Source: Candidatus Gastranaerophilales bacterium (GTDB taxonomy: Bacteria; Cyanobacteriota; Vampirovibrionia; Gastranaerophilales; Gastranaerophilaceae). From it: a DNA stretch of 64,000 bases. The position numbers were made by a program, and so were the translations under genes. The notes below the pieces were generated by a model, which worked only from the letters and a program-made list of their open reading frames with translations, ran no database searches and had not been told where the DNA came from. Shown here piece after piece: positions 1-64,000 of the stretch. Within the stretch, counting starts at the first letter, position 1, and the number at the start of each line of letters is the position of its first letter. The stretch is from the NCBI GenBank assembly GCA_944322615.1, contig CALUPH010000008.1, forward strand, positions 7,003 through 71,002, written 5' to 3'.

Positions 1-338
1 AATACTTCATCACTTATTACGTGTTCAATTTTGCATGCATTCTCTTCTGCTATTGTATTATTTAAGCCAAGAGTATTTTCAAAAAAAGTTGTTAGTGTTT
101 TGTGTTTTAGTATAACTTCTTGTGCTTTTTTTAAGCCTGTTGGAGTTATTGTTATTCCTTTGTGTCCCTCATATATAATTAAGTCTTTTTCTGCCAGTTT
201 CATTAATGCTTCAGAAACTGATGCTCTTGATATGTTTAGTTTCTTTGCAATTTCTACGGCTTTTACACTTTGGCTTGTTTCTAATAAATTACATATTATT
301 TCTAGATAATCTTCTAAACTTGCACTTAAATTATTCAT
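1..338 (-). CDS. DtxR/MntR-family metal-dependent transcriptional regulator (partial, runs off the window start)
   Basis: Not in the ORF track because it is truncated. Reverse-strand ATG at 338 translates to MNNLSASLEDYLEIICNLLETSQSVKAVEIAKKLNISRASVSEALMKLAEKDLIIYEGHKGITITPTGLKKAQEVILKHKTL..., the typical DtxR/MntR N-terminal wHTH. The 31..309 plus-strand ORF is its antisense shadow. Confidence 0.7.
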   Translation of the reverse strand, partial: MNNLSASLEDYLEIICNLLETSQSVKAVEIAKKLNISRASVSEALMKLAEKDLIIYEGHKGITITPTGLKKAQEVILKHKTLTTFFENTLGLNNTIAEENACKIEHVISDEV

Positions 339-358
339 ATTATCCCTTTTTTAATTAA

Positions 359-399
359 TTGTAAGGCATGCCTAACTATTTGTCAAGTGAGCCTTACAA
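359..399. promoter_or_regulatory. Candidate metalloregulator operator / inverted repeat in the divergent promoter region
   Basis: TTGTAAGGC (359-367) and GCCTTACAA (391-399) are perfect reverse complements. AGGCATGCCT (364-373) is a perfect 10-bp palindrome resembling the TTAGG...CCTAA core of DtxR-type boxes. Confidence 0.3.
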
Positions 400-452
400 A
401 GTTTGGTTTGTATATTTCTTTTTAATGTTGTATATTAACAATGCGAGGTATT

Positions 453-1046
453 ATGAAAAAGATTGCAATTACCGGAAATATAGCAAGCGGAAAATCTCAA
501 GTAGAAAAAATGCTTTTATCATATGGATACAAAGTTGCAGATACTGATAAAATAAATCATTTTATATTAGCTTCTGATTTCTCGGCTATTAATGAAATTA
601 AAAATGCTTTTGCAGAAGATGATATTCTTGATGAAAACTCAAATATATCAAGAGAAAAACTTGGTCAAATTATCTTTTCTGTAGGTTGGAAAAAACTGAA
701 ATTAGAAGAAATTCTACATAAAAGAATTTCTGCAAAAGTGGAAGAATTCTATAATGAAAATTCAAAAGAAGATTTTGTATTTGTTGCAATACCATTGTTG
801 TTTGAGACAAAACAAGAAGATAATTTCGATAAAATAATTTTTGTTTCTGCTGATTATGATGTTCGGTTAAACAGGCTTATCCAAAGAAATGGCTATACTG
901 AAAAGTATGCTAAAACAAGAATCGCTTCTCAAATGAAAGAAGATGAGAAGATAAAAAAATCCGATTATATTATTTATAATAATTCGGATTTAATATCTTT
1001 AAGAAAGCAAGTTGATTCTGTTTTAAAACAAATAATTAATTTGTAA
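453..1046 (+). CDS. coaE: Dephospho-CoA kinase
   Basis: MKKIAITGNIASGKS P-loop at the N-terminus, about 200 aa, CoaE-like layout. GAGG RBS precedes the ATG at 453, so I prefer 453 over the track start at 441. Confidence 0.85.
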   Translation: MKKIAITGNIASGKSQVEKMLLSYGYKVADTDKINHFILASDFSAINEIKNAFAEDDILDENSNISREKLGQIIFSVGWKKLKLEEILHKRISAKVEEFYNENSKEDFVFVAIPLLFETKQEDNFDKIIFVSADYDVRLNRLIQRNGYTEKYAKTRIASQMKEDEKIKKSDYIIYNNSDLISLRKQVDSVLKQIINL

Positions 1047-3558
1047 GTTCAATCTTATTTGCTGTTAATTTTAATATTGAAGATTTATAAAAATCAGTAT
1101 TAATGTTTAGGTACTCGCCCAGAACGAGAATAGAAAATAAGAAATCTCTAACTTCTTCAATATTGTCGTTTGCTTCAAGTACTGAATCAAGCAGTTTTGT
1201 AAACTTTAAGTAGATTTTGTTAAAGTACATATTTTGTGCTTCTGCAATATCAACTTTTAGTTGTAATTTTCCGGCACATTCAAATAATTTTAGTATTTTA
1301 TCAAGTCTATGAAATTCAAAATTCTTTGAGAAATTGTATATGGTTTTTTGAATTTCATGTGAAAAGATTGTACTTGTTGGAGCCTTATCTATTTCAACCT
1401 TGAAAGTAGATGCTTCTGTGTTAATTTCTATTGCCTTTTGGATGATGTTATCATCGATTATATTTGCACAATCTTCAAATAAGGCATTGAAATCGCTTGT
1501 TAGTGTATATTGTGCTGCAAGTTTGTATTCCTGCGGAACATTTATTCCAAGGGCAATTAGTTGTAGAATCGAACTTTTACTGTCGTTATACATGTCTCTA
1601 TAATTATTTGAGAATTTACTTAATTTATCTTTAATTGATGTTAAAAGAATTTTACTTCTTTCTTCAATTAAAACATCTCTCAATGTGTAATAATCGTTAC
1701 CGAAGACGTTGTCTAAAAGCCTTATTATTTCGGTTATTGGTTTATTTGTGTATGTTTCAATAAGTCTTTTTGAAATATCTGTTATGTTTTCACTGTCATC
1801 GTATCTTTTTATTGCACAATGGAAGTCTCCTTCAGAGAATTGAAGACAAGCAAAGAAGAAATCATATTTTTCTAATGTTATTTTTGATTCAATTTCAATT
1901 CTGCCTACAGAAAATCCTGTAGTACCATTTGATGTATACTTATAAAAATGTTTCTTTATGTTGTAACAATATAAAGAAGAATTATCGTCAAAGTTTTCGT
2001 ATGTTGATGATATTGCCCATAGTGCTGCAATTTGTTTTATTGATACAATTGAGGGCTTTACGAATCTTTCATAAACGTCTTTACCTGTTCCAAATCCGTT
2101 TATATTACTTTGTGCTCTTGAAAGAATTGATAAAAATCCATCTTCTATGTTTTTAGATGAGAAAGAGGATGCTAATTGCATTGCTCTTGCTGCATATTTC
2201 ATAATTTGAGTTGTTTCAATCCCTGAAATTTCAGAGAAAAACCAACCGCAGCTGGTATACATCAACATTGCCTGACGTTGGATTTCCATTAATTTTAAAG
2301 CTTTTACGATATCTTGTTTTTCTAATTTGTATTTTTGGTTACGTTTAATAAAATTATTTATTGAGGTTTTACTTCTGTCTAAGATTACGGAAATATAGTC
2401 ATTTCTTGCTTCCCAAACATCTTTAAAATATATAGAACCTTGTTCTTCAAAAATTTTAATAAGTTCATCTCTAACGTAGTCTAAAGCTTCTCTTAAAGGT
2501 TTTCTCCATTTTTGGTTCCACCCGTAAACTCCGCCTGTTGAACATCCGCAATCATCACACCATCTGCCTACACCGTGAGCACAACTCCAAGATGAAACAT
2601 CTTTTATATCAACTTCATATTTTGGTGGTTCTTGTTCAAGATAATTTGCGTAGTTTGTAATTATAAAGCCTTCATCTTTAGCTCTTATTTTTAAAACATA
2701 TGATAAAGCCATATCTCCAAATTTAGTATGGTGACCATAGCTTTCACCATCTGTGGCTATATTCACAAGCTGGTTATAATCTCTTTGATTAGAGATACCA
2801 TCTTTTAATCTTGATATAAATTTGTTGCCATCTTTGAGCAGTTCATCAAATGCTACAGATTTTGATATTGAACCATCATAGAAGAATAAATCAATATATT
2901 TTGATTTGTCTGATTTTATATAGTATCTGTATGCTCTGGCAGGATCAATATTACCCCAGCTTACATCTTGCCAGTTATCTTTTGAATTTAGTTTTCTTAT
3001 ACTTTTGGCTTGATAGGGGGATAGTATAGTAAATTTAATTCCGCAATCAACAAGAGCTTCTAATGTCGCATCGTCGCAAGCTGTTTCTGCTAACCACATA
3101 CCTTCAGGAGTTCTTCCAAATCGATATTGGAAATCTTTTATTCCCCATAAAATTTGTGTATATTTATCATTCTTATTTGCAAGCGGAAGTATTATATGAT
3201 TGTATACTTGCGCTATAGCATTACCGTGACCGTTATTTTGCGGAATACTTTCAACATCTGCTTTTATTATTCTTTGATATGAATATGGAGAGTATTGTTC
3301 CATCCAAGATAATAAAGTAGGACCGAAATTGAAACTTATATAAGAATAATTGTTAACAATGTCCATTATCTTATTTTCTTGTGTGACAATTTTAGATACT
3401 GAATTTGGAGTGTAACATTCGGCACCTATTCTCGCATTCCAATCATGGTAAGGGTTTGCACTGTCTTGTATTTCTATTGTTTCTAACCAAGGATTCTCTC
3501 TTGGCGGTTGATAAAAATGTCCGTGTATTGTTAAATATACTTTTTTATTATCCTTCAC
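1036..3558 (-). CDS. Glycoside hydrolase family 57 protein with long C-terminal (DUF3536-like) extension
   Basis: N-terminal HGHFYQPPRENPW motif and overall GH57 pattern; 840 aa. Confidence 0.85.
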   Translation of the reverse strand: MKDNKKVYLTIHGHFYQPPRENPWLETIEIQDSANPYHDWNARIGAECYTPNSVSKIVTQENKIMDIVNNYSYISFNFGPTLLSWMEQYSPYSYQRIIKADVESIPQNNGHGNAIAQVYNHIILPLANKNDKYTQILWGIKDFQYRFGRTPEGMWLAETACDDATLEALVDCGIKFTILSPYQAKSIRKLNSKDNWQDVSWGNIDPARAYRYYIKSDKSKYIDLFFYDGSISKSVAFDELLKDGNKFISRLKDGISNQRDYNQLVNIATDGESYGHHTKFGDMALSYVLKIRAKDEGFIITNYANYLEQEPPKYEVDIKDVSSWSCAHGVGRWCDDCGCSTGGVYGWNQKWRKPLREALDYVRDELIKIFEEQGSIYFKDVWEARNDYISVILDRSKTSINNFIKRNQKYKLEKQDIVKALKLMEIQRQAMLMYTSCGWFFSEISGIETTQIMKYAARAMQLASSFSSKNIEDGFLSILSRAQSNINGFGTGKDVYERFVKPSIVSIKQIAALWAISSTYENFDDNSSLYCYNIKKHFYKYTSNGTTGFSVGRIEIESKITLEKYDFFFACLQFSEGDFHCAIKRYDDSENITDISKRLIETYTNKPITEIIRLLDNVFGNDYYTLRDVLIEERSKILLTSIKDKLSKFSNNYRDMYNDSKSSILQLIALGINVPQEYKLAAQYTLTSDFNALFEDCANIIDDNIIQKAIEINTEASTFKVEIDKAPTSTIFSHEIQKTIYNFSKNFEFHRLDKILKLFECAGKLQLKVDIAEAQNMYFNKIYLKFTKLLDSVLEANDNIEEVRDFLFSILVLGEYLNINTDFYKSSILKLTANKIELTN

Positions 3559-3581
3559 AACTAACTCCTGATGAAAATTAA

Positions 3582-4070
3582 CTATTTTTTAGCAGATTTA
3601 TTTTTATGTGTAAGCATTGTAAATGTTGTAACATCTACCCAAGGATCTCCAAGCGCGTTTGAAAAGACCTTGCCTGTTATTTTAACTTTATCGCCTGCTT
3701 CAATATCCATATTTTTTTCAGCTAATTCACGAGAAATAAAAATTTTCATTTCTGATAATGGAATTACGTGATCTGTAACATCCGGTCTTTTTATAAGAAT
3801 ACCAATATATTTTGTTCCATCTCTAAATGCAGGTTTATAGTCAAGTCCTAAAGAGGTAAATGCGACAAATTCTGCTGTAAATGTTATGTTTTTGTTTAAA
3901 TATTTGCCCGGATGATTAACAACGTCTATAGGTGAAACGCTTAAGTATGCAGCTGCTTGTGGTTTTGCTGGTGTTGCTGTTGCTGCATCAACACTTGTAT
4001 TGTATCCGTTTGCGAACATTAAAAATATAGCAAAAGCTAATATGATAATTTTTTTATATGATTTTTTCAT
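3582..4070 (-). CDS. Secreted hypothetical protein
   Basis: N-terminal signal peptide MKKSYKKIIILAFAIFLMFANG...VDA. AGAGG RBS. Only 23 nt upstream of the GH57 gene, so probably co-transcribed with it. Confidence 0.6.
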   Translation of the reverse strand: MKKSYKKIIILAFAIFLMFANGYNTSVDAATATPAKPQAAAYLSVSPIDVVNHPGKYLNKNITFTAEFVAFTSLGLDYKPAFRDGTKYIGILIKRPDVTDHVIPLSEMKIFISRELAEKNMDIEAGDKVKITGKVFSNALGDPWVDVTTFTMLTHKNKSAKK

Positions 4071-4152
4071 TTCTTAACCTCTAAAAAGTGAACTATCTAT
4101 AATTATATATTTTTATTATATATTTTAACATATTTTTATCAAAAAACATTAT

Positions 4153-4265
4153 TCTTTTCGGGGAAAATGCGCATAAAAAAGTGTAGACTGAAACAGATTT
4201 CCCGAACTGATAAATAATACTTTTTCGCAACCCCGAAAGAAAGTGTTCGTTTGTTCCAATCTACA
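4153..4265 (-). ncRNA. Candidate structured 5' leader (riboswitch/attenuator-like), class not recognised
   Basis: On the minus strand a 13-bp stem UGUAGAUUGGAAC / GUUUCAGUCUACA (4265-4253 with 4194-4182) includes two G-U pairs that become C-A/A-C mismatches on the plus strand. It is followed by C and U6. An alternative 10-bp pairing UCUUUCGGGG (4240-4231) with CCCCGAAAAGA (4163-4153) crosses it. Confidence 0.35.
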
Positions 4266-4361
4266 TATTTAATATAAAGGATTTTTTATTGTTTTTCACT
4301 CCACTATAGAATAATTTTATTTTTGTTTGAATAATTCTAACAAAGTAACACTATTGTATTA

Positions 4362-5444
4362 TTAGGAGTTAAGTATATTAGCTTTTATAATGTCACCCAT
4401 TTTATCAGTACCAATAACAGACAAGCCTTGTTGAGATATGTCTTTTGTTCTATAGCCGTCTTTAAGTGCTTTTCTTATAGCTGTTTCTATTGCTTGATAT
4501 TCTTCATCTAATTTAAATGAATATTTAAGCATCATTGCTGCTGATAAAATTGTAGCGATAGGATTTACTATATTTTGTCCTTTTAAATCAGGTGCACTGC
4601 CATGGATTGGTTCATACATAGCAAGTTTTGTATCAGATAAAGAGGCACTTGGAAGTAATCCCAATGAACCTGAAAGCATTGAAGCTTCATCAGATAATAT
4701 ATCTCCAAAAATGTTCCCTGTTAATATAACATCAAATTGTTTAGGATTTCTTATTATTTGCATAGCTGCATTATCAACATACATATTTGAAAGTTCTACT
4801 TCAGGGTATTCTTTAGAAACATCTGCAACTATTTCTCTCCATAATCTTGAAACATCAAGAACATTGGCTTTATCAACCGAGCATAATTTCTTATTTCTTT
4901 GCATTGCAACTTTGAATGCGATGTGAGCTATTCTTCTAATTTCACTTTCATAATAGCACATATTATTGAAACCGAATTTTTCGCCATTTCTTGTTTCAAT
5001 GCCTTTTGGTGTCCCGAAATAAACATCTCCTGTTAATTCTCTCACTATCATTATATCGGTTCCTGATACAAATTCTTCTTTTAATGGTGATAAAGAAGTT
5101 AGTTCAGGATAAACTGTAGCAGGTCTTAAATTTGCAAATAGATTTAATTCTTTTCTAATGCCAAGCAAAGCTCTTTCAGGTCTTACTTCTGGCGGCAAAG
5201 TATCATATTTCCAATCTCCCACTGCCCCAAGTAATACCGCATCAGATTTTTTTGCAATATCCAGAGTTACATCAGGTAATGGTGTTTTGTATTCATCATA
5301 TGCACATCCGCCAATTAATGCAGGTTCAAAGTTAAAATCAATTGAATATTTTTCTCCGACAGCTTTTAATATTTTTACTGCTTCATCTGTAACTTCTTTA
5401 CCTGTACCGTCTCCTGCAAGTAATGCTATATTATATGTTTTCAT
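4362..5444 (-). CDS. leuB: 3-isopropylmalate dehydrogenase
   Basis: [14 protein letters not shown]-terminus, [20 protein letters not shown] motifs of the isopropylmalate/isocitrate dehydrogenase family; LeuB-like length. Confidence 0.88.
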
Positions 5445-5504
5445 TTTTTTTCCTTTTGTTTTCTTTACCTATTTAATTTTATAACAAAAAATATTTTAAT
5501 ATTT

Positions 5505-5531
5505 AAAAAAGCTCCATATTAATGGAGCTTT
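5505..5531 (-). terminator. Rho-independent terminator of the 5562..5930 gene
   Basis: AAGCTCCAT/ATGGAGCTT 9-bp stem with 4-nt loop, followed on the minus strand by a T-run. Confidence 0.6.
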
Positions 5532-5561
5532 GTATATGAAAAATCCCTATCGGATATCAGT

Positions 5562-5930
5562 TTAAGAGGAGAAAGTCATTAATGCACGTACTGAACGAGC
5601 TGTATTTCTAACATCTTCTTCAGAATGCATTTTAATTGTATCATCAAGAATTTTTATTGCTTCTGATTTGTCTTTTAATGATAAAAGCTCATTGATAGAA
5701 GCCATAGCAACTCTTGCACTTAAGTCATTTATTCCTTTTCCTTTAGAAATAAGAACAACTCTTAAAGATTCGTGAGTATTTTTTCTTATTAATGTTTGTG
5801 CTGTGAATTCTCTGATTTCATCATCAGGAGAATTTGTTCCTAGCTCAGTTAATAAATCAATAGCAGCTTGACTGTCTTTATGTTCGCCTAATGCTTGTAT
5901 GATATTTCTAATCTTTTTATTATTATCCAT
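5562..5930 (-). CDS. Hypothetical small helical-repeat (HEAT-like) protein
   Basis: 122-aa ORF with helical repeat-like composition, followed by a terminator. Confidence 0.5.
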   Translation of the reverse strand: MDNNKKIRNIIQALGEHKDSQAAIDLLTELGTNSPDDEIREFTAQTLIRKNTHESLRVVLISKGKGINDLSARVAMASINELLSLKDKSEAIKILDDTIKMHSEEDVRNTARSVRALMTFSS

Positions 5931-5961
5931 TTTTCTTCTCCCCCTTAATCTATATGTTAAT

Positions 5962-6417
5962 TTATGCTACTGCCGGTGTTAAATCTGACCACATAGTTTT
6001 TAATTCGTCAACTGATTTATTCGTTAGATTTTTTACAGAGTATTCTCTGTCAGGGAAAAGTCTATTTTTCAATCCTGTCATATCAAATGTGATTTCAGTA
6101 TTACCAATTCTTTCAACTGTATCAAATACATTTTTTGTTACTTGTTTACCAAAAGAAACAATGGCATTCATTCTTGATTTGAAAGATTCATTAAAATTAT
6201 TAATTCCGCTTACAACGGCACTTGCAAATAGTTTGCCTCTTTCTGCTATATTTGTAGATGATTTTTTTGCACTTTCAAATACATCTGCTTGTATAACATT
6301 TCCTTTGAAACTTACTCCAAAGGGATTTGTACTTAATTTATTTGCTTGTGCATTTTGGTTTGCAGTTGTACGTTGAGCTGCTTTTGTAGTATGTAAACTG
6401 AGCTTTCCTATTTGCAT
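5962..6417 (-). CDS. Hypothetical protein
   Basis: 151-aa ORF with balanced composition. The overlapping plus-strand ORF 5954..6376 is F/L/S-rich and looks like a shadow. Confidence 0.5.
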   Translation of the reverse strand: MQIGKLSLHTTKAAQRTTANQNAQANKLSTNPFGVSFKGNVIQADVFESAKKSSTNIAERGKLFASAVVSGINNFNESFKSRMNAIVSFGKQVTKNVFDTVERIGNTEITFDMTGLKNRLFPDREYSVKNLTNKSVDELKTMWSDLTPAVA

Positions 6418-6607
6418 AATTATCCTTTCTGTTTTTTATTTCTTTACTTTTGTACATCTAGGTTATCACATTTATTTTATTTAAATATCGTTCTTTTGGT
6501 GTAAATAATATTTAAAGTTTTAATTTATATGAGAATTAAATCAACCATTTAACGGAGTGATTTTTAAAATCTTTTGTAAAGAAATATTTCTTTCTTTTTT
6601 TCTTCAT

Positions 6608-6635
6608 TAAAGATATAAAAAGGATATGCCGATAA
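6608..6635 (+). promoter_or_regulatory. Sigma-28 (FliA)-like promoter candidate
   Basis: TAAA (6608-6611), 16 nt, then GCCGATAA (6628-6635). Consensus is TAAA-N15-GCCGATAA. Confidence 0.3.
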
Positions 6636-6664
6636 TACTAATATCGGATAGAAAAAGGATAGAT

Positions 6665-6793
6665 ATGAACGAATTAAATCAAAACTTAGCTGAAAATCTT
6701 GGCGCTTTTTTAATGGGATTTAGAGATGAAGTAATTAAAGGTTTAGAAGATTACTTGCTTTTAAAAGCAAATCTTTTACCTGAAACAGTTTAG
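6665..6793 (+). CDS. Candidate 42-aa small protein
   Basis: ATG at 6665 preceded by the AAAAAGGA RBS. Translates to MNELNQNLAENLGAFLMGFRDEVIKGLEDYLLLKANLLPETV, stop TAG at 6791-6793. Below the ORF-track size cutoff. Confidence 0.3.
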   Translation: MNELNQNLAENLGAFLMGFRDEVIKGLEDYLLLKANLLPETV

Positions 6794-6822
6794 TATAAAG
6801 TGTCTTTCTAAGTGGTCTCTTT

Positions 6823-7449
6823 TTAGTTTAAATAGGTATTATATTTTTTTTCATCTTTAATAGTTGTATTTGGTCCATGCCCGGGATAAACAATTGTTTC
6901 CTCTGGCAAAGTCAGCAATTTTGTTTTTATTGAATTGATTAGTGTGTCATAATCGCCGTCATCAAAATCAGTTCTGCCTATTGAACGAAAGAACAATGCA
7001 TCTCCTGAAAATAGTTTACCATCTGTATAGTAACTTAAACTTCCTTGAGAATGCCCTGGGGTATGGAATACTGTAATTTTATGATTGCCAATTTTTAAAT
7101 CTGCATTTTCATCAATGAAGTCTTTTATTACTAAGGGATTTGATTCTGTTTTTAGACCAAAATAGCCCATTTCTCTTTTTAGTCGTCCTAAGTGGAAATT
7201 ATCATCTTTGTGTAAATATATAGGTATTTCAGGATATTTTTCGGGTATTTCAGTTTCACCTAAAACGTGGTCAAAATGTCCGTGTGTGTTTAGTATGTAC
7301 TTGATTGTGTAACCTTCATCGTCCAATTCTTTCTTTATACTTTCAAATGAACCACCTACATCAATTAATACGGCTTCTTTTGTTTCTTCATCTTTTAATA
7401 TATATGTATTAACATCAATTGGTCCCGTTACTTTTATATCAAGTTCCAT
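6823..7449 (-). CDS. MBL-fold metallo-hydrolase (glyoxalase II-like)
   Basis: THGHFDH metal-binding motif, later TPGHS and D..F motifs; 208 aa. Confidence 0.85.
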   Translation of the reverse strand: MELDIKVTGPIDVNTYILKDEETKEAVLIDVGGSFESIKKELDDEGYTIKYILNTHGHFDHVLGETEIPEKYPEIPIYLHKDDNFHLGRLKREMGYFGLKTESNPLVIKDFIDENADLKIGNHKITVFHTPGHSQGSLSYYTDGKLFSGDALFFRSIGRTDFDDGDYDTLINSIKTKLLTLPEETIVYPGHGPNTTIKDEKKYNTYLN

Positions 7450-7515
7450 ATTTTCTCCCTTTTTGATTTAGTATAACATATTCATAAAAATATTTAATTA
7501 TGCTATCTTTAAGTT

Positions 7516-8397
7516 ATGAATACATATTCTCAAAAAATAACTTCTTTGCAGGTTGCTGCGATAAAAGATTTATTCGTTAGTTTAAATGCGGTTTTTGATG
7601 TTGTTCAATATTCTTTTTGGAGAGCTAAAACGAATACATTTCAAGCCGTTTATTATACAAGCGGTAAACTTTTAATCCAGGGAAAAAATATTGAAAATAT
7701 TGCAATTGAAATAGATAAAATTTTAGGTATAAATTCTTGTTTTGAACAACCTAATTTGACAGATTTTAACCAGGAAAAATATATCGGTACTGATGAATCA
7801 GGAAAGGGTGATTTCTTCGGACCTTTGGTTGTTGCAGGAGTTCAAGTAGATAAAAATAACAAGCAAAAATTTATTGAATTGGGAATAAAAGATAGTAAAA
7901 AACTCGATGATAAAAAAATATTAATGCTTGCAAATCAAATAAAAGCAAATTCCGTTCATTCTGTAGTAGTTATTACACCTGTAAAATATAATGAATTGTA
8001 TTTTAAATTTAATAATCTAAATAAACTGCTTGCGTGGGGACATGCCAGAGCTATTGAAAATATTTTAGAAAAATCTCCTTGTAATTATGCATTAGCAGAT
8101 AAATTCGGAGATGAAAGTCTCATAAAAAATGCACTAATGCAAAAAGGAAGAAGTATAGTATTAAATCAGATGGTAAGAGCAGAGTCTGATATTGCTGTTG
8201 CAGCTGCATCAGTTCTTGCTCGTGCTGAATTTGTGAAAAGAATGCAAGAGCTTGAATTGAAATATGAGTTGCAGTTATCAAAAGGTGTTTCAGATAAGGT
8301 TATCCAACAAGCAAAAACTTTTATCGCAAAATATTCTTTTGACAGATTGAATGAAATTGCCAAAATGCACTTTAAAACAGTTAATGAGTTAAGATAA
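7516..8397 (+). CDS. rnhC: Ribonuclease HIII
   Basis: GTDESGKGDFFGPLVVAGV catalytic motif after an N-terminal domain of about 85 aa, as in RNase HIII. Confidence 0.85.
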   Translation: MNTYSQKITSLQVAAIKDLFVSLNAVFDVVQYSFWRAKTNTFQAVYYTSGKLLIQGKNIENIAIEIDKILGINSCFEQPNLTDFNQEKYIGTDESGKGDFFGPLVVAGVQVDKNNKQKFIELGIKDSKKLDDKKILMLANQIKANSVHSVVVITPVKYNELYFKFNNLNKLLAWGHARAIENILEKSPCNYALADKFGDESLIKNALMQKGRSIVLNQMVRAESDIAVAAASVLARAEFVKRMQELELKYELQLSKGVSDKVIQQAKTFIAKYSFDRLNEIAKMHFKTVNELR

Positions 8398-8398
8398 A

Positions 8399-9463
8399 TT
8401 ATTCTGTTTCTAATAACTTTTTATATAGTTCCTTTTGTTTTTCAGTAATAGTTTTAGGAATATTAATTGCAATTTTAATATTCAAGTTGCCGTATCCGCC
8501 TGTTTTCTTTGGTAAACCAAGATCTTTTAGTCTTAATGTTTTACCGTATCTTGTTTCCGGAGGGATTTTTATTCCAATGATACCGTGCAAAGTTTGAATA
8601 TCTTTTTTGCAGCCAATAACAGCTTCTGCCGGTGTTATTTCTATTGTTTTTGTTATATTCTCACCATCGATTGTATATTCTGAGTCTTTTAATTTTATTA
8701 CAAAATAAAGGTCCCCTTTTCTACCGTAATTATCGATTTTACCTTCACCTTTTAACCTGATTTTTTGACCTTCTTTCACTCCTTTAGGAATTTTTACTGA
8801 TAAATTACGTGACTTGCTTACAATCCCAGTTCCGCCGCATTCGCTGCAAACGCTTCCTGCGCCGTTACATTTCATGCATTTTTCTACAGTATTCATTTTT
8901 ACATTAATTGGTTTGTCACTCATTAAATCTTTTGCTGTAATATTTAAATCTTGAGTAACATCTAAACTTGTTTCTTGCTGATTACCGTTGCAACAGTCGC
9001 CTGTTGAGCATCCGCTTTGACCTGCAGTTCTACCGGCACTTCCGAATAAATCATCATATGAAAAACTTTGCGAAGCTGTTCTTCTCGTTTTTTGAGCTCT
9101 AGCTCCACCCATTAAATCACCAAAGATAGAACTGAAGAAATCAGAAAAATCTCCACCTGAAAAGCTTTGAGAAAAACCACCTTGGTTAAAATTATTGAAG
9201 TTGAAACCTTCAAAACCCGGAGGTGGTGTGAAATTTGCACCTTGTTGCCAGTTTTCCCCAAGACTGTCATATCTGTTTTTCTTTTCTTTATCTGATAAAA
9301 CTTCATAAGCTTCATTTATATCTTTGAACTTGTTTACAGCATCAGGAGATTTGTTTACATCCGGATGGTACTGTCTTGCAAGTTTTCTGTATGCAGATTT
9401 TATTTTTGCTTCTGTTGCATTTCTATCAACGCCCAGTATTTTATAATAATCTTTGTATTCCAT
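8399..9463 (-). CDS. DnaJ-family co-chaperone (J domain, G/F region, reduced zinc-finger, C-terminal substrate domain)
   Basis: YYKILGV...HPD J-domain; G/F-rich linker; only two CxxCxGxG motifs (CMKCNGAG, CSECGGTG). Confidence 0.85.
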   Translation of the reverse strand: MEYKDYYKILGVDRNATEAKIKSAYRKLARQYHPDVNKSPDAVNKFKDINEAYEVLSDKEKKNRYDSLGENWQQGANFTPPPGFEGFNFNNFNQGGFSQSFSGGDFSDFFSSIFGDLMGGARAQKTRRTASQSFSYDDLFGSAGRTAGQSGCSTGDCCNGNQQETSLDVTQDLNITAKDLMSDKPINVKMNTVEKCMKCNGAGSVCSECGGTGIVSKSRNLSVKIPKGVKEGQKIRLKGEGKIDNYGRKGDLYFVIKLKDSEYTIDGENITKTIEITPAEAVIGCKKDIQTLHGIIGIKIPPETRYGKTLRLKDLGLPKKTGGYGNLNIKIAINIPKTITEKQKELYKKLLETE

Positions 9464-9602
9464 ATTCTAAATCTCCTTACTTAAATGATAATATAAAAAT
9501 CTGCCATATCTTAAATAATTAATCTTTTTTTAATTATGTTTTTTTATGAAATTATCCTGAAATCTTATTAACAAAATCATTGTTTTTTACTATCATATAA
9601 GT

Positions 9603-11624
9603 ATGAAAAAGTATTTGGGCATATTGGGTTCATTGTTTATTTTATTTCAGCAAAATGTATATGCTGATACATCTTATATTGATTTAAAAGATAATTTGAG
9701 CAATAAAATAAATCCTGCTGTTATTAAAGAAAACCAGATTGAAGTTATTACAGATAACGAAAATTTGCTTCAAAATACTACAAAAAATAAACATCCGCAA
9801 TTAGAACTTAATGAAAAAGTTCTAAGTTATACTATGAATACAAATAATACTGTACAATCACCTTCAGAAAGTATTATTTATCAAGAAAATCAATCAAAAA
9901 TTAATGCTATAGACCCTCAAAAGCAAGGCAATGTAAACTCATATTATCCGGGTTTAAGAGGACCGAATCAATTAGTAATTTATACTCCTGCTTACGGATT
10001 AAGAACAGGTACAAATGAGTTCGGTACTGAAGCAATCGTTGAAAATAATATGGTTGTTCGTTTAAACGGTGCTGATTCGATTATTCCGAAAAATGGTTTT
10101 GTAATTTCAGGACATGGTAAGGCTAAAACTTGGATTATTAAAAATATTCAAGTCGGTTCAAAAGTTTATATTGATTATGCTGATAGTTCTTTAAAGGTAT
10201 TTTTAACACCTGATAGTCTAGTTTATGCTGCAAAAGAAAAAATCAAAGAAGTTAGTGGTCTTATTGAATATTACAGACAAAAAGATATTCTGTATAATGA
10301 CCGAAAAGCTAGTGAATATTTAGAAAATTCAAGAGAATTTTTACGCAGGGCTGAAAAAAAACCTGAAAAAACGCAGGCTTTTATTATGGATGCAATGTCC
10401 TCTTTGGATGATGCTATAAAAAATGCTATCCCATATTTTAATAATGAATTGAAAGGAGTTTGGGTTCGACCTGTTGAAAAAAACCATGCGCAAATTGCAA
10501 AAACTATAGAAAGAATGAAGGATGCAGGAATAACTGATATATTTTTAGAAACATATTTTCACGGTAAAACTATATATCCGAGTAAATATCTTAAAGATAA
10601 TGGTGTAATATGGCAAAGAGAAGAATTTCTGGGATTTGATCCGCTTGAAATATGGATTAGTGAAGCACATAAAAGAAATATGAAGGTTCATATTTGGTTT
10701 GAAAGTTTTTATGTAGGAAATGACAATCCTCAAACGACTCCTAATCATGTTCTGAGTGTATATCCAATGTGGGCAAATAAAAGACTTTCAAATTATGATT
10801 CAGAAACTCCCGTCCCATCATTATCAGAACATAATGGGTATTTTTTAGACCCTGCTAATATTCAAGTTCAAACTTATCTTTTGGGTATTTTAAATGAAAT
10901 AATTACTAATTATGAAATAGATGGTATAAATCTTGATTATGTAAGATATCCTCAAACTGTGGATCCATCTTATCCTAATTATGCTTCAACAAATTGGGGG
11001 TATACAAAGGTTGCCCGAGATGAATTTAAAGCTATGTATGGGCTTGATCCTATTGACATTGCATATGGTACAGGTGATTGGCAATTATGGACTATATATC
11101 GTCAACGACAAATATCAGAATTTATAAAAAGTGTAAAAAAGCTTACTTCTAATAAAAACATTAAACTAACAACAGTAGTTTTCCCAGATTTAAAAAAAGC
11201 TTCCGCAACAAAAATGCAAAATTGGAAGGTTTGGTCTATGAACAATCTTGTTGATGGTTTTACTCCTTTAATTTTGACAGGTGATAAGAATACGGCAGTA
11301 TTACTTTTAAAAGATATATTTAATAATACAAGTCCGACAACCAAAATTTATCCGGGATTATTTGTTACTTTCATGGGCGGACCATTTGAAGATTTGTTGA
11401 TTCAAATACATAAAACAAGAGAGTTTAGAGCAAAAGGCTCGATAATATTTGATTATGCACATTTAGATGATAAATACATTGAAGCTTTGAAAACAAGAGT
11501 TTATAATCAGACATATGAAAATCGTGAGTTTGATTTGAAAGCTCCCGAAAATTATACGCCGCAAGTAAAATATAATGAAAAGAAAAAGAAAAGATTTTGG
11601 AGAAAAGATAATGACAATAATTAA
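9603..11624 (+). CDS. Secreted glycosyl-hydrolase-like family 10 (GHL10/DUF187, YngK-like) protein
   Basis: Signal peptide. Central GVWVRPVE...AGITDIFLETYFHGKTIYPS and NLDYVRYP motifs typical of GHL10. Confidence 0.7.
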   Translation: MKKYLGILGSLFILFQQNVYADTSYIDLKDNLSNKINPAVIKENQIEVITDNENLLQNTTKNKHPQLELNEKVLSYTMNTNNTVQSPSESIIYQENQSKINAIDPQKQGNVNSYYPGLRGPNQLVIYTPAYGLRTGTNEFGTEAIVENNMVVRLNGADSIIPKNGFVISGHGKAKTWIIKNIQVGSKVYIDYADSSLKVFLTPDSLVYAAKEKIKEVSGLIEYYRQKDILYNDRKASEYLENSREFLRRAEKKPEKTQAFIMDAMSSLDDAIKNAIPYFNNELKGVWVRPVEKNHAQIAKTIERMKDAGITDIFLETYFHGKTIYPSKYLKDNGVIWQREEFLGFDPLEIWISEAHKRNMKVHIWFESFYVGNDNPQTTPNHVLSVYPMWANKRLSNYDSETPVPSLSEHNGYFLDPANIQVQTYLLGILNEIITNYEIDGINLDYVRYPQTVDPSYPNYASTNWGYTKVARDEFKAMYGLDPIDIAYGTGDWQLWTIYRQRQISEFIKSVKKLTSNKNIKLTTVVFPDLKKASATKMQNWKVWSMNNLVDGFTPLILTGDKNTAVLLLKDIFNNTSPTTKIYPGLFVTFMGGPFEDLLIQIHKTREFRAKGSIIFDYAHLDDKYIEALKTRVYNQTYENREFDLKAPENYTPQVKYNEKKKKRFWRKDNDNN

Positions 11625-12456
11625 TTTTACAAAAATGCAAGGTTTGGGTAATGATTTTGTAGTTCTTGACTATGAAGAATATAAAAAAACAAATAAAACT
11701 CCTCAAGAACTTGCACTAAAATTATGCGACAGACATTTTGGTATTGGCGCAGATGGTTTAATTATTGTTAATCCTGATACGAAGGATACTGATATCGGAT
11801 GGATTTTTTATAATAATGACGGTTCAATTGCACAAATGTGCGGGAATGGAATAAGATGTTTCGCTAAATATGTTTTTGAAAAAGGTTATGTAAATAAAAA
11901 AGAATTTTCGGTTGAAACTAAAGCCGGAACAATTATTCCTAAAATTTTAGATAATGGACTTGTTAGGGTTAATATGTCTCAGCCTATTTTAGAACCGGAG
12001 AAAATTCCTGTAAAAGTTAATAATAACTTGAATTTTGAGGTTGTTGTATCAGATAGAACATTTATAGCAAATGCAGTTAGTATGGGAAATCCTCATTGCA
12101 TTATTATTACTGATGAAAATACAAAGGAATTGGCTTTAAAGTATGGTCGTGAGATAGAAACGCATCCTTTATTCCCGGAAAAAACTAATGTAGAGTTTAT
12201 AAAAATTTTATCACGTGATGAAATTAATTTGGATGTATGGGAAAGAGGTTGTGCAATTACTCTGGCATGCGGAACAGGGGCTTGTGCCAGCGTAACAGCT
12301 GCTATATTAAACGGTTTATGTGATAATAAAGTAAAAGTAAATTTACCGGGCGGACAGCTTTTAATTGAGTGGGATGGTAATATTAACGATACAAAACATG
12401 ATATCTTTATGTCTGGCAGAGCTGATTATTCTTTTACGGGACAAATTGAAGTATAG
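11611..12456 (+). CDS. dapF: Diaminopimelate epimerase
   Basis: FTKMQGLGNDFVVLD N-terminus and two catalytic Cys motifs (MCGNGIRC, ACGTGACA). GGAG RBS before the ATG at 11611, so the track start at 11575 is probably too far upstream. Confidence 0.9.
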   Translation: MTIINFTKMQGLGNDFVVLDYEEYKKTNKTPQELALKLCDRHFGIGADGLIIVNPDTKDTDIGWIFYNNDGSIAQMCGNGIRCFAKYVFEKGYVNKKEFSVETKAGTIIPKILDNGLVRVNMSQPILEPEKIPVKVNNNLNFEVVVSDRTFIANAVSMGNPHCIIITDENTKELALKYGREIETHPLFPEKTNVEFIKILSRDEINLDVWERGCAITLACGTGACASVTAAILNGLCDNKVKVNLPGGQLLIEWDGNINDTKHDIFMSGRADYSFTGQIEV

Positions 12457-12503
12457 ACCTTATACTAATTGCAAAGACTAAAAACATAGGTTAATATTAA
12501 CTT

Positions 12504-13469
12504 ATGAATCTTTTGGAAATTAAAAATCTTAATCTGAGCTTTCATTCTGATGACAAAGATTATCAAGCGTTGCATAATATAAATTTAGAATTAGAGAAAG
12601 GACAAATGCTTGCTCTTGTCGGAGAATCAGGTTGCGGTAAGACAATTACTGCCATGTCTGTTCTAAGGCTGCTTGCTCCAAATGCAAAAATTACATCGGG
12701 GAAAATAATATATAATGGTAAAGATTTACTTTCTTTACCGGAAAAGGAAATGCAATATATTAGAGGACGAGAAATAGCACTCGTTCCTCAGGATCCTATG
12801 ACGTCTTTGAATCCTCTTTATACTATTGGTTCGCAGCTTTTAGAAGTTATAGAAGTTCATCAAAATGTAAAAGGAAAAGAAGCGGAAAAAATAGCGATTG
12901 ATGTTTTAGACTTGGTAAAAATTCCAAATGCAAAAGAAAGACTAAAAGCATATCCTCACGAATTTTCGGGTGGAATGCGCCAAAGAGTAATAATTGCTAT
13001 GGCCATAGCTTGTCAATCGAAAATTATAATTGCTGATGAACCGACTACTGCACTTGATGTTACTGTTCAAGCTCAAATAATGGATCTTTTAAAAGAAATT
13101 CAAAATAATTTTGGTACATCATTTATTTTTATTTCTCATGATTTTGGTTTGGTTTATGAATCTGCCGATAAGGTTGCTGTTATGTATGCCGGGCATGTTG
13201 TTGAGTATTCTTCTGCTGTTGAATTATTTAAAAATCCCAAACATCCTTATACAAAGGCATTGTTAAAAACCTTGCCCGATTTTAATTCAAAAAAGTTAGA
13301 AGCTATAGAAGGACAGCCTCCTTCTATAAAAGATTGTTTTCAGGGCTGTTCTTTTGAGCCGAGGTGCAAGTTAAAAATGGATATATGTAAGATAAATCAT
13401 CCTGATTGCTATACACTTGAAAATTCTTGTGTATCTTGCTTTTTATATGATAAGTCTAAAATGAAATAA
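12504..13469 (+). CDS. Oligopeptide/dipeptide-type ABC transporter ATP-binding protein (OppD/DppD-like)
   Basis: Walker A GESGCGKT, signature FSGGMRQR, Walker B IIIADEPT, Cys-rich OppD-type C-terminal extension. Confidence 0.85.
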   Translation: MNLLEIKNLNLSFHSDDKDYQALHNINLELEKGQMLALVGESGCGKTITAMSVLRLLAPNAKITSGKIIYNGKDLLSLPEKEMQYIRGREIALVPQDPMTSLNPLYTIGSQLLEVIEVHQNVKGKEAEKIAIDVLDLVKIPNAKERLKAYPHEFSGGMRQRVIIAMAIACQSKIIIADEPTTALDVTVQAQIMDLLKEIQNNFGTSFIFISHDFGLVYESADKVAVMYAGHVVEYSSAVELFKNPKHPYTKALLKTLPDFNSKKLEAIEGQPPSIKDCFQGCSFEPRCKLKMDICKINHPDCYTLENSCVSCFLYDKSKMK

Positions 13470-13477
13470 TTTTATTG

Positions 13478-13506
13478 TTGACATTTTATAGACAAATGTC
13501 TATAAT
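13478..13506 (+). promoter_or_regulatory. Consensus sigma-70-type promoter of the lexA-like gene
   Basis: TTGACA (13478-13483), 17 nt, TATAAT (13501-13506), lying 7 nt before the ATG at 13513. Confidence 0.6.
13488..13503. promoter_or_regulatory. Palindromic operator candidate (putative SOS box)
   Basis: ATAGACAAATGTCTAT has 7-bp perfect arms (core TAGAC-N4-GTCTA). It sits in the promoter spacer and overlaps the -10 element. Confidence 0.45.
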
Positions 13507-13512
13507 GTTAAT

Positions 13513-14088
13513 ATGCTTACAGAAAAACAAAAAATATTCTTTGAAAAACTAAAAGAATCATATGGTAAAGAAGCACTTCCAAGCTTTGATATTATTGCCA
13601 AAGATTTTGGATTTAAACATAAAAATTCAGTATGGCAATATTTCAATAAACTTAAGGAAGAAGAGTTGATTTATGAACGAAATAACAGATTTTACATTAA
13701 TAAAGATTTGTTTGGAGCCGTTTTATTTTCTTCTGTAGTAAAAGCAGGATTTGCGTCTGTTGCTGATGATAGTATTGAAAAAAGACTATCTCTCGATGAA
13801 AGCTTTAATATAAATAGTCCTTCAACTTTCTTATTTACTGTTTCAGGTGATTCAATGATAGAACTTGGTATTTATGAAGGTGATAAGGTAATTGTTCAAA
13901 AAACTAATACTGCAAAGGATGGAGATATTGTTATCGCATATATTGATGACGGATATACATTGAAAACTTATAGAAATAAGCAAGGAAAAGTATGGTTAGA
14001 ACCTGCAAATTCTAATTATCCTAATTTATATCCGAAGGAGCAATTAATAATTTTTGGTGTTGCACAAGGAATTGTACGAAAATTTTAA
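13513..14088 (+). CDS. lexA: LexA-like S24 peptidase repressor
   Basis: N-terminal wHTH-like region, VKAGF Ala-Gly cleavage-site-like motif, GDSM catalytic Ser and a downstream LKTY Lys. 191 aa. Confidence 0.75.
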   Translation: MLTEKQKIFFEKLKESYGKEALPSFDIIAKDFGFKHKNSVWQYFNKLKEEELIYERNNRFYINKDLFGAVLFSSVVKAGFASVADDSIEKRLSLDESFNINSPSTFLFTVSGDSMIELGIYEGDKVIVQKTNTAKDGDIVIAYIDDGYTLKTYRNKQGKVWLEPANSNYPNLYPKEQLIIFGVAQGIVRKF

Positions 14089-14117
14089 TTATTCAAATAT
14101 ACACATTTATTCTTCTA

Positions 14118-14160
14118 TTGCGGGGCATTTCCTCCCTATAGACCCCGCAAAATTTTTATT
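14118..14160 (+). terminator. Possible terminator/attenuator hairpin
   Basis: TTGCGGGG / CCCCGCAA stem with a 17-nt loop, followed by AATTTTTATT. Confidence 0.4.
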
Positions 14161-14171
14161 AGGTTTTATAT

Positions 14172-15389
14172 ATGAAACAGAAAATAATTGCATTAGTTGA
14201 TGGAAATAATTTTTTTGCAAGTTGCGAAGTATTAATGAATCCTTCTTTAAAAGGAAAACCTGTATGTGTGTTAAGCAATAATGACGGTTGTGTTATAGCT
14301 CGTTCTTATGAGGCGAAAAAACTGGGTGTTAAAATGGGGATGCCTTACTTCATTGCGAAGAAAACTTTTACCGGGGTTACCTATTTAAGTGCTGATTTTT
14401 CTTTATATCATGAACTTTCTCAGAGAATGATGAATTTGATAAGCAGTTATTCTGATAAAGTTGATGTTTATTCTATTGATGAGGCTTTTTTGGATATAAC
14501 CGGGTTAGATAAAGTTTTAAAATTGTCTTTCAAAGAAATAGCCATCAAAATAAAACAAGATATTGAATCGCATATAGGAATTTCTGTTTCTGTTGGTATT
14601 GCTAATTCTAAAGTTTTAGCAAAACTTGCAACACATAAGGCAAAAAATAAAAATGGTATATATGTAATAGAAAGTAATAATATAAAAGATGAACTGCAAA
14701 ATATTCCGGTTGAAGAAGTTTGGGGCGTTGGGAAAAATATTGCAAGGAGTTTAAGAAAATATGGTATTTTTTATGCGGATGAAATTTTATTAAAGGATGA
14801 TAATTTTTACAAAGTTAATTATGGAAAAAAAGGCTTGGAACTTAAATATGAATTAATGGGAATTAGTGTAATTCCTTTAACGGGGATTGAAGAAAAACCG
14901 AAGTCTATACAAAGAACACGCGCATTTCCCGAGTTTTCAAGAAATAAACGATATATTATTACCGAACTGGAAATCCACCTTCATAATATATGTAAAAAAT
15001 TAAGAATGAATAATCAAAAAACTTCTTTAATATATGTAATGCTTAGAACCAAAGATTTTAGGGTATTTGTAAAAGATAAAAAACTTGATGTTGCAACTGA
15101 TTCTGAATTTATATTAAAGAAAACAGTAATAGAACTTTTTGAATCTGTTTTTAATGAAGAAATAGTTTATCGTTCATCAGGTATTTATGCTGCGGAATTA
15201 AAAGATACAGAAAAGGTTCAATTGCCTTTATTTGAGCAAATTTCGCATAAAAAAGGTGAAGAGGTTTCTTTGGTTATTGATAAAATTGAAGGTATATATG
15301 GACGCGGGAGTATTTCTTTAGGTTATTCCGGCATAAAAGATATACAAGAAAAACATAAGCGAAAGATGCAGTTTAGACCTTTTTCTTAA
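14172..15389 (+). CDS. Y-family translesion DNA polymerase (UmuC/DinB-like)
   Basis: IALVDGNNFFASCE N-terminus, SIDEAFLD catalytic motif, and the expected length. Confidence 0.85.
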   Translation: MKQKIIALVDGNNFFASCEVLMNPSLKGKPVCVLSNNDGCVIARSYEAKKLGVKMGMPYFIAKKTFTGVTYLSADFSLYHELSQRMMNLISSYSDKVDVYSIDEAFLDITGLDKVLKLSFKEIAIKIKQDIESHIGISVSVGIANSKVLAKLATHKAKNKNGIYVIESNNIKDELQNIPVEEVWGVGKNIARSLRKYGIFYADEILLKDDNFYKVNYGKKGLELKYELMGISVIPLTGIEEKPKSIQRTRAFPEFSRNKRYIITELEIHLHNICKKLRMNNQKTSLIYVMLRTKDFRVFVKDKKLDVATDSEFILKKTVIELFESVFNEEIVYRSSGIYAAELKDTEKVQLPLFEQISHKKGEEVSLVIDKIEGIYGRGSISLGYSGIKDIQEKHKRKMQFRPFS

Positions 15390-15483
15390 TTAAGCTTAAA
15401 ATATTTTAAAGATGAAGTTTATTTATTGGAAACGATAGTATTTATATGTTATAAAAGTGTAGGAAGGATGAAGGGATAGCTGT

Positions 15484-16326
15484 TTGAAAAGAATATTTAT
15501 AAAAACTTTTATATTTTTATTTCTATTCGGTTCTTTTTCCGGTTTTGTTCGTTCATATGCAGAAGTAATTCGTTTAGAACCTACTGAAAAAAATACGCTT
15601 AAGCTTAAATCAAAAGAAGATGTTTATAATAAAAATCTTGTAATACAAGATAGAGAAGTAGTTGAAGATTTGATAAAAATGCAAAAAGAAGAAGAGGTTA
15701 AAGATATTGAACTTCTTTGGAGAGCAACTATTGATAATAATACTTTGATAAAATTTACCATGAATAAATTGAATACACCTGAATCACAAAGAAGATTACA
15801 TTCTTCCTTAATGGCAAAAGGTTTGTCTTCTCTTATTTATGGGGCAAGTTTTATACCAATGTTTACAGGGTCCAATGCAATGCTTCAATCGGCTTCATTT
15901 TCAGCAGGTCGATTGGCTAATAATTTTATTAATAAAGAAGCATCAGCTGGTCAACAAGCTCCAATTACAGATACTGAGTTGATACAACTGGCGGGAACCA
16001 TTGAAGAGCTTCAAGAAAAAATAATTTCTTCTTATTATGAATATAAAGGAGCTTTAAATAAGCTTAAGGATACTCGTTCTAGGATTATTCTTTATAATAA
16101 AAATTATTCCAGAGCATTGCAAAATAAATCAGTTACAGAACTGGTAGTATCATCTGCTTTATATGAGGATATGCAGCTTCAGGAATATAAACAAGAGCAA
16201 GAGGCTAAAAAATGTTATCTCTCATTAGAACGCTTAGCAGGCAAAAAAGCTGTTGATAGTTTGATTTTATCTCAATATGCTTTAAAAAATCAGTTGGTTA
16301 ATACGGAAAAGATAAGCAATCAATGA
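15484..16326 (+). CDS. Secreted hypothetical protein, paralog A of a coupled pair
   Basis: TTG start and a signal peptide. Shares LW-x-A...IKF...KL-x-x-P, a G/A/S-rich hydrophobic segment, and a TD-x-[ED]-[LM]-I...YY-[ED]-Y coiled-coil region with the next gene. Confidence 0.6.
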   Translation: MKRIFIKTFIFLFLFGSFSGFVRSYAEVIRLEPTEKNTLKLKSKEDVYNKNLVIQDREVVEDLIKMQKEEEVKDIELLWRATIDNNTLIKFTMNKLNTPESQRRLHSSLMAKGLSSLIYGASFIPMFTGSNAMLQSASFSAGRLANNFINKEASAGQQAPITDTELIQLAGTIEELQEKIISSYYEYKGALNKLKDTRSRIILYNKNYSRALQNKSVTELVVSSALYEDMQLQEYKQEQEAKKCYLSLERLAGKKAVDSLILSQYALKNQLVNTEKISNQ

Positions 16327-17201
16327 AAAAGTTTTTATTTGTGTATTTTATTTTAATATTATTTGTAAATCCTTGTTTTTCTGTAACAGAGGATGAACTT
16401 ACAGAGCCGAAATCGCCTGCTTATCGTTTAGGTGTTACATATGATTTGGAAAGAGAATATAAACTTACAGATTTAACACAGTCACAAAAAGAAAAAACAG
16501 CATCATATGCAAAAGAATATATAAGGAACTCAACTTATGCAGATAGTTCTTTAAAGGATTTATCTAATGAAATTTCAAAACTTTTGACACTTGAAAAACA
16601 AGAAATGTTAGAACATATACAAATATTATGGGCAGGAGCTGCATTAAGAAGTGAAACTATAAAATTTGCATTATATAAACTATCAAATCCGGATGCAGAT
16701 AAACCGGATGAGACAATTATAAAAAAAATTATAAGACCTTTATCAACAGTATCATCAATAGCAGGTGCAGGATTGGGGGATCCTTTTAGTGCAACAGCTG
16801 CATTATTTAGCGGACATCTTTTAAATTCACTTTCTTATAATGATAAAGATTTAAACTATAAATATACAAAAGTAACAGATGCAGATATGATTGTGCTTAT
16901 TACAAAAGTAGATAATATGCAGAAAAAAGTAATTGATTTATATTATGACTATATGACCAGTTATAATTTGCTTTCAATGTGTGAAAAGAATATAAAAAAA
17001 CGCGAAGAAAGATATAATGCTTCTTTTTATGAAAATGAAGAACAGTTGCTTATTGCTGATGCATATTATCGTTCTGCCATTGATAATAAAGCAAAATTAG
17101 AACTTGAATTTTTAGAAAATCGAGCAGCATTGGAACAGCTTGTAGGTCTTGAAGCTTTAGTAGAATTTGAAAAACTTTTATTGAAAAATTCAACTAATTA
17201 G
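16323..17201 (+). CDS. Secreted hypothetical protein, paralog B of a coupled pair
   Basis: ATGA start/stop overlap with the previous gene, a signal peptide, and the same architecture as paralog A. Confidence 0.6.
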   Translation: MKKFLFVYFILILFVNPCFSVTEDELTEPKSPAYRLGVTYDLEREYKLTDLTQSQKEKTASYAKEYIRNSTYADSSLKDLSNEISKLLTLEKQEMLEHIQILWAGAALRSETIKFALYKLSNPDADKPDETIIKKIIRPLSTVSSIAGAGLGDPFSATAALFSGHLLNSLSYNDKDLNYKYTKVTDADMIVLITKVDNMQKKVIDLYYDYMTSYNLLSMCEKNIKKREERYNASFYENEEQLLIADAYYRSAIDNKAKLELEFLENRAALEQLVGLEALVEFEKLLLKNSTN

Positions 17202-19404
17202 TTTTCTTTTTCTGTTTATTTTTCGTTTTTTGTTTTAAATCAGGAGTTGCTTTTACCTTTGAATTCATTTGAATTCTTTTTACTGAATGTACATCGGGTA
17301 ATGATTGAAACGCATTAATTACAGCGTTTAAATTATCAATACCGTTTACTTCCACCCCAAGTTCGATTATACCGACTTTTTTTGCATAATTAGTTTTGAC
17401 ATTTGCATATGTAATATTAGTATTTGTGTCAGCTGCTTTGATTAAAATATCCTTTAACATACCAAGTTTATCAACACAATTTATTCTTATTGAAGTTACA
17501 TATGTTTTGTTTGGATTTTCATTATTTTTCCAACTGATTTTCATTAATCTTTCTTCAGGTACTGTGTCTAGAGAAGGACAATCAATTCTGTGAATAGAAA
17601 CACCTTTGCCTCTGGTTACAACGCCAACAATGTGTTCACCCGGAACAGGGGAACAACATTTTGCAAAGCTGTAGAGCATACCTTCTAAACCAACAATTTC
17701 GTCTTTATATTGACTCTTTTTCTTATTTGAAACATATTGATTTGATTCTTCTTCAACTGGTTTTTTAATTTTACTTGTAACTTTATTTAATGTAGTTTCG
17801 CCATTTCCTATAGCAGCAAGCAAGTCATCAACAGAAATGTAATTTAATGTTTTTGCAATCTCCAGCATATGACCGTTTTTGATGTTTTCGTCATATACTG
17901 CTTTTGTGATTTCTTGTTCAAGCATTGATCTGCCATTATCAATGTATTCATCTCTGTTATGTTTCTTGAACCATTGTCTTATTTTAGATTGAGCTTGTTT
18001 CGTAACACAGAATTTTAACCAATGAAGTTTTGGTGTTCCTGTTTTAGATGTGAAAAGTTCAACAATATCACCATTTTTAAGTTTTGTGTCAAGTTGTGCA
18101 ATTCTACCGTTAATTAAGGCACCTGTTGTTTTATATCCAACTTCTGAGTGAATTCTGAATGCAAAGTCTATAGGTGTTGCATTTTGTGGCAAATCAATAA
18201 TGTCACCCATTGGGGTAAATGCAAATACTTGGTTACCAAATAAATCAATTTTAACCTTTTCAACAAATTCGTTTGCATTTGAAGCTTCTTTTTCAAGTTC
18301 AATCATTTGGTGCATCCAAGAAAATTTAATGTCATCTTCAGAAGCTGCTTTTATAGAACCTGATTCTTTATATTTCCAGTGGGCCGCAACACCATATTCT
18401 GCAACTTTGTGCATTTCTTTAGTTCTTATTTGTACTTCTAAAGGTTTTTGTCTTGGACCGATTACTGATGTATGTAATGATTTATATCCGTTACCTTTTG
18501 GCATCGCTATGTAGTCTTTAAATCTTCCCGGTATTGGTTTAAATAATGAATGGATTATACCAAGTACTTCATAGCATTGACGTTCAGTATCTACTATAAC
18601 TCTTACTGCTGTTATGTCGTATAAATCGTTAAATGCAACATTTAGTCTTTGCATCTTTTTGTATATACTGTAATAATGCTTTGCTCTTCCAGTTATTTCA
18701 GCATTTATTTCATTCTTTTTTAGACTTTCAGAAATTTCATCAATCAAAAGTTTAACGGTATTTTCACGTTCTACTTTTTTTTGCGCTACAAGTTGTGCTA
18801 TTTCAAAATATTTTTCAGGATTAAGATAACGTAATGATAAATCTTCAAGTTCAGCTTTTATTTTCCCGATACCTAATCTGTTGGCTAGTGGAGCAAAAAT
18901 ATCAAGTGTTTCTTGTGCTATTCTTACTTGTTTTACAGGGGTCATATAGTTTAGCGTTCTCATGTTATGGAGTCTGTCGGCAAGTTTTAAGAATATAACT
19001 CTGACATCTTTTGCCATTGCTATAAACATTCGTCTGAAACTTTCAGCTTGCCTTTCTTCCTTTGATTTGAATTGATATTTATCTAATTTTGTTACTCCGA
19101 GAACTAAATTTAATACATCTTCTCCGAATTCTGCACCTAGTTGTTCAGGTGTGATACCTGTATCTTCTATTGTATCGTGTAAAATTGATGCCATTAGAGT
19201 ATGTTTATCCACTCTAAGTGTTGCTAATATTTTCGCTACTTCTACAGGGTGAATTATATATGGTTCTTCACTTACACGGTATTGTCCCGCGTGTAATTTC
19301 TCTGCAAATTTGTATGCTTTGTATATTTCTTGTATGTCTTCTTCTGAACGATTCTGTTCTCTTAAAATTTTTTCTAAGCCGATAAATATATTTTCTTGTT
19401 CCAT
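17194..19404 (-). CDS. rel: Bifunctional (p)ppGpp synthetase/hydrolase (RelA/SpoT homolog)
   Basis: HD hydrolase motif (HDTIEDT), RelA/SpoT synthetase region, TGS and ACT-like C-terminal regions. 736 aa. Confidence 0.9.
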   Translation of the reverse strand: MEQENIFIGLEKILREQNRSEEDIQEIYKAYKFAEKLHAGQYRVSEEPYIIHPVEVAKILATLRVDKHTLMASILHDTIEDTGITPEQLGAEFGEDVLNLVLGVTKLDKYQFKSKEERQAESFRRMFIAMAKDVRVIFLKLADRLHNMRTLNYMTPVKQVRIAQETLDIFAPLANRLGIGKIKAELEDLSLRYLNPEKYFEIAQLVAQKKVERENTVKLLIDEISESLKKNEINAEITGRAKHYYSIYKKMQRLNVAFNDLYDITAVRVIVDTERQCYEVLGIIHSLFKPIPGRFKDYIAMPKGNGYKSLHTSVIGPRQKPLEVQIRTKEMHKVAEYGVAAHWKYKESGSIKAASEDDIKFSWMHQMIELEKEASNANEFVEKVKIDLFGNQVFAFTPMGDIIDLPQNATPIDFAFRIHSEVGYKTTGALINGRIAQLDTKLKNGDIVELFTSKTGTPKLHWLKFCVTKQAQSKIRQWFKKHNRDEYIDNGRSMLEQEITKAVYDENIKNGHMLEIAKTLNYISVDDLLAAIGNGETTLNKVTSKIKKPVEEESNQYVSNKKKSQYKDEIVGLEGMLYSFAKCCSPVPGEHIVGVVTRGKGVSIHRIDCPSLDTVPEERLMKISWKNNENPNKTYVTSIRINCVDKLGMLKDILIKAADTNTNITYANVKTNYAKKVGIIELGVEVNGIDNLNAVINAFQSLPDVHSVKRIQMNSKVKATPDLKQKTKNKQKKKTN

Positions 19405-19498
19405 ATTTTGCCCTGCAGTTTGATTTAATTTTACAATGTAATTTTATTTTTTCCAATAAAAATGATAATACATACTTCACTTGGTGTATAATTCAATT

Positions 19499-19825
19499 AT
19501 GTTTGATATTTCTAAAATTTTATTTAAAACAGTTGAGGGAATAATCTTTGTTGTAAGATTGGCTCCTAATTCTTCTTTTTCAAAAATAGTTGATTATACA
19601 GAAGAATATGTTAGGATAAAAATTTCATCTCCTCCAATAGAAAATAAAGCAAATAAAGAATTAATTGTTTTTTGTTCTGATTTGTTTGATGTTAATAAGT
19701 CTAAAATATCAATTGTGTCCGGTGAAAAATCTAAATTGAAAAAAATTTTAATAAAAGATACAAATCTTGATGAGCTGAGACAAAAACTTATTTTTGTGTT
19801 AGACTCACTTCATAAGGAAAAATAA
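19499..19825 (+). CDS. DUF167 (YggU) family protein
   Basis: VRLAPNSS...IKISSPPIENKANKELI...VSGEKSKLK pattern typical of YggU. The internal ATG at 19499 is preferred over the TTG at 19481. Confidence 0.7.
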   Translation: MFDISKILFKTVEGIIFVVRLAPNSSFSKIVDYTEEYVRIKISSPPIENKANKELIVFCSDLFDVNKSKISIVSGEKSKLKKILIKDTNLDELRQKLIFVLDSLHKEK

Positions 19826-19835
19826 AGGGAAAAAT

Positions 19836-20060
19836 ATGTTAACTACAATATGGATTATTCAAATAATTTCTGCAGTTTTATTAATATTTTTAGTATTATT
19901 ACATTCACCAAAAGGTGATGGACTTGGTGCAATTGGTGGAGCTGCAAATTTATTTTCGTCTCAAAAAAGTGCAGAAAAAGGGTTGAATCATTTTACATAT
20001 ATACTTTCAGCAATTTTTCTAGTTACTTCATTTATTACAGGGTATCATTTATTTGGTTAA
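19836..20060 (+). CDS. secG: Preprotein translocase subunit SecG
   Basis: 74 aa, two TM segments, LLHSPKGDGLGAIGG motif. Confidence 0.8.
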   Translation: MLTTIWIIQIISAVLLIFLVLLHSPKGDGLGAIGGAANLFSSQKSAEKGLNHFTYILSAIFLVTSFITGYHLFG

Positions 20061-20073
20061 ATCTATAGTATAT

Positions 20074-20106
20074 AAAAGAAGGCTCCAAATATTGGAGCCT
20101 TCTTTT
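20074..20106. terminator. Bidirectional rho-independent terminator between secG and dut
   Basis: AAAAGAAGGCTCCAA / TTGGAGCCTTCTTTT stem with a 3-nt loop and A/T runs on both sides. Confidence 0.7.
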
Positions 20107-20108
20107 TA

Positions 20109-20543
20109 TTAAAATCCTGTAGAACCAAATCCGCCTTCACCTCTTGCAGATTCGGCTAATTCTGTTGTGACTTCAATTTGAGCTTTTTCTACTCTTGCTA
20201 TTACCATTTGAGCAATTCTGTCATCTGGTTTTATTGTGTATTCTTCATTTGAAAGATTTACTAAGCCCACGCAAACTTCTCCTCTGTAGTCTGCATCAAC
20301 AGTTCCAACTGCATTAATTAATGTTATTCCGTGTTTTACTGATAAGCCTGAACGTGCTCTTATTTGTGCTTCATATTCTAATGGAATTTCTATTTTTATT
20401 CCGGTTGGTACCAATACTCTTTCTAAAGGTTTTAATGTTATTTCTTTATCTATAGCTGCATACAAATCCATTCCTGATGAACCTTCTGTTTTGTATTCGG
20501 GAAGATGCTTATTATGTGGCATTCTTGTTATTTTCATTTTCAT
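20109..20543 (-). CDS. dut: dUTP diphosphatase
   Basis: SSGMDLYA, ARSGLS, GTVDADYRGE and a C-terminal GGFGSTG motif. Confidence 0.9.
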   Translation of the reverse strand: MKMKITRMPHNKHLPEYKTEGSSGMDLYAAIDKEITLKPLERVLVPTGIKIEIPLEYEAQIRARSGLSVKHGITLINAVGTVDADYRGEVCVGLVNLSNEEYTIKPDDRIAQMVIARVEKAQIEVTTELAESARGEGGFGSTGF

Positions 20544-20545
20544 CG

Positions 20546-21526
20546 CTAAATTTCTCCTTTTTCTGTATTTTTTCCGTCTGATAGTGAATATAATGGTTGA
20601 TTATTTGATATTGATAGATTCTTAGATAAGTTATATTCTCCTTTTAGTATCATTGAATATTGATGTATTGGTTTATTATCATAAGTTATTTTAAATCTGT
20701 TTGTAACTATAAAATCATTTATGAAATTCAATGAAAGTATTGTATCCATACAATCGAGTTCTTTTTCTAATGTCTCCATTTTTGCAATTGCACTTAAAAC
20801 ATAACTGAATGATAATGTTATTCCGTATCTTCTAAATTCTATAACAATAGAGTCTAAAGTTGGCTTTATATAGTATATGAAGTCATCAACATAGTTAAAA
20901 TCTCTATATATTAAAAATAAATTTTTTCTATAATAACCTTTTTGCATTGGTTTTGAATAACTTATATTCTCTAATAGTTTTTTATTTACTCTTTGTTTCC
21001 ACAATTCAACCTCTTGGAAAGTTAATTCTAAATCTGATTCTTTTCTCTTTATTTTATTAACGTGCGGTTGTATTAAGAAAAGAAGTTTTGAGTTTTCCAA
21101 AGGTTCGGTTGTGTTAATTGTAGCATCAGTTGGAGCCATTGTTGGCTTAGCAACTTTCTTTCTTTGCATTCGTCTTCTTTGGATTCTTCTTTCTTCTTCT
21201 TCTTGTAAGATTATAAGTTTTTCGTATAATTTATTTACTGTGTAATCAAAAATGAAGCCTAAGAGTAAAGAAATTCCACCAACAATAGCAAGTGTAAAAT
21301 CAGCAGAAACCCCTTCCGGAACGTAAAATGTTCTGACTATAATTACAGGTATGATAAAAAGTTTAGTAAATAAATATAACCACTCAACTTCTAAACAATT
21401 TAGAAACCAAAAAACAAATGATATAAAAGCATAAAAGAAAAAAACAAAACGAAAAAACTTCACACCATATAAAATTTGTGCGAGTGTTTCTAATTTTGAT
21501 AGTGTATTATTTTGCCTGTATGCCAT
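20546..21526 (-). CDS. Hypothetical membrane protein (N-terminal TM helices, basic linker, soluble C-terminal domain)
   Basis: Hydrophobic N-terminal 100 aa, RRIQRRRMQRKK linker. Abuts panC (0-nt gap) and dut (2-nt gap). Confidence 0.55.
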   Translation of the reverse strand: MAYRQNNTLSKLETLAQILYGVKFFRFVFFFYAFISFVFWFLNCLEVEWLYLFTKLFIIPVIIVRTFYVPEGVSADFTLAIVGGISLLLGFIFDYTVNKLYEKLIILQEEEERRIQRRRMQRKKVAKPTMAPTDATINTTEPLENSKLLFLIQPHVNKIKRKESDLELTFQEVELWKQRVNKKLLENISYSKPMQKGYYRKNLFLIYRDFNYVDDFIYYIKPTLDSIVIEFRRYGITLSFSYVLSAIAKMETLEKELDCMDTILSLNFINDFIVTNRFKITYDNKPIHQYSMILKGEYNLSKNLSISNNQPLYSLSDGKNTEKGEI

Positions 21527-22390
21527 TTATCCTAGTATTATATTGTCAATCAACCTCGTTTTTCCTGATTTAGCAGCTATTGCTACAAGTGTATTTTTTC
21601 TTGCTGTGTGAATTTTTTCAAAAGTTTCAAAATCTCTAAATTCAAGATATTCTAAATCTATATTGTGATTTAAAATTGAAAAACCTGCATCAAATAATAT
21701 ATTTGTGTCTACTGTACCTGAGTTATAAAGCTTTTCTATTTCTTTTAAAGCTTTTGAAATCGTTAGAGCATTTTCTCTTTCTTCTTTAGATAAATATGTA
21801 TTTCTTGAACTTAATGCAAGTCCGTCAGTTTCTCTAACAATAGGGCAAGGAACTATTGTTAAATCTATATTTAAGTCCTTTACCATCTTTTTTAAGATGA
21901 ATAATTGTTGTGCATCCTTTTGTCCAAAGAAGGCATAATCAGGTTTAACTATGTTGAATAATTTTAGAACTACTGTTGCAACACCGTCAAAATGTCCGGG
22001 TCTTGCTTTTCCGCACAAGCAATCAACTAAATTATAAGGTGGGCATACAAATGTAAGTTCTGTATTTGATAGTTTTGTATTTTCTCCGTACATTTCTTTT
22101 GGAGTTGGTGCAAAAACGATATCAACTCCAAGTTTTTTACATAGTTCTAAATCATTTTCAATTGTTCTTGGATATTTATCAAAGTCTTCATTTGGACCAA
22201 ATTGGATTGGATTTACAAATACACTTACTACAACTTTATCACAAGTTTTTTTTGCTGTTTCTATCAAGGAAGCGTGTCCTTTATGTAAAGCTCCCATTGT
22301 AGGCACGAGCCCTATTTTAGTATTTTCTTGTTTCCATTCTTTTATATTTTTTTTTATTTCTTCTATATTATTTATTAATATTGTGTTCAA
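21527..22390 (-). CDS. panC: Pantoate--beta-alanine ligase
   Basis: GLVPTMGALHKGHASLI HIGH-like motif; 287 aa. Confidence 0.9.
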   Translation of the reverse strand: MNTILINNIEEIKKNIKEWKQENTKIGLVPTMGALHKGHASLIETAKKTCDKVVVSVFVNPIQFGPNEDFDKYPRTIENDLELCKKLGVDIVFAPTPKEMYGENTKLSNTELTFVCPPYNLVDCLCGKARPGHFDGVATVVLKLFNIVKPDYAFFGQKDAQQLFILKKMVKDLNIDLTIVPCPIVRETDGLALSSRNTYLSKEERENALTISKALKEIEKLYNSGTVDTNILFDAGFSILNHNIDLEYLEFRDFETFEKIHTARKNTLVAIAAKSGKTRLIDNIILG

Positions 22391-23228
22391 GTTTATCCCT
22401 CTCTTCTTCTGTTAAATTAAAAGAATATTCTTTAGTTGGAAATTCTCCTGTTTTAACGTCTTGATTATATTTTGAAATTGCATCTTTCATTATTTCTTTA
22501 ATATTTGCATATTGCTTTACAAATTTTGGTATATTCCCCGGATATTTGCCCAAAATATCATCTATAACAAGTACTTGCCCGTCGCAATATTTACCTGCAC
22601 CAATACCAATTGTTGGTATTGATATGTTTTCGCTTATATATTTAGCTGATTCTTCAGGTACCATCTCAAGAACAAGTGCAAAAGCACCATTTTCTTCAAG
22701 CTTTTTAGCTGCATTAAGCATTTTTATTGTATTTTCATATGATTTACCTTGTACAAAATACCCGCCTATTGTGTTTATATATTGAGGTGTGAATCCTAAA
22801 TGACCTACAACATTTATTCCTGATTGAGTTAAATGATGTACTTCATCAAGAATAAAATCAGAGGCACCTTCAAGTTTAACCGCTTTCGCTCCTGCTTGAA
22901 TTAATCTGCCTGCGTTTAAGGTTGTTTGTTCTTTATTTAAGTGATATGAAAGAAACGGCATATCTGCAACAACCAAAGCTCTTTTTACTCCGTTGGAAAC
23001 AGCTTTTGTAAAAGTAAGCATATCTTCTATAGTTACTTTTATTGTTGTATCATAGCCTAATATAGTCATTCCTAAAGAGTCACCAATTAATATTGAATCA
23101 ACACCGCATTCATCAATATATTTAGCTGTAGAAAAATCATATGCCGTTAGCATAGTGATTTTCTCTTTATTATCTTTCATCTTTTTTAGCGTTCTGGATG
23201 TAACAGGTTTTATAATGTCTGCATTCAT
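22368..23228 (-). CDS. panB: 3-methyl-2-oxobutanoate hydroxymethyltransferase
   Basis: TMLTAYDF...ILIGDSLGM motif; overlaps panC by 23 nt. Confidence 0.9.
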   Translation of the reverse strand: MNADIIKPVTSRTLKKMKDNKEKITMLTAYDFSTAKYIDECGVDSILIGDSLGMTILGYDTTIKVTIEDMLTFTKAVSNGVKRALVVADMPFLSYHLNKEQTTLNAGRLIQAGAKAVKLEGASDFILDEVHHLTQSGINVVGHLGFTPQYINTIGGYFVQGKSYENTIKMLNAAKKLEENGAFALVLEMVPEESAKYISENISIPTIGIGAGKYCDGQVLVIDDILGKYPGNIPKFVKQYANIKEIMKDAISKYNQDVKTGEFPTKEYSFNLTEEERDKLEHNINK

Positions 23229-24556
23229 TAGTGCTTATCCTTTTCTTTTTTTCTGTACCAGTAGTATATAATTCTGGCAAGTCTGCTTGGAGAGTGTCTT
23301 ACAAAGGAAGAATGCCCATCTTCATATCTTTTATCTTCTATTAAATTTTTCTGAACAATTTCTATCCCCATTCGATTAATTTCGTCTTTGTCAACAACAA
23401 CAGGTTCTGAACCTGCATCTTTATATGGAGCAAGAAGTTCAGTGGGTAAGTCATTATTTACTAAAACAGCATCCATAATTTTATCAAATTTTGCGTGTTT
23501 TATTAGTGTTTTAATATGATCAGATACAGAAAATCCGTCTGTTTCACCAGGTTGAGTCATTATGTTGCATACGTATATTTTTTTTGCTTTAGAATCATTT
23601 ACAGCTTTTGCAATGTCTTTTATTAATAGGTTTGGAATAACACTTGTGTATAAACTTCCCGGACCTAAAATTATCAAGTCAGCATCATGAATAGCCCAAA
23701 TAACATCTTCAAGTGCTTTACAGTTGCTTGGTTCTGAAAATAGTCTTTTTATTCTTTTGCCTGATTCGGGAATATTCGATTCACCTTTTATTATTGAACC
23801 ATCATCCATTTCAGCAACTAATCTCATGTCATCTAAGGTAGAAGGTAAAACTCTTCCTCTTATTGATAAAACTTTAGATGATTCTTTAACTGCTCTAACC
23901 ATATCACCGGTAATAGAGCACATTGCAGTTAAAAATAGATTACCGAAACTGTGTCCCGATAAACCTGCACAATCTTTGAAACGATATTGGAATAATTTTG
24001 CAACTAAATCTTCGTCGTCTGCTAAAGCAGCAATACAACTTCTAATATCACCAGGTGGTAAAACGCCAAGTTCTTCTCTTAATTTCCCAGAACTACCGCC
24101 GTCATCACCAACTGTTACAACAGCTGTTATATTATTTGTTATTTTTTTTATTCCTTTTAGCATTGTTGATAGACCTGTACCACCACCAATTGCAACAATT
24201 TTAGGTCCTCTGTTTAATTTTCTTCTTCTGTACAAGTCTTCTAAAACAGCGTGTCTGTTTCTTTCATTATTTACATCAAGTATTGAATAATTAGTTCTCA
24301 GCCAACCTAAGAAGAAAAGGAATGCGCCTAAAAATATTAACAACCATCCTATTATTTCGGACGGCAGCATTTGAGTAATTTTTACTATCATATTAATAAG
24401 CGAGTATACAGGTCTTAAATTATATATTATGCATAAGCCTATAGCAGCAAGTATTGCACCTGTGATTATTAGCAAAAACCATCTTTTAACTTCAAGTCCC
24501 GGAAGCAACCATCCTGCATCTCTCGGTATGCGTATAAATAACTTGTTAAATTTCAT
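23228..24556 (-). CDS. YvcK/CofD-family (UPF0052) protein with N-terminal TM region
   Basis: IVAIGGGTGLSTMLKGIK and VGDDGGSSG motifs. TAATG stop/start overlap with panB. Confidence 0.85.
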   Translation of the reverse strand: MKFNKLFIRIPRDAGWLLPGLEVKRWFLLIITGAILAAIGLCIIYNLRPVYSLINMIVKITQMLPSEIIGWLLIFLGAFLFFLGWLRTNYSILDVNNERNRHAVLEDLYRRRKLNRGPKIVAIGGGTGLSTMLKGIKKITNNITAVVTVGDDGGSSGKLREELGVLPPGDIRSCIAALADDEDLVAKLFQYRFKDCAGLSGHSFGNLFLTAMCSITGDMVRAVKESSKVLSIRGRVLPSTLDDMRLVAEMDDGSIIKGESNIPESGKRIKRLFSEPSNCKALEDVIWAIHDADLIILGPGSLYTSVIPNLLIKDIAKAVNDSKAKKIYVCNIMTQPGETDGFSVSDHIKTLIKHAKFDKIMDAVLVNNDLPTELLAPYKDAGSEPVVVDKDEINRMGIEIVQKNLIEDKRYEDGHSSFVRHSPSRLARIIYYWYRKKEKDKH

Positions 24557-24568
24557 TACTTACTCCTT

Positions 24569-25357
24569 TTATACCCAGCCTGATGTCTCAACTTTATTGT
24601 AATTAGCAGGTGTTGGTTTTACAATTTCATTTGCTTTTCTCAGAAGTTGAGTAATATTAGGATTTTTTGTATCAAAGTGGATAGTATCTGCTTTGACCGG
24701 CATAAACATACCGTTTCCTATTTTTATTTGAGAAGAATGTAAAACAGTTCTTATTCTGTTTAAAGCATCATCCTCATTTATGTATGTTTTGCTTTCCCAA
24801 TCAACTTTGAAATCTTGCGTATAGGTTTTGTCTATGAAAAGTTCTCTGTTAACAACAATGCCTGTTTCAGTCGAAACTTTTTCAAGAATTTCATTATCAA
24901 GACAAGTATAATTTAACCATTTATCAAATTTTTGAACAGCTTTTGCTATTGCTAAAGAAAAGTCATAATTTTCACTTGCAATTTTGTACATTGCACCGTG
25001 CGGTCTAACGTGATCGATTACAAGATTATATGATTTTGCAAATGATGCTAATGCACCAATTTGATATATTACTATTGCTTCTATTTCTTCAGGTGTAAGC
25101 TCCATTGGTCTGTAACCTAAACCTTGTATGTCATTAAAACCAATGTGTGCTCCTATTGTAAGATTTTTTTCTTTACATTTTAATAAGTATTCTCTTATTA
25201 AAAGAGGATCTCCTGCGTGAAATCCGCAAGATATGTTAACAGAACTTACATAATCTAATAATTCTGTTTCTTTATTATTTTTAAAAATACCAAAACCTTG
25301 TGCTGCATCTATATTAAAATCAATATGTTTTGTTGGCATATTAATCCCCTTTACCAA
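24569..25357 (-). CDS. pxpA: LamB/YcsF family protein (5-oxoprolinase subunit A-like)
   Basis: N-terminal IDFNIDAAQGFG resembles the DLN-x-D-x-GE-x-FG motif; internal HVRPHGAMY-like motif; 262 aa. Confidence 0.65.
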   Translation of the reverse strand: MVKGINMPTKHIDFNIDAAQGFGIFKNNKETELLDYVSSVNISCGFHAGDPLLIREYLLKCKEKNLTIGAHIGFNDIQGLGYRPMELTPEEIEAIVIYQIGALASFAKSYNLVIDHVRPHGAMYKIASENYDFSLAIAKAVQKFDKWLNYTCLDNEILEKVSTETGIVVNRELFIDKTYTQDFKVDWESKTYINEDDALNRIRTVLHSSQIKIGNGMFMPVKADTIHFDTKNPNITQLLRKANEIVKPTPANYNKVETSGWV

Positions 25358-25552
25358 AACTGTTTTTTTATTATAACTCTCCTTCTCTATTATATATCAA
25401 TATTGAATATAGTCCAGTTATTACAAGAAATAATTTAGGTGTTGACTTTGTCGAAAAAAACATTAAAAATTATTTGGATTTCATACAAATAGATGTATTG
25501 TTTTTTCTTTAAAAATAGCATAATTCAAATGTATTAGTATAAGTATACAGAA

Positions 25553-26014
25553 ATGCCATTCAGATATAGATTACAAAAGGTACTTGATTTTAGGATAAGA
25601 AAGAAAGAAGAACAGCTTCAAGAAGTTCTAAAAGCAAAAAATGAGGTAGATAGAATTCAAAGATTAATAGATGAAAATAATGAAGAAATAGCAGGTGTTA
25701 TTAAAACAATGCGTTCTACCAATGATTTTCGGATGATGGATTCATATGATAAATATTTGAAGCATCTATATGAAAAAGGAGAAGAACTCGAAAAACAAAA
25801 GCAAGCAGCAATTGAAGTATTAGAAGAAGAAAAAAAGAAGCTTGTTGAACGGGAAAAAGAAGTGAAGGTTCTTGAAAAACATAAGGAAAAAGCACTCGAA
25901 CAATACAAAGAAGAAGAAAAACAAGCAGAAAACAAATTACTTTCAGAAGTAGCAGTCCAAAAATATTTTCAAAAAACGAAAGCAAGAAAAGAAGAAGAAG
26001 GCGAAGACGATTAA
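25553..26014 (+). CDS. fliJ: Flagellar export chaperone FliJ
   Basis: FRYRLQKVLDFR start, about 150 aa of charged coiled coil, and the position upstream of fliK-like and flgE-like genes. Confidence 0.7.
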   Translation: MPFRYRLQKVLDFRIRKKEEQLQEVLKAKNEVDRIQRLIDENNEEIAGVIKTMRSTNDFRMMDSYDKYLKHLYEKGEELEKQKQAAIEVLEEEKKKLVEREKEVKVLEKHKEKALEQYKEEEKQAENKLLSEVAVQKYFQKTKARKEEEGEDD

Positions 26015-26023
26015 AAAGGAATA

Positions 26024-26665
26024 ATGATGAAGATAGATACTCAAACAAAACAAAATGTTGAAAAAAAAGAAAATTTAGTGCAGATGCAGCCTGAAGATGC
26101 AGATGTTTTAGCTTCATCAAATCTTCCGTTTTCTGATGTTTTGACACAACAGTTAAATGGTATGGATGAAGATTCTGTTGGTAGTTCTACATTGAGTTCA
26201 ATTGGAATTGATTACAATTATGATTCTATTTCTATGAATTTTGAAGATGCTTTGTTTTTTGTAAATTTGACTCAAGAAGGTCAATTTTCTGTTGAAAGTA
26301 CTAAAACAGGAGAATTTAAGTCATTATTAAAACTCGATGTGGCACAGAATGTTGTTTCTTCAAAAACCGTAGAAGTTACTAACCAGCTAACTTCATTGAT
26401 AGAAAAGGCTCAAAAGACACAAAAACCGGTAAGAATTTCATTCGATAATGATGTTTCCGTAATTTTAAAAATTGATAAACATGGAAAAGTAACTGCTGAA
26501 TTTATTCCGGGCAGTATAGAAGTTGAAAATTACCTGCGAAATAATATTGCTTCTTTACGTCAAAAATTTGATGAACAAAATTTGCCTTATAACGATCTAT
26601 TTTATAGGCAAAATAATGGCAGACAAAATAGAAATAAGAATGAAAAAGAAAGAGGAGAGCAATAA
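26024..26665 (+). CDS. FliK-like flagellar hook-length control protein (short)
   Basis: C-terminal VRISFDNDVSVILKIDKHGKVTAEFIPGSIEVENYLRNNIASLRQKFDEQNL resembles the FliK Flg_hook domain pattern; position after fliJ. Confidence 0.5.
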   Translation: MMKIDTQTKQNVEKKENLVQMQPEDADVLASSNLPFSDVLTQQLNGMDEDSVGSSTLSSIGIDYNYDSISMNFEDALFFVNLTQEGQFSVESTKTGEFKSLLKLDVAQNVVSSKTVEVTNQLTSLIEKAQKTQKPVRISFDNDVSVILKIDKHGKVTAEFIPGSIEVENYLRNNIASLRQKFDEQNLPYNDLFYRQNNGRQNRNKNEKERGEQ

Positions 26666-27501
26666 TGCGTGACGCATTTATAAATGCTTTAAATACACAG
26701 AAATTAACAAGTGAATGGGTTAGCGATTTATCAGAAAACTTGGTGAATGTATATACTCCAGGATATAGGGAAAAGAAATTTACATTCAAAACATTTTTAG
26801 ACGGTTCTGTTGCAGAAACAAGATTAAGAAATGTAGGGCAAGGTAAATCATCACCCGGAACATCCGATGAAAATATATATTTGGAAGGTAGCGGGTACTT
26901 TGTTTTACGTAATGATAAAGGCAGAATTGTCTATACAAGACTCGGTGAATTTAAGTTTGACGGTGAAGGTGTCTATAGAAGTTCTGACGGACAAGCTGTT
27001 CAAGGCTATATTTTAAATGATAAAGGTGAAATAATGAATGGGGCAAAACCAGTTGATGCTGATTCGTTTGTTGATACAGCATTTGATGGTGGTGCTGCAT
27101 CTGTACCAACTACGAATATAAAACTTTGGATTGATCCAAGTAATGGTAAATATCTTGGTAAATACGAAGAATTTGAGTTTAAAGATGACGGAATATTATA
27201 TGGTAAAGCGGACGGCGGAAAAGTAATGACCCCGTTGTATAAGGTAGCAATAATAAATTTCCATAATCCTCAGATGTTGTATCAAGTTGCAGATGGACAG
27301 TTTATTGAAACCGAAGAATCAGGGAAACCTGTAGTCGGTAGAGGTGAAGTAAGAGGCGGATTAATAGAACTTTCAAATGTTGACTTTGACGCAAATACGG
27401 CTTATTATCAACAAGCTCAAATGCAATTAGAACTTGCAAATCAATTAATAAAGTCTCATAAACAATTGTTAGAAAATGCAATTGAACTTATGAGCAGTTA
27501 A
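26665..27501 (+). CDS. Flagellar hook/rod family protein (FlgE-like)
   Basis: N-terminal ...NLVNVYTPGYR rod/hook motif and a C-terminal LIELSNVDFDANTAYYQQAQMQLELANQLIK motif. ATGA overlap with the previous gene. Confidence 0.7.
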   Translation: MRDAFINALNTQKLTSEWVSDLSENLVNVYTPGYREKKFTFKTFLDGSVAETRLRNVGQGKSSPGTSDENIYLEGSGYFVLRNDKGRIVYTRLGEFKFDGEGVYRSSDGQAVQGYILNDKGEIMNGAKPVDADSFVDTAFDGGAASVPTTNIKLWIDPSNGKYLGKYEEFEFKDDGILYGKADGGKVMTPLYKVAIINFHNPQMLYQVADGQFIETEESGKPVVGRGEVRGGLIELSNVDFDANTAYYQQAQMQLELANQLIKSHKQLLENAIELMSS

Positions 27502-27538
27502 TGACAAATAATCTCGGAATGAGAAGTAACAATGTCAG

Positions 27539-27567
27539 AAGCTCTATTAAATGGAGCTTTTTTTTTA
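27539..27567 (+). terminator. Rho-independent terminator after the flagellar trio
   Basis: AAGCTC/GAGCTT stem with a 9-nt loop, followed by T9. Confidence 0.55.
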
Positions 27568-27617
27568 GCAATTTTTTTTATTTTCTTGTTTTCATATAGC
27601 CAAGGAAATAATCTATT

Positions 27618-28343
27618 ATGACTTTATCAATAAATAATAATCCTTTTCTGTATAATAATTCATATTCAAATAAAAACTCAGTTAAAAAAAATGATTTTGG
27701 ACAAAAATCAAAATCAGAAATTTTAACTGCAGAAAATGTTCCTTCAGATGCAATAAAGTCAAAATATTGTCCATCCTTTGGTAAATTCAGAAAAGTTGAT
27801 GATATTTCATTATTGGATAAAGATTCGGGATTTAATGTGAAAGCTTCTTTATGCAGAGAAAAAATAGGAGATTTTGTTTCTTATAAAATATTTGTAGATA
27901 AAAAAGAAGCTGGTTTTATGGATATGAACTGTACTTCTTTGTTTCCTGAGGGAGATTATGTTTTGACACAGCCAAATAATGTAATCCCTGAAATAACTCA
28001 TTTACGATCATTACTTGGTGAAAAATATTCAGGAATAGGTACAGCCCTTGTCAATGCTGCAGTTAAAGAAAGCAGAAAAAGAGGAAATGACGGGTGTTTG
28101 TTCCTAACAGCAGAAAAAGGTTATGCTCGTACTTTTTCTGATTATAGAAGTGATGAAAATCCAATTCCTTTTTATTATAAACTTGGGTTTGAAGCGGTAA
28201 ACCCTCAAATAGATAGTTTTATAAAGAAATGCATTGCAAAATCGCAATATAATATGCTTCCGGATTCAGCATTATTACTGTTAACTCCGGAAGCAATTGC
28301 ACAGAAAAATAAATATTTTGCTAAGAATTATACCTTTTGTTAA
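27618..28343 (+). CDS. GNAT-family acetyltransferase-like protein with low-complexity N-terminal region
   Basis: YSGIGTALVNAAVKESRKRG matches the GNAT motif A (R/Q-x-x-G-x-G/A); YYKLGFE near the C-terminus. Confidence 0.55.
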   Translation: MTLSINNNPFLYNNSYSNKNSVKKNDFGQKSKSEILTAENVPSDAIKSKYCPSFGKFRKVDDISLLDKDSGFNVKASLCREKIGDFVSYKIFVDKKEAGFMDMNCTSLFPEGDYVLTQPNNVIPEITHLRSLLGEKYSGIGTALVNAAVKESRKRGNDGCLFLTAEKGYARTFSDYRSDENPIPFYYKLGFEAVNPQIDSFIKKCIAKSQYNMLPDSALLLLTPEAIAQKNKYFAKNYTFC

Positions 28344-29011
28344 AAACCTAAAGGTTCACCTGTAAGTATTATTTTTATTCGTTTTGGTGGGTTGCAAAGT
28401 CTTGTTATTACAATATTTGAACATATTGAATCTTTTGAAGTACAGTCTTCACATATTCCAGTAGAGAAACAAGGGGTTTGTCTTAAGCCATTTCCAGCAA
28501 CTCTTTGCATATTTGTTGGTGCAGCGGTTTCTCTTGCACGTTTGATTGCATCTTGAACATTCAATGCTAATTTATTCATACCAACAATAACGATTACATT
28601 TCTTGGGCCAAACATTAAAGCTGCTGTTCTATTACCAATACCGTCAATATTAACAAGCTGCCCGTCTTCACTAATTGCATTGGTTCCCATTAAATAAGTA
28701 TCGCAAGTTAATGATTGTCGTAGTAAAGTCATCCTTTCTTCTGGATTTTGAGCTATATCTCTGTTTATAACATTATAGTTACCCTTTAATACGTGATCAA
28801 TTAATCCTATTTCAAGTACAGACATTGAACCACCCCAAGAAACAGTATCTCGTTCGGGGATTAAACTAATTGCTTTTGCAAGTGCTTCTTCTTTTGTTTC
28901 AACATAATATGCATCAAAGAATCTCTTTTTAAAATTCAAAACAACTTTTTCACCGACTTTTTTGTTTCTTTGCATTAAGTATACATTCTGTACCATAACA
29001 AAACCTCCCAA
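28340..29011 (-). CDS. LUD-domain (DUF162, LutC/YkgG-like) protein
   Basis: GTNAISEDGQLVNIDGIGNRTAAL...VIVIVGMNKL pattern typical of the LUD domain. Confidence 0.7.
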   Translation of the reverse strand: MGGFVMVQNVYLMQRNKKVGEKVVLNFKKRFFDAYYVETKEEALAKAISLIPERDTVSWGGSMSVLEIGLIDHVLKGNYNVINRDIAQNPEERMTLLRQSLTCDTYLMGTNAISEDGQLVNIDGIGNRTAALMFGPRNVIVIVGMNKLALNVQDAIKRARETAAPTNMQRVAGNGLRQTPCFSTGICEDCTSKDSICSNIVITRLCNPPKRIKIILTGEPLGF

Positions 29012-29133
29012 TAAGTGTTATGTTACCACATTATTTGCTTTTTGTACATTTCAAAATATCTTGATTATATTAATTTTATTGAGTTATTGTCTAAAAATGC
29101 AAAATATTTTAGAATATAACCAAAAGAGATAAT

Positions 29134-29748
29134 ATGGAGTTATATATGGATAAATGCATTTTCCCGGAAGGTATTCCAACTAAGGCGAAAGAAGAATTAG
29201 AAAAACTATTGAGAGGAAATCAGAATTTTGTAAATGGAACTCCAACAGCAAAAAATATGTGTTTGGAAACCTTAAGGAAATATGCATTTCACCAAGAACC
29301 ATATGCTATAGTTTTAAGTTGTTCTGATTCAAGGGTTGTTCCTGAAATTATTTTTGATTGTGGTATTGGTGAATTATTTGTTATAAGAGTTGCAGGTATT
29401 ACAGCAGGACCAAATGTTATAGAAAGTATTGAGTACGCAGTTAAAAAATTAAAGTTACCATTACTTATTTTATTAGGACATGATGACTGTGGTGTAATGA
29501 AATATGCAAAAGATCATTATCCAAATGAAACAGAAGATTTCAAATCGATAATGTCCTGTGTTTATCCGGTTTTGGATAAAAATGAAGATATAACTTGTCA
29601 TAATTATTTTGCACAGCAACATACAATATGGGTTGAAGATGTTTTGATAAAAAAATCTTCAATAATAAGAAATGCTGTTCAAAATAGCGAATTATATATA
29701 GCGAAATGTCATTTTGACCATTCAACAGGTTTGGTTAATTTAATATAA
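29134..29748 (+). CDS. Beta-class carbonic anhydrase
   Basis: CSDSRVVPE and GHDDCG zinc-ligand motifs. The real start may be the ATG at 29146 (GGAG upstream). Confidence 0.85.
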   Translation: MELYMDKCIFPEGIPTKAKEELEKLLRGNQNFVNGTPTAKNMCLETLRKYAFHQEPYAIVLSCSDSRVVPEIIFDCGIGELFVIRVAGITAGPNVIESIEYAVKKLKLPLLILLGHDDCGVMKYAKDHYPNETEDFKSIMSCVYPVLDKNEDITCHNYFAQQHTIWVEDVLIKKSSIIRNAVQNSELYIAKCHFDHSTGLVNLI

Positions 29749-29858
29749 TCTTTTATAAATAGTAAACTAATGTAAAAATTATATTTTATAATGCATTTGA
29801 AGTAACAAAAAAAAATACGCTTACAATTAATATCTTTGAGATATTAGAAGGATATGCA

Positions 29859-32800
29859 ATGAAAATAAATAAGGCCGAAATGAATGTAAATGCTTTTAAA
29901 CCGAGATTTAAAAGCATAAGAACTGATAAAAAAACAGTCGAACAATTAAAAACAGGTGAAAAACCAATATTAGAAAATAATAGGCAAAATATATATGCAG
30001 CACTCAATAACTTAAGTTCTGCTTCAGACAGGACAAGTATTGAATTTCTTTTAGATGTAGCAAAAAATCTTGCATATGGACAAGGTGGAGATGATTCCGA
30101 ATTTAAAAGTTTTTTGGATGAGGAAGGGTTAACTCCGGAAAACAGAGAGAATACTGATTGGTCAAAAGTTTTAGATGATACAATAAGACGTGCATTATCT
30201 TCTTCTTTAGACAATGTTACGGATTTGGAAGCAGAATATAATGAAATTTTTAATACTAAAAAACCTTTAACAGAACAACAAAAAAAAATACTTGATTTAA
30301 GAAACGATTTTACTTCTTTAATAATAGGCGAAGATTCTTTAAAAGATTCTGAAACTTTGGCAAGAACAGCCAGAGTAAGAAAAAATCTTGATTATTTTAT
30401 TGCATCTTCCGAAATTCCTTTATCTCAAAAGCAAGAATGCCTTGAAAAATTTATTTTCTTTATGAGTGATGAATATAAAATCACTCCGCAATTGGAAGAT
30501 AAAAAATTACAAGTAATGGATGAAATGTTAAATGATATGATTGTTAAAACTCCTCAAGATGATGTTTTAACAATAAAATCCGTTGATCAACGCCAAAGTG
30601 GGATGTGTGCTGCCATTTCTATTTGTAGAAAAGCGATGGCATACGAGGATAAATCAAAATATGTTGATTTGATAATGGAAGAATTAAAAGATTCTCCGGT
30701 AATGTCTGTTTATGATGTAACAGAATTAGGCGCAGGTAAAAAAGTTGATATACCAAAAACAATAATAGATTATGATACCGCTATTGCAAAAGGTTATAGA
30801 ATTATTGATGCATCTGCTCATAATTGGATGCATAATGCTCACGCAAGCGGTGATGGAACAATTCAAACAGAATATTATGTTCCTTTTGATGAAGAAAATT
30901 ATGGAATATTTAACGATTCAAGTTGGTATCTTGGATTAGATCCAAAATATTCAAATGTAAAATCTTTGTTGATGTCTGTAATAAAAGAAAAAGAACTTTT
31001 GAAATCTTGTTATAGAGCAAGAAAAAATATGAGTGATACTTATAATAATCTTACAGCAGTTAAGAAAGAATATTATGATACTCAAAAGTCAGTTAATGGC
31101 AAATTAAGTGAAGTTTTTTCAGATATTTTCCCTGAAAAATCAAATGAGGAAATTTCAAGTTTAATTAAATCTTTAAAAGATTTTTACACAGGGAAAACTC
31201 CTGAAAATGGTCAAAATGTTCCTTCTAAGTTGCCAAAGGATGAAAAACAAAGAATAATTGCTGATTTTGTTATTTCATCTGTACCTGATATTACAGATTC
31301 TCAAAAAGAGAAAATAGTTAAAAATGCTGTTGTATTATTTGCTATGCTTGATGAGTATAATAGAAGTGAACTCCAATTAAAAAAACTAAAAAGTTTTAGT
31401 TCTCCAAGAAGCAAATATTTGTTTAATAAAAAATTATATAATGCAGCTGCAGCTCATAGAATTGCTGTTGAATCTGATGTAAATATGCCTGATGGTATTG
31501 TAAGATTTGAACGATTATCAGGATTACCCCCTAGAGATATACAAATTTCTAATTATTTAAAGTCCATAAAGTCAGGAATAAACTCTGCTAGTGTAAGACA
31601 AAGATTTATTGACGATAAAGGTAATATCCCAACTTCTAAAACACTAGAGGCAGATTTATTGTCTGATACTATAAAATTAGAATCTTTTATACCAAAAGAA
31701 CTTGATTCTATTACAAAGACATTATTTGAAAAATCGGTTACAGATTTAGTTATAACTATATTTGAAAATATTGCCCAAAATGTTAAAGAGGGTGATCGTG
31801 AAGCATTGGAAAATGTTAAAGTAACAATGGGCATAAAAGGTGACAAGCATGATGTTACAGAAAAGCTTAATAAATGGGTTCAAAAACTTTCTTCAAATCC
31901 ATCTAATGAAGAAGTATTAGACGGTATAAGACTTTTAGGCTATGAAGACAGAATGCATTTTGTGTCTGTATTTATGTCTCATTATATGCAATCCTTACAA
32001 GAAGGTATTTCTGAAGAACAATATAATAAACTTGTTAAAACTTTTGGCGGTGAAGATAAAGTTGGCTTGGGTATAGAGTCTCAACGTGAAAAATTTGAAG
32101 CATTGACAGAAGAATATAATTCAATACTTGAAAAATGGCAAATACCTTCAGCAAGAACTCAAATATTAAAACAGCTTGAAAAACAACATTTTATTGTAAG
32201 CCGTACCAAACTTGATATGTTGAAAAATCATTTTTCTTCAATAGAACAAGCAATGGTTGCTAATGAAAAAATCGAGGATTCAAAACAAAGACAAAAAGCG
32301 AATAGTAAATTATATCAGTTTACAAGTGAAGAAACAGAAATTTTTGAATCAATAAAAAAATCTCTATCAAAGATGAAAAAATATTGTGAAATGGAATATC
32401 AGAATTTAAACAATATTTTATATGATGCATTAGAGGATCAGTATTCTAATATTGGTATGTTAAACGGCCAGTTTTGGGTAAGAGAAGAAGGATCTTCAGG
32501 ATTAGCTGCGAATGAACAAATTAGAATTATTGAACAGATGACAGGTAAACCATATCATATGGAAACCGATGCAATAGCTGCCGCCGAAAAAATAAAAAAA
32601 GGAAACGGTAGTGGTATACAGTGTTTAAGTGTTGATGATTCTGATTATGCTTTTCATGCTCAGTATGTTCCCTCGGTTACTACAGAAACATTTACAAATC
32701 CGATTACAGGTAAAAAGATTATTCAAGATGTAATGTGGACAGATAATTCTTGGGGAAAAGCAGAAAAAGAATATTTCTGGAATGGCCGTAATGGATTCTT

Positions 32801-35669
32801 ATATACTGATTACGGTAATGGTTATGGCTGGAAAGATGGATTTATATTAGCTGATGATTACAAAATTGGTCTTCCTGTCAAAGATATTTATGGCGCAATA
32901 GGATACAATAAAGAAGATGGGGATAAATTTGGTTTATTCACAGATGTTGTGCTTCCGGGTGCACCAATTGATTTATACCAAAAACTATATAAAATGTTTG
33001 GTTACATTTTTAATATTGATGAAGGTAAAAAATATTATGCTGCATTAGAAAATGCTATTTCGAGCGGATATAAGATTAAAATAGATGAGCTTGAAGGATT
33101 AGATTCTGTTGCCGAAGCAAAATTAGAAATGCTTGCAAAACGAATTGACAAAGAATTGAAATCAGAAGCGGATTTTGAAAATTTACCTGATGATGACGAA
33201 CTAAAATTTGTATTTAAAAAGTTAGCAGTATATATGTCTACAAATAATCCAATGTTGGCAGATACTGTATTCTCTGTTAATAATAATAAGGATTTGGAAA
33301 CAGTAAAAGATGAAATTTTCCAAGAACATTTAGATGTATTTTCTTCTATCATTGGGAAATCAGATGAAACATTAGAAACATTATATAATTATTCATATGA
33401 TAAATTAAATTCTATATTTGATGAAATAAAAACAACATATGGTCTTGAAATTTCAGAACCTCAAAGAAAAGCAATTCTTGAAGGAATATTCTTTAATGAA
33501 GATGCGTTAGCAAAACATAATGGTACATTATCAGGTCTTGAAAAATATTTTGAAGAGCAGATAGAAAGTAATGCAATTGCTAATATTAAAGATCAAGCTG
33601 CTTTAGATTATTTTATTACGAATGCTAAAAAGATAATATTACAAAGTATAGATGAAAGAGTAAGAATAAAATCTTTAGATAGTTTGCCTATTGTTAATTC
33701 GCCATTAAAAGATGAATTTATAGCTGCCGTTGATAAATATTTGAATCCTTCTTCAGATGAAGAATTATTAACATTGATTCAAGGTTTGCAAATGGCAGAC
33801 TATGATACAGTTGATAAATTCTTTGAAGTGCTTCAACCGGAAGATATAGGTCTAAAGGAAAGAAAACCATATGATTATGTAAAAATGTATTTATCCGGAG
33901 ATTCACCAGTAAGTAAAGCATTCAGTGAGTTGATTTCATCTGAAGAGATATATAAAAACTTACCTGCTTCAAATGATGAACAAGAAGGTTCATCTCCTGA
34001 GGAGTTGTATAGAAGTTTATATGTTAAACTTTCGGAAATGGATGTACAAAAATACATAAAAGCATTTAAAGCAGAGGCTTTTCAAAAATATAAGGTAAGA
34101 CAAGCATTTCCTGAACCTGTTGTTATTTCGGATGAGTCTATTTCTAAAATAGTTGATGGTATGTATTCTTCTATAATTGAACATGTTGATAGTATAGAAA
34201 GTAGTAAATATGTTTATGAAATATTATCAAAATATCATGAAATAAATGATAAGTTTTTAACTCGACCATTATTTACTTCTTTATTAAATAGACAAGATGT
34301 TGTACCTGATGAAGAAAGTAAAGCTGTGTTTAATTCCTTTATTTCTGAAATACTTGAACTTCAGGAATTATCAGGTCTTGATCCATCATTTGAAATTATA
34401 AATGAGCCTTTAAATAAATTAATTAGTGTACTAAAATCATCTGATACTAAGTTTGAAGGCAGAGTTATAGGGCCTGTTTTAAATGAAATAATTTCAATAT
34501 TCTCAGATTTAGAGTCTACCGGAATTACAACCGATAGGTTTGTGCAATTGAAACAGGAAGAAATATCAGCTTTAAAATATAATATTCAGTTAATGGTAAA
34601 TACTAATATTGAACCAAAGTATAGAGATGAAGTTCTAAATGAAATCTATAGACTAATTGATATGTATAGAAAAGGTTACGATGAAGAAACTTTATTATTA
34701 GAAAAAGAAAAAATAAAGGATTTGGTCATAACAAAACATATTGTAAAAAATCCAACGGTCTTGTTGAAAGAATGTGTAAGATTGCTTCAAGATGGAAAAC
34801 AAAATACTGATGAGTATGAAATCCTTAGAGCATATTTGGAAACTGCTCTTCAAGTAGCACAACAGACAAAAATTCAATATAAATTAGTACAAAACCAGCA
34901 TGAAGCAATAAGTTCAAAAACAAAAGATATGCTATCTATGTTTTGTGTAACAATGAAAGACGGTAAAAGAGAAAACATGGATTCGGAAATCGGTATGTTG
35001 TACTTGATTGAACAATTGAAAAATACAGGTGATAATTATACTATATTGAACTTATTTTTAGAACAATCAGGTCTGTCACAGCAGGCATTAAATGCATTGA
35101 TTAATAATTTCGAAATACAAAAAACTAATGATTTAGTTCAAGAAAAAGCAGAAGAAATTAAAATTGATTTAGCTGCATTAGACGAGTTGGCTTCATTAGT
35201 TGGAAAGTATACTGAAATAAATAAAGGGAATATAAAATCTTTGCCTGATTCTGTTGAACAATTCAGATTATATATTGAGCGTAAGCTAAAAGGTAAAGAA
35301 AATATTTCAGTATTTTCAAAATTTGTAAATTATATTGATTCAATACAATATACAGATGCATTGAAGGATACTAACTCAACAATGATTGAGCCATTGACAA
35401 AACAAATTATAGAAGATGCACTTCAATATGTAGCTGAAGATATTAATTCACAAATGAAATATATTTCAGATATATCTTCTATGTTAAAAGAACGAATAGA
35501 ATTAATTGCATCAATACGAGTTCCTTCTGAAAGTGAAGCTTATAAAAATAGGACAGACTTCTTCCATAAATATGAACAAGTACAAAATTATATTTCAGAA
35601 GAATCTAAGAAAATATTTGATGCACTGGGAAATTCTGAATTTTTGTCAGCACAAATGATTCCTTGCTAA
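29859..35669 (+). CDS. Giant (1936 aa) protein with split C1B (aminopeptidase C / bleomycin hydrolase-like) cysteine peptidase motifs and a long helical C-terminal extension
   Basis: Uninterrupted 5.8-kb ORF with an AGGA RBS 6 nt upstream. DQRQSGMCAAIS (Cys250, codon 30606-30608), FHAQYV (His933, 32655-32657) and DNSWGK (Asn963, 32745-32747). No signal peptide or TM segment seen. Confidence 0.8.
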   Translation: MKINKAEMNVNAFKPRFKSIRTDKKTVEQLKTGEKPILENNRQNIYAALNNLSSASDRTSIEFLLDVAKNLAYGQGGDDSEFKSFLDEEGLTPENRENTDWSKVLDDTIRRALSSSLDNVTDLEAEYNEIFNTKKPLTEQQKKILDLRNDFTSLIIGEDSLKDSETLARTARVRKNLDYFIASSEIPLSQKQECLEKFIFFMSDEYKITPQLEDKKLQVMDEMLNDMIVKTPQDDVLTIKSVDQRQSGMCAAISICRKAMAYEDKSKYVDLIMEELKDSPVMSVYDVTELGAGKKVDIPKTIIDYDTAIAKGYRIIDASAHNWMHNAHASGDGTIQTEYYVPFDEENYGIFNDSSWYLGLDPKYSNVKSLLMSVIKEKELLKSCYRARKNMSDTYNNLTAVKKEYYDTQKSVNGKLSEVFSDIFPEKSNEEISSLIKSLKDFYTGKTPENGQNVPSKLPKDEKQRIIADFVISSVPDITDSQKEKIVKNAVVLFAMLDEYNRSELQLKKLKSFSSPRSKYLFNKKLYNAAAAHRIAVESDVNMPDGIVRFERLSGLPPRDIQISNYLKSIKSGINSASVRQRFIDDKGNIPTSKTLEADLLSDTIKLESFIPKELDSITKTLFEKSVTDLVITIFENIAQNVKEGDREALENVKVTMGIKGDKHDVTEKLNKWVQKLSSNPSNEEVLDGIRLLGYEDRMHFVSVFMSHYMQSLQEGISEEQYNKLVKTFGGEDKVGLGIESQREKFEALTEEYNSILEKWQIPSARTQILKQLEKQHFIVSRTKLDMLKNHFSSIEQAMVANEKIEDSKQRQKANSKLYQFTSEETEIFESIKKSLSKMKKYCEMEYQNLNNILYDALEDQYSNIGMLNGQFWVREEGSSGLAANEQIRIIEQMTGKPYHMETDAIAAAEKIKKGNGSGIQCLSVDDSDYAFHAQYVPSVTTETFTNPITGKKIIQDVMWTDNSWGKAEKEYFWNGRNGFLYTDYGNGYGWKDGFILADDYKIGLPVKDIYGAIGYNKEDGDKFGLFTDVVLPGAPIDLYQKLYKMFGYIFNIDEGKKYYAALENAISSGYKIKIDELEGLDSVAEAKLEMLAKRIDKELKSEADFENLPDDDELKFVFKKLAVYMSTNNPMLADTVFSVNNNKDLETVKDEIFQEHLDVFSSIIGKSDETLETLYNYSYDKLNSIFDEIKTTYGLEISEPQRKAILEGIFFNEDALAKHNGTLSGLEKYFEEQIESNAIANIKDQAALDYFITNAKKIILQSIDERVRIKSLDSLPIVNSPLKDEFIAAVDKYLNPSSDEELLTLIQGLQMADYDTVDKFFEVLQPEDIGLKERKPYDYVKMYLSGDSPVSKAFSELISSEEIYKNLPASNDEQEGSSPEELYRSLYVKLSEMDVQKYIKAFKAEAFQKYKVRQAFPEPVVISDESISKIVDGMYSSIIEHVDSIESSKYVYEILSKYHEINDKFLTRPLFTSLLNRQDVVPDEESKAVFNSFISEILELQELSGLDPSFEIINEPLNKLISVLKSSDTKFEGRVIGPVLNEIISIFSDLESTGITTDRFVQLKQEEISALKYNIQLMVNTNIEPKYRDEVLNEIYRLIDMYRKGYDEETLLLEKEKIKDLVITKHIVKNPTVLLKECVRLLQDGKQNTDEYEILRAYLETALQVAQQTKIQYKLVQNQHEAISSKTKDMLSMFCVTMKDGKRENMDSEIGMLYLIEQLKNTGDNYTILNLFLEQSGLSQQALNALINNFEIQKTNDLVQEKAEEIKIDLAALDELASLVGKYTEINKGNIKSLPDSVEQFRLYIERKLKGKENISVFSKFVNYIDSIQYTDALKDTNSTMIEPLTKQIIEDALQYVAEDINSQMKYISDISSMLKERIELIASIRVPSESEAYKNRTDFFHKYEQVQNYISEESKKIFDALGNSEFLSAQMIPC

Positions 35670-35710
35670 AATAAGTAAAAATATAGTAATATGTTAGCAA
35701 AGGAGAAATA

Positions 35711-35986
35711 ATGAAAAAGATTATAATTTTGTCTTGTACTTTTATCTTTTGTGCATTGACGATTTTGCCTTCTTATGCGGTAAACATAGGTACCTATAAG
35801 ACTGAAACCGAATATGGTCTATTGGACGGATTCAAGGTAAATTGGAAACGCAAAGATAAAAGCCAGCCATTTATTGAACCACGAGAAGAATCATCAAAAA
35901 AGGAAAAAGAAAAAGAATTAAATTATTATAAAGAATCAGAATACGAGCGTACAAAATTTATGTATGATGGTAAAGCTATTCTTTAG
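35711..35986 (+). CDS. Small secreted hypothetical protein
   Basis: 91 aa with signal peptide MKKIIILSCTFIFCALTILPSYA and a GGAG RBS. Lies 41 nt after the giant gene and before a terminator. Confidence 0.55.
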   Translation: MKKIIILSCTFIFCALTILPSYAVNIGTYKTETEYGLLDGFKVNWKRKDKSQPFIEPREESSKKEKEKELNYYKESEYERTKFMYDGKAIL

Positions 35987-36005
35987 TTTTGCTAAAAATT
36001 AGTAT

Positions 36006-36039
36006 AAAAAAAGAGGAACTTTTTAAAGTTCCTCTTTTT
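36006..36039. terminator. Bidirectional rho-independent terminator
   Basis: GAGGAACT / AGTTCCTC stem flanked by an A-run and a T-run, between converging genes. Confidence 0.65.
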
Positions 36040-36051
36040 AGTTTTAACTTA

Positions 36052-37797
36052 TTATAATATGTTTGAAGTAACGGTGAAGTGGAATCTACAAGTATCACGG
36101 TCTCTGCTGTTTGCATAATCTGGTAAACGCTTACCGATTGGGAAGCCCCAATACATATTTGCAGAAATATATTTAGTTAATTTAACAACAATACCAGGAC
36201 CTGCACTCATTAAATAATCAGCACTGCCATCAATAAATCTGTCACCGAACCAGCCGAAATCATAGAAACCGGCAAGTTGTATACTGTCACTAATAAATGC
36301 GTATTTTTCAGGTAGTAAAGCCTTTAATCCAGGAATTGGCATTCTGTATTCAAAGCTAGCTGTAACACCATAGTCACCAATACGGAAACCTTCATCATAA
36401 CCTCTTACACTAGCTATACCACCAAATTGCATAGCTTCTGATGCATATAAGTGTCTGTTAGCGTATTGTCCGTTAACTTGTAAAATAGCCAAATGATTTA
36501 ATGGTAAAACTTGTAAACGCGCAGCACTTGCATTTAATTTTACGAAATTGTTGCTGGACATATCTCTTGCTTTGTTATAGTCAGAAGCATCAATAGGAAT
36601 ACCGCCTGCAATACCACCATTAAATAACCATCTTCCATAGTAGTCATCTTTAACATCTGTTAAAGTAGCTCTTAGAACTCTTGTTCTGTATGCGGAATTT
36701 AACTCAGGGAAAGCACCTGAAGTCATTTCAGTGTTACGCATATCTAAAGTGATATCACCATATAATCTAAAGTCTTCGCCTTGAGCTAATCTTCTTGAAA
36801 CACCAACGAATACATCATGTGATTCACCTTTTAGATTTAAATATTTTAAAGATTTTCCAAGTCTTACATTTGAATAAGAATAACCAACATTCAATCTTGT
36901 GTCATTTGCTGCTATAGGTAAAGAGTACATACCACCAACACCAAGAGAACGAGATGATAATGCAACTGTACCCATTAAGGTATCACCATGGCCTGTTACG
37001 TCGTGTAAACCGGCATATAATACACCTCTTTGTGTTCCGATTAATTCTCTACCTTGGTTATCATATCTAATATCTAAATTGAGAGGAAATCTGTCTTTGA
37101 CATCTAATGTTACGTCTGAAAATTCTTCTGATTCTTCATTATCAGCGAAAGAAACAGCACCCTTCATGTATTCTTCAGTATTCATTTCTGTTAAAGCGTT
37201 ACGAACATCTTTAACATTTAAAATTTTACCGGGTTCGATATTATTATCTTTTAGATAATGTTTATTAAGGTAAGAAGCTCTTTCCCATTTTCCTGGATTG
37301 ATTTCAACGTTACCATATTTACCTTCCAAAATTTTAATTTCAACAGATCCGTTTTTAACTTTTTGCGGAGGAAGATAAGCAATTGTTGAAATGTAACCTT
37401 TTGCTTGATAATAATCAGTAATATCATTAGCAGACATAATCAGGTCATTGATAGTTACTTCTTGACCTATTTTAAAGTCAACCAATCTCATTAAAACATA
37501 AGTTGGAAATACCGTATTTCCTGTTATGTTAATGTTTTTAAGTTTAAAAGTAACCTGTTCGGTGTTAAGAAGTTCCATTTTTTGACGAACTTCTTCTTCA
37601 ACAACAGCAGGATCTTTTGTTTCTTCATATTTGGTTTTAGCTTGATATTGTTTTGCTTGGATAAAGTTTGTATTATCAATCAAACCGGCATCGTAACTAC
37701 CTTGATTAACAAACGTACTTCCGTCAACAGCAAATGCGCTAATCCCTATGATTGAGAAAGCACAAGCTAAAGTTGTTTTTACAAGTATGTTTTTCAT
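36052..37797 (-). CDS. Two-partner secretion outer-membrane transporter (TpsB; ShlB/FhaC/HecB family)
   Basis: Signal peptide. POTRA region FKLKNINITGNTVFP...YYQAKGYISTIAYLPPQKVKNGSVEIKILEGKYG. Conserved loop-6 VRGY motif (GGIASVRGYDEG). Beta-barrel-like C-terminus ending in an aromatic-rich strand. Confidence 0.85.
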   Translation of the reverse strand: MKNILVKTTLACAFSIIGISAFAVDGSTFVNQGSYDAGLIDNTNFIQAKQYQAKTKYEETKDPAVVEEEVRQKMELLNTEQVTFKLKNINITGNTVFPTYVLMRLVDFKIGQEVTINDLIMSANDITDYYQAKGYISTIAYLPPQKVKNGSVEIKILEGKYGNVEINPGKWERASYLNKHYLKDNNIEPGKILNVKDVRNALTEMNTEEYMKGAVSFADNEESEEFSDVTLDVKDRFPLNLDIRYDNQGRELIGTQRGVLYAGLHDVTGHGDTLMGTVALSSRSLGVGGMYSLPIAANDTRLNVGYSYSNVRLGKSLKYLNLKGESHDVFVGVSRRLAQGEDFRLYGDITLDMRNTEMTSGAFPELNSAYRTRVLRATLTDVKDDYYGRWLFNGGIAGGIPIDASDYNKARDMSSNNFVKLNASAARLQVLPLNHLAILQVNGQYANRHLYASEAMQFGGIASVRGYDEGFRIGDYGVTASFEYRMPIPGLKALLPEKYAFISDSIQLAGFYDFGWFGDRFIDGSADYLMSAGPGIVVKLTKYISANMYWGFPIGKRLPDYANSRDRDTCRFHFTVTSNIL

Positions 37798-38157
37798 CGT
37801 TCCACTCTCTATATAACTTTAAATAAATATACCACTATTTTATATATTATATATAATACTACATAAAATTAAAATTATATCAATTTTATTATACTTACTA
37901 TTCCTTTGTTTTGCATAATTTAAACATATGAAATCCGAACAAAAAAAAATTTGCTTTATAGAAACTTAAAAAATAACATATCTTAACATATTGTTCCTGT
38001 TTCATTTCAATGATTGTACAATTTCTTTAAAGTTTAAAATTAATAATAAGTTTTATTAACATTTGATATAATTGTGGCAAATAATTTTTTTAGGGATTTT
38101 AAAGCTAGCATAACAATTTTTCAAATGTGCATTTTATATCAAAGAATGGAGAATAGG

Positions 38158-39305
38158 ATGAGAAAATTATTGAGTGCAGCAGTTGCTTTTGGTGTTTTAG
38201 CCTCAACATCTTTAATGCCGATTGCCTATGCAGATGTTGCAGTGAATGCGTTACCAAGTTTGGATAATGCAATTAATGCAAATGTAACAACAAACGGTTC
38301 AAATATGAACATACAAATTCAAGGTGGGCAAGGTAGTCTAGGATCATTACAATGGAATGATTTCAATGTGGGAAAAGATGCAAGTGTAAATTACGAATTT
38401 ACAGCACACAACCAAACAGCATTAAATAAGGTTAATGCAACTGGAGGTATTTCTCAAATATATGGACAAATAACTACATCAGGCTGTGCTGGTTGCGGTT
38501 ATGACGCTACAGGTAAGGTTATATTAATCAATCCAAATGGTGTTTTATTTGGAGATGGAGCAAATGTTAATTTGAATTCATTCACTGTATCAACAATGGA
38601 TGGTGAATATGATAATGTTAATCATCAACTTCAGTTAAACAAAGGTGCTGACCAAAGTGATTTTGGTATTGTGGTTGAAAATGGTGCAAAAGTACATGGT
38701 GATAAGAATGTAACATTTGCATCAAATAACATCACTTTATATAATGGTTCAAAAATTTCAACAAATGTAGGTCCTAATGTTGCAGATACATCATATGGAA
38801 AAGTAAAATTGGTTACTGCTGATGGTGTAAACTTCTCATATTATAACAATGGTGCAATAAAAGAAATTTCTGATATTAAAGGTTCTACTGATAAAATGTT
38901 CATTTCAATTAATGGAGATATACAATCAGGAAATATTGATGTAAGAAATTATTCGACTAATGAAGCAAGTGAAATAAACTTAAAAGGTGCTACATTAAAA
39001 GCAACAAAAGCTGTAAAAGGAAATGATGGAAATATTTGGTTAACAGCATCAAACAAAATTGTAGCAGAAGATACAACATTTGAAACTGCAAATTATTCAG
39101 ATGAAGCAGCATCAAGAGAAGGCGGAAATGTAAGATTTTTAGCAGGCAAGAAAGTTTCAGTAGGAACAAGTAAAATCAATTCTGTAGGAAATGTTGATGT
39201 TACTTCTCAATATTATGATGTAGTATTAGATAAGACAGAAGTAGCAGCAGCTAAAGATGTTAATGTAAAAGCTGCAAATATTGCTTCTATACAAAATGGT
39301 TCAAA
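38158..39305 (+). repeat. Duplicated tpsA 5' segment, copy 1 (about 1.15 kb)
   Basis: Aligns by eye with 40911-42055. The 3' third (about 38941-39305) shows only a few substitutions per 100 nt. Confidence 0.85.
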
Positions 39306-40608
39306 TGTATCAGGAAAAAATGTTTCTTTAAATGGTAAAGCAAGAGCTCAAGTTAATAATTCTGCTGTTACTGCAAATGAAGATGTAAATATAGAATCTG
39401 AAGAGTTAGCTTGGACTGAAAAAGCAGAAATTAATGCAGGAAAAGATATTAATGTTAAAGCTACAAAGGGTTCTTTGTTGTTAAATAATTCATTGATGGC
39501 TGCTAAAAATAATATTAACTTGTCATCTAAAGATTCTGTATCTTCACAAAAATTGGCAGGTACTACATTTACAGCTGACAAAGATGTTAATGTGGAATCA
39601 ACAGAGGACAGTGTAATATTAACAAGTACATCTCAGTTCCAACCTAAAGCTTCTTTGAATTTGAATGCAGCAAAGAATGTTGAAATTAATTCAAAAGGAG
39701 ACTTAACAACTGAAAAAACAAACATTACTGCCGGTGAAAATGTTTTCTTAACATCTGCTGAAGGTTCAGTAAATGTTAAGGATAGCACAAAATTCTTATC
39801 TGGTAAAAAAGTATATATTCAAGGTGCAAATGATGTTAGTACAACAGGCACTGTTGATATGAATAATATTCAAACAAATATTCAAGCTGGCAATGATGTC
39901 GATGTTAATTTGGCAAATGTTGGAAACAGACAAAATGGTTTAATTGCAAAAGCTGGTCATAATATGACAGTTACAACAGACGGCACTTTATCAGTATCAA
40001 GTTTGATTTCAGGTAATGATATGACTCTTAATGCCAATAAAGTAATTGCAGGTCTTCCATATACTGATGAGACAAAATTACCTGAAGATACAGTAAGTGA
40101 ACGTTCATATATTGAAGTAGGCGGTGAGTTTACATCAAATGTTGCAAATGATAATTATGAAATCACAGCATCTGGTGAACCTACTAATGATGGTAAATAT
40201 AACCAAAAACATCATATTCAATACGGCGAAGATGAAAAAATATTATTGGTAAACAAAAGACCAAGAGATAATAATGTAACAGATCCTGATTTGGGCGATA
40301 ATGACAATGGTAATGAAATAGATCCAATAAAACCTGGAGATATTCCAACTGATCCGGATCCTTCAGAACCTGGCGACGGTGGTAACACTGGTGATGGTGG
40401 AGATGGCGGTAACACTGGCGACGGTGGTAACACCGGTGACGGCGGTGATGGCGGTAACACTGGTGACGGTGGCAATACAGGTGATGGCGAAGGCTGTGAT
40501 GATACTCCAAACGGAGATAATGTAGAAAACGAACAAACTCCTGGCTTATTATCAACTGGCGATTTGTTAAAATATTCAGTTCAAACAAATGATAAAAAAC
40601 AATTCTAA
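38158..40608 (+). CDS. TpsA-type exoprotein 1 (haemagglutination-activity/TPS domain, beta-helix repeats, Gly/Asp-rich tail)
   Basis: Signal peptide MRKLLSAAVAFGVLASTSLMPIAYA. TPS-domain motifs WNDFNVG, ALNKV, ILINPNGVLFG. GGAGA RBS before the ATG at 38158 (the track start at 38074 is a GTG extension). Confidence 0.85.
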   Translation: MRKLLSAAVAFGVLASTSLMPIAYADVAVNALPSLDNAINANVTTNGSNMNIQIQGGQGSLGSLQWNDFNVGKDASVNYEFTAHNQTALNKVNATGGISQIYGQITTSGCAGCGYDATGKVILINPNGVLFGDGANVNLNSFTVSTMDGEYDNVNHQLQLNKGADQSDFGIVVENGAKVHGDKNVTFASNNITLYNGSKISTNVGPNVADTSYGKVKLVTADGVNFSYYNNGAIKEISDIKGSTDKMFISINGDIQSGNIDVRNYSTNEASEINLKGATLKATKAVKGNDGNIWLTASNKIVAEDTTFETANYSDEAASREGGNVRFLAGKKVSVGTSKINSVGNVDVTSQYYDVVLDKTEVAAAKDVNVKAANIASIQNGSNVSGKNVSLNGKARAQVNNSAVTANEDVNIESEELAWTEKAEINAGKDINVKATKGSLLLNNSLMAAKNNINLSSKDSVSSQKLAGTTFTADKDVNVESTEDSVILTSTSQFQPKASLNLNAAKNVEINSKGDLTTEKTNITAGENVFLTSAEGSVNVKDSTKFLSGKKVYIQGANDVSTTGTVDMNNIQTNIQAGNDVDVNLANVGNRQNGLIAKAGHNMTVTTDGTLSVSSLISGNDMTLNANKVIAGLPYTDETKLPEDTVSERSYIEVGGEFTSNVANDNYEITASGEPTNDGKYNQKHHIQYGEDEKILLVNKRPRDNNVTDPDLGDNDNGNEIDPIKPGDIPTDPDPSEPGDGGNTGDGGDGGNTGDGGNTGDGGDGGNTGDGGNTGDGEGCDDTPNGDNVENEQTPGLLSTGDLLKYSVQTNDKKQF
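40372..40494 (+). repeat. In-frame tandem repeat encoding (GDGGNT)/(GDGGDGGNT) units
   Basis: PGDGGNTGDGGDGGNTGDGGNTGDGGDGGNTGDGGNTGDGEG. An 18-nt unit nested in a 45-nt higher-order unit, locally GC-rich. It creates spurious antisense ORFs. Confidence 0.9.
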
Positions 40609-40630
40609 TTACTGAATTTTAGTTTGTTTT

Positions 40631-40669
40631 AAAAACAGAGAAAATAATAAAAATTTTCTCTGTTTTTTT
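40631..40669 (+). terminator. Rho-independent terminator after tpsA1
   Basis: CAGAGAAAAT / ATTTTCTCTG 10-bp stem with a 7-nt loop, followed by T7. Confidence 0.7.
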
Positions 40670-40910
40670 GTGTAACAAATTATTAATAAAACTATATTAA
40701 TTTGTAAATTTATCAGACTAAAAGTTTTTTATATAGTATATATAGTTATAGAATTTTAAGAGAGATTTTAATTTAAATACAGTAAAAATTTGTAACAATA
40801 AAAAATAAATTGTAAACAATTTTAATGTATTTAGCAATTTTTTTTTTTAGAGTACTTACAATTAGTATAAAAGAAGAATTATTAACATGAAAAATAAAGG
40901 AAAGAAGAAA

Positions 40911-42055
40911 ATGAAAAAACTTTTAAGCACAACAATCGCGGTAGGTATTTTCGCTTCAATGAGTATTGCTCCTGTATTTGCTGATGTTTCAGCTAATGCA
41001 TTACCAAATCTTAATAATGCAATAAATGCAGATGTAACAACAAACGGTTCAAATATGAACATTCAAATCCAAGGCGGACAAGGTAGTCTTGGAACATTGC
41101 ATTGGAATGATTTTAACGTAGGAAAAGATGCAAGTGTAAATTATGAATTTTCTGCACATAACCAAACAGCATTAAATAAAGTTGATGCAACTGGTGGTAT
41201 TTCTCAAATATATGGTAAAATTACTACTTCAGGATGTGCAGGTTGCGGTTATGACGCTACAGGTAAAGTTATCTTAATCAACCCAAATGGCGTTTTATTT
41301 GGAGATGGCGCAAATGTTAATTTGAATTCATTCACAGTATCTACAATGGATGGTGAATATGACAGTACTACAAATCAACTTCATTTGAACAAAGGTTCTA
41401 ATCAAAGTGATTTTGGTATTGTAGTTGAAAATGGTGCAACAGTTCATGGCGATAAGAACGTGACATTTGCATCAAATAATATCACTTTATACAATGGTTC
41501 AAAAATTTCAACAAATGTAGGTCCTAATGTTGGAGATACATCTTATGGTAAAATCAAATTGGTTACTGCAGATGGTGTAAATTTCACATATTACAATAAT
41601 GGTGCAGTAAAAGAAATTTCTGATATCCAAGGTTCTACTGATAAAATGTTTATTTCTATCAATGGTGATTTAAAAGCCGGAAATATTGATGTAAGAAATT
41701 ATTCAACTAATGAAGCAAGTGAAATAAACTTAAAAGGTGCTACATTAAAAGCTACAAAAGCTGTAGAAGGAAATGACGGAAATATTTGGTTAACAGCATC
41801 AAACAAAATTGTAGCAGAAGATACAACATTTGAAACAGCAAATTATTCTGATGAAGCAGCATCAAGAGAAGGCGGCAATGTAAGATTTTTAGCCGGTAAA
41901 AAAGTTTCAGTAGGAACAAGCAAAATCAATTCTGTAGGAAATGTTGATGTTACTTCTCAATATTATGATGTAGTATTAGACAAGACAGAAGTAGCAGCAG
42001 CTAAAGACGTAAATGTAAAAGCTGCAAACATTGCTTCAATTCAAAATGGTTCAAA
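40911..42055 (+). repeat. Duplicated tpsA 5' segment, copy 2
   Basis: See copy 1 at 38158-39305. Confidence 0.85.
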
Positions 42056-42761
42056 AGTAAAAGCTAAAAATATTAAAGTTAAATCTGATAAAGATGCTTG
42101 GGCTTCTAATTCAAGCTTGGATGCTGATTTAATCACCATTGAAGGTGGTAATGATGTTGTAGCATACAATGTTGATTTGAATAATAAGAAGACTGTAATT
42201 AATGCAGGTAATGATGTTGATATCAATGTTAAAAATGTTGGTGAAAGACAAAATGGTTTAATTGCAAAAGCCGGTCACGATATGAAAATTAAAACTGATG
42301 GTGCGTTATCTGTTTCAAGCTTAATTTCAGGTAATGATATGACTATCGATGCAAAAGAAGTTATTTCAGGTTATGATAAAACTTCAAACATCCTTAGAGA
42401 AGAAGGTGACAGTGCAGATCGTGCATACATTGAAGTTGGCGGTAAATTTACATCAAATCCTTCTTATGAAGTTACTGATTCTGCAGACTTAACTGCTGAT
42501 GGTAAATATAATCAAAGACATCATATTCAATATGGTGATGGTTCAGAAAAAATCTTGTTAGTTACAAAACTTCCTTATACTCCACCAATTGATCCAAACG
42601 TACCGGAAGTTGAAGACGATCAAGCAACAATGTTAAACAAATTACCAAGACAACCTGAAGTATTCAACAATACAACAGTAATAAACGATGGAAGAACAAC
42701 TTTTGTGGATGTATTCGCTGCAGCTAGTCAAATAGAAATTGTTGAAGACGAAGAAGAATAA
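40911..42761 (+). CDS. TpsA-type exoprotein 2 (paralog of tpsA1 with a different central cassette and C-terminal tail)
   Basis: Signal peptide MKKLLSTTIAVGIFASMSIAPVFA and the same TPS motifs. AAAGGAAAG RBS before the ATG at 40911. Confidence 0.85.
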   Translation: MKKLLSTTIAVGIFASMSIAPVFADVSANALPNLNNAINADVTTNGSNMNIQIQGGQGSLGTLHWNDFNVGKDASVNYEFSAHNQTALNKVDATGGISQIYGKITTSGCAGCGYDATGKVILINPNGVLFGDGANVNLNSFTVSTMDGEYDSTTNQLHLNKGSNQSDFGIVVENGATVHGDKNVTFASNNITLYNGSKISTNVGPNVGDTSYGKIKLVTADGVNFTYYNNGAVKEISDIQGSTDKMFISINGDLKAGNIDVRNYSTNEASEINLKGATLKATKAVEGNDGNIWLTASNKIVAEDTTFETANYSDEAASREGGNVRFLAGKKVSVGTSKINSVGNVDVTSQYYDVVLDKTEVAAAKDVNVKAANIASIQNGSKVKAKNIKVKSDKDAWASNSSLDADLITIEGGNDVVAYNVDLNNKKTVINAGNDVDINVKNVGERQNGLIAKAGHDMKIKTDGALSVSSLISGNDMTIDAKEVISGYDKTSNILREEGDSADRAYIEVGGKFTSNPSYEVTDSADLTADGKYNQRHHIQYGDGSEKILLVTKLPYTPPIDPNVPEVEDDQATMLNKLPRQPEVFNNTTVINDGRTTFVDVFAAASQIEIVEDEEE

Positions 42762-42783
42762 AAAATAAATAATTAAAAATAGT

Positions 42784-42811
42784 AAAAAGGAGCTTTAAAA
42801 GGCTCCTTTTT
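42784..42811 (+). terminator. Rho-independent terminator after tpsA2
   Basis: AAAAAGGAGC / GCTCCTTTTT stem with an 8-nt loop and a T-run. Confidence 0.65.
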
Positions 42812-42873
42812 ATTTGACTTCATCGTTTATATTAATATAACATATAATAAGTATTAAGAGGTGTTTTGGTTTT

Positions 42874-44622
42874 ATGAATTTAAAATTATGTTGTTTAATT
42901 ATGATACTTACAATTGGTTCTTCTGCTTTTGCTGATGCGATAATAAATCGCAGTCCAACTAGAAGTAGTGCAATACAAAATTCAAGTATTATATTTAGTA
43001 ATTATGATAGCATTTATAAAGACGAGTCTTATAATCCTGCAATTAAAGAAATACAAGACAAAATAAAGAAAAATCCAAATGATTATATTTTATATGTTTC
43101 ATTAGTCGATTTATATATAAAATCAAAAGATTATGATAATGCATATAATGAATTAGTATTCCTGGCAAATTTAGCAAGGCAAAATAAATTAAATTCAACA
43201 GTAATGAATTATGTAAATACCGTGTATGAACATAATAAAAAGTCTGCAAAATATTCAAGAAACAAAGGACCACTTTGCTTAGATTTGTCTTTATTGGCAT
43301 TTATATTAGATGATAAAGAGAGTGCTGAGTCATATATAAATATAGCCTCTAATTATTCATTGAATTCTAATTTATTATCAAATACTCTTAAAATAATTTT
43401 TGATAGCACAGGAAATTTAGAAAAAGCGGTATCTGTATGTGGAAAAGTGATTCTTAAAAATCCAAATGATATTGATTTACGAAAACTGAAAGCCTCATAT
43501 CTTGTTCAAAGTCAGAATTTTGATGCAGCTATTATTGAATATGCAAGTATATTAGATATAAATCCAAATGATGAGGATTCAAAATATTCAATATATAATT
43601 TATTATCACAAAAAGGTGCAGATGAAAAAGAGATAATTAAACAAATATATAAAACAGATAAACCGAATTATGAAATTGTATATTCAGAATTTGCAGATAT
43701 GCTATTAAACAGAGAAGACTTTGATGCTGCTGAACATTACGCTGATATTTTAGTTAATAGTTTTCCAAATAATGCAAAGGGATATATTTTATTATCTGAA
43801 ATTTATATGAAAAAGGGAAAACTTAGAGAGTCTTATGATGTTTTAACAAAAGCAAGAGACAAAGCTGATAGTAATGAATTAATTGCAAAATATAATGTTT
43901 TGCTGGCAAAGTTGTCTGATGAACCTGTAAAAGAGGCAAATTCCTTAATTTCTGCAGGATTATATCAACAGGCACTTGATGTTTTAGACAGCGCAAGCCA
44001 AGAAAATTTATATGTTATATTAACTCAGGCAAGAGCTAATTATCTTTTGAATAATAAGCAGGCAACTTTTGAACTTTTAAATAAATCAATGATTTTATAT
44101 CCAAAAAATTCAGATGTTTATTGTGCTTTTGGTTACATATATTTGCAAGAAAATGATTTAGAAAGTGCAAGAAAGTATGTTAATAATTCATTAAAGATAA
44201 ATCCAAAAAATAAAACAGCTTTAGACTTACAAGATTTACTTAATAGTGCAGAATCACAGAAGTATATAAGTTCAATAATTTCTTCTTACGAAGCCCAAAA
44301 TTATACAGAATCTATGCGATTGGTTGATGAAGCACTTAAAATAAATAAAAAAGATTCTACCTTATATTTTTATAAAGCATTAAACTATATAGCACAAAAT
44401 AATTATGCAGCTTCTACTGCACATTTATATAAATGTTTGGAACTGGATAAAAATAATATACAGGTTTATTTTTATTTAGGGCTTGCTTTTGATAATTTAT
44501 CCGAGTCTGAAAATGCTTTGACGTACTATAGAAAGTTTATAGAATTATTGCCAAAAGATGATTATGGTGAAAGTGAAAAACTTGATTATGCAAAAGCCCG
44601 TATAAGTAAATTGCAAAATTGA
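42874..44622 (+). CDS. Secreted TPR-repeat protein
   Basis: Signal peptide MNLKLCCLIMILTIGSSAFA, then many 34-aa TPR-like repeats (Y..A...Y...L..NP pattern). Confidence 0.8.
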   Translation: MNLKLCCLIMILTIGSSAFADAIINRSPTRSSAIQNSSIIFSNYDSIYKDESYNPAIKEIQDKIKKNPNDYILYVSLVDLYIKSKDYDNAYNELVFLANLARQNKLNSTVMNYVNTVYEHNKKSAKYSRNKGPLCLDLSLLAFILDDKESAESYINIASNYSLNSNLLSNTLKIIFDSTGNLEKAVSVCGKVILKNPNDIDLRKLKASYLVQSQNFDAAIIEYASILDINPNDEDSKYSIYNLLSQKGADEKEIIKQIYKTDKPNYEIVYSEFADMLLNREDFDAAEHYADILVNSFPNNAKGYILLSEIYMKKGKLRESYDVLTKARDKADSNELIAKYNVLLAKLSDEPVKEANSLISAGLYQQALDVLDSASQENLYVILTQARANYLLNNKQATFELLNKSMILYPKNSDVYCAFGYIYLQENDLESARKYVNNSLKINPKNKTALDLQDLLNSAESQKYISSIISSYEAQNYTESMRLVDEALKINKKDSTLYFYKALNYIAQNNYAASTAHLYKCLELDKNNIQVYFYLGLAFDNLSESENALTYYRKFIELLPKDDYGESEKLDYAKARISKLQN

Positions 44623-44683
44623 TTTATTTTTACAATCTTTGACATTTGTACACAAACATGTTCAACTTTGCTATTATGTAGTA

Positions 44684-44929
44684 ATGGATATCTTAAAGAC
44701 ATTTGAAATATTTTTATCAGCACCAATAAGTATAATTCATAAACGTAATATTAAAATTATGCATATTGAAACGAATATTTTTGCTCAAAAAATGCCTGTT
44801 GATATCAGTTTTGATGATGATATACAGTTGACCGTTTACAATAACAAAAAAGTATATAAATTACTATCCAGTGTCATATATAAGAAAAGATTAAAAGATG
44901 AAAATAACAAAAGCAAAGTTTCTTACTAG
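44684..44929 (+). CDS. Doubtful small ORF upstream of engB
   Basis: Only an open frame in an otherwise empty 275-bp gap. No clear RBS, and it overlaps the engB start. Confidence 0.2.
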   Translation: MDILKTFEIFLSAPISIIHKRNIKIMHIETNIFAQKMPVDISFDDDIQLTVYNNKKVYKLLSSVIYKKRLKDENNKSKVSY

Positions 44930-45479
44930 TGCACCTACCATAAAAGAATGTCTAGAACTTCAATTGCCCGAAATTGCATTAATTGGGCGTTCTAATGTAG
45001 GTAAGTCATCTTTTATTAATGCTCTTGTCAATATAAATGGACTTGCAAAAACAAGTAATACTCCCGGAAAGACAAAATTAATAAATTTATTTAATATTAA
45101 TGATGAATTTATTTTTGCTGATTTGCCGGGTTACGGATATGCAAAAGTTTCAGGGAAAGTTCAAAACCAATGGCAAAAAAGTTTAGAACAATATTTGTTA
45201 AAAAGAGAGTCTCTTGTTTCTTTGATTCAATTAATAGATTCAAGACACCCCATACAACAAAATGATTTGCAAATGGCGGAATGGATTAAATATAATAAAC
45301 TTCCTTGTTTTGTTGTTGCAACAAAAGTTGATCAAATTTCACGTTCTAAAATTCTAAATACTTGCAAGAGTTTTGAAAAAGAACTTGATTTACCTGTCTT
45401 TCCTTTCTGTAAAACAGAAAAATATTACAACCAAAAAATACTTGATAAAATTGATGAAATAATAAAATTATCCCACTAA
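44898..45479 (+). CDS. engB: Ribosome biogenesis GTPase YsxC/EngB
   Basis: KAKFLTSAP...PEIALIGRSNVGKSSFINAL G1 motif and DLPGYGYA G3 motif. Confidence 0.9.
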   Translation: MKITKAKFLTSAPTIKECLELQLPEIALIGRSNVGKSSFINALVNINGLAKTSNTPGKTKLINLFNINDEFIFADLPGYGYAKVSGKVQNQWQKSLEQYLLKRESLVSLIQLIDSRHPIQQNDLQMAEWIKYNKLPCFVVATKVDQISRSKILNTCKSFEKELDLPVFPFCKTEKYYNQKILDKIDEIIKLSH

Positions 45480-45868
45480 TTTTCTTTTGTATTTTCTAAA
45501 AAAGATTTAATACATTTTTGTATGCTGCTTGGTGTATTTAAATAAGAATTTATGTTTTTTGAAGTAATACTATTGCTTAGAGTATTTTCGTCAACATTAT
45601 CTATTGTATTTGTATTTTCATTTTCAATATCATAATTTTGAACAGTTGAAAATTCTCTTTTTCTTTTAAATATAAAAGCAATTATAAGAAATATAACAAG
45701 ACAAATAGCCATTGTTCCAAATGAAATTAGAGATTTAGAAGCAAAAGTTTCTATTTCTGATGGTTCAGAAACCGGAGGGGATGGAATTTCCACCCCCGTA
45801 TCAAATGATGGAATGTTAAGATTAAACATATCCTTATTATTTTCATTTATTTGAATTGATTCTTCCAT
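45476..45868 (-). CDS. Hypothetical single-pass membrane protein
   Basis: One central TM (GTMAICLVIFLIIAFIF) followed by basic residues; 130 aa. Confidence 0.5.
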   Translation of the reverse strand: MEESIQINENNKDMFNLNIPSFDTGVEIPSPPVSEPSEIETFASKSLISFGTMAICLVIFLIIAFIFKRKREFSTVQNYDIENENTNTIDNVDENTLSNSITSKNINSYLNTPSSIQKCIKSFLENTKEN

Positions 45869-45877
45869 TTATTATAT

Positions 45878-47689
45878 TTAACCTTCTATTGTTTTTTGTT
45901 TTCTTGGTTTTCTTCCCGGTTTTTTCTTTTTAGCTTCTATTTCTGTTTGATCTTTCTCTTCATTTTTTTCTTCTGTTATTGTTTCTTTTGTTTCTGTTTT
46001 TGTTTGTTTCTTTCTTCCGGAAGATTTTCTTTGTTTCTTTTCTTTTGGTTTTTCATTTTCTATTGGTTTTTCAATAGTATTTTCTTCAATTTTTTCTTTA
46101 TCAACAGTTGTTTCTTCAACAATTGGTAATTGTTCTTGAACTATTTTTATATCTTCTTTTATTTCTTCTTCAATAACTTTATTTTCGTTTTGTATAGTTG
46201 TTTGCTCTTGTTGTTCAGCTTTAGGCTGATTATTTCTGTTATTGAATTTATTGAAGTTCTTTCTTTGCTGATTAAATTGATTATTTTGTTGGTTTTGTTG
46301 ATTTGATTGATTTTGGTTATTATTATTGTTGTTGTTTTGTTCGTTTTCTAACAATGGATTGTTATTCGGATTGTTGAAAACCTTATTTTGTTTGTAGTTT
46401 GGTGTTTTATTTTTTATTTGTTGAGCCGGAATTTTAAGCTTTGCTGCTTTCGCTTTTATTTCGCCTTCTGCAACAGGAGCTGAGAAATTTAAATCGTCAG
46501 CTATATAACCGGTACCTTGGCAATGCGGACATTTTTTTCCAAATATTTCAGATAAACTTTGTCCTTGTCTGTGTCTTGTTAATTCTACCAAACCTAAGTC
46601 TGAAAGTTGACCGACTTGCGGTTTTGCCTTGTCTTTATCAAGTGCAATTTCAAGTTCTTCCATAATTGCGAGTTTATCACGTCTGTTGTTCATATCAATA
46701 AAGTCTACAATTACCATACCGCCGATATTTCTTAATCTTAACTGACGTGCTATCTCGTGTACTGCTTCAAGATTTGTTTTTACTATAGTTTCATCTTGTG
46801 TTGTTGAACTTACAAATTTACCGCTGTTTACGTCTATTACTGTGAGTGCTTCTGTTGTTTGTATAAATAAATAGCCTCCGCTTGGAAGATTTACTTTGGT
46901 TTGAAGTGCTGCTTTTATTTCTTTTACAATACCTGATGCTACAAGTAATGTTTCAGAACCTTTATATACATTTACGTCTATATTTTTATTCATATTCCAG
47001 TTTTGTAAAATTTGTTGGGTTCTATGAACTCCGTAAGAAGTATCTAAGATAATTTCATCAACATCTTCACTACAAGCTTCTCTCATAACTCTGTATAGCA
47101 GGTCTTGGTCTCTATATAATAAACTTGGTGCAGGTCTTGTTTCTGCTGCTGTAACAATAGTATTCCATTTTTCAAGAAGAATTTCCATATCTTCTTGAAT
47201 ATCAGCATCAGACTGTCCTTCTGCTTCTGTTCTTACTATAACTCCAATTCCTACAGGTTTTAAAAGACTTATAATAGATTTTAATCTTGCTCTTTCTTTT
47301 TGATTTACAATTTTTCTTGATACATTTATACCCGTTTCCTGTGGCATTAACACCAAAAATCTTCCGGGTAAACTAATCATTGTTGAAACTCTTGGCCCTT
47401 TATGTCCTACAGGTTCTTTTACAACTTGTACTATAATTTTTTGTTTAGGTGATAGTTTTTCTTTTAAAGTGCCTTTACCTATTGCGTCATGTGCGTGTAA
47501 AAAACCCATTTTATCGTAGCCTACATTTACAAATGCAGCATCAATACTTGGTAATATATTATCTACAGTAGCTAAATATACATCATTTAATAGCATATCG
47601 CCACGATGTACATAAAATTCACAAACTTTACCATCTTCAATTACTGCTGCAATATTATCTCTTTCTGCTACAACTATTGCTTTTGACAT
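45878..47689 (-). CDS. Ribonuclease E/G family endoribonuclease with N/Q-rich and K/E-rich C-terminal tail
   Basis: S1-like N-terminus, catalytic core (VIDVNSGKF, MVIVDFIDM), Zn-link CPHCQGTGY, then about 190 aa of low complexity. Confidence 0.9.
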   Translation of the reverse strand: MSKAIVVAERDNIAAVIEDGKVCEFYVHRGDMLLNDVYLATVDNILPSIDAAFVNVGYDKMGFLHAHDAIGKGTLKEKLSPKQKIIVQVVKEPVGHKGPRVSTMISLPGRFLVLMPQETGINVSRKIVNQKERARLKSIISLLKPVGIGVIVRTEAEGQSDADIQEDMEILLEKWNTIVTAAETRPAPSLLYRDQDLLYRVMREACSEDVDEIILDTSYGVHRTQQILQNWNMNKNIDVNVYKGSETLLVASGIVKEIKAALQTKVNLPSGGYLFIQTTEALTVIDVNSGKFVSSTTQDETIVKTNLEAVHEIARQLRLRNIGGMVIVDFIDMNNRRDKLAIMEELEIALDKDKAKPQVGQLSDLGLVELTRHRQGQSLSEIFGKKCPHCQGTGYIADDLNFSAPVAEGEIKAKAAKLKIPAQQIKNKTPNYKQNKVFNNPNNNPLLENEQNNNNNNNQNQSNQQNQQNNQFNQQRKNFNKFNNRNNQPKAEQQEQTTIQNENKVIEEEIKEDIKIVQEQLPIVEETTVDKEKIEENTIEKPIENEKPKEKKQRKSSGRKKQTKTETKETITEEKNEEKDQTEIEAKKKKPGRKPRKQKTIEG

Positions 47690-47716
47690 ACTTTTTCCTT
47701 TTCTAATTGTAAACTC

Positions 47717-50221
47717 TTACAACTTGTTCATATCTTTGTCATAGAAAGCTTTCCTTATGATTTTAAAGTTAATATCAGGTCTATACAGGCTTATAACATC
47801 ATCAGGTTTCACTGACGGAATTTCTTCTGATTGTCCTGTTTTTAAAATCATTTGAAGTTTGTTTTCTTCTACTTCTATTGACTTTATTGATTGTTTTATA
47901 TTTACAAGTTTTTTTATACCTTTTTTATTTATCTTCTCTATAAATATTTCATTACTTGAAGATATTACTTCTTTAATATACAACAAATCTTTATTTTGTA
48001 AAATACCCTCAATAACAGGTTCAAAAGAATATGATGCCCATTGTGCCATAATATCAATGGCAGGAGTATTTTTATCTATTTTATTTGCATTTATAATTCT
48101 TATCTTAGAAGGTAGAACTTTATTAAGCTTTTCTGCAAGATTTTTTTCTTCTATATTGTCATATATTTCTATATCTATAAGCTCACATTCACTTTCAACA
48201 AAGATTGGAAGTGCTATTCCCAGTGAAAATTTGGGTGATGGGTTAAATCCTTGTGAAAAGACCAAACTTAAGCCGGAGCGGTATAGTGATTTTATTATTG
48301 TGTTCTGCCAGTCAAGATGAGAGATGTATCTCATTTCATCTTTTTTTGATATTTTCAGTCTGTATTTATAAGTTTCAGATATTTTTTGTTCAATATTATT
48401 TTCTTTTTTGTTTATTGATTTAACTTCATTATCAAGAATTTTGTGTGTTTTTAAATTTGTACATACACCGCAATTAACACAAGAGAACTCACAAGGGATT
48501 ATATTTGCAGCTTTAATGGCGTTATTATATTGTTCTTTTAACCATTCTTTGCTTAATCCTGTATCAATGATATCCCAAGGCAAATCTTCTTCTAATGGAT
48601 AACTTCTTTGTGCTTCTTCATCTATATTGAATCCGCACTCTAATGCTGTTTGTTCCCATAAATTTTTATCTATATTTTCATCCCAAGTTGATAAATATAC
48701 TCCTTTTTTGTGTAATTCAAGGAAGAACTTATTATATTTTTCATCTCCTCTGGTAAAAGCACTTTCAACTTTTGATGTAAAACTATTGTGGTAATTTATT
48801 TTTACACCTTTTATTGTTTTGACTTTATCTAAAAGATATTTTATTTTATTTCTTATTTCTTCTTGAGAATTTTGTCCAAACCATTGGAACGGTGTAAACG
48901 GTTTCGGTACAAAAATTGATACTGTACACGTTAAATTTAGGCTGTCTTTTAACTCGAGTTCTTTTTTTAGAACTTTACTTCTGTATTTTATTTTATTAAA
49001 TAGTTCAGCCATTTCATCAAGGTCTTCATAATTTTCAGTTGGCAGACCTATCATAAAATATAGTTTTATATGATTGAATCCTGTTTTATAGCAATTTAAA
49101 ATAGTATCTGTAATTTGTTCTTCTGTCAGGTTTTTATTTATTACATTTCTTAGTCTTTGACTTCCTGCTTCAGGTGCTAGAGTTGCTGTTGTTGCTCTTA
49201 CTCCTCTTACAAGTTCTGCCAGTTTTGTACTATAGCGGTCTATTCTTTGGCTTGGAAGTGATACTGATACTTTCTTTTTATTCATTTCTTCGCTTAATGA
49301 TTCAATTACATTTTCTATATTTATATAATCGTTTGAAGATAATGAAAGTAGTGAATATTCGTCATAGCCCGTTTCTGACACTGACTCTTTAACCATATTT
49401 ATTATATCTTCGGCTTTTCTTTCTCTAATTGGAAGATTTATATGTCCAGCTTGACAAAAACGGCACATTCTTCCGCAGCCTCTTCTTATTTCTATAATGG
49501 TTCTGTCATGTACACTTGAAGAATAAGGAACAGGTGCTTTGGGGGCTCTGTTTAGTTTTGATATATCAAAAATTCTTTTTTTTGTTTTATTTTGTTCTTG
49601 TGGTGCAAAAACACCTTCAATTTTAGATAATTCTTTTATTATTTCTGTCTTTGTTTTATTTTTATCTTTTAATTCTTTATATTTTTCAAGAACATCAATT
49701 ATAAGTTCTTCACCGTCTCCAATAAGGAATATATCAATAAAATCTTGTATTGGCCTTGGGTTAAAACAGCAAGGACCACCAGCCATTATTATTGGGTCTT
49801 TTTCTTCTCTTTTCTTTCTTTCAACTTGCAAACCTGATAATTTTATCATCTCAAGCATTGTTGGGTATGCAAGTTCATATTGAAGTGAAAACCCGATAAT
49901 GTCGAAATATTTTACCGGTTTCTTACTTTCTAATGTTAAAATTGGCAGATTGTTTTTAATTAATTCTTCTTTATAGTCAATATCAGGAGCGTAAACCCTG
50001 TCTGCCATATATCTTTTGTCAGCATTTACAATATCATATAGGATTTTTTGCCCCAGATTACTTATGGCTATTTCATATTTATCAGGAAAAGCAAAAGCTA
50101 TTTTTACTTCTGCTGTCTCAAAGTCTTTGTTATAACTTAAATATTCTGAACCTATATATTGGTATGGCTTTTTTATTTTATATAATAAACATTGATTTTC
50201 TATTGGTAATTCTTGATTCAT
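47717..50221 (-). CDS. B12-binding-domain radical SAM protein fused to a DUF2344-like C-terminal domain
   Basis: CGRMCRFCQAG CxxxCxxC cluster motif; 834 aa. The position immediately upstream of RNase E/G is common for this family. Confidence 0.8.
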   Translation of the reverse strand: MNQELPIENQCLLYKIKKPYQYIGSEYLSYNKDFETAEVKIAFAFPDKYEIAISNLGQKILYDIVNADKRYMADRVYAPDIDYKEELIKNNLPILTLESKKPVKYFDIIGFSLQYELAYPTMLEMIKLSGLQVERKKREEKDPIIMAGGPCCFNPRPIQDFIDIFLIGDGEELIIDVLEKYKELKDKNKTKTEIIKELSKIEGVFAPQEQNKTKKRIFDISKLNRAPKAPVPYSSSVHDRTIIEIRRGCGRMCRFCQAGHINLPIRERKAEDIINMVKESVSETGYDEYSLLSLSSNDYINIENVIESLSEEMNKKKVSVSLPSQRIDRYSTKLAELVRGVRATTATLAPEAGSQRLRNVINKNLTEEQITDTILNCYKTGFNHIKLYFMIGLPTENYEDLDEMAELFNKIKYRSKVLKKELELKDSLNLTCTVSIFVPKPFTPFQWFGQNSQEEIRNKIKYLLDKVKTIKGVKINYHNSFTSKVESAFTRGDEKYNKFFLELHKKGVYLSTWDENIDKNLWEQTALECGFNIDEEAQRSYPLEEDLPWDIIDTGLSKEWLKEQYNNAIKAANIIPCEFSCVNCGVCTNLKTHKILDNEVKSINKKENNIEQKISETYKYRLKISKKDEMRYISHLDWQNTIIKSLYRSGLSLVFSQGFNPSPKFSLGIALPIFVESECELIDIEIYDNIEEKNLAEKLNKVLPSKIRIINANKIDKNTPAIDIMAQWASYSFEPVIEGILQNKDLLYIKEVISSSNEIFIEKINKKGIKKLVNIKQSIKSIEVEENKLQMILKTGQSEEIPSVKPDDVISLYRPDINFKIIRKAFYDKDMNKL

Positions 50222-50554
50222 TTATGCTAAATCTTCCGGAACATATCTTTCTATATCTATAATTTCTCCATAAGACTTATTGTTTCTGAATTGATTAAAA
50301 AAGTTCAGTAATGATTCGTAAGGTACTTTATATTTATAAAGCCCTACTCCTATTCCATTGTGTTTCATTACTGTAACTATAAAAAAACATTTCTGTGCAT
50401 ACTCTCTTAGTGCTTCTTCTTTAAAATAATTACCGTTTTCATCTTTTGTTATTTTTACATATTGAAAACCTTTGAAAAAGCGTTGACGTGCAGTATCGCC
50501 TTCTTTTGGAGTCTTTTTAAATAAATTTATTACTTTGTCTTTATTATCGCTCAT
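50222..50554 (-). CDS. Hypothetical protein
   Basis: 110-aa ORF abutting the radical SAM gene start; no recognisable motif. Confidence 0.5.
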   Translation of the reverse strand: MSDNKDKVINLFKKTPKEGDTARQRFFKGFQYVKITKDENGNYFKEEALREYAQKCFFIVTVMKHNGIGVGLYKYKVPYESLLNFFNQFRNNKSYGEIIDIERYVPEDLA

Positions 50555-50651
50555 ATTAATATTGAAGCGAATTTGTCAAATTCAGGCAAGAATTTAACAT
50601 AATTTTTAATATATAATTTATTATTTTTTTTGAATCTTTTAAAATAATTTT

Positions 50652-51236
50652 ATGTTTGAAGAATTAGAAGATATAAAAAATAAATGTTTGAAATGTCAGA
50701 AATGTGCTTTGTCAAAAACCAGGACAAATATTGTTTTTTCTGATGGTAATCCAAACAGTAATTTAGTGTTAGTCGGAGAAGCTCCGGGATACTGGGAAGA
50801 TCAAAAAGGTAAGCCTTTTGTCGGTAAAGCAGGTCAATTGCTAGATAAAATTTTTGAGTGTGTCGGTTTATCAAGAGAAAAAGATGTCTATATTTGTAAT
50901 ACATTGAAATGCAGACCACCAGAAAACAGAGATCCTCTTCCTGAAGAAAAAGCTGCTTGTAAGGAGTATCTTGATGCTCAATTGAAAATATTAAAACCGA
51001 AAATTATTTTAATATGCGGACGGGTGGCTTTGAATACTTTTCTTCCTGAATGTCCGAGTATTACAAAGGTTAGAGGTAAATGGTTTGATGGACCAAATGG
51101 TGAAAAAATGATGCCGATTTTTCATCCTTCATACCTTTTAAGAAATGATTCAAGAGAAAAAGGCAGTCCCAAGTGGTTAATGTGGCAAGATATTAAGGAG
51201 ATAAAAAAAGTTTATGATGAAATTTGCAATTTATAA
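50652..51236 (+). CDS. Uracil-DNA glycosylase, family 4
   Basis: CxxCxL Cys motifs at the N-terminus, GEAPGYWEDQKGKPFVGKAGQLL, HPSYLLR. Confidence 0.85.
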   Translation: MFEELEDIKNKCLKCQKCALSKTRTNIVFSDGNPNSNLVLVGEAPGYWEDQKGKPFVGKAGQLLDKIFECVGLSREKDVYICNTLKCRPPENRDPLPEEKAACKEYLDAQLKILKPKIILICGRVALNTFLPECPSITKVRGKWFDGPNGEKMMPIFHPSYLLRNDSREKGSPKWLMWQDIKEIKKVYDEICNL

Positions 51237-52176
51237 AAAAATACTTATCTGGACCTTACGCATATTTTTATATTTTGTATTATTAATTGCTATTTATTCA
51301 ATATTTATAGAGCCGAGATTGATTAGAGTTAATGAACAGAATTTATATTTGCCAAATTTTCAAACTGAACATAACGGTATGAAAATTGCTGTTCTATCTG
51401 ATTTGCATATAGGCGGTCTTGGTATGGATGAATGGCAATTAAAAAGAATTGTTAAAAAAACAAATAAACAAAAACCTGATTTTATTTTGCTATTAGGTGA
51501 TGTTGATTCAATCAGACTTTCTAAATCAGGAATACCATCAGAAAAAATATCTGAAATTCTTTCAAAATTTTCTTCTAAATATGGTGTTTATTCAGTTCTA
51601 GGAAATCATGATTATAAATCAAATCCATCCATTCCTAAAATTTTAAAAGCTGCCGATATAAAAGTATTAGATGGCTCATCTTGCAATATAAAACTAAATA
51701 ATAAAAATGTTATTTTATATGGGTTGAAAGATTTTTGGCATTATGACTATGATGAAAATTTAATCAAGAAAGATATAAATTCTTCCATAATTGTATTATC
51801 TCATAATCCTGATACATTTCCTTTTATTCCTGGTTATACTGCGTTAACTTTGAGCGGACATACTCATGGCGGTCAAATTTATCTGCCGTTTTTAGGTGGC
51901 ATTTTTTGTTCATCAATGTATGCTCAGCGTTATATTAAAGGATATGTTGTTGAAAATAATAAACATATCTTTATAACAAGTGGATTGGGCAATTGTGCTC
52001 CTGCCAGATTGGGTAATATACCTGAAATTGTTATATTGAATTTATATTCACAAGATAGTTATCCAAATAAAAAAATAATAAATACAAAAGCTAGAAAAGG
52101 TATTACTAATACCGAACTATTACCTATGTATTTTGATTTTGTTAGAAAAATTTTTCATATTAATGTTCAATATTAA
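51214..52176 (+). CDS. Membrane-anchored metallophosphoesterase (YkuE-like)
   Basis: SDLHIG, GDV, GNHDY and GHTHGGQ motifs after an N-terminal TM. Confidence 0.8.
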   Translation: MMKFAIYKKILIWTLRIFLYFVLLIAIYSIFIEPRLIRVNEQNLYLPNFQTEHNGMKIAVLSDLHIGGLGMDEWQLKRIVKKTNKQKPDFILLLGDVDSIRLSKSGIPSEKISEILSKFSSKYGVYSVLGNHDYKSNPSIPKILKAADIKVLDGSSCNIKLNNKNVILYGLKDFWHYDYDENLIKKDINSSIIVLSHNPDTFPFIPGYTALTLSGHTHGGQIYLPFLGGIFCSSMYAQRYIKGYVVENNKHIFITSGLGNCAPARLGNIPEIVILNLYSQDSYPNKKIINTKARKGITNTELLPMYFDFVRKIFHINVQY

Positions 52177-52177
52177 A

Positions 52178-53626
52178 TTATTCAATAAGTGACTTATAGA
52201 CTTTTTTGTATTCTTGAGCACTTTTTGTCCAAGAAAAGTCAGCACTCATTGCATTTTTAACAAGACTGTTCCACTCTTTTTTATTTTTATATGTATTTAT
52301 TGCATATTGAATTGTATTAAGCATTTCATGAGCATTATAGTTATAAAATTTAAATCCGTCAGCGTTTTTGTTTGGATATGCATTAACGGTATTTTCAAGT
52401 CCTCCTGTTGCTCTTACAATAGGTATAGTTCCGTATTTTAGGGCTATTAATTGTGATAGCCCGCACGGCTCAAATCTTGAAGGCATTAAGAACATATCTG
52501 CACCAGCGTATATTTTATTGCATAAATCTGCTCTGTATTCTATTCTTGAACGAATATTTTTAGAGTTGTAACTTATCCAAGTGAAAAAGTCTTCATATCT
52601 TTTTTCGCCTGTTCCTAATATGATTATATCTGCTTCAAGCTTCATTAAATCGTTCTCTACTGCTTTTAACAGATCAATACCCTTTTGTTCAACAAGTCTT
52701 GATATTATTGCTATTAAGGGTCTGTCCTTTTTATATTCTAACCAGTATTCTTTTACTATTTCTTTCTTGCACTTTTCTTTATTTTTTATGTTATCTACAG
52801 AATAATTATATTTTATTAATTTATCTGTTTCAGGATTAAATTCCTGATAATCAATTCCGTTTAAAATGCCGCATAGTTTATCTTTATTGTTATTTAAAGT
52901 CCAATCTAAACCTTCACCATATTCACTTGTTAATATTTCTTTTGCATAATTTGGTGATACGGCAATAATCTTATCTGCATAATTTATAGCACCTTTCATC
53001 CAAATTAATGCTCCATAGTGTTCAAGTCCATATTGGTGGAAAACTTCATCCGGATTTAATCCTGCAAAGTCCAATATCTCCTTAAAATATTGTCCTTGAT
53101 ATGCAAGATTGTGAATTGAAAATACTGTTTTTGTATTTTTATAAAATTCATCATTCTTGTATGAAGTTTTTATCCATACAGGAATCATTGATGTATGCCA
53201 GTCGTTACAGTGAATGATATCGGGTTTAAAATTTAAAAGTCTTGCGTATTCTAATATTGCTTTTGAAAAAGTAATAAATCTTTCTTGTTCATACCAACTG
53301 TCAATTCCTGAAGGATATACACAATTAAAACAAGAGAAAAATTTAGGATTATCTATAAAAAATACATTTATATTTGTATTTGGCAGTTTACACATTTTTA
53401 GTGTGAAAATATATTCTGCAGCATAGCCGAATTTTAGCCTTAGTTGTGAGTTTGGAATTTCTTGAATATTATATTTCTCTTGATTAATACTGCCTATTAA
53501 CGGTGTAAATATAGCCATTTCCATATCATCAGACTGCAAATACTTTGGCAATGACCCCATAACATCAGCAAGTCCTCCGACTTTTGTAAAAGGTGCCAGT
53601 TCAAATGTTGCAAATAATACTTTCAT
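52178..53626 (-). CDS. glgA: Glycogen synthase
   Basis: MKVLFATFELAPFTKVGGLADV N-terminus; GT5 layout; 482 aa. Confidence 0.9.
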   Translation of the reverse strand: MKVLFATFELAPFTKVGGLADVMGSLPKYLQSDDMEMAIFTPLIGSINQEKYNIQEIPNSQLRLKFGYAAEYIFTLKMCKLPNTNINVFFIDNPKFFSCFNCVYPSGIDSWYEQERFITFSKAILEYARLLNFKPDIIHCNDWHTSMIPVWIKTSYKNDEFYKNTKTVFSIHNLAYQGQYFKEILDFAGLNPDEVFHQYGLEHYGALIWMKGAINYADKIIAVSPNYAKEILTSEYGEGLDWTLNNNKDKLCGILNGIDYQEFNPETDKLIKYNYSVDNIKNKEKCKKEIVKEYWLEYKKDRPLIAIISRLVEQKGIDLLKAVENDLMKLEADIIILGTGEKRYEDFFTWISYNSKNIRSRIEYRADLCNKIYAGADMFLMPSRFEPCGLSQLIALKYGTIPIVRATGGLENTVNAYPNKNADGFKFYNYNAHEMLNTIQYAINTYKNKKEWNSLVKNAMSADFSWTKSAQEYKKVYKSLIE

Positions 53627-53638
53627 AATGTGCCTCTT

Positions 53639-54268
53639 TTATGCCATTCTTGACAGGTATTCAAGAGAATACTTAAGAATATCTTCTGTCTTTGTACAAT
53701 CTTTTTTATAATTTAAAACTTCTTTTATTGCTGTTTTGGCTTCATTTACTGAATAACCAAGTGAAATTAATACACTTTGGACTTCAACTATACTTTCTTG
53801 TTCTATATCTTTTATATTTATATCAGAAACATCTACAGGCGTTACGTTAGACCAGTTTATTAATTTGTCTTTTAATTCGATAATAATCTTTTGTGCGACT
53901 TTTGCCCCAACGCCTTTTGCTCGTGAAAGTTCTTTTGCATTTTCTGTTATCATTATGTCTATCAGTTCGGGAATAGAAAATTCATCAAGTATTAATAATG
54001 CTAATTTTACACCGATACCTGATACACTTTGAAGTATATTGAAAATGTCTCTTTCTTCTTTTGTAGTAAATCCTGTTAGGCTCATTGAATCTTCTTTATG
54101 TGTTAATGAAACATATATTTTTACTTCTTCATTTTCATTAAGTTTTTCAATTGTACTTTTACCTGTTAAGATTAAATACCCTATATTGTTCACATCAAGG
54201 ACTATATGAGCGCCTCTATAAGAATTTAATTGTTTTGTTACAAGATGTCCTTTTAAATAATCATACAT
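53639..54268 (-). CDS. ruvA: Holliday junction branch migration protein RuvA
   Basis: MYDYLKGHL start and two HhH motifs (VSGIGVKLA, AKGVGAKVAQKI); about 200 aa. Confidence 0.9.
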   Translation of the reverse strand: MYDYLKGHLVTKQLNSYRGAHIVLDVNNIGYLILTGKSTIEKLNENEEVKIYVSLTHKEDSMSLTGFTTKEERDIFNILQSVSGIGVKLALLILDEFSIPELIDIMITENAKELSRAKGVGAKVAQKIIIELKDKLINWSNVTPVDVSDINIKDIEQESIVEVQSVLISLGYSVNEAKTAIKEVLNYKKDCTKTEDILKYSLEYLSRMA

Positions 54269-54271
54269 AAT

Positions 54272-54865
54272 TTATATTTCTTCTTTGTCTTTTAAATTAT
54301 TATATAAGTCCAGTGTTTTTTTTAGTTCTTTTTCGTTTCCTAAATTTTTATAAGCAAATGCTAAATTATAATAAAACTTTGCATCATCATTTTTTAATTG
54401 TATCGCTTTTTTAAATGCGTTTCGTGCTTCTTTATATTCTTTTAATCCTAAATGAGCACAACCTAAATTATAATAATAATAAGGAAAATCTTTCTTATAC
54501 TTAATTGCTAACTTATATTCGTTAATTGCAGAATTATATTTTTTATCTTTTAAGTATATGTTACCTAAATTATAATGTGCTTTATCAAATTTAGGATTCA
54601 TTATAATTGATTTTTGTAAAAAGAATGAAGCATTTACATCATTATCAAAATCTTGTGATAGGTTGCCTAAAAGGTACCATAATTCATAGTCTCGTTCATC
54701 TTCAGTAATTTTGGAAATCATTTTATATGCTTCTTCCAGATTGTTTGAATTATATAAAGCAATGATTTCTTTTTTCTTTTCATCAAAAGACTGCTCTGCA
54801 AAACATTGATTTAAAGAAGCTGAAATTATACAGAATAATATTAATAATTGAAATAATTTTTTCAT
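54272..54865 (-). CDS. Secreted TPR-repeat protein
   Basis: Signal peptide, then repeated A.YNLG..Y......A...Y..A motifs. Confidence 0.75.
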   Translation of the reverse strand: MKKLFQLLILFCIISASLNQCFAEQSFDEKKKEIIALYNSNNLEEAYKMISKITEDERDYELWYLLGNLSQDFDNDVNASFFLQKSIIMNPKFDKAHYNLGNIYLKDKKYNSAINEYKLAIKYKKDFPYYYYNLGCAHLGLKEYKEARNAFKKAIQLKNDDAKFYYNLAFAYKNLGNEKELKKTLDLYNNLKDKEEI

Positions 54866-54930
54866 AATCTACCTTGGTAAATATTATATGTTAATTATAA
54901 AAATCTTTCTATCAGGAAAAATTTTATTTG

Positions 54931-54957
54931 TAAAATTTTATAACATTTTCCCGATTT
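54931..54957 (+). promoter_or_regulatory. Weak sigma-28-like promoter candidate
   Basis: TAAA (54931-54934), 15 nt, CCCGATTT (54950-54957). It shares the CCGAT core of GCCGATAA and lies about 64 nt upstream of the ATG at 55021. Confidence 0.2.
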
Positions 54958-55020
54958 TCTTCAATTCTCAATTCAAAAATGACTTTATTATAATATAGTA
55001 CTATATTAACGCGGGCAGAT

Positions 55021-55926
55021 ATGATCAGTTTAGACTTAGATTTATCTTATTTGTGCAGCCAATACAATATTGGTACTTCTGCAATGCAGCAGTATCAGAA
55101 TATGAGTGTTGTACAAATTATGCAGACAGAAGCAGCAAAAGGAAATACTGCTGCCGCAAAATTTATGCTGCAAATTACTACAAATCCTGAAGAGCTTGCT
55201 AAGGTATTCCAACTAATTAATCCTAAAAACAGATATTTAATTTTGATGAATATGAATCAAAATGATTTAATGATGATAATGGAATATCTTGATCCAAAAG
55301 AGATGGTTTTGGGTTTAAGTATTTTTACTCACGATGCGTTGATAAAATTAATGCAAAATCTACCGCCGGAATCTTTGGCTACTGTTGTTTTAAGTACAAT
55401 GGATTCAAATAAATTTCTAAATTCAATTCCTGAAAAGTATATGGATGAATTCTTTACCTCCGATAAAATTGATAGAAATATGTTTATGAAAGCACTTGAA
55501 GATGTTGATGAAGAACAACTTCAAAAAATGATGGAAAATATTTCCGGTCAATCTTGCTACGATGATAGAGATACAATTTTACAGCAAATGGGTTCTATGA
55601 CTGATGATAATTTTATGAGAGCTGTGACTTCCTTTGAACCTGAAGGAAAAAAACAACTCATAGCAAATCTTTTGGAAGAAAAACCTGATTTATTTGAAGA
55701 ATTTTCTGCTGAAGCTATGACACATCCTTTTAATGTTATGGAAAAAGAAGATATCTTAAAATCTTTAACAGTATTAGAAACTAAAGAAATGCTTCCTATG
55801 GTTCAAGATCTTCCTCAAGAAATTATGGCTTTAATTGCTACTCAAATTGATCCAAAGGTCTTTTCTGAAATATTATGTTCTGATTTTGCCAGCATAATCG
55901 CAAATTGCGGTATTAATTTCGGTTAG
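55021..55926 (+). CDS. Hypothetical helical-repeat protein (weak MgtE-N/FliG-like resemblance)
   Basis: Repeated L.P.....L..M....L..LM..L patterns (for example NPKNRYLILMNMNQNDLMMIMEYLDPKEM). No catalytic motifs. Confidence 0.5.
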   Translation: MISLDLDLSYLCSQYNIGTSAMQQYQNMSVVQIMQTEAAKGNTAAAKFMLQITTNPEELAKVFQLINPKNRYLILMNMNQNDLMMIMEYLDPKEMVLGLSIFTHDALIKLMQNLPPESLATVVLSTMDSNKFLNSIPEKYMDEFFTSDKIDRNMFMKALEDVDEEQLQKMMENISGQSCYDDRDTILQQMGSMTDDNFMRAVTSFEPEGKKQLIANLLEEKPDLFEEFSAEAMTHPFNVMEKEDILKSLTVLETKEMLPMVQDLPQEIMALIATQIDPKVFSEILCSDFASIIANCGINFG

Positions 55927-56105
55927 TCTCTTGTATATAATTTTTCATTTTAACAAGCATTCTATAATAATTGCTTGTCTTTTCACATTCTTTTAATTTA
56001 TTAGCTTTTGTTATTCTTTCGAATTGTAAAGTAATGTAACAAATGAAAACAAATGAGTCAATATATAAATGAGTATATACTTTATATATACAAGAGGATA
56101 AAAAT

Positions 56106-56267
56106 ATGGACTACAAAGTTATAGATTGTAAAATAAAAGAAATATATTTTAATGCCAAACCAATAGAAGAAGATGAAGCTATTGTTGAGTCAAGATCTTT
56201 GTTTTGGAATTCGCTTAAGAATTTGGCTGTACAAAATATATCAATACAACAACTAAAAATGGCATAA
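56106..56267 (+). CDS. Candidate 53-aa small protein
   Basis: AGAGGA RBS 7 nt before the ATG. Translates to MDYKVIDCKIKEIYFNAKPIEEDEAIVESRSLFWNSLKNLAVQNISIQQLKMA. Below the ORF-track cutoff. Confidence 0.3.
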   Translation: MDYKVIDCKIKEIYFNAKPIEEDEAIVESRSLFWNSLKNLAVQNISIQQLKMA

Positions 56268-56287
56268 TTATTTAAGATGCCATTTTT
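56255..56287. terminator. Bidirectional terminator hairpin spanning the ends of two converging ORFs
   Basis: AAAAATGGCAT / ATGCCATTTTT perfect 11-bp stem with an 11-nt loop. Confidence 0.6.
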
Positions 56288-57041
56288 GTTTTAGAGATTT
56301 TATTGTTCCGTCTTTTTTCATTCTGGTGATTATAACATCAATAGTGTTTTTTAATTTTTGATCATCATATTTTTGCATACCAACGGCATAGGGTTCATAA
56401 GAAATCTTATTTTTTAGAATTCTATAACCTTTTTTGTCCATTATCATTCCTGAAAGAATAGAGTCATCACTGCTTATTGCATCGCCTTTTCCGTCAATAA
56501 AAGCTTGGAAAGCTTCTTTGTAAGTTTTGTATCCGACAATTCTTGCTGTTGGGATTATTCTTCTTATATTTTTTTCTGCTGTTGAACCAAGTGAAATAAT
56601 TATAGTTTTTCTTTTTAGGTCAGAAAAAGTGTGAATATCACTGTCTTCTTTTACTAATGCTGTTTGACCTGCGATGTAATATGGTTCTGAAAAATCTATT
56701 AAATATTGTCTTTGAGGAGTGATTGACATTGTAGCAATAACTAAATCAACTTCTCCTGAAGTAACGGATTCTATTCTCTTATCAGTTGTAATAGGTACAA
56801 GTTTTATTTTTCTTTCACTACCTAAAATATCTTTTGCGATATATCTTGCTATATCTATATCAAAACCTTCAAGTTCACCTGTTGCTTTACTAACAAAACC
56901 AAAAGGCTTTGAATCATCTTTAACTCCGACAATTAAAACATCGCGTTCTATAATTTTATCCAACGCTGTTTTTTCTTCTTTTTTACCGCAAGAAGTCAAT
57001 AATATTAATGATAATATAAGAAGACATAAAAACTTTTTCAT
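56268..57041 (-). CDS. Amino-acid ABC transporter substrate-binding lipoprotein (SBP family 3)
   Basis: Lipobox LLTSCG; VGVKDDSKPFGF...GFDIDIARYIA motif. Confidence 0.85.
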   Translation of the reverse strand: MKKFLCLLILSLILLTSCGKKEEKTALDKIIERDVLIVGVKDDSKPFGFVSKATGELEGFDIDIARYIAKDILGSERKIKLVPITTDKRIESVTSGEVDLVIATMSITPQRQYLIDFSEPYYIAGQTALVKEDSDIHTFSDLKRKTIIISLGSTAEKNIRRIIPTARIVGYKTYKEAFQAFIDGKGDAISSDDSILSGMIMDKKGYRILKNKISYEPYAVGMQKYDDQKLKNTIDVIITRMKKDGTIKSLKQKWHLK

Positions 57042-57111
57042 ATTCCACCTTATCTTTATTAGAACATAATATTTTTTATATAGAAATACTGTTAAAGGAG
57101 TAATTAAATTT

Positions 57112-57951
57112 TTAATCTTCTTTTTTCATTAATTTTGCATATGCTCTTGAGTTTATTTCACCACCAACAAGTATTATTAGTGAGGTGTAATATAACCAAA
57201 CCATTAGTATTGCAACAGCACCAATTGCTCCATATACTTTGTTATATGCGTTAAGATTACTTAAGTATAATGAGAAACACCAAGAGCCAAACATCCAGAA
57301 GAAACTAAAGAAGAAGGTTCCGGGTAGTACGCTTTTGAATTTTATTTTATCATTGCCTTCTATTGCAGGAAGAATAAAATAGTTTCCTATTGCACAGAAT
57401 GCGAGTGCTAAATATGTGACAGGCCATCTTACAACAGATATTATATCTATTGATAGTTTTGATAGCAGAGTATATTCAATCATAAAATCAAGAAAAACTT
57501 TACCTAAAACAATTAAATTAACAACCAAAAATAAAACAAGAGAGTTTATAAAAACCATTAAGATAGCAAGTACTCTGGTATATAAGAAATTTCTTGTTTC
57601 TTCTATAGCATATGCTCTGTTTAAGCCTTTAATTATTGCGGCAATTGCATTTGCTGCAAGTGCGATAGTTATACATAGACCAAATATGGCAATTAATTTA
57701 CCTTGCTTGAAAATCATTGCCTCATTTAAAGTTTCAAGGATTAAAGAAGCAACATCTTTGGGGGCAATATTAGTCAAAAATGTTAAAATTGGAGTGATTA
57801 ACGTTTTTTTGCCCATCCAAGCAAATAATGAGGTTAAGAAAAGCAAAAACGGAAAAAGTCCGAGAATAAACCAAAACGCCATCTCTGCAGCAACACCGCA
57901 GAAATCTTGTTCGATAATTTTTTTTATCAGGGTTTCTATATATTTTCTCAT
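57112..57951 (-). CDS. YihY/BrkB-family inner membrane protein
   Basis: GVAAEMAFWFILGLFPFLLFL start and six predicted TM segments; about 280 aa. Confidence 0.8.
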   Translation of the reverse strand: MRKYIETLIKKIIEQDFCGVAAEMAFWFILGLFPFLLFLTSLFAWMGKKTLITPILTFLTNIAPKDVASLILETLNEAMIFKQGKLIAIFGLCITIALAANAIAAIIKGLNRAYAIEETRNFLYTRVLAILMVFINSLVLFLVVNLIVLGKVFLDFMIEYTLLSKLSIDIISVVRWPVTYLALAFCAIGNYFILPAIEGNDKIKFKSVLPGTFFFSFFWMFGSWCFSLYLSNLNAYNKVYGAIGAVAILMVWLYYTSLIILVGGEINSRAYAKLMKKED

Positions 57952-58919
57952 TTTATTTCACTTTGAACACGTTTTAATAACTTATCAAACGCTATTGCTA
58001 TAGGTTTTTTTATTGTACAGCCAGCTGCAAAAGTATGTCCGCCACCGCCAAAATCCATTACAATAGGCGTTAAATCAAGAGTCTTACTTCTTAAACTGAC
58101 TTTTGTATAACCTTCTTTTGTTTCTTTTAATAAAGCTGCAACTTCAACATTTTTTGAAGTTCTCAATACTTCTACTATGCCTTCTGTATAATCGTCGGTT
58201 GCGCCGAATTTACTCATATCACTTCTTGTAATTTTTGCGAAGGCAATTTTCCCTTCATTATAGAAAACAGTATTTGTAACAATGTAGGCTTGAAATTGAA
58301 CCATAGATTGCGGTTTCGTTTCATAACAAGCTCTAAATTCATAAGTCGGCGACACACCAAGTTTTACAAGTTCAGCAGCAAGCATAAATGTTTCAGGCGT
58401 TGTATTGTCATATTTAAAACCGCCGGTATCTGTTAATAGTGATGTATATATGCATCTTGCAACATCTTTTGGTATTTCTATATTCCATTCTTTAAATATT
58501 TTGTAAAGTATAATACCAACACAAGCTGCATCTCCATCAACAATATTTATGTCGCCATAGCCTATATTTGTTTTATGGTGGTCTATATTTACTTTAAATT
58601 TTGCATTATCAAATATAGCTGTTCCATATACCATTCTGTCTTTTGAGGCAACGTCTACAGCTATAGCTAAATCATATTTTTTGTTTCTGTCTATTGTTTG
58701 AACATCTTTAAATCTGTCAAAGTTTGGCAAATATGAATATAAAGAGGGAAGCATTCCTACATAAACGGAGTCTACTTTTTTATTAAAATATTTTTCCATA
58801 ATTAGGCTTATTGCTAAATTTGAGCCTAATGTATCACCGTCCGGACTAACGTGAGAAAATACAATAATACTTTCTGCTTTCTCAATTCTCTCTTTTAATT
58901 CTAAAAATAAATTATCCAT
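57948..58919 (-). CDS. nrnA: DHH/DHHA1 phosphoesterase (NrnA-like oligoribonuclease / pAp phosphatase)
   Basis: HVSPDGDTLGS, DHH (NIDHHKTN) and GGGGH DHHA1 motifs. Confidence 0.85.
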   Translation of the reverse strand: MDNLFLELKERIEKAESIIVFSHVSPDGDTLGSNLAISLIMEKYFNKKVDSVYVGMLPSLYSYLPNFDRFKDVQTIDRNKKYDLAIAVDVASKDRMVYGTAIFDNAKFKVNIDHHKTNIGYGDINIVDGDAACVGIILYKIFKEWNIEIPKDVARCIYTSLLTDTGGFKYDNTTPETFMLAAELVKLGVSPTYEFRACYETKPQSMVQFQAYIVTNTVFYNEGKIAFAKITRSDMSKFGATDDYTEGIVEVLRTSKNVEVAALLKETKEGYTKVSLRSKTLDLTPIVMDFGGGGHTFAAGCTIKKPIAIAFDKLLKRVQSEIK

Positions 58920-59103
58920 ACCATCTTAATTTTCTATAGAAAAATTATACAATAAAAAAATAAAATGGTCGAAATTGATAAATTTCAATTCGTTGAGTAA
59001 TTATGTATAAACTTACTTTATTATTTTGTGAAAAAATTTTATTTAATTGCCATTTCACTAATGAATTACTATAATAACTAAAGATGTAAGGATAAGAAGA
59101 TAA

Positions 59104-59541
59104 ATGTACGAAAAAACACCTCAAAATATATTTGGACATTCACTTGTCGAAACAGGTCGTATGATAAAAATGTATAATCTTAAAGTCTTTGCGTTAAAAG
59201 AGTTTGATATTACGCCTGAGCAATTTGTTATATTGAGTATTCTTGATGATAATTCAAATCTTCATCAAATGCAGTTGTGTAAACTATTGTTTAAAGATCG
59301 TTCTAATATGGCGAGATTAATTGGTGTTCTTGAAAAAAAGGGTCTTGTTAAAAAAGTTCCGGGTGTAGATAAAAGATTGGTTAACAAAATTCAAATAACA
59401 CCTGAGGGTAAAAAACTTAAAGATATTATTGTCCCTGTTATTAAAGAGTCAAGAAGTAAATTATTGAACAATATATCTGATGAAGAGTTAAATTCTTGTA
59501 TAAGAGTCTTTGCAAAAATTCAAGAAAATTTAAGGTCTTAA
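59104..59541 (+). CDS. MarR-family transcriptional regulator
   Basis: wHTH pattern ...ITPEQFVILSIL...QMQLCKLLFKDRSNMARLIGVLEKKGLVKK; 145 aa. Confidence 0.85.
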   Translation: MYEKTPQNIFGHSLVETGRMIKMYNLKVFALKEFDITPEQFVILSILDDNSNLHQMQLCKLLFKDRSNMARLIGVLEKKGLVKKVPGVDKRLVNKIQITPEGKKLKDIIVPVIKESRSKLLNNISDEELNSCIRVFAKIQENLRS

Positions 59542-59602
59542 ATTATTGACTATCTAATAGTTATAATTAAAAATCTTATATATTGTAAATAGTGGAGGAT
59601 TA

Positions 59603-60400
59603 ATGTCTGACTTGGAAAAATTTGTTTTTAATGAAAATGATTGGGTTTGTAACTATAGTTGTGAAAATACATTAAATGATTATGATTTTTCGTATCATTT
59701 TCAAGAACTGGAAAAAATATATAGAGAAATTTGTGAAAATGTACTTTCTTTAAAAAAGCAAAATAAGAAGAGTGAATATGAAAAGTGTATAAAACAATTT
59801 GAAGAGTCAGTTAATATAGATAAAATTTATGAACGGCTTGGCGTTGATATAGTCACAATTATTATTTCAAGATCATTCTTATCTATAATAGAACCACAAA
59901 AGTATTCAAAATTGCTATTAGCTATAACTATTTTAAGACAAAAGCTTGCTGATTGTATGGGATACATTATTCCTAAAATTAGAGTATTGGACTCAACAAT
60001 TTTAAAAGATGGCGAATATGAAGTTTTGATTAGAGGAAAATCGGTTTTTAAGTCAATTATTGATGAAAATATTTCAGATGAAGAAAAAGTTAAAACAATT
60101 ATATCTAATGTAGAAAGTTTGTGTTTTAAATATGTTCATCAAATTGTTTCTAAAAAAGATATATTAAAATTGATTGAACTTGTAAGTTCACAAGAAGAAA
60201 CTTTGGTTAGTGATATTTTACCTGAATTTTTATCTGTTATTGATTTGAAATATATTTTTGCAGAATTGATAAAAAATAAAATTTCAATAAAGGATATTCT
60301 TTTTGTTTTTGAAATACTTAACTATTATGCCAGATACACCCAAAATAACAAGGAATTGGTAACTATATTAAAAAAAGAACTAATGTTTGATAAATCATAA
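59603..60400 (+). CDS. Stand-alone FlhA/SctV cytoplasmic-domain-like (FHIPEP C-terminal) protein without a membrane domain
   Basis: MGYIIPKIRVLDSTILKDGEYEVLIRGKSV parallels the FlhA LGFLPPVVHIRDNMDLQPARYRILMKGVEI. KKDILKLIELVSSQEETLVSDILPEFLSVIDLKYIFAELIKNKISIKDILFVFEIL parallels the FlhA ...QLLDRVSQEMPKLTEDLVPGVVTLTTLHKVLQNLLAEKVPIRDMRTILETL (FlhA quoted from memory). Confidence 0.6.
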   Translation: MSDLEKFVFNENDWVCNYSCENTLNDYDFSYHFQELEKIYREICENVLSLKKQNKKSEYEKCIKQFEESVNIDKIYERLGVDIVTIIISRSFLSIIEPQKYSKLLLAITILRQKLADCMGYIIPKIRVLDSTILKDGEYEVLIRGKSVFKSIIDENISDEEKVKTIISNVESLCFKYVHQIVSKKDILKLIELVSSQEETLVSDILPEFLSVIDLKYIFAELIKNKISIKDILFVFEILNYYARYTQNNKELVTILKKELMFDKS

Positions 60401-60428
60401 GTATATTTTTAATAGATTTGTTATTTTA

Positions 60429-61466
60429 TTAAGGTTTAATTAGAACTTTAAGTGCTCTGCCGTTCATGTGCTTGATAAGTCCTTCTTCTGCAAGTTCAAG
60501 CGGAACTGTTTCTGTTATTAGTTTTTCAACAGGCAGTTTTTCTTCATATATTAATCTTAGTGCTTCTCTGAAATATAACGGAGTATGATGAAATATACTT
60601 AAAACCTTTATTTCATCATAATGCAGTCTCCTTGTATCAATAGAAATTGATGTACCTTGTTTGCATCCGCCAAACAAATGTACAGTTCCACCTCTTCTTA
60701 CATATGTAAACATACTTTCCCATATTTCAGGTAAACCTACACATTCAACTGCAACATCAAGTCCTTTTTTTCCTTCGGAAAAGTTTAAAAATATTTTTTC
60801 CGGATTTTTGTATTTGTTTAAATCAACAATTTCATCAGCATCACCGAATTCTTTTGCCATTTTTAGTTTTAACGGATTTCTTCCTGCTGCAATTACTTTT
60901 GCTCCTTTTAATTTTGCCAGTTTTACAAACATTAACCCAATAGGTCCAAGCCCAACAACACCAACAGTTTGACCTGCTTTTATCCCTGTTTTTTCAACTC
61001 CGTGTACTACATTTGCAAGTGGTTCGGCAAAGGCTGCTCTTTCAAAAGATAAATCATCAGGTAAATGTAATAAATTTCTTTTTACAATTGCTTGCGGAAC
61101 ATTTATATATTCAGCATATGCTCCATTTAAAAATTCAAGCTTCTCACAAAGATTGTATTCTCCTCTTTTACAGAAAAAGCATTCTCCGCAAGGTGCTGAA
61201 TTAGCAGCAACAACTCTATCTCCTACTTTGAACCCTACAACATTTTTGCCTACTTTTGTTATTATGCCTGAAAATTCATGCCCAAATCCTGATGGGATTT
61301 TTTTTATAAGAACAGGATGACCTCTTCTGTATGTTTTTACATCTGTTCCGCAGGTTAATGCTGCCATTATTTTAACCTGTACTTCACCATCTTTGGGATC
61401 TTTGATTTCCACTTCTTCATATTTTATATTTAATGGTTCGTAGAATTGTATTGCTTTCATTTTCAT
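60429..61466 (-). CDS. Zinc-dependent medium-chain alcohol/polyol dehydrogenase
   Basis: GHEFSG catalytic zinc motif, structural zinc CGECFFCKRGEYNLC, and GLGPIG Rossmann motif. Confidence 0.85.
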   Translation of the reverse strand: MKMKAIQFYEPLNIKYEEVEIKDPKDGEVQVKIMAALTCGTDVKTYRRGHPVLIKKIPSGFGHEFSGIITKVGKNVVGFKVGDRVVAANSAPCGECFFCKRGEYNLCEKLEFLNGAYAEYINVPQAIVKRNLLHLPDDLSFERAAFAEPLANVVHGVEKTGIKAGQTVGVVGLGPIGLMFVKLAKLKGAKVIAAGRNPLKLKMAKEFGDADEIVDLNKYKNPEKIFLNFSEGKKGLDVAVECVGLPEIWESMFTYVRRGGTVHLFGGCKQGTSISIDTRRLHYDEIKVLSIFHHTPLYFREALRLIYEEKLPVEKLITETVPLELAEEGLIKHMNGRALKVLIKP

Positions 61467-62473
61467 AGTTGAATATATGCTTTCATAATTTTATTTGAAA
61501 GAGTATCATCCAGTGCATCATTAATTCCTTCAATTGGGTATACTGAAGATAAACCTGCAACTTTAACTCTTCCTTCTTCAATTAATCTCATAGAATCTTC
61601 TAAATCCATTGGCGAAGGTGAATAGCTTCCAAGTATTGTTAACTCTCTATAATAAATATCATTATTTTTAAATCCGTTATTATCTTTTATGCTAGAGAAA
61701 ACAACAATTGTAGCACCATCTCTTGCTGCTTTGACTGCAAAATCCAATGATAGTGAAGCTCCTGCTGTTAAAAATATTGTATCAAAGCCGTTTGGTGCGA
61801 CTTTTTTCATTTCCTTTAAGGTTGATTCTTCATCTTTTAATAAGAAAGATTTATCAAATCCAAACTTTTCAGAAAGGCAAATTCTTTCATATAATAAATC
61901 ACATCCGTAAATTGGGTTGCCAAATGCCTTTACGGCTTCACCCATAAGAATTCCTATTGAACCAAGACCTAAAATCAGACTTTTTGTATTATCTTTTATT
62001 CGAGCTCTTTTAACTGCTCTAATGCAACATCCGAGTGGTTCTAAAAAAGATGCTTCAATATCTGATAAGTTTAAGTTTACATGAAAAACTGTATTGTTTA
62101 AATGTTCTTCGGATACGAAAATATATTCGGCAAATCCTCCGGGGAAAATGTTTGTAGACTTGAAATGTCTGCACATTGAATAATTTCCGCCCCAGCAATA
62201 TTGGCAGTTAAAACAAGGTACATGGTGTCCTAAGGCTACTTTATCTCCGACTTCAAAATTAGTCTTTGAATTAATTTCAACAATTTCACCTACAACTTCA
62301 TGACCAAGTACAGCTCCGTTTTTAACTTTACCTGTTCTCATTTTTACTATATCAGATCCGCATAATCCGCATCCTGATACTTTTACTATTGCACCTTCTC
62401 CATATTCATCAAGTATTGGTTTAGGTATATCCGTAATTATAAATCTATTGTTTTCTAAAACAGCAGCTTTCAT
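61463..62473 (-). CDS. Zinc-dependent medium-chain alcohol/polyol dehydrogenase (second copy)
   Basis: GHEVVGEI, CFNCQYCWGGNYSMC and GLGSIG motifs. 4-nt overlap with the downstream ADH. Confidence 0.85.
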   Translation of the reverse strand: MKAAVLENNRFIITDIPKPILDEYGEGAIVKVSGCGLCGSDIVKMRTGKVKNGAVLGHEVVGEIVEINSKTNFEVGDKVALGHHVPCFNCQYCWGGNYSMCRHFKSTNIFPGGFAEYIFVSEEHLNNTVFHVNLNLSDIEASFLEPLGCCIRAVKRARIKDNTKSLILGLGSIGILMGEAVKAFGNPIYGCDLLYERICLSEKFGFDKSFLLKDEESTLKEMKKVAPNGFDTIFLTAGASLSLDFAVKAARDGATIVVFSSIKDNNGFKNNDIYYRELTILGSYSPSPMDLEDSMRLIEEGRVKVAGLSSVYPIEGINDALDDTLSNKIMKAYIQL

Positions 62474-62520
62474 AAAAAAATCCTTAATATCACTGCTATT
62501 ATAGTTTAAATAAAATAAAA

Positions 62521-63255
62521 TTAAAATAAATTGTTTTTCTTAAGTATTTTTTTATCATATTCTGATAAATTTGAGTTTAAAAATTTTAGGAATAAATCAG
62601 GTCTTTTCTTTTTTGTTACTAAAAACTGTTGCAATCTTCGCCATTCTCTTATCTTTTCATGATTGCCGCTTAGTAATATTTCAGGAACATTTAAGTTTTC
62701 ATATTCTCTTGGTTTTGTATAATGCGGATGTTCTAATAGTCCATCATAGTGAGAGTCATATTCTGCTGATTCATCATCACCAAGAACGCCTTTTAATAAT
62801 CTTGTTACACTATCTATAATGCATAAAGCAGGAAATTCACCACCTGTTAATACAAAATCGCCTATTGATATTTCCTGTGCGTTTGATTTCTCTATAATTC
62901 TTTCATCAAAACCTTCATAATGTCCGCAAATTATTATTAGTTGTTCTTCATTTGCAAAATTTTTTGCCATCTCTTGATTAAAAATTTCACCTTGTGGCGA
63001 CATTATTATTGTTTTTGTTTTATTCTCTTTTTTTATTGAATTAAGTGCATCTAAATATGGCTGGCATGATAATAACATACCTGCGCCGCCGCCATATGGT
63101 GTATCATCAACTTTTTTATGTTTATCTTTTGAAAAATCACGCGGATTAATTGTATTTATTTCTATTCTTTTTTCTGTTAAAGCTCTTTTTATAATGCTGA
63201 AATCACAAGCATTATTAATGGTTTCAGGAAATAAAGTGAGTACATCAAACTTCAA
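62521..63255 (-). CDS. trmD: tRNA (guanine37-N1)-methyltransferase
   Basis: FDVLTLFPE start, PYGGGAGM, and GHYEGFDERI motifs. Confidence 0.9.
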   Translation of the reverse strand: MKFDVLTLFPETINNACDFSIIKRALTEKRIEINTINPRDFSKDKHKKVDDTPYGGGAGMLLSCQPYLDALNSIKKENKTKTIIMSPQGEIFNQEMAKNFANEEQLIIICGHYEGFDERIIEKSNAQEISIGDFVLTGGEFPALCIIDSVTRLLKGVLGDDESAEYDSHYDGLLEHPHYTKPREYENLNVPEILLSGNHEKIREWRRLQQFLVTKKKRPDLFLKFLNSNLSEYDKKILKKNNLF

Positions 63256-63767
63256 TTTATCAAACCTTCTATGTTGTTTAAAACAACTTTTCTTCCTTTT
63301 AAATCAACTATAGGAACAAGTTCTTTTACGAATGGAACAAGATGCTCTTTACCGTTGCCATCTTTTACGGAAAGCAAATTATTAGCCATGTTTTCACCAA
63401 TTGCGGTGATTGTGCCAACACAACTTCCATCTTCATCAAATACATCCATTCCAATTAAATCGCTTATAAGATATTCATCATCATCAAGATTGTTTTCAAC
63501 TTCTTCTTTTGTAAGATAAATATCACAACCTTTGAATTCTTCAACATCATTTACGGTTTTGAATTCTTTGAACTTTATAATTGCAAATTGTTTATGGAAT
63601 CTTACTGAAACAACATTTAATTCGGAAAAGTTATTTTCTTTTTTTATATACACTTTTTTTAAAGCTTCAATCTGTTTTTCCCTTCCTTTAGAAAAACCGA
63701 CTTTTGCTTCACCTTTAATACCGTGGAAATTAAGAACTTTTGCTATGGATATTAAATCGTTACTCAT
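63252..63767 (-). CDS. rimM: 16S rRNA processing protein RimM
   Basis: HGIKGEAKV N-terminal motif and a PRC-barrel-like C-terminus. 4-nt overlap with trmD. Confidence 0.9.
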   Translation of the reverse strand: MSNDLISIAKVLNFHGIKGEAKVGFSKGREKQIEALKKVYIKKENNFSELNVVSVRFHKQFAIIKFKEFKTVNDVEEFKGCDIYLTKEEVENNLDDDEYLISDLIGMDVFDEDGSCVGTITAIGENMANNLLSVKDGNGKEHLVPFVKELVPIVDLKGRKVVLNNIEGLIN

Positions 63768-63769
63768 AG

Positions 63770-64000
63770 TTATTTAGTCTTTTTATATTCTTCAGGTGCA
63801 TCTTCTCTCTCTTGATTCCACCTGTCAAGTCCCATTTGTTTTCTTATTAAACCAATACCTACGTGGACTCTCCATTCATCCATTCTTAATTGTGCTGCTA
63901 TGATTTTATGGCAGCCTATTGGAGGTAATGGTAATAATGGTTCATATAAATTCTTTATTGCAAACAATTGATCAGGAGATACTGCAAGCTTTCTCTTTGG
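63770..64000 (-). CDS. Hypothetical protein (partial; frame stays open to the window end)
   Basis: The frame of the 63770..63967 ORF has no stop upstream up to 64000 (...PKRKLAVSPDQLFAIKNLYEPLL...). It is not the KH/RpsP gene usually found upstream of rimM. Confidence 0.45.
   Translation of the reverse strand, partial: PKRKLAVSPDQLFAIKNLYEPLLPLPPIGCHKIIAAQLRMDEWRVHVGIGLIRKQMGLDRWNQEREDAPEEYKKTK

Follow-up and report, generated by a model that had tools for sequence, protein, structure and literature searches.

Family C1B cysteine peptidases, comprising aminopeptidase C (PepC) and bleomycin hydrolase, form a homo-hexameric barrel with active sites turned towards a central channel, and their C-terminal tail sits in the active-site cleft and defines C1B specificity. 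In the USP deubiquitinases (C19), inserted domains set the Cys-box and His-box hundreds of residues apart, while in the herpesvirus large tegument protein UL36 (C76) a small cysteine protease is carried in a mostly helical scaffold of >200 kDa. The window analysed here, a 64,000-nucleotide stretch of DNA from a member of the Gastranaerophilales, cyanobacterial relatives that are common in the gut but uncultured, encodes a giant protein that can be compared with each of these systems. We think it probable that it represents a new family of C1-like cysteine peptidases, deeply divergent and held within a giant helical scaffold, with a probably cytoplasmic location.

The protein is the product of a single uninterrupted ATG-started ORF preceded by a Shine-Dalgarno-like sequence (Table 1). 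With a GC content of 30%, stops would make up about 8% of random codons, and an open frame of 1,936 codons therefore cannot be random; the GC content of the gene is that of its surroundings. A simple hydropathy test detected no signal peptide or transmembrane segment (maximum 19-residue Kyte-Doolittle mean 0.93), so that ORF, ribosome-binding site and hydropathy all agree with the earlier note on this DNA, which had described an uninterrupted frame with a good ribosome-binding site and neither kind of hydrophobic stretch.

Table 1. Coordinates of the giant gene, the predicted parts of its product and the adjoining ORF, in positions of the window.
Feature	Residues	Position	Strand	Basis or properties
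Shine-Dalgarno-like AGAAGGA, ATG 6 nt further on		29846..29852	+	Sequence reading
Giant ORF	1-1936	29859..35669	+	1,936 aa, 221.5 kDa, pI 4.9, 9 Cys
N-terminal helical region	1-227	29859..30539	+	AF2 secondary structure, pLDDT, invariant columns
N-lobe	228-362	30540..30944	+	Q/C invariance, AF2, hhalign against C1B
Predicted oxyanion-hole Gln	244	30588-30590	+	Invariant, aligned to PepC Q62
Predicted nucleophile Cys	250	30606-30608	+	Invariant, aligned to PepC C68
All-α insertion	363-861	30945..32441	+	AF2, conservation profile
C-lobe, β-rich	862-1040	32442..32978	+	H/N/W invariance, AF2, Foldseek, hhalign
His	933	32655-32657	+	Invariant, aligned to PepC H356
Asn	963	32745-32747	+	Invariant bar one fragment, aligned to PepC N378
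Trp	965	32751-32753	+	Invariant, aligned to PepC W380
C-terminal all-α scaffold	1041-1936	32979..35666	+	AF2 pLDDT 85.3
Top conserved block outside the lobes (KAEAFQKYKVRQAFPEP)	1404-1420	34068..34118	+	Conservation 0.74
91-aa ORF with signal peptide, 42 nt downstream of the giant gene		35711..35986	+	Adjacency in homologous loci

The giant protein is the founding member of a real, unannotated protein family. It has 347 homologs, mostly of 1,780–1,970 aa; those with a source name are all hypothetical proteins, mostly labelled Gastranaerophilales, and the named sources are gut or rumen Gastranaerophilales (Melainabacteria/Vampirovibrionia) MAGs. A relative is encoded in 190 GTDB species genomes, and 148 matches were found among 1.84 billion representative proteins, a collection also searched with one spliced two-lobe sequence as query. 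Full-length representative matches align in two stretches, and members complete enough to contain both lobes are all giant and split, with no uninterrupted relative among the 1.84 billion representatives, where the shortest Cys-His spacing is 461 residues. Where an assembly gave two loci, each is half of the same gene, and we infer a single copy per genome. Longer members (2.1–2.5 kaa) contain no informative additional Pfam domains, tblastn against phages and plasmids returned no relatives, and a literature search found no description of the family. A further candidate relative, P0230, aligned in 14 matched stretches and was rejected as an unrelated repeat protein.

Three short segments of the protein resemble the catalytic motifs of papain-type enzymes. 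Residues 243–254 (DQRQSGMCAAIS) contain Q244 and C250 within DQRQSGMC, residues 931–937 (AFHAQYV) contain H933, and residues 956–978 (QDVMWTDNSWGKAEKEYFWNGRN) contain N963 and W965 within DNSWG, giving spacings of 683 residues from Cys to His and 30 from His to Asn. All of 99 aligned homologs retain Q244, G248, C250, H933, D962, N963, W965 and G966. Across all retrieved family proteins, some 215 homologs that diverge down to ~25% identity, the catalytic residues are likewise kept: Gln in 217/217, Cys in 218/218, His in 216/216, Trp in 215/215 and Asn in 214 of 215, where the sole exception is a 216-aa fragment. Mean conservation is 0.63 in the lobes compared to 0.43 elsewhere, with peaks at residues 228–362 and 862–1040. 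Judged from the alignments, this degree of conservation is more than chance, and it supports the presence of a split papain-type catalytic apparatus under strict selection. The earlier note, which had picked out Gln244, Cys250, His933 and Asn963 from PepC motifs and suggested looking for their conservation in homologs, was right to the residue, and Gln, Cys, His and Trp are kept without exception. Its PepC strings also agree with the PepC structure PDB 4k7c_A (NQKQSGRCW and THAMV...KWKVENSWG...KGYF), its figure of about 290 residues from Cys to His in PepC compares with 288 in that chain, and the very large insertion it envisaged between the two parts is found here as about 500 residues of predicted helices.

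The AF2 model of residues 1–1100 (pLDDT 86.4, pTM 0.78) suggests, from its pTM, a defined overall arrangement. C250 directly precedes a helix (residues 251–276), while the C-lobe contains strands 932–937, 939–946 and 953–961, with H933 inside the first, N963 following the last and a 30-residue β-hairpin between the two residues. This order in the model, Cys at a helix N-terminus followed by His and Asn on a β-sheet lobe, is the topology of clan CA; the pLDDT falls to 59–71 near residues 231–250. In a Foldseek search of the PDB with the N-terminal model, the only matches of probability >0.5 were falcipain-2/3, with nine listed chains of which seven have probabilities of 0.89–0.98; the E-values are 0.05–0.4 and the target-normalised TM-scores 0.27–0.35. 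The alignments, mostly of 153–185 columns (one of 230), match the C-lobe fold and cover roughly one lobe with poor E-values, and the homology of the N-lobe therefore rests on its motif, the position of its helix and a weak profile score. The falcipains probably rank first because of their His-Asn distance, since H174 and N204 of falcipain-2 are 30 residues apart as well, a distance that forms a long β-hairpin in the giant protein. Against viral structures the same model gave non-specific long-helix matches alone (probability ≤0.5); such matches, here and with the C-terminal model described below, include ABC transporters, SMC and tape-measure proteins.

Outside the lobes ~1,600 aa are confidently modelled as non-repetitive, all-α structure with no PDB match. 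The N-terminal region, disordered over residues 1–17 by pLDDT, contains the conserved blocks F17-K-S-x-R21-T-D23, RENTDW (96–101) and NLDYFxASSEI (176–186). The insertion between the lobes begins with a 62-residue helix (362–423) and has the lowest conservation and the lowest acidity of all segments of the protein; its length varies from 283 to 596 aa across 184 homologs, none of which lacks it. In the window protein the insertion is basic (pI 8.2), and a net positive charge is found in 109 of the 184 family members, a weak trend. The C-terminal scaffold, guessed from sequence composition to be helical, is indeed all-α in the AF2 model, with no internal repeats found; every Foldseek match to the PDB has a probability <0.1 and these matches are non-specific long helices. 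Within its most conserved block R1414, A1416, F1417 and P1418 are nearly invariant, and from ~1412 the block becomes extended coil (residues 1412–1424, corresponding to model residues 393–405), with a pLDDT of 52–53 over residues 381–400 of the C-terminal model.

We favour a mechanism in which the giant protein would be a ~220-kDa soluble, probably cytoplasmic chain whose core is a very divergent papain-fold C1-type cysteine peptidase, presumably catalytically competent. Cys250 at its helix N-terminus would be the nucleophile and His933 on its β-strand the general base, with Asn963 orienting His933, Trp965 shielding the His933-Asn963 pair and Gln244 forming the oxyanion hole. The two lobes, although 283–596 helical residues apart, would pack into one active site, flanked by the ~230-residue N-terminal helical region and the ~900-residue C-terminal scaffold, and the most likely role of these helical parts is to limit or steer the access of substrates to it. 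A stronger version, in which insertion and scaffold wrap the active site of a self-compartmentalising single-chain protease and the conserved segment 1404–1420 (KYKVRQAFPEP) serves as a plug, is one we regard as doubtful; a role of that segment as active-site plug or pseudosubstrate is offered as a hypothesis only.

The earlier note had taken the protein for a genuine C1B aminopeptidase of the PepC/bleomycin hydrolase type that has acquired extra domains, which now seems unlikely. The motifs resemble each other: both families have Gln six residues before Cys in x-Q-[KR]-Q-S-G-x-C (DQRQSGMC here, NQKQSGRC in PepC), H-A, [DE]-N-S-W-G (DNSWG and ENSWG) and a later G-[FY]. Like the giant protein, C1B enzymes have few Cys, without a disulfide-type pattern, and no signal peptide or propeptide, and in them too the Cys part is set further from the His part by additional sequence (spacing 288 in PepC against 134 in papain). 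Alignment by hhalign to a C1B profile of 18 sequences only gave scores of 29.6 for the N-lobe (P=0.0014) and 31.3 for the joined lobes (P=0.003), reached by none of 200 column shuffles in either case (z ~5.4 and ~5.6; shuffle mean 14.6 ± 2.8 for the N-lobe), while 7 of 200 shuffles reached the C-lobe score. Q244, C250, H933, N963 and W965 all fall in register with their PepC counterparts (Table 1), as does the trailing G-[FY], whereas the C1A profile scores lower (21.5 for the N-lobe, 21.7 for both lobes) with the His out of register. In sequence the protein thus leans to C1B over C1A, the similarity being weak: against C1B the N-lobe has an hhalign Prob of 17.9%, the C-lobe one of 1.0% and the two lobes joined one of 10.7%. 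When the spliced profile was aligned to papain or PepC as single sequences the Prob was <1%, and the C1B score did not rise on extension of the N-lobe to residue 165.

Membership of C1B is nevertheless not supported. The Pfam search proposed in the earlier note gave no C1 match: neither Peptidase_C1_2 (PF03051) nor Peptidase_C1 (PF00112) matches the whole protein or single lobes at E<10, and Pfam and NCBIfam searches with the whole protein, the lobes and the N-terminal region gave sub-threshold noise alone (NIP7, IHF). The PDB contains 16 full-length bleomycin hydrolase/aminopeptidase C sequences, but phmmer and hmmsearch, using as queries the protein itself and profiles of the full family and of the two lobes spliced together, retrieved no C1 chain of any kind, returning designed helical repeats, calmodulin and Fab chains; nor is there a C1B structure among the best 50 Foldseek matches. 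The C1B tail, ...PWDPMGALA in three C1B sequences where it is invariant, is absent: another ~900 aa come after the C-lobe, and conservation is lowest (0.18) at the true end of the protein (...SAQMIPC). Of the PepC-like triad that had been claimed, the conserved residues and their register with PepC stand, and the assignment to the PepC family is not established.

We also think it unlikely that the Cys-His-Asn site catalyses a different thiol chemistry, be it isopeptidase or deubiquitinase-like cleavage, deamidation, transglutamination or acyl transfer, even though the papain fold supports all of these in clan CA and related families and the divergence from C1 is too great for specificity to be transferred. 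The giant scaffold would suit specific macromolecular substrates, perhaps a single one and at most a few. However, the full residue set typical of family C1 peptidases is invariant, including the Gln six residues before Cys, the Trp of N-S/T-W-G and the trailing G-[FY], and the sole confident structural neighbours are peptidases.

The neighbourhood of the gene raises the idea that the protein is an exported effector or toxin protease acting on host or competitor proteins, exported, for instance, together with the products of the adjacent two-partner secretion (TPS) genes or along another signal-peptide-independent route. A small secreted-protein ORF lies directly downstream on the same strand (22–86 nt away) in 42 of 44 loci whose giant protein has ≥35% identity; in the window it is the 91-aa ORF, probably co-transcribed with the giant gene and without a Pfam or PADLOC match. 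TpsB, two TpsA genes and a TPR gene adjoin the giant gene in 26–33 loci, including that of a 31%-identity homolog, and the size of the protein and its disordered first 17 residues followed by a conserved motif could be taken the same way. The upstream LUD, carbonic anhydrase and LamB/YcsF genes, though unrelated, are conserved beside it with a frequency similar to that of the TPS genes, and the linkage therefore looks like lineage-wide gene order. In the divergent clade of 25–30% identity none of these neighbours is kept, neither the TPS genes nor the 91-aa ORF being adjacent to the giant gene, and the homologous loci share no partner gene across the whole family. The giant protein itself lacks a signal peptide, TPS domain and RTX-type repeats, and it is ortholog-like and of similar length over 190 species, not polymorphic or horizontally moving; PADLOC defence models did not match. 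We consider export as an effector quite improbable. That the lobes are a relic in a purely structural cytoskeletal or scaffold pseudoenzyme, as the ~80% of the protein that is helical scaffold without enzymatic signature might suggest, is very improbable indeed, given that pseudoenzymes normally lose their catalytic residues and here conservation is highest in the lobes, with Q, C, H, N and W kept in homologs as distant as ~25% identity.

A divergent C1-like peptidase within a helical scaffold, the reading we prefer, would matter in several respects. The family is an unannotated and energetically costly lineage marker, a 220-kDa protein retained by no fewer than 190 Gastranaerophilales species genomes. 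Standard HMM annotation is blind to a papain-type site when hundreds of residues interrupt the fold and its sequence has diverged this far, and the site was revealed only by conservation analysis, structure prediction and in-register profile alignment. For gut metaproteomics, C250 is a well-defined residue at which activity-based probes could be aimed. If the scaffold does cage the active site, C1-type proteases would gain a new mode of regulation.

Compared with described systems, the best structural likeness of the giant protein is to the C1A enzymes falcipain-2/3 (PDB 1yvb, 6ssz, 3bpf, 3bwk, 3pnr), from which it differs in having no signal peptide, I29 propeptide or conserved disulfides and a Cys box that reads SGMCAA instead of CGSCW. 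With the USPs it shares the wide separation of the Cys and His boxes of one papain-like fold; USPs, however, are eukaryotic, with other motifs and fold details, whereas the giant protein is bacterial, has C1-type motifs and is interrupted by a non-repetitive helical array without a known domain. Its small protease module within a giant helical scaffold recalls UL36, to which no sequence or structural similarity was detected (a single low-probability tegument-protein match in the viral Foldseek search, rank 41, probability 0.09) and in which the protease is N-terminal and contiguous instead of split. From C1B enzymes it is set apart by a Cys-His spacing of 461–777 aa (198 family proteins) in place of ~288, and by a peptidase domain that makes up ~16% of 1,936 aa, where in C1B it is the whole ~440-aa enzyme. 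The mechanism we favour would nonetheless be analogous to the C1B hexamer, as compartmentalisation within a single chain. Taken to its full extent, one chain would replace both the hexamer and the tail of PepC, and would constitute a new MEROPS-level family confined, among taxon-named sequences, to non-photosynthetic relatives of cyanobacteria; by analogy with the C1B barrel this may be entertained, tentatively, as one of the less probable outcomes.

The giant protein is best interpreted as a lineage-specific helical protein that houses a C1-like cysteine peptidase of clan CA, new and deeply divergent. The uninterrupted reading frame described in the earlier note holds, with a Shine-Dalgarno-like AGAAGGA 6 nt 5' of the ATG and a GC content (0.28–0.30) equal to that of the flanks. 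Its 221.5 kDa product (pI 4.9, 9 Cys) carries, as had also been noted, no apparent signal peptide or membrane segment, the highest 19-residue Kyte-Doolittle mean being only 0.93. That note had further proposed a widely split catalytic triad like that of PepC and bleomycin hydrolase, and the motif positions it gave are exact: Q244 and C250 fall within residues 243–254 (DQRQSGMCAAIS), H933 within FHAQYV, and N963 and W965 within VMWTDNSWG, with 683 residues from Cys to His and 30 from His to Asn. The PepC strings it gave agree with PDB 4k7c_A (aminopeptidase C), which reads NQKQSGRCW, then THAMV...KWKVENSWG...KGYF.

Pfam and NCBIfam, including Peptidase_C1_2 and Peptidase_C1, gave no match to the whole protein, the N-lobe (residues 228–362) or the C-lobe (862–1040), even at E<10, and no C1 chain was found in the PDB by the family profile, full or spliced. 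Using hhalign, we compared the family lobes (199 sequences, with 200 column shuffles as control) with a C1B profile (PepC/bleomycin hydrolase type) of 18 sequences (2 from the PDB, 1 PepC sequence matching 4k7c at 2e-150, and 15 C1B genes from IMG/VR contigs), and with a C1A profile (papain type) of 84 (papain, verified identical to 1khp_A, 3 cathepsins, and 80 from IMG/VR loci). Against C1B the N-lobe scored 29.6 (P 0.0014, HH Prob 17.9%, shuffles 0/200, shuffle mean 14.6 ± 2.8), the joined lobes 31.3 (P 0.003, HH Prob 10.7%, 0/200, 16.1 ± 2.7) and the C-lobe 20.4 (P 0.053, HH Prob 1.0%, 7/200); the corresponding C1A scores were 21.5 (2/200), 21.7 (6/200) and 19.6 (3/200). The best C1B alignment, unreliable in its middle part, pairs Q244/Q62, C250/C68, H933/H356, N963/N378, W965/W380 and KDGF/QKGYF, while the C1A alignment places Q, C and NSWG correctly and misplaces the His. 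Judged from these profiles, similarity to C1 appears real, weak and in register, leaning to C1B. This much of the proposed C1B-type peptidase stands; true C1B membership is less well supported than a divergent C1-like enzyme, since the similarity is far below the level for claiming it, and the hallmark C-terminal tail, invariant in three C1B sequences, is absent from the giant protein, whose catalytic domain is internal.

A phmmer search with the two lobes of the window protein spliced together matched 148 proteins among 1.84 billion cluster representatives, none of them a canonical C1 peptidase or a relative with an uninterrupted papain-like domain. Full-length matches are 1.7–2.5 kaa long with two matching stretches each, and the short ones are contig-end fragments; a 14-stretch match was rejected as an unrelated repeat protein. 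The Cys-His spacing is 461–777 aa (median 682, 198 family proteins) and the inter-lobe insertion 283–596 aa, and the split is universal in the family.

Among 5.8 billion proteins we found 347 homologs, mostly of 1,780–1,970 aa, none with a precomputed Pfam domain; those named by their source are all "hypothetical protein", mostly labelled Candidatus Gastranaerophilales, and members bearing a taxon name are all Gastranaerophilales/Melainabacteria. A relative is encoded in 190 GTDB species genomes; these are gut and rumen MAGs titled Gastranaerophilales, Melainabacteria or "Cyanobacteria bacterium", with further "bacterium"/"uncultured bacterium" bins and some "uncultured Muribaculaceae". Several GTDB-representative MAGs carrying this otherwise Gastranaerophilales-specific gene bear the last title (L013, L016, L026, L038, L040, L049, L054, L059) and are probably mislabelled by their submitters; in some of them the order of genes is also that of the window. 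A set of longer members on metagenome contigs (2.1–2.5 kaa), with a shorter Cys-His spacing (474–530), may belong to another Vampirovibrionia lineage. One contig (L081) has a GC of 0.39 vs 0.30 for the window, and a simple pattern search found Q-x5-C, HAQY and DN[ST]WG all kept in P0134, P0207 and P0211, and only some of them in P0174, P0205 and P0216.

The neighbours of the giant gene include the housekeeping genes panBC, CofD, RelA/SpoT and RNase E/G, which confirms a chromosomal setting; no phage, plasmid or defence-system links were found. Homologs of at least 35% identity share their gene order to either side of the giant gene. In the window, its upstream neighbours are LamB/YcsF, three weak flagellar-like ORFs, a 241-aa ORF, LUD and beta-carbonic anhydrase, and its downstream ones a 91-aa signal-peptide ORF, TpsB, two TpsA genes and a TPR protein. 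In 42/44 loci at this identity the 91-aa ORF, which has no Pfam or PADLOC match, lies 22–86 nt 3' of the giant gene and is read in the same direction. Its mature N-terminus hardly varies among loci whose giant proteins have diverged to 35% identity; in the divergent clade the ORF is not adjacent. The two-partner secretion cluster lies near the giant gene in 26–33 related loci, including that of a 31%-identity homolog (L001). Because the 25–30% identity clade keeps none of these neighbours, and unrelated upstream genes adjoin the giant gene about as often as TPS genes, we read the neighbourhood as lineage-wide synteny with possible small-ORF co-transcription, not as a functional module. An exported effector, encoded beside secretion genes and itself with no apparent signal peptide, is less well supported; the peptidase would instead be cytoplasmic.

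The three small upstream ORFs have only sub-threshold flagellar matches (FliJ/YscO-like, FliK hook-length-like) and a FlgE/F/G D1 domain; with the 241-aa ORF they are conserved 5' of the giant gene in ~31 loci, separated from it by the LUD and beta-carbonic anhydrase genes. In the divergent clade (25–27% identity; L066, L067, L069, L070, L077) a convergent gene on the opposite strand, ~46–116 nt downstream and starting MENIVSSY...IKVIGVGGGGGNAVNRM, looks FtsZ-like by eye.

Positions of the giant gene, its marked segments and neighbouring features in the window
Feature	Position	Strand	Remarks
Three small ORFs, then 241-aa ORF	25553-28343	+	241-aa ORF without match
Giant ORF	29859-35669	+	single ATG-started frame, 1,936 codons
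Giant protein, residues 1-24	29859-29930		includes disordered N-terminus
Giant protein, block residues 1404-1420	34068-34118	+	KAEAFQKYKVRQAFPEP; most conserved outside protease lobes
91-aa ORF	35711-35986	+	signal peptide MKKIIILSCTFIFCALTILPSYA, then VNIGTYKTETEYGLLDGFK...; starts 42 nt after giant-gene stop codon
Two-partner secretion cluster	36052-37797, 38074-40608, 40887-42761, 42874-44622	-, +, +, +	ShlB/FhaC-type TpsB, two short TpsA with TPS domains (844, 624 aa), TPR protein

In an AlphaFold2 model of residues 1–1100 with 40 homologs (pLDDT 86.4, pTM 0.78), C250 immediately precedes helix 251–263/265–276, followed by short strands up to residue 357. Residues 362–869 are all helices, the first 62 residues long, and residues 899–1033 are beta-rich, with H933 in strand 932–937 and N963 just after strand 953–961. 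With its nucleophile at the start of a helix and its His and Asn in a beta-lobe, the model shows the layout of the papain fold. Falcipain-2 and falcipain-3 (C1A) are the sole PDB matches with Foldseek probability >0.5 (9 chains listed, 7 at 0.89–0.98; E-values 0.05–0.4 for the 1,100-residue query; target-normalised TM 0.27–0.35; alignments mostly of 153–185 columns, one of 230). These matches lend the model limited support, which extends to the beta-rich C-lobe but stops short of the domain as a whole. A different thiol chemistry at the Cys-His-Asn site is less well supported than a C1-like peptidase, in which both lobes would pack into one active site and the helical insertion and flanking scaffolds would gate or target substrates.

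Residues 1–~17 are disordered in the model and directly followed by F-[KES]-[SG]-x-R-[TE]-D-[KR]-N, kept even in the most divergent members (R21 invariant in 41- and 50-sequence alignments, at least 90% conserved in that of 99), a candidate targeting, degron or autoregulatory peptide. The C-terminal half, earlier described as apparently helical, is all-alpha in a confident model of residues 1020–1936 without the protease domain (pLDDT 85.3). Foldseek gave it no PDB neighbour above prob 0.1, and no internal repeats were found; the N-terminal model had no specific match in a viral structure library. Within it residues 1404–1420, including KYKVRQAFPEP, are near-invariant, with an extended coil predicted from ~1412 and pLDDT around the block down to 52–53; purely as a hypothesis, this segment is a candidate intramolecular plug.

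Q244, G248, C250, H933, D962, N963, W965 and G966 do not vary in any of three alignments (50, 99 and 41 sequences; identity as low as ~26%). When the lobe HMMs were run over all 241 family proteins retrieved, Q244 (217/217), C250 (218/218), H933 (216/216) and W965 (215/215) were conserved without exception, and N963 in 214/215, the exception being a 216-aa fragment. Conservation peaks at residues 201–360 and 841–1000 (0.6–0.7, against 0.3–0.5 elsewhere), averaging 0.63 in the lobes vs 0.43 in the rest. The catalytic motifs are under selection and, with the catalytic set invariant, the enzyme is probably active; a pseudoenzyme is less well supported.

No paper describing the family was found in literature searches. 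It offers specialists in proteases and the gut microbiome a solid lead that can be tested, although it resolves no long-standing question. The fold and chemistry were known before; what is new is an unannotated family invisible to standard models, in which a non-repetitive helical protein of ~220 kDa houses a C1-type site split by 283–596 residues. The falcipains plausibly rank first because the His-Asn hairpin spans 30 residues in the giant protein, as it does in falcipain-2 (H174/N204). Large insertions between the Cys and His boxes also occur in other clan CA families, e.g. USPs, which the giant protein resembles in this respect.

Follow-up and report, generated by a model that had tools for sequence, protein, structure and literature searches.

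The described systems closest to the locus analyzed here are the type Vb (two-partner) secretion systems FhaC/FHA, ShlB/ShlA, and HMW1B/HMW1, and the papain-like peptidases of clan CA, family C1. Substrates of TpsB need both a signal peptide and a TPS domain (PMC5422565), and the third partners known to us for two-partner secretion (TPS) are the glycosyltransferase HMW1C/EtpC (PMC3983070) and BcpO (PMC5422565); a TPR partner is not mentioned in the 2017 review of TPS (PMC5422565). A literature search found neither TPS in the Gastranaerophilales nor a TPR partner for TPS. The DNA under study, a window of 64,000 nucleotides to which all positions refer, originates from a gut Candidatus Gastranaerophilales bacterium, a representative of the non-photosynthetic cyanobacteria.

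The gene order and coordinates proposed for a 15-kb locus in this window by an earlier sequence-only reading were correct when compared with the ORF list, and the housekeeping genes placed on either side, encoding beta-carbonic anhydrase (29134-29748) and EngB (44898-45479), were borne out by Pfam searches. The housekeeping stretch at 44639-45479 (+) includes, together with engB, a small conserved ORF of about 81 aa that begins at the ATG at 44684 and overlaps the engB start; in distant genomes this stretch belongs to neither of the two gene units described below, and in two loci (L087 and L089; homologous loci are given by number) the TPS and TPR genes lie apart from engB. The same reading had labeled the locus accessory, and this label did not hold, because GC content across the locus (0.27-0.36) is the same as elsewhere in the window and related genomes carry the locus at the same place. 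Most of the first 43 loci with enough flanking sequence share a gene order that includes flagellar genes, LUD, beta-carbonic anhydrase, engB, and RNase E/G. The 15-kb locus is conserved core chromosome, and a mobile or accessory island was rejected on the grounds of uniform GC and conserved position. A defense system was likewise rejected, since the locus is widespread and syntenic and none of the four proteins compared with PADLOC models (the giant protein, sp91, the TPR protein, and a 241-aa protein encoded upstream) gave a match.

The three hairpin-plus-T-run terminators that had been claimed for the locus are all present, each in an intergenic gap. The bidirectional terminator between sp91 and tpsB (36008-36039) has a 14-bp stem flanked by T and A runs (dG -17.1 kcal/mol) and coincides with the recurrent rearrangement breakpoint, which lies here in every case, while the hairpins that follow tpsA1 (about 40631-40667, +) and tpsA2 (about 42781-42814) have dG values of -15.2 and -17.5 kcal/mol, respectively. 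A generic terminator scan was not enriched over shuffled sequences (4 found vs. 4.8 expected); the weight of these terminators therefore comes from their positions, which fall exactly in intergenic gaps. The AT-rich divergent region of 360 bp between tpsB and tpsA1, presumed to be a promoter region, also stands with the tpsA1 start at 38158 (37798-38157), and promoter-like matches within it were not above chance.

The annotation of two-partner secretion was right, as domain models for both partners scored above their cut-offs. TpsB, encoded at 36052-37797 (-), carries a signal peptide, a POTRA_2 domain (PF08479, 4.9e-19), and a ShlB domain (PF03865, 1.3e-18), both above the gathering score; like the TpsB proteins of FhaC/FHA, ShlB/ShlA, and HMW1B/HMW1, this member of the Omp85 family combines ShlB-type POTRA domains with an Omp85 barrel, and it retains 71-98% identity across the clade. 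TpsA1 (38158-40608, +; 816 aa from the corrected start) and its paralog TpsA2 (40887-42761, +; 624 aa) match the TPS domain model PF05860 at 1.3e-14 and 5.1e-16, respectively, and TIGR01901 above cut-off in both cases. The two proteins are 81% identical over their first 437 aa, and both contain the motif ILINPNGVLFG. Judging from the sequence around the start, tpsA1 probably begins with the ATG at 38158, which follows a GGAG and would give a signal peptide ending in ...PIAYA, with cleavage before DV. Behind its signal peptide, TpsA1 has a TPS domain with INPNGV, beta-helix repeats, and a Gly/Asp/Asn-rich repeat tail, and a 45-bp tandem repeat is found in its gene at 40370-40489; TpsA2 keeps the ancestral-type C-terminus of the family (…LPRQPE…AAASQIEI) and resembles a distant-clade TpsA at this end.

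As in type Vb systems generally, the TpsA proteins display a Sec signal peptide, a TPS domain (NPNG), and beta-helix repeats, the partner genes are adjacent, and tpsA is duplicated with variable C-termini. Wherever tpsB occurs with enough flanking sequence, tpsA lies next to it in divergent orientation, down to 50% TpsB identity, and the module consists of tpsB, one to three copies of tpsA, and the TPR gene. Dissimilar from the described systems, however, the TpsA proteins are short (624-1050 aa), and the gene 3' of tpsA consistently codes for a periplasmic TPR protein. Contact-dependent inhibition (CdiBAI) was rejected, because neither TpsA contains VENN or any Pfam domain beyond TPS; in addition, neither the tpsA1/tpsA2 gap nor the tpsA2/TPR gap contains any ORF, such as a CDI immunity gene.

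The TPR protein (42874-44622, +; 582 aa) carries a signal peptide and matches Pfam TPR families. Its assignment to the TPS genes proved sound, in that tpsB, tpsA, and the TPR gene occur together in distant genomes and in unrelated contexts; the TPR gene always lies 3' of tpsA, including in the distant contexts L085 and L087-L092, and the protein is orthologous to that of L087 (25% identity over 392 aa, E 4e-23). When searched against NCBIfam, the TPR protein matched no BamD model, and the best matches were generic TPR families, all below cut-off. The arrangement resembles BamA-BamD in that a protein of the Omp85 superfamily is encoded with a Sec-exported, all-TPR protein, which is an analogy only; dissimilar from BamD, the TPR protein is 582-700 aa in length and has no lipobox. 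By this analogy, the TPR protein may be a holding or docking factor for the TPS pathway, as BamD is on BamA.

The giant gene (29859-35669, +) is an ORF of 1936 aa whose product has a mass of 221.5 kDa and a pI of 4.9. Pfam and NCBIfam searches, inspection of the N-terminus, and hydropathy analysis revealed no signal peptide, transmembrane segment, or TPS domain; the N-terminus (MKINKAEMNVNAFKPRFKS...) lacks a hydrophobic core, and the maximum 19-residue hydropathy is 0.93. Having neither signal peptide nor TPS domain, the giant protein is ruled out as a classical substrate of TpsB. The family comprises 347 homologs, almost all of 1.9-2.0 kaa, in at least 179 species-representative genomes, and it is limited to the Gastranaerophilales/Melainabacteria and widespread in the order. 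An exhaustive search of 1.84e9 representatives with aa 225-1045 yielded 152 clusters at 50% identity, which form a closed family with no small unsplit relatives. The full-length protein gave no match to Pfam, NCBIfam, PADLOC, or PDB sequences, with only calmodulin near threshold (E > 0.1), and a literature search found no description of the family. Each retained locus gave a single match, and the gene appears to be single-copy, at a conserved position in the core genome. A helical, repeat-like scaffold without an enzymatic relative makes up more than 80% of the giant protein, and the helical parts evolve fast, with 35-90% identity where TpsB keeps 71-98%. The C-terminal half (aa 1100-1936; 33156-35666, +) is predicted to be entirely helical (AF2 pLDDT 85.5), and Foldseek comparison of this model with the PDB returned nothing credible (best probability 0.10); comparison of the N-terminal model with viral structures returned nothing beyond helical matches of low probability, to tape-measure and SMC-like proteins.

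The gene for the 91-aa protein with a signal peptide, sp91 (35711-35986, +), starts 41 bp past the giant gene with no terminator in the gap. The sequence-only reading had proposed this small protein, and it is both real and strongly constrained: in an alignment of 35 homologs the Ala-X-Ala cleavage site is conserved and the mature protein of about 68 aa is nearly invariant, and its relatives form 176 clusters, nearly all of about 91 aa. The sp91 gene is kept beside the giant gene in L008, L011, L031, and L040, all of which are without TPS genes, and it is absent beside tpsB in L087-L092; in L067 and L085 it adjoins tpsB and not the giant gene. In the distant clade no sp91-like small exported ORF was found 3' of the giant gene, and in five of these loci a TrmB-like gene of 274 aa occupies this side.

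The giant protein, restricted to its lineage and all-alpha, has a single recognizable element, a papain-like core. In papain, the corresponding residues are Gln19/Cys25 and Asn175-Ser-Trp-Gly. The Cys half of the core (aa 236-360; 30564-30938, +) overlies the conservation peak at aa 201-350 and contains Q244 (30588-30590) and C250 (30606-30608), while the beta-rich His/Asn half (aa 899-1040; 32553-32978, +) contains H933 (32655-32657) and the motif N963-S-W-G, which begins at 32745. The catalytic-type order Gln...Cys followed by His...Asn(-Ser-Trp-Gly) is present, and the Gln-x5-Cys spacing is the same as in papain. In the AF2 model (DSSP), C250 is placed at the N-terminus of helix 250-263, the Cys being at a helix start in both proteins, and H933 lies in a strand among the beta strands spanning 919-1033, as does the His that precedes Asn-Ser-Trp-Gly in papain. 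Between the halves lies an insertion of about 535-570 aa (aa 362-895; 30942-32543, +), modeled as helices H362-H895 (pLDDT of the N-terminal model, 87.9) and poorly conserved (conservation 0.40-0.53), whereas conservation in the giant protein is highest in the two half-domains; across 69 sequences with about 29-77% identity, Q244, G248, C250, H933, D962, N963, W965, and G966 do not vary. Falcipain-2/3 were the only high-probability Foldseek matches (probability 0.93-0.99), and these cover only about 155 columns, or about half of falcipain, with a TM score (target) of 0.31 and E of about 0.1-0.3. When the Cys and His halves were joined into one profile, the only matches among PDB sequences were spurious ones to antibody light chains, and Pfam gave none. 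The description of the giant protein as peptidase-like is upheld only at the level of motif and, more tentatively, of predicted fold, and finds no counterpart in Pfam, NCBIfam, or PDB sequences. In contrast to papain-like C1 peptidases, the giant protein has no PF00112, PDB sequence, or profile match, no signal peptide, and no prodomain; an insertion splits its core, which is part of an all-alpha protein of 1936 aa, and the closed family has no small members among the representatives searched. In view of the modeled core and its conserved residues, an active cysteine hydrolase of clan CA (papain-like) is the most likely identity of the giant protein.

Whether the giant gene and the TPS genes form one system was assessed by comparing their neighborhoods. 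According to the sequence-only reading, they could make up one surface or effector module that has the giant protein as TpsB/TpsA cargo, maturation enzyme, or partner; sp91 and the TPR protein would then take accessory roles. Consistent with this, 26 of the 31 closer relatives with enough flanking sequence keep the adjacency giant-sp91-tpsB-tpsA-TPR, the giant and TPS units lie within 3 kb of each other in L067 and L085 at about 30% giant identity, one bidirectional terminator is common to sp91 and tpsB, and sp91 sits exactly between the units and adjoins tpsB in those two loci. The adjacency between giant gene and TPS genes outlasts the usual survival of random gene order. However, the two units separate among relatives. 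Giant homologs without neighboring TPS genes, named beforehand as an observation that would refute the module, were found in the other five of the 31 closer relatives and in about 35 distant loci (the 24-30% clade), where the available downstream flank was 1-10 kb, mostly 8-10 kb. In one genome (GCA_016282705.1), the giant gene and sp91 are on contig JAEELO010000011 (L011), whereas tpsB<>tpsA-tpsA-TPR-orf-engB is on contig JAEELO010000049 (L090) with no giant gene or sp91 within 8 kb; the same TPS block has other neighbors in L091 and L092, the giant gene and sp91 occur in other contexts in L008, L031, and L040, and at a TpsB identity of 50% an unbroken tpsB<>tpsA-TPR block adjoins rpsP/murJ, without the giant gene. 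Furthermore, loci that keep the adjacency of giant and TPS genes also keep the housekeeping flanks, and because these flanks are equally conserved, the moderate-range adjacency reflects general synteny and is no evidence of a specific link or a module. Together with the missing signal peptide and TPS domain of the giant protein, these data make an integrated module very improbable, and a loose functional or regulatory tie between the two units is still conceivable.

Two other accounts concern the giant protein itself, and both are unlikely, although slightly less so than the integrated module. The giant protein could be an effector or toxin exported independently of a signal peptide, for example by the flagellar type III apparatus, with sp91 as a periplasmic or extracellular partner; fliJ-, fliK-, and flgD/E-like flagellar genes lie 2-4 kb upstream of the giant gene, sp91 is secreted and tightly linked, and the helical parts evolve fast, as is often the case for surface and effector proteins. 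In L031, L033, and L040 and in the distant clade, however, the flagellar genes do not adjoin the giant gene; neither an export signal nor a chaperone was identified, and an apparently single-copy gene at a conserved core position, widespread in the order, differs from typical effectors. Equally doubtful is a non-catalytic structural scaffold, cytoskeletal or organizing, in which the papain-like fold would be a relic retained for binding. The predominance of helical repeats without an enzymatic relative is compatible with such a scaffold, and no profile method recognizes a peptidase; but pseudo-enzymes normally lose their catalytic residues, and Q244, C250, H933, and N963/W965 are invariant in the 69 sequences, within the best-conserved half-domains. 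The data are best explained by two functionally independent units that lie side by side in the core chromosome, the TPS secretion module and the giant gene with sp91, a reading to which we assign a probability of roughly 0.78. In the former, a type Vb secretion module of three conserved genes, TpsA1 and TpsA2 would be exported by Sec, recognized at their N-terminal TPS domains by the POTRA domains of TpsB, and threaded through the TpsB barrel to become beta-helical surface proteins or exo-proteins, while the Sec-exported TPR protein would act in the periplasm. In the latter, the giant gene and sp91 are probably co-transcribed, the giant protein would be cytoplasmic, as suggested solely by the absence of known export signals, and its catalytic half-domains would be held in a very large alpha-helical scaffold. 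A bolder joint reading is tentative and rather less likely to be true than not to be: that the giant protein founds a new clan-CA hydrolase family with a lineage-specific core role, such as regulated intracellular proteolysis of the kind performed by separase or calpain, with sp91 as a partner in one clade, and that TPS is here an obligate three-partner variant, such that the TPS system of the Gastranaerophilales would need the periplasmic TPR protein.

To our knowledge, gut Melainabacteria are uncultured and their cell biology is almost wholly uncharted. The interest that remains in this locus lies in an unclassified giant protease-like family and a TPS variant with a TPR partner, both with putative functions. 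The giant family is found in at least 179 species-level genomes and matches no protein family, and with its conserved protease-type active site it offers structural and biochemical studies a concrete target. That a TPR gene is constantly present 3' of tpsA suggests a dedicated periplasmic helper in some type Vb systems, which would extend the two-partner model.

The gene order described in the sequence-only reading agreed with the ORF list and the domain scans. Domain scans identified a LUD-domain gene (28340-29011, minus strand, 223 aa) and a beta-carbonic anhydrase gene (29134-29748, plus strand, 204 aa), and the ORF list placed the giant ORF (29859-35669, plus strand, 1936 aa) and the ORF of the exported protein sp91 (35711-35986, plus strand, 91 aa) after them; these were followed by tpsB (36052-37797, minus strand, 581 aa, POTRA_2 and ShlB domains), tpsA1 (38158-40608, plus strand, 816 aa) and tpsA2 (40887-42761, plus strand, 624 aa), both with a TPS domain, and by the TPR protein gene (42874-44622, plus strand, 582 aa) and engB (44898-45479, plus strand, 193 aa), both assigned by domain scan. 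In the ORF list, tpsA1 begins with a GTG (38074); an alternative ATG at 38158 is preceded by GGAG and gives a normal signal peptide, and with this start the divergent gap between tpsB and tpsA1 is 360 bp, as described before. Hairpins with a T run were present in the gaps after sp91/tpsB, tpsA1 and tpsA2 (dG -17.1, -15.2 and -17.5 kcal/mol, respectively). A small ORF (44639-44929, plus strand, 96 aa, or about 81 aa from an ATG at 44684) overlaps the engB start by 32 nt; its counterparts in related loci (63-98% identity) always occupy the gap between the TPR gene and engB, and no family match was found for it.

The locus had been described as accessory-looking. Its GC content (0.27-0.36) equals that of the rest of the window, and no sign of foreign origin was seen in GC composition. 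Homologues of the giant protein numbered 347 in a collection of 5.8 billion proteins, the few named ones being 'Candidatus Gastranaerophilales' hypothetical proteins, and when one genome of each GTDB species was scanned, 179 proved to carry a relative. The analysis retained 80 loci, which come from Gastranaerophilales, Melainabacteria, 'Vampirovibrio' or cyanobacterial MAGs, or from MAGs with no label or an apparently wrong one. In a tblastn comparison with the window proteins, most of those loci among the first 43 (giant identity of at least about 31%) that had enough flank were collinear over the whole stretch, in the order flagellar hook-related gene, 241-aa gene, LUD, beta-carbonic anhydrase, giant gene, sp91, tpsB, tpsA, TPR gene, small ORF, engB and, farther on, RNase E/G. 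Because of this collinearity, the locus belongs to the conserved chromosome backbone of the family and is not an accessory island.

Records of seven loci (L009, L012, L021, L031, L033, L044 and L048) are titled 'uncultured Muribaculaceae bacterium' despite carrying the Melainabacteria-specific giant gene and showing typical Gastranaerophilales synteny; wrong labelling or mis-binning is the probable cause. Three flagellar-type genes (FliJ-like, FliK-like and hook FlgD/E-like) with weak to moderate Pfam matches lie immediately upstream of the locus, at 25553-27501, and the 278-aa hook-related protein, at 83-100% identity across related loci, is the most conserved protein of the neighbourhood. 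The 241-aa protein (27618-28343), found upstream of LUD in most related loci and 34-83% conserved, had no Pfam or PADLOC match; by eye, its stretch '...YSGIGTALVNAAV...' resembles the acetyl-CoA-binding motif of GNAT acetyltransferases.

The giant protein, sp91, the TPS genes and the TPR protein had been suggested as a possible single module, and their association was followed by building an HMM for each protein from the loci and rescanning all six-frame ORFs. Among closer relatives with at least 1 kb of downstream sequence, tpsB directly follows sp91 in 26 and does not in 5 (L008, L011, L031, L033 and L040); four of the five keep sp91 behind the giant gene, with both flanks different. In the distant clade (24-30% giant identity, with many homologues of 1786 aa or about 2150 aa), neither tpsB nor tpsA was found downstream of the giant gene in about 35 loci with flanks of 1-10 kb, mostly 8-10 kb; the neighbours there are housekeeping genes (for example anmK, pfk and pheT, ABC-F and thymidine kinase) or a TrmB-like regulator gene. 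Exceptions are L067 and L085, where the giant gene is separated from an sp91-tpsB-tpsA-TPR block by two inserted genes. The clearest result on separability came from searching from the TpsB side. The gene of TpsB homologue P0319, on contig JAEELO010000049 of GCA_016282705.1 (locus L090), is divergent from a tpsA-tpsA-TPR-small ORF-engB series, and both the giant gene and sp91 are absent within 8 kb; the same assembly carries the giant gene with sp91 on a separate contig, JAEELO010000011 (L011). Loci L091 and L092 hold a TPS block of the L090 type whose neighbours are different again. The break always falls between sp91 and tpsB, at the bidirectional terminator. Giant homologues without TPS neighbours and rearrangement of the locus, the two outcomes named beforehand as refuting a single module, were both found. 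The data do not support the proposed module; at this locus, ordinary conserved synteny joins a TPS-plus-TPR module to an unrelated giant gene.

Genes for a CoaE-like protein and an 840-aa GH57 protein, at 441-3558 of the window and 26 kb upstream of the giant gene, abut sp91 in L008 (10279-13353) and lie about 2 kb past tpsB in L090 (11577-14682); these positions suggest that inversions have recurred with the sp91/tpsB terminator as one endpoint. A distant genome (L049, 7738-11300) has the order giant gene, TPR-like gene (HMM E 4e-86), small ORF and engB, with no sp91, tpsB or tpsA between the first two; this order reflects either loss of the TPS genes in that genome or their insertion between the giant and TPR genes in the other lineage. 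In five distant-clade loci (L062, L068, L070, L074 and L079), a 274-aa gene with a TrmB-like N-terminus (MADLVEKLKEIGFNTYEAKVY…) begins 2-17 bp past the end of the giant gene, and the two may form one operon; other clades lack the 274-aa gene at that position.

The sp91 gene starts about 40 bp after the giant gene with no terminator between the two, and it stays with the giant gene where the TPS block is elsewhere. Its signal peptide varies, but 35 loci show almost no change in the A-x-A cleavage site or in the 68 residues of the mature protein (NIGTYKTETEYGLLDGFK-NWKRKDK…PFIEPREES…EYERTKYMYDGKAIL); giant protein identity drops to 35-50% in these loci. The sp91 family comprises 176 clusters, nearly all of about 91 aa, and occurs only in the closer clade.

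The giant protein (221.5 kDa) is acidic (pI 4.9) and lacks a hydrophobic segment (maximum 19-residue hydropathy 0.93) as well as a signal peptide. AlphaFold2 models built from a 69-sequence alignment were confident for both segments, aa 1-1150 (pLDDT 87.9, pTM 0.79) and aa 1100-1936 (pLDDT 85.5), and predicted an almost wholly alpha-helical fold, with beta structure only at aa ~281-357 and ~899-1033. Conservation peaks in these two regions and the residues before them, where nearly all invariant residues are found (Q244, G248 and C250; H933, D962, N963, W965 and G966). The protein resembles papain in the Gln-x5-Cys spacing (Gln19-Cys25 in papain), the cysteine at the start of a helix (Cys250), the histidine in a strand (His933), and an Asn-Ser-Trp-Gly motif (from Asn963, equal to papain Asn175). 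The only high-probability Foldseek matches in the PDB were falcipain-2 and falcipain-3 (probability 0.93-0.99), covering only ~155 columns with a target TM of 0.31 and E of 0.1-0.3; no structural relative was found for the C-terminal 840 residues. An exhaustive HMMER pass over 1.84 billion representatives returned 152 clusters, all giant proteins or fragments, and no small unsplit relatives. We conclude that the giant protein is lineage-restricted and that its predicted catalytic core, of papain-like (clan CA) type, is interrupted by a helical insertion of ~570 aa; with moderate probability it works as a cysteine hydrolase. No peptidase-family link was obtained by sequence or profile, even with the two halves excised and concatenated, and the protein was not assigned to family C1 because it failed the sequence-similarity test for that family. 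Cargo and processing enzyme had been named as possible roles of the giant protein. With neither a signal peptide nor a TPS domain, it is excluded as a classical TpsB substrate, and if cytoplasmic it would be unlikely to process periplasmic or surface TpsA.

The TPS genes recur together without the giant gene. In L087-L089, TpsB homologues of 50% identity are encoded beside rpsP, a glycosyltransferase gene, murJ and spoIID, in a context that lacks the giant gene, sp91 and engB; tpsB is still divergent from tpsA, directly after which lies the gene of a 700-aa TPR protein, collinear with the window TPR protein over 392 residues (25% identity, E 4e-23). The conserved unit is thus tpsB, one to three copies of tpsA, and the TPR gene. 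TpsB identity (71-98%) is at the level of housekeeping proteins, and TpsA and the TPR protein diverge faster. TpsA1 and TpsA2 would pass through TpsB by ordinary type Vb secretion, and the TPR protein, by analogy with BamD on BamA, may act as a periplasmic helper of this secretion. A TPR partner goes unmentioned in the 2017 review of TPS; third TPS partners described include glycosyltransferases (PMC3983070) and BcpO (PMC5422565). Contact-dependent inhibition (CDI) was rejected for the unit, as no VENN motif, toxin domain or immunity ORF was found.

TpsA1 and TpsA2 are 81% identical over the first 437 residues, with a second common block near the C-terminus. The distant TpsA, 33% identical overall to TpsA2, has in common with it the TPS domain and a C-terminal block (…RAYIEVGG-KF…, …LPRQ-E…, …AAA--IE-). 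The …LPRQ-E… / …AAA--IE- part (window 42500-42761, L087 6490-6700) is replaced in TpsA1 and may be a motif by which these TpsAs in particular are retained or anchored. At the 3' end of tpsA1, a 45-bp tandem repeat (40370-40489; 2.7 copies, 88% match) encodes a (GDGGNT)n-type low-complexity tail that TpsA2 lacks, and is therefore a likely site of length variation. Beside tpsB in one distant genome (L089, 12620-21744), seven tandem paralogous ORFs of about 148 aa precede terminase and capsid genes, and this region resembles a prophage or phage-like element that carries an array of repeated genes.

Altogether, the observation made in the sequence-only reading was correct. The residual novelty is an unclassified giant protease-like family and a constant TPR partner of the TPS system, both uncharacterised.

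Follow-up and report, generated by a model that had tools for sequence, protein, structure and literature searches.

Concerted evolution of the N-terminal block in two tandem TpsA paralogues of a Gastranaerophilales bacterium

Gene content and conservation of the locus

We analysed a window of 64,000 nucleotides (contig CALUPH010000008.1) from a Gastranaerophilales gut bacterium. It very probably carries a two-partner (type Vb) secretion locus in which a single TpsB serves two tandem TpsA exoproteins. Its features are:

36052..37797, minus strand: tpsB, outer-membrane transporter of the two-partner system, 581 aa, with Pfam POTRA_2 and ShlB
38158..40608, plus strand: tpsA1, the long paralogue, 816 aa, with PF05860 (TPS) and TIGR01901
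40631..40669, plus strand: terminator-like hairpin and T run after tpsA1, from the fold of 40609-40690
40911..42761, plus strand: tpsA2, the short paralogue, 616 aa, with PF05860
42874..44622, plus strand: gene of a secreted TPR protein (TPR families), given as context

The tpsB product matches POTRA_2 (E 5e-19) and ShlB (E 1e-18), both above the Pfam cut-off, and the gene is transcribed divergently from its neighbour tpsA1. It is the only strong ShlB-type match in the genome, a second one on another contig being weak and partial, and it is syntenic in all related loci. Both TpsA1 and TpsA2 match PF05860 (E 1e-14 and 5e-16, respectively) and TIGR01901 above the curated cut-offs, and their lengths confirm the description of short TpsA exoproteins in an earlier note on this DNA. 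The regions upstream of the two tpsA genes are unrelated to each other. The fold downstream of tpsA1 has an energy of -20.9 kcal/mol (z -5.05), while a simple terminator scan did not list this hairpin. Since a terminator-like hairpin with a T run follows tpsA1, tpsA2 probably has its own promoter. The TPR gene adjoins tpsA2 wherever a contig reaches downstream of tpsA2; a functional link to the tpsA genes would be hypothetical.

Most of the ~20 related species share the gene order BIG-tpsB-tpsA1-tpsA2-TPR-engB; others have A2 alone or three tpsA genes. The A2 type was found in every complete related locus and is the sole TpsA in three species, while the tpsA1 orthologues across the genus are 801-855 aa long. 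The signal peptides are type-specific, that of the A1 type being conserved throughout the genus. Thus, tpsA1 and tpsA2 are in all likelihood old paralogues, each type conserved genus-wide, and this synteny of both types excludes the recent duplication that had been suggested.

The homogenised N block

Sequence comparison divides the first part of the genes as follows:

38158..38244, plus strand: type-specific 5' end of tpsA1, signal peptide MRKLLSAAVAFGVLASTSLMPIAYA and a few codons, outside the converted block
38245..39305, plus strand: N block of tpsA1 (homogenised), matching 40995-42055 at 90.7% identity with no gap
40995..42055, plus strand: homogenised N block of tpsA2, partner of 38245-39305

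The N block, which in tpsA1 covers mature residues ~30-382 (the TPS secretion domain and the first beta-helix coils), spans 1,061 ungapped nucleotides with 96 differences, and its copies are direct repeats 2.75 kb apart. By blastn, gene nt 72-1152 of tpsA1 align with 69-1149 of tpsA2 (ungapped, 90.7%). Its edges, at 38245/40995 and 39305/42055, are sharp far beyond chance: 32 of 84 positions differ in the signal-peptide part (Fisher p 1e-11 against the N block) and 30 of the 60 nucleotides directly 3' of the block differ (p 9e-15). Synonymous divergence (dS) between the two genes is 1.47 in the 5' end, 0.37 in the N block, and 0.79 in the C block. The earlier note had described by eye a near-identical 5' block with abrupt breakpoints, and pairwise alignment bore this out, with sharp identity blocks and not uniform divergence. 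Likewise, 348 of 365 bases are identical between 38941-39305 and 41691-42055, and the 124 residues from NIDVRNYS to IASIQNGS differ at a single K/E position.

The two N-block proteins of one genome share 92% identity in the window genome, and 98% and 99% in G001 and G011, respectively, while identity to any orthologue in other species is ~70%. A1-A1 identity equals A1-A2 identity in this block, and thus the N block holds no orthology signal. In the C block, orthology is visible (A1-A1 77-85% versus A1-A2 52-70% in most compared species). The N-block tree joins the paralogues by genome at 99-100% support; a monophyletic A2 is rejected there (delta lnL 751, p-AU 1e-8), and 9 changes of the type label are required. 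The C-block tree of 10 genomes separates the types across a single branch (one label change) and rejects by-genome clades (p 8e-4, 2e-4, and 3e-6). Within-genome dS of the N block is 0.004-0.65 in 8 of the 10 genomes, and dS to species outside the close trio is 0.8-3.3. In two species (G012 and G004) the paralogue dS is ~1, and therefore conversion is not universal or continuous.

Comparison of three close genomes gave 60 sites at which every A1 differs from every A2 sequence. These fall at gene nt 5-87 or from nt 1149 onwards; the interval between has none, and its site patterns are mosaic. Trees, synonymous divergence, and site patterns thus support gene conversion of the 5' block, as had been proposed: the N block evolves in concert, and we are confident that the paralogues have been homogenised by gene conversion.

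Some site patterns, such as 010100, link A1 of one strain with A2 of another, so that exchange between strains is needed besides conversion within genomes. Within-genome N-block identity across six strains ranges from 86.6% to 99.9%. In the conspecific strain L059 the flanks are 97.7-99.8% identical to the window, while the N blocks are only 93.4% (tpsA1) and 94.4% (tpsA2) identical, and 68 of the 72 differences in its A1 are alleles already carried by another copy. A rival account ascribes most of the N-block similarity to alleles traded between strains or species, or to separate, recent duplications of part of the gene. In its favour, G023_A2 matches both L058 copies at 95.5% identity and G023_A1 at only 86.6%, and the divergence profile of the TPR gene between strains is unlike that of its neighbours; patterns such as 010100 also fit exchange. 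However, imported DNA alone cannot make the two genes of one genome mutual closest relatives, which they are repeatedly and independently (G001, G011, G002, G019, G017, G021, G008, L058, and L060), and under partial re-duplication the type-specific signal peptides, the promoters, and the 3' parts would need to be regained on every occasion. We consider this explanation unlikely.

It is even less probable that assemblers collapsed or cross-threaded the reads of two diverged repeats and so inflated the likeness. All genomes are metagenome assemblies (short-read MAGs or contigs), and the contig of the related genome G015 ends at the locus, inside the TPR gene; the repeat therefore does trouble assemblers. 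Because short-read assemblers can blur or chimerise near-identical 1-kb repeats, the most extreme identities (99.9% in L058 and 99% in G011) may be partly artefactual. Nevertheless, the 96 differences of the window pair are well spread, with clean codon structure and a dN/dS of ~0.1; more than 15 independent assemblies show the signal, covering all levels of divergence from 75% to 99.9%; and species-specific amino-acid states common to both paralogues recur across the genus.

Coils, C block, and tails

The remaining parts of the two genes are:

39306..39885, plus strand: central hemagglutinin-repeat coils of tpsA1 (Fil_haemagg_2, E 1e-5, above cut-off)
39886..40251, plus strand: shared C block of tpsA1 (AGNDVD ... 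DGKYNQKHHIQYG..EKILLV), 65% aa and 71% nt identity to tpsA2
40252..40605, plus strand: tpsA1 tail, with a conserved KRP..DP start, a low-complexity spacer, a single-Cys motif, and a basic end ..KKQF
42056..42563, plus strand: central and C block of tpsA2, a shortened coil region and then AGNDVD ... HHIQYG..EKILLV (hhalign)
42564..42758, plus strand: tpsA2 tail, a Pro-rich linker and then the conserved peptide DDQAtMLNKLPRQPE..N.T..DGRTTFVDVFAAASQIEIVEDEEE

The central coils of tpsA1 include about 108 residues absent from the A2 family. Profile-profile alignment (hhalign) aligns A1 and A2 colinearly throughout residues 1-705, A1 residues 451-558 facing a gap, and some 45 further residues have been lost from the coil region of the A2 in the window. 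What had been taken for a swapped central cassette is thus a difference in coil length on a colinear, diverged backbone. The length gap between IASIQNGS and AGNDVD stood, with the estimates of ~555 and ~125 nt slightly off (measured lengths: tpsA1, 582 nt; tpsA2, 150 nt). The C block, which in tpsA1 comprises the last coils and the end of the beta-helix, appears as a second blastn block (gene nt 1660-2066 against 1228-1622, 73.7% identical). That of tpsA2 groups with A2 orthologues, and the divergence of this block is old.

In the AlphaFold models, TpsA1 (mean pLDDT 79.9) has a beta-helix at residues ~30-698, continuous with pLDDT >90 through the central coils, and is disordered from residue 700; TpsA2 (mean pLDDT 85.5, pTM 0.82) has one at residues ~25-555. 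A1 would have an estimated 35 coils or so and A2 about 27. The top Foldseek matches of the TpsA2 model are HxuA, EtpA, HMW1, FHA, and HpmA. The models make it highly likely that both proteins are plain beta-helical rods.

After KILLV, the tails measure 118 aa in tpsA1 and 65 aa in tpsA2, and both are modelled as disordered (pLDDT <50). The A1 tail carries the conserved motif GCDDTPNGD..E.TPGLLS, whose C780 is invariant in 24 homologues. Its spacer contains a tandem repeat (40370-40489, period 45 nt, 2.7 copies) that differs in copy number among strains, giving proteins of 801-819 aa. Many positions of the A2 tail are invariant among homologues. Of the 120 database homologues listed, 95 end in ...NKLPRQPE...GRTxFVDVFAAASQIEIxxDEEE, and most others have an A1-type tail, with a conserved KRPVDN...NPG start, a low-complexity spacer, and a conserved E-C-P-D...LxS motif. 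A search of 1.84 billion representatives with the A2 tail gave 24 matches. In 22 of them the tail is at or near the end of a protein or fragment of 40-1113 aa, the other two being spurious repeat matches, and the four longer matches inspected are TpsA relatives. Among 149 genomes of the order, the A2 tail was not found outside the genus.

As the earlier note had said, a shared DGKYNQ box is followed by unrelated tails, and no toxin domain or immunity ORF was seen: neither tail matches any known family or domain, and no ORF lies between the genes or directly after either of them. Does this layout of conserved head, shared box, and unrelated tails represent a polymorphic, CDI-like TpsA system, in which a fixed N-terminus and a demarcation box precede interchangeable effector tails or cassettes that vary by strain? 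Among strains, the low-complexity stretch of the A1 tail indeed shows differing repeat numbers and sequence. However, the box forms the last beta-helix strands in the models (residues 684-689 and 693-698 at the end of the tpsA1 C block) and is not supported as a demarcation motif, the central difference is a coil indel, and the tails are short and disordered, without family match or following ORF. We rejected variable polymorphic tails because related genomes carry both tail types as conserved orthologues, in about 20 species and among the 120 homologues listed. This reading is very improbable.

Comparison with known systems and proposed mechanism

A study of Moraxella catarrhalis describes MhaB1 and MhaB2 as 99% identical at residues 72-399 in all isolates and as both secreted by the single transporter MhaC (PMC3699455). 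Our locus is similar in that one TpsB would export two TpsA paralogues, and the near-identical N-terminal stretch of ~330 aa in Moraxella is close in extent to residues ~30-382 here. It differs in that two tandem genes of a non-photosynthetic relative of cyanobacteria encode proteins of 616 and 816 aa, the homogenised block leaves out the signal peptides, and each C-terminal type is conserved throughout a whole genus. MhaB1 and MhaB2 differ over the rest of their length and are much larger.

HMW1A and HMW2A of Haemophilus influenzae are likewise paralogous TpsA adhesins that are alike overall (~80% identical; PMC10127715). HMW1 and HMW2 are encoded at two distinct loci that both have B and C genes of their own, whereas here there is one locus with one TpsB and no glycosyltransferase. 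The N-terminal secretion pro-pieces of HMW1A and HMW2A are nearly identical and their binding regions divergent, and the protein is tethered through a C-terminal peptide. For this tether HMW1 relies on a Cys pair, while A1 has a single Cys and A2 has none.

The best structural match of the TpsA2 model is H. influenzae HxuA (PDB 4rm6 / 4rt6, Foldseek E 3e-9), a short TpsA with an 884-residue chain that is essentially one beta-helix, like TpsA2. Short TpsA proteins are therefore not unprecedented. Identity to HxuA is only 14%, with profile similarity confined to the TPS and beta-helix part; the predicted likeness is one of fold only and does not imply hemopexin binding by TpsA2. In CdiA and meningococcal TpsA, recombination also acts on one defined gene part, but there the variable 3' toxin end is exchanged, paired with immunity genes (PMC3848433), whereas in our locus homogenisation affects the 5' secretion end, and the fixed 3' ends are modelled as disordered and lack immunity genes.

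The TPS domain is under functional constraint (dN/dS ~0.1), but protein-level selection can neither bring dS to 0.004-0.37 while orthologues are saturated nor group sequences by genome, and the synonymous-site data thus refute purifying selection on this domain without conversion, which has almost no probability left. We propose instead that recurrent, patchy RecA-type gene conversion between the direct repeats homogenises the N block; RecA is present in the genome. The converted tract is bounded by loss of homology: 5', the signal peptides are type-specific, and 3', the coil region is diverged and carries indels. Within each genome, only the mature N-terminal segment (TPS secretion domain and first coils) stays alike. 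The signal peptides remain distinct, and so do the disordered tails: that of the longer A1 is Pro/Asp/Gly-rich and has a single invariant cysteine, and that of the shorter A2 closes with the conserved peptide FVDVFAAASQIEI and acidic residues.

Homogenisation may keep both substrates fitted to the POTRA receptor of the single TpsB, or it could be a neutral by-product of the tandem arrangement. TpsA1 and TpsA2 might be fibres or adhesins of two different lengths, either secreted or at the cell surface, and the conserved tails may be short linear motifs for tethering or partner binding. The locus is not a toxin-swapping system; the head is homogenised while bodies and tails stay old and distinct, a pattern already known for the TpsA family.

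The two-partner secretion locus

By its gene content, the locus is a two-partner (type Vb) secretion system in which one TpsB is predicted to export two TpsA proteins, A1 and A2. Its features are as follows.

36052-37797, minus strand: tpsB, with POTRA_2 and ShlB domains above the Pfam cut-off, divergent from tpsA1
38158-40608, plus strand: tpsA1, 816 aa, TPS secretion domain above the Pfam and NCBIfam cut-offs
40631-40669: hairpin and T run 3' of tpsA1 (z -5)
40911-42761, plus strand: tpsA2, 616 aa, TPS secretion domain above the Pfam and NCBIfam cut-offs
42874-44622: secreted TPR gene, 582 aa, starting 112 nt after tpsA2

The G+C content is ~30% across the window. Both TpsA proteins match PF05860 at 55-60 bits (cut-off 33.5) and TIGR01901 at 57 bits (cut-off 29.1), and the NPNG-type motif of the TPS domain is present as LINPNGVLFG. 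By sequence inspection, their hydrophobic N-termini end in AYA/VFA ahead of DV. The 1.96-Mb genome contains exactly two TPS-domain genes, tpsA1 and tpsA2, and a single strong ShlB-type gene, tpsB; a second ShlB match is weak and partial. No plausible ORF was found between tpsA1 and tpsA2 (40609-40910). Since a hairpin and a T run follow tpsA1 and the sequence ahead of tpsA2 is unrelated to that ahead of tpsA1, separate transcription is suggested.

In pairwise comparison, tpsA1 and tpsA2 align without gaps over 1,081 nt at 90.7% identity, and another block aligns at 73.7%. The difference rate is 9% in 38245-39305 / 40995-42055 (the N block), 38% in the signal-peptide part, and 50% in the 60 nt that follow the block, and both edges are sharp (Fisher p 1e-11 on the signal-peptide side and 9e-15 for the 60 nt past the block). 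An earlier note, made from the sequence alone, had described a near-identical 5' stretch with an abrupt end, and these edges agree with it: 348 of 365 bases are alike between 38941-39305 and 41691-42055, with one change over 124 aa from NIDVRNYS to IASIQNGS. The unequal central spacers that it described are also present, but their exact sizes are 582 nt in tpsA1 and 150 nt in tpsA2, not ~555 and ~125 nt. Similarity resumes, as noted, up to the shared box DGKYNQ[KR]HHIQYG..EKILLV, after which the tails (118 aa in A1 and 65 aa in A2) are unrelated.

Concerted evolution of the secretion domain

Proteins were compared over the N block (A1 residues 27-382) and the C block, which holds the last shared coils (residues 577-700). 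Within a genome, the N blocks of A1 and A2 share 92% identity in the window genome, 98% in the related genome G001, and 99% in the related genome G011. Identity to other species is only ~70% for both types alike, and thus the N block carries no orthology signal. C-block identity is 77-85% between A1 proteins versus 52-70% between A1 and A2 in most of those species.

In the N-block tree, paralogues pair by genome with 99-100% support, and forcing the A2 type to be monophyletic lowers the log-likelihood by 751 (p-AU 1e-8). In the C-block tree of ten clean pairs, the A1 and A2 types are on opposite sides of one branch, and groupings by genome are rejected (p 8e-4 for the trio that includes the window genome, 2e-4 and 3e-6 for others). 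The exception is G011, where conversion extends into the C block. Selection on the protein alone is excluded as the cause of the N-block likeness, because synonymous divergence within genomes is also low (dS 0.004 in G011, 0.05 in G001, 0.37 in the window genome, and at most 0.65 in 8 of 10 genomes), below the 0.8-3.3 measured to orthologues of more distant species. For the window pair, dS is 1.47 in the signal peptide and 0.79 in the C block. In two other genomes, G012 and G004, N-block dS between paralogues is about 1; these paralogues have drifted, and thus homogenisation is intermittent.

Across the window genome and two closely related genomes, fixed differences between the A1 and A2 genes number 60; all fall at gene nt 5-87 or from nt 1149 onward, and none in the interval between. 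Site patterns within this interval are mosaic; for example, both G001 copies share a private allele at 25 sites. Three further strains were taken from ENA contigs, and within-genome N-block identity in the six strains compared is 86.6, 90.7, 91.4, 95.2, 98.0, and 99.9%. One of them, L059, belongs to the same species as the window genome. Its flanks are 97.7% (tpsB), 99.3% (A1 centre), 99.4% (A1 C block), 97.9% (TPR gene), and 99.8% (engB) identical to those of the window, while its N blocks are only 93.4% and 94.4% identical. Sixty-eight of its 72 A1 differences are alleles of another of the four copies and occur in short runs, as expected from numerous short conversion events after the two strains diverged. 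Some site patterns need exchange between strains as well. RecA is encoded in the genome.

The by-genome trees, low dS, and mosaic sites bear out gene conversion, which the earlier note had offered alongside recent duplication, as the source of the near-identical 5' block. Compared across genomes in this way, tpsA1 and tpsA2 are shown to be two old paralogues with a homogenised secretion domain, flanked on one side by type-specific signal peptides and on the other by coils that have diverged and carry indels. The conversion tract would be limited where homology ends, at the signal peptides on the 5' side and the diverged coils on the 3' side. Conversion would keep both substrates matched to the single TpsB and may be selected for. 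Since all sequences come from short-read metagenome assemblies, the most extreme N-block identities could be inflated by assembly; such an artefact cannot explain the pattern at the species level.

Beta-helical rods and their tails

AlphaFold models of A1 and A2 were built with family alignments. Each is one continuous beta-helix of all-beta coils (A2, residues ~25-555, mean pLDDT 85.5; A1, residues ~30-698, mean pLDDT 79.9), and the tails of both are disordered. Foldseek matched the A2 model to HxuA, EtpA, HMW1, FHA, and HpmA in the PDB at E 3e-9 to 9e-4. Taking a coil as ~19 residues and 0.48 nm, we estimate that the modelled rods are ~13 and ~17 nm long. Both TPS domains have an invariant CxxC (SGCAGCGYD, 38476-38517 and 41226-41267), found in 24 of 24 A1-type and 36 of 36 A2-type homologues aligned; this loop has lower AlphaFold confidence (pLDDT about 62-66).

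When the A1 and A2 family profiles are aligned with each other, they are colinear over residues 1-705, with ~108 additional residues in A1 (451-558), and the window's A2 is without ~45 further residues present in other A2 proteins. Because the profiles are colinear and the central region scores as a hemagglutinin repeat, the central difference is gain and loss of coils on a diverged, homologous rod and not, as the earlier note had it, a swapped cassette. The shared box, likened there to a demarcation motif, instead forms the final two beta-helix strands in the models, and thus is not a boundary preceding a cargo domain.

The tails had been compared to those of polymorphic TpsA systems. Both types are conserved orthologues in the relatives (~20 species, 120 listed homologues), an outcome that the earlier note itself had named as refuting polymorphic tails. 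The A2-type end ...DDQAxMLNKLPRQPE..N.T...GRTxFVDVFAAASQIEIxxDEEE is found in 95 of 120 database homologues among the matches listed; its layout is ...NKLPRQPE...FVDVFAAASQIEI and then an acidic carboxy-terminus. Most other listed homologues share the A1-type start KRPVDNxVTDPxLP..DNGDDVDVVNPG; a repeat spacer of Pro/Asp/Gly/Thr/Ser that is hypervariable comes next, then E-C-P-D-x-P..D....E[DE]xPxLxS, and the end is basic. The A1 tail has a single Cys, which is invariant, and its spacer is Pro-rich. Between-strain tail variation is confined to the 45-nt repeat region of tpsA1, whose copy number changes (801-819 aa) and which behaves as a slippage-prone disordered spacer. Signal peptides are also type-specific genus-wide. 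The G+C-rich 45-nt tandem repeat is located at 40370-40489 (GDGGNT units); it is one unit shorter in L059, and the tpsA1 tail of another strain, L058, has a different repeat, GDDDPVGG x4.

Family searches gave no match on the tails and only hemagglutinin repeats on the central parts. No immunity gene is directly downstream of either gene, as tpsA2 is followed by the secreted TPR gene, conserved in all loci, and 40609-40910 has no plausible ORF. The earlier note saw neither a toxin domain nor an immunity ORF, and both checks agree. A CdiA-type polymorphic toxin is rejected because there is no folded varying toxin domain and no immunity gene, and the tails are conserved per type; this removes the toxin/immunity lead for the locus. 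The modelled architecture, the lack of an enzymatic or toxin domain, and the conserved disordered tails suggest that the rods are surface fibres or adhesins that come in two lengths.

TPR carboxylate clamps recognise acidic EEVD ends. By analogy, both tail peptides might be docking or tethering signals left in the periplasm after the rod exits via TpsB, with the downstream TPR protein as receptor or chaperone, although we consider this improbable. If true, the tail-TPR pairing would be a new lineage-specific accessory component of type Vb secretion. The tail peptides and the adjacent TPR protein are the parts worth testing. The A2 tail is not a general sorting signal: it was found on no other protein of the genome. 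Among 1.84 billion representatives searched, 22 matches are genuine and have the tail at or near the protein end, and the four longer ones that were read are TpsA relatives ending in it; two further hits that looked like exceptions are noise from repeats or a PAS domain. In 149 genomes of the order, no match lay beyond the genus. By these searches, the tail belongs to this TpsA family alone. TpsB has a single mature cysteine (C570), 12 residues from its C-terminus and conserved in 12 of 15 species aligned. A disulfide tether between C570 and the A1 tail Cys is rejected, since two A1-bearing species lack the TpsB Cys and two A2-only species have it.

Relatives and precedents

In most of ~20 congeneric species the syntenic order is a giant protease-like gene, tpsB, tpsA1, tpsA2, the TPR gene, and engB. 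Three species have the A2 type alone. Unequal crossing-over between N blocks does not explain them, since the single gene bears an A2-type signal peptide and a deletion would leave that of A1. Two species have three tandem tpsA genes (L033 in genome G008 and L035 in genome G020), with divergence in both the signal peptides and the C-ends of the extra copies; thus the array expands besides homogenising. Near-identical N blocks probably break short-read assemblies, which would account for the contig breaks at this locus, and therefore missing tpsA genes in MAGs are unreliable as absence. The apparent tpsA absence in G015, a close relative and the sole 'negative' among the congeneric genomes, only reflects where a contig stops: C200 (locus L048) ends inside the TPR gene, beside the expected tpsA pair. 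The TPR gene (42874-44622) has 81% nucleotide identity to G023 and G001, despite 90-98% for their tpsA/tpsB, and 92-93% to G015 and L060. This divergence profile, unlike that of its neighbours, suggests allele exchange or rapid evolution.

The closest precedent that we found is MhaB1/MhaB2 with MhaC of Moraxella catarrhalis, where the two proteins share 99% identity over residues 72-399 in every isolate (PMC3699455). HMW1A/HMW2A is a similar TpsA pair (PMC10127715), while meningococcal TpsA and CdiA recombine at the other gene end (PMC3848433). Short TpsA proteins are not new, since the HxuA chain has 884 residues. A literature search found no description of two-partner secretion in Melainabacteria. 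The phenomenon is of a known kind and unusually well resolved here, in a lineage without a described two-partner system in the searchable literature.

The locus is a clean, well-bounded natural case of concerted evolution, in which a 1.06-kb tract is homogenised and its flanks stay distinct through the radiation of a genus. It comes from the Gastranaerophilales, an uncultured lineage of the human and animal gut. The case supports the general rule from Moraxella and Haemophilus that the secretion domains of TpsA paralogues stay near-identical when the paralogues share a transporter or are matched to one.
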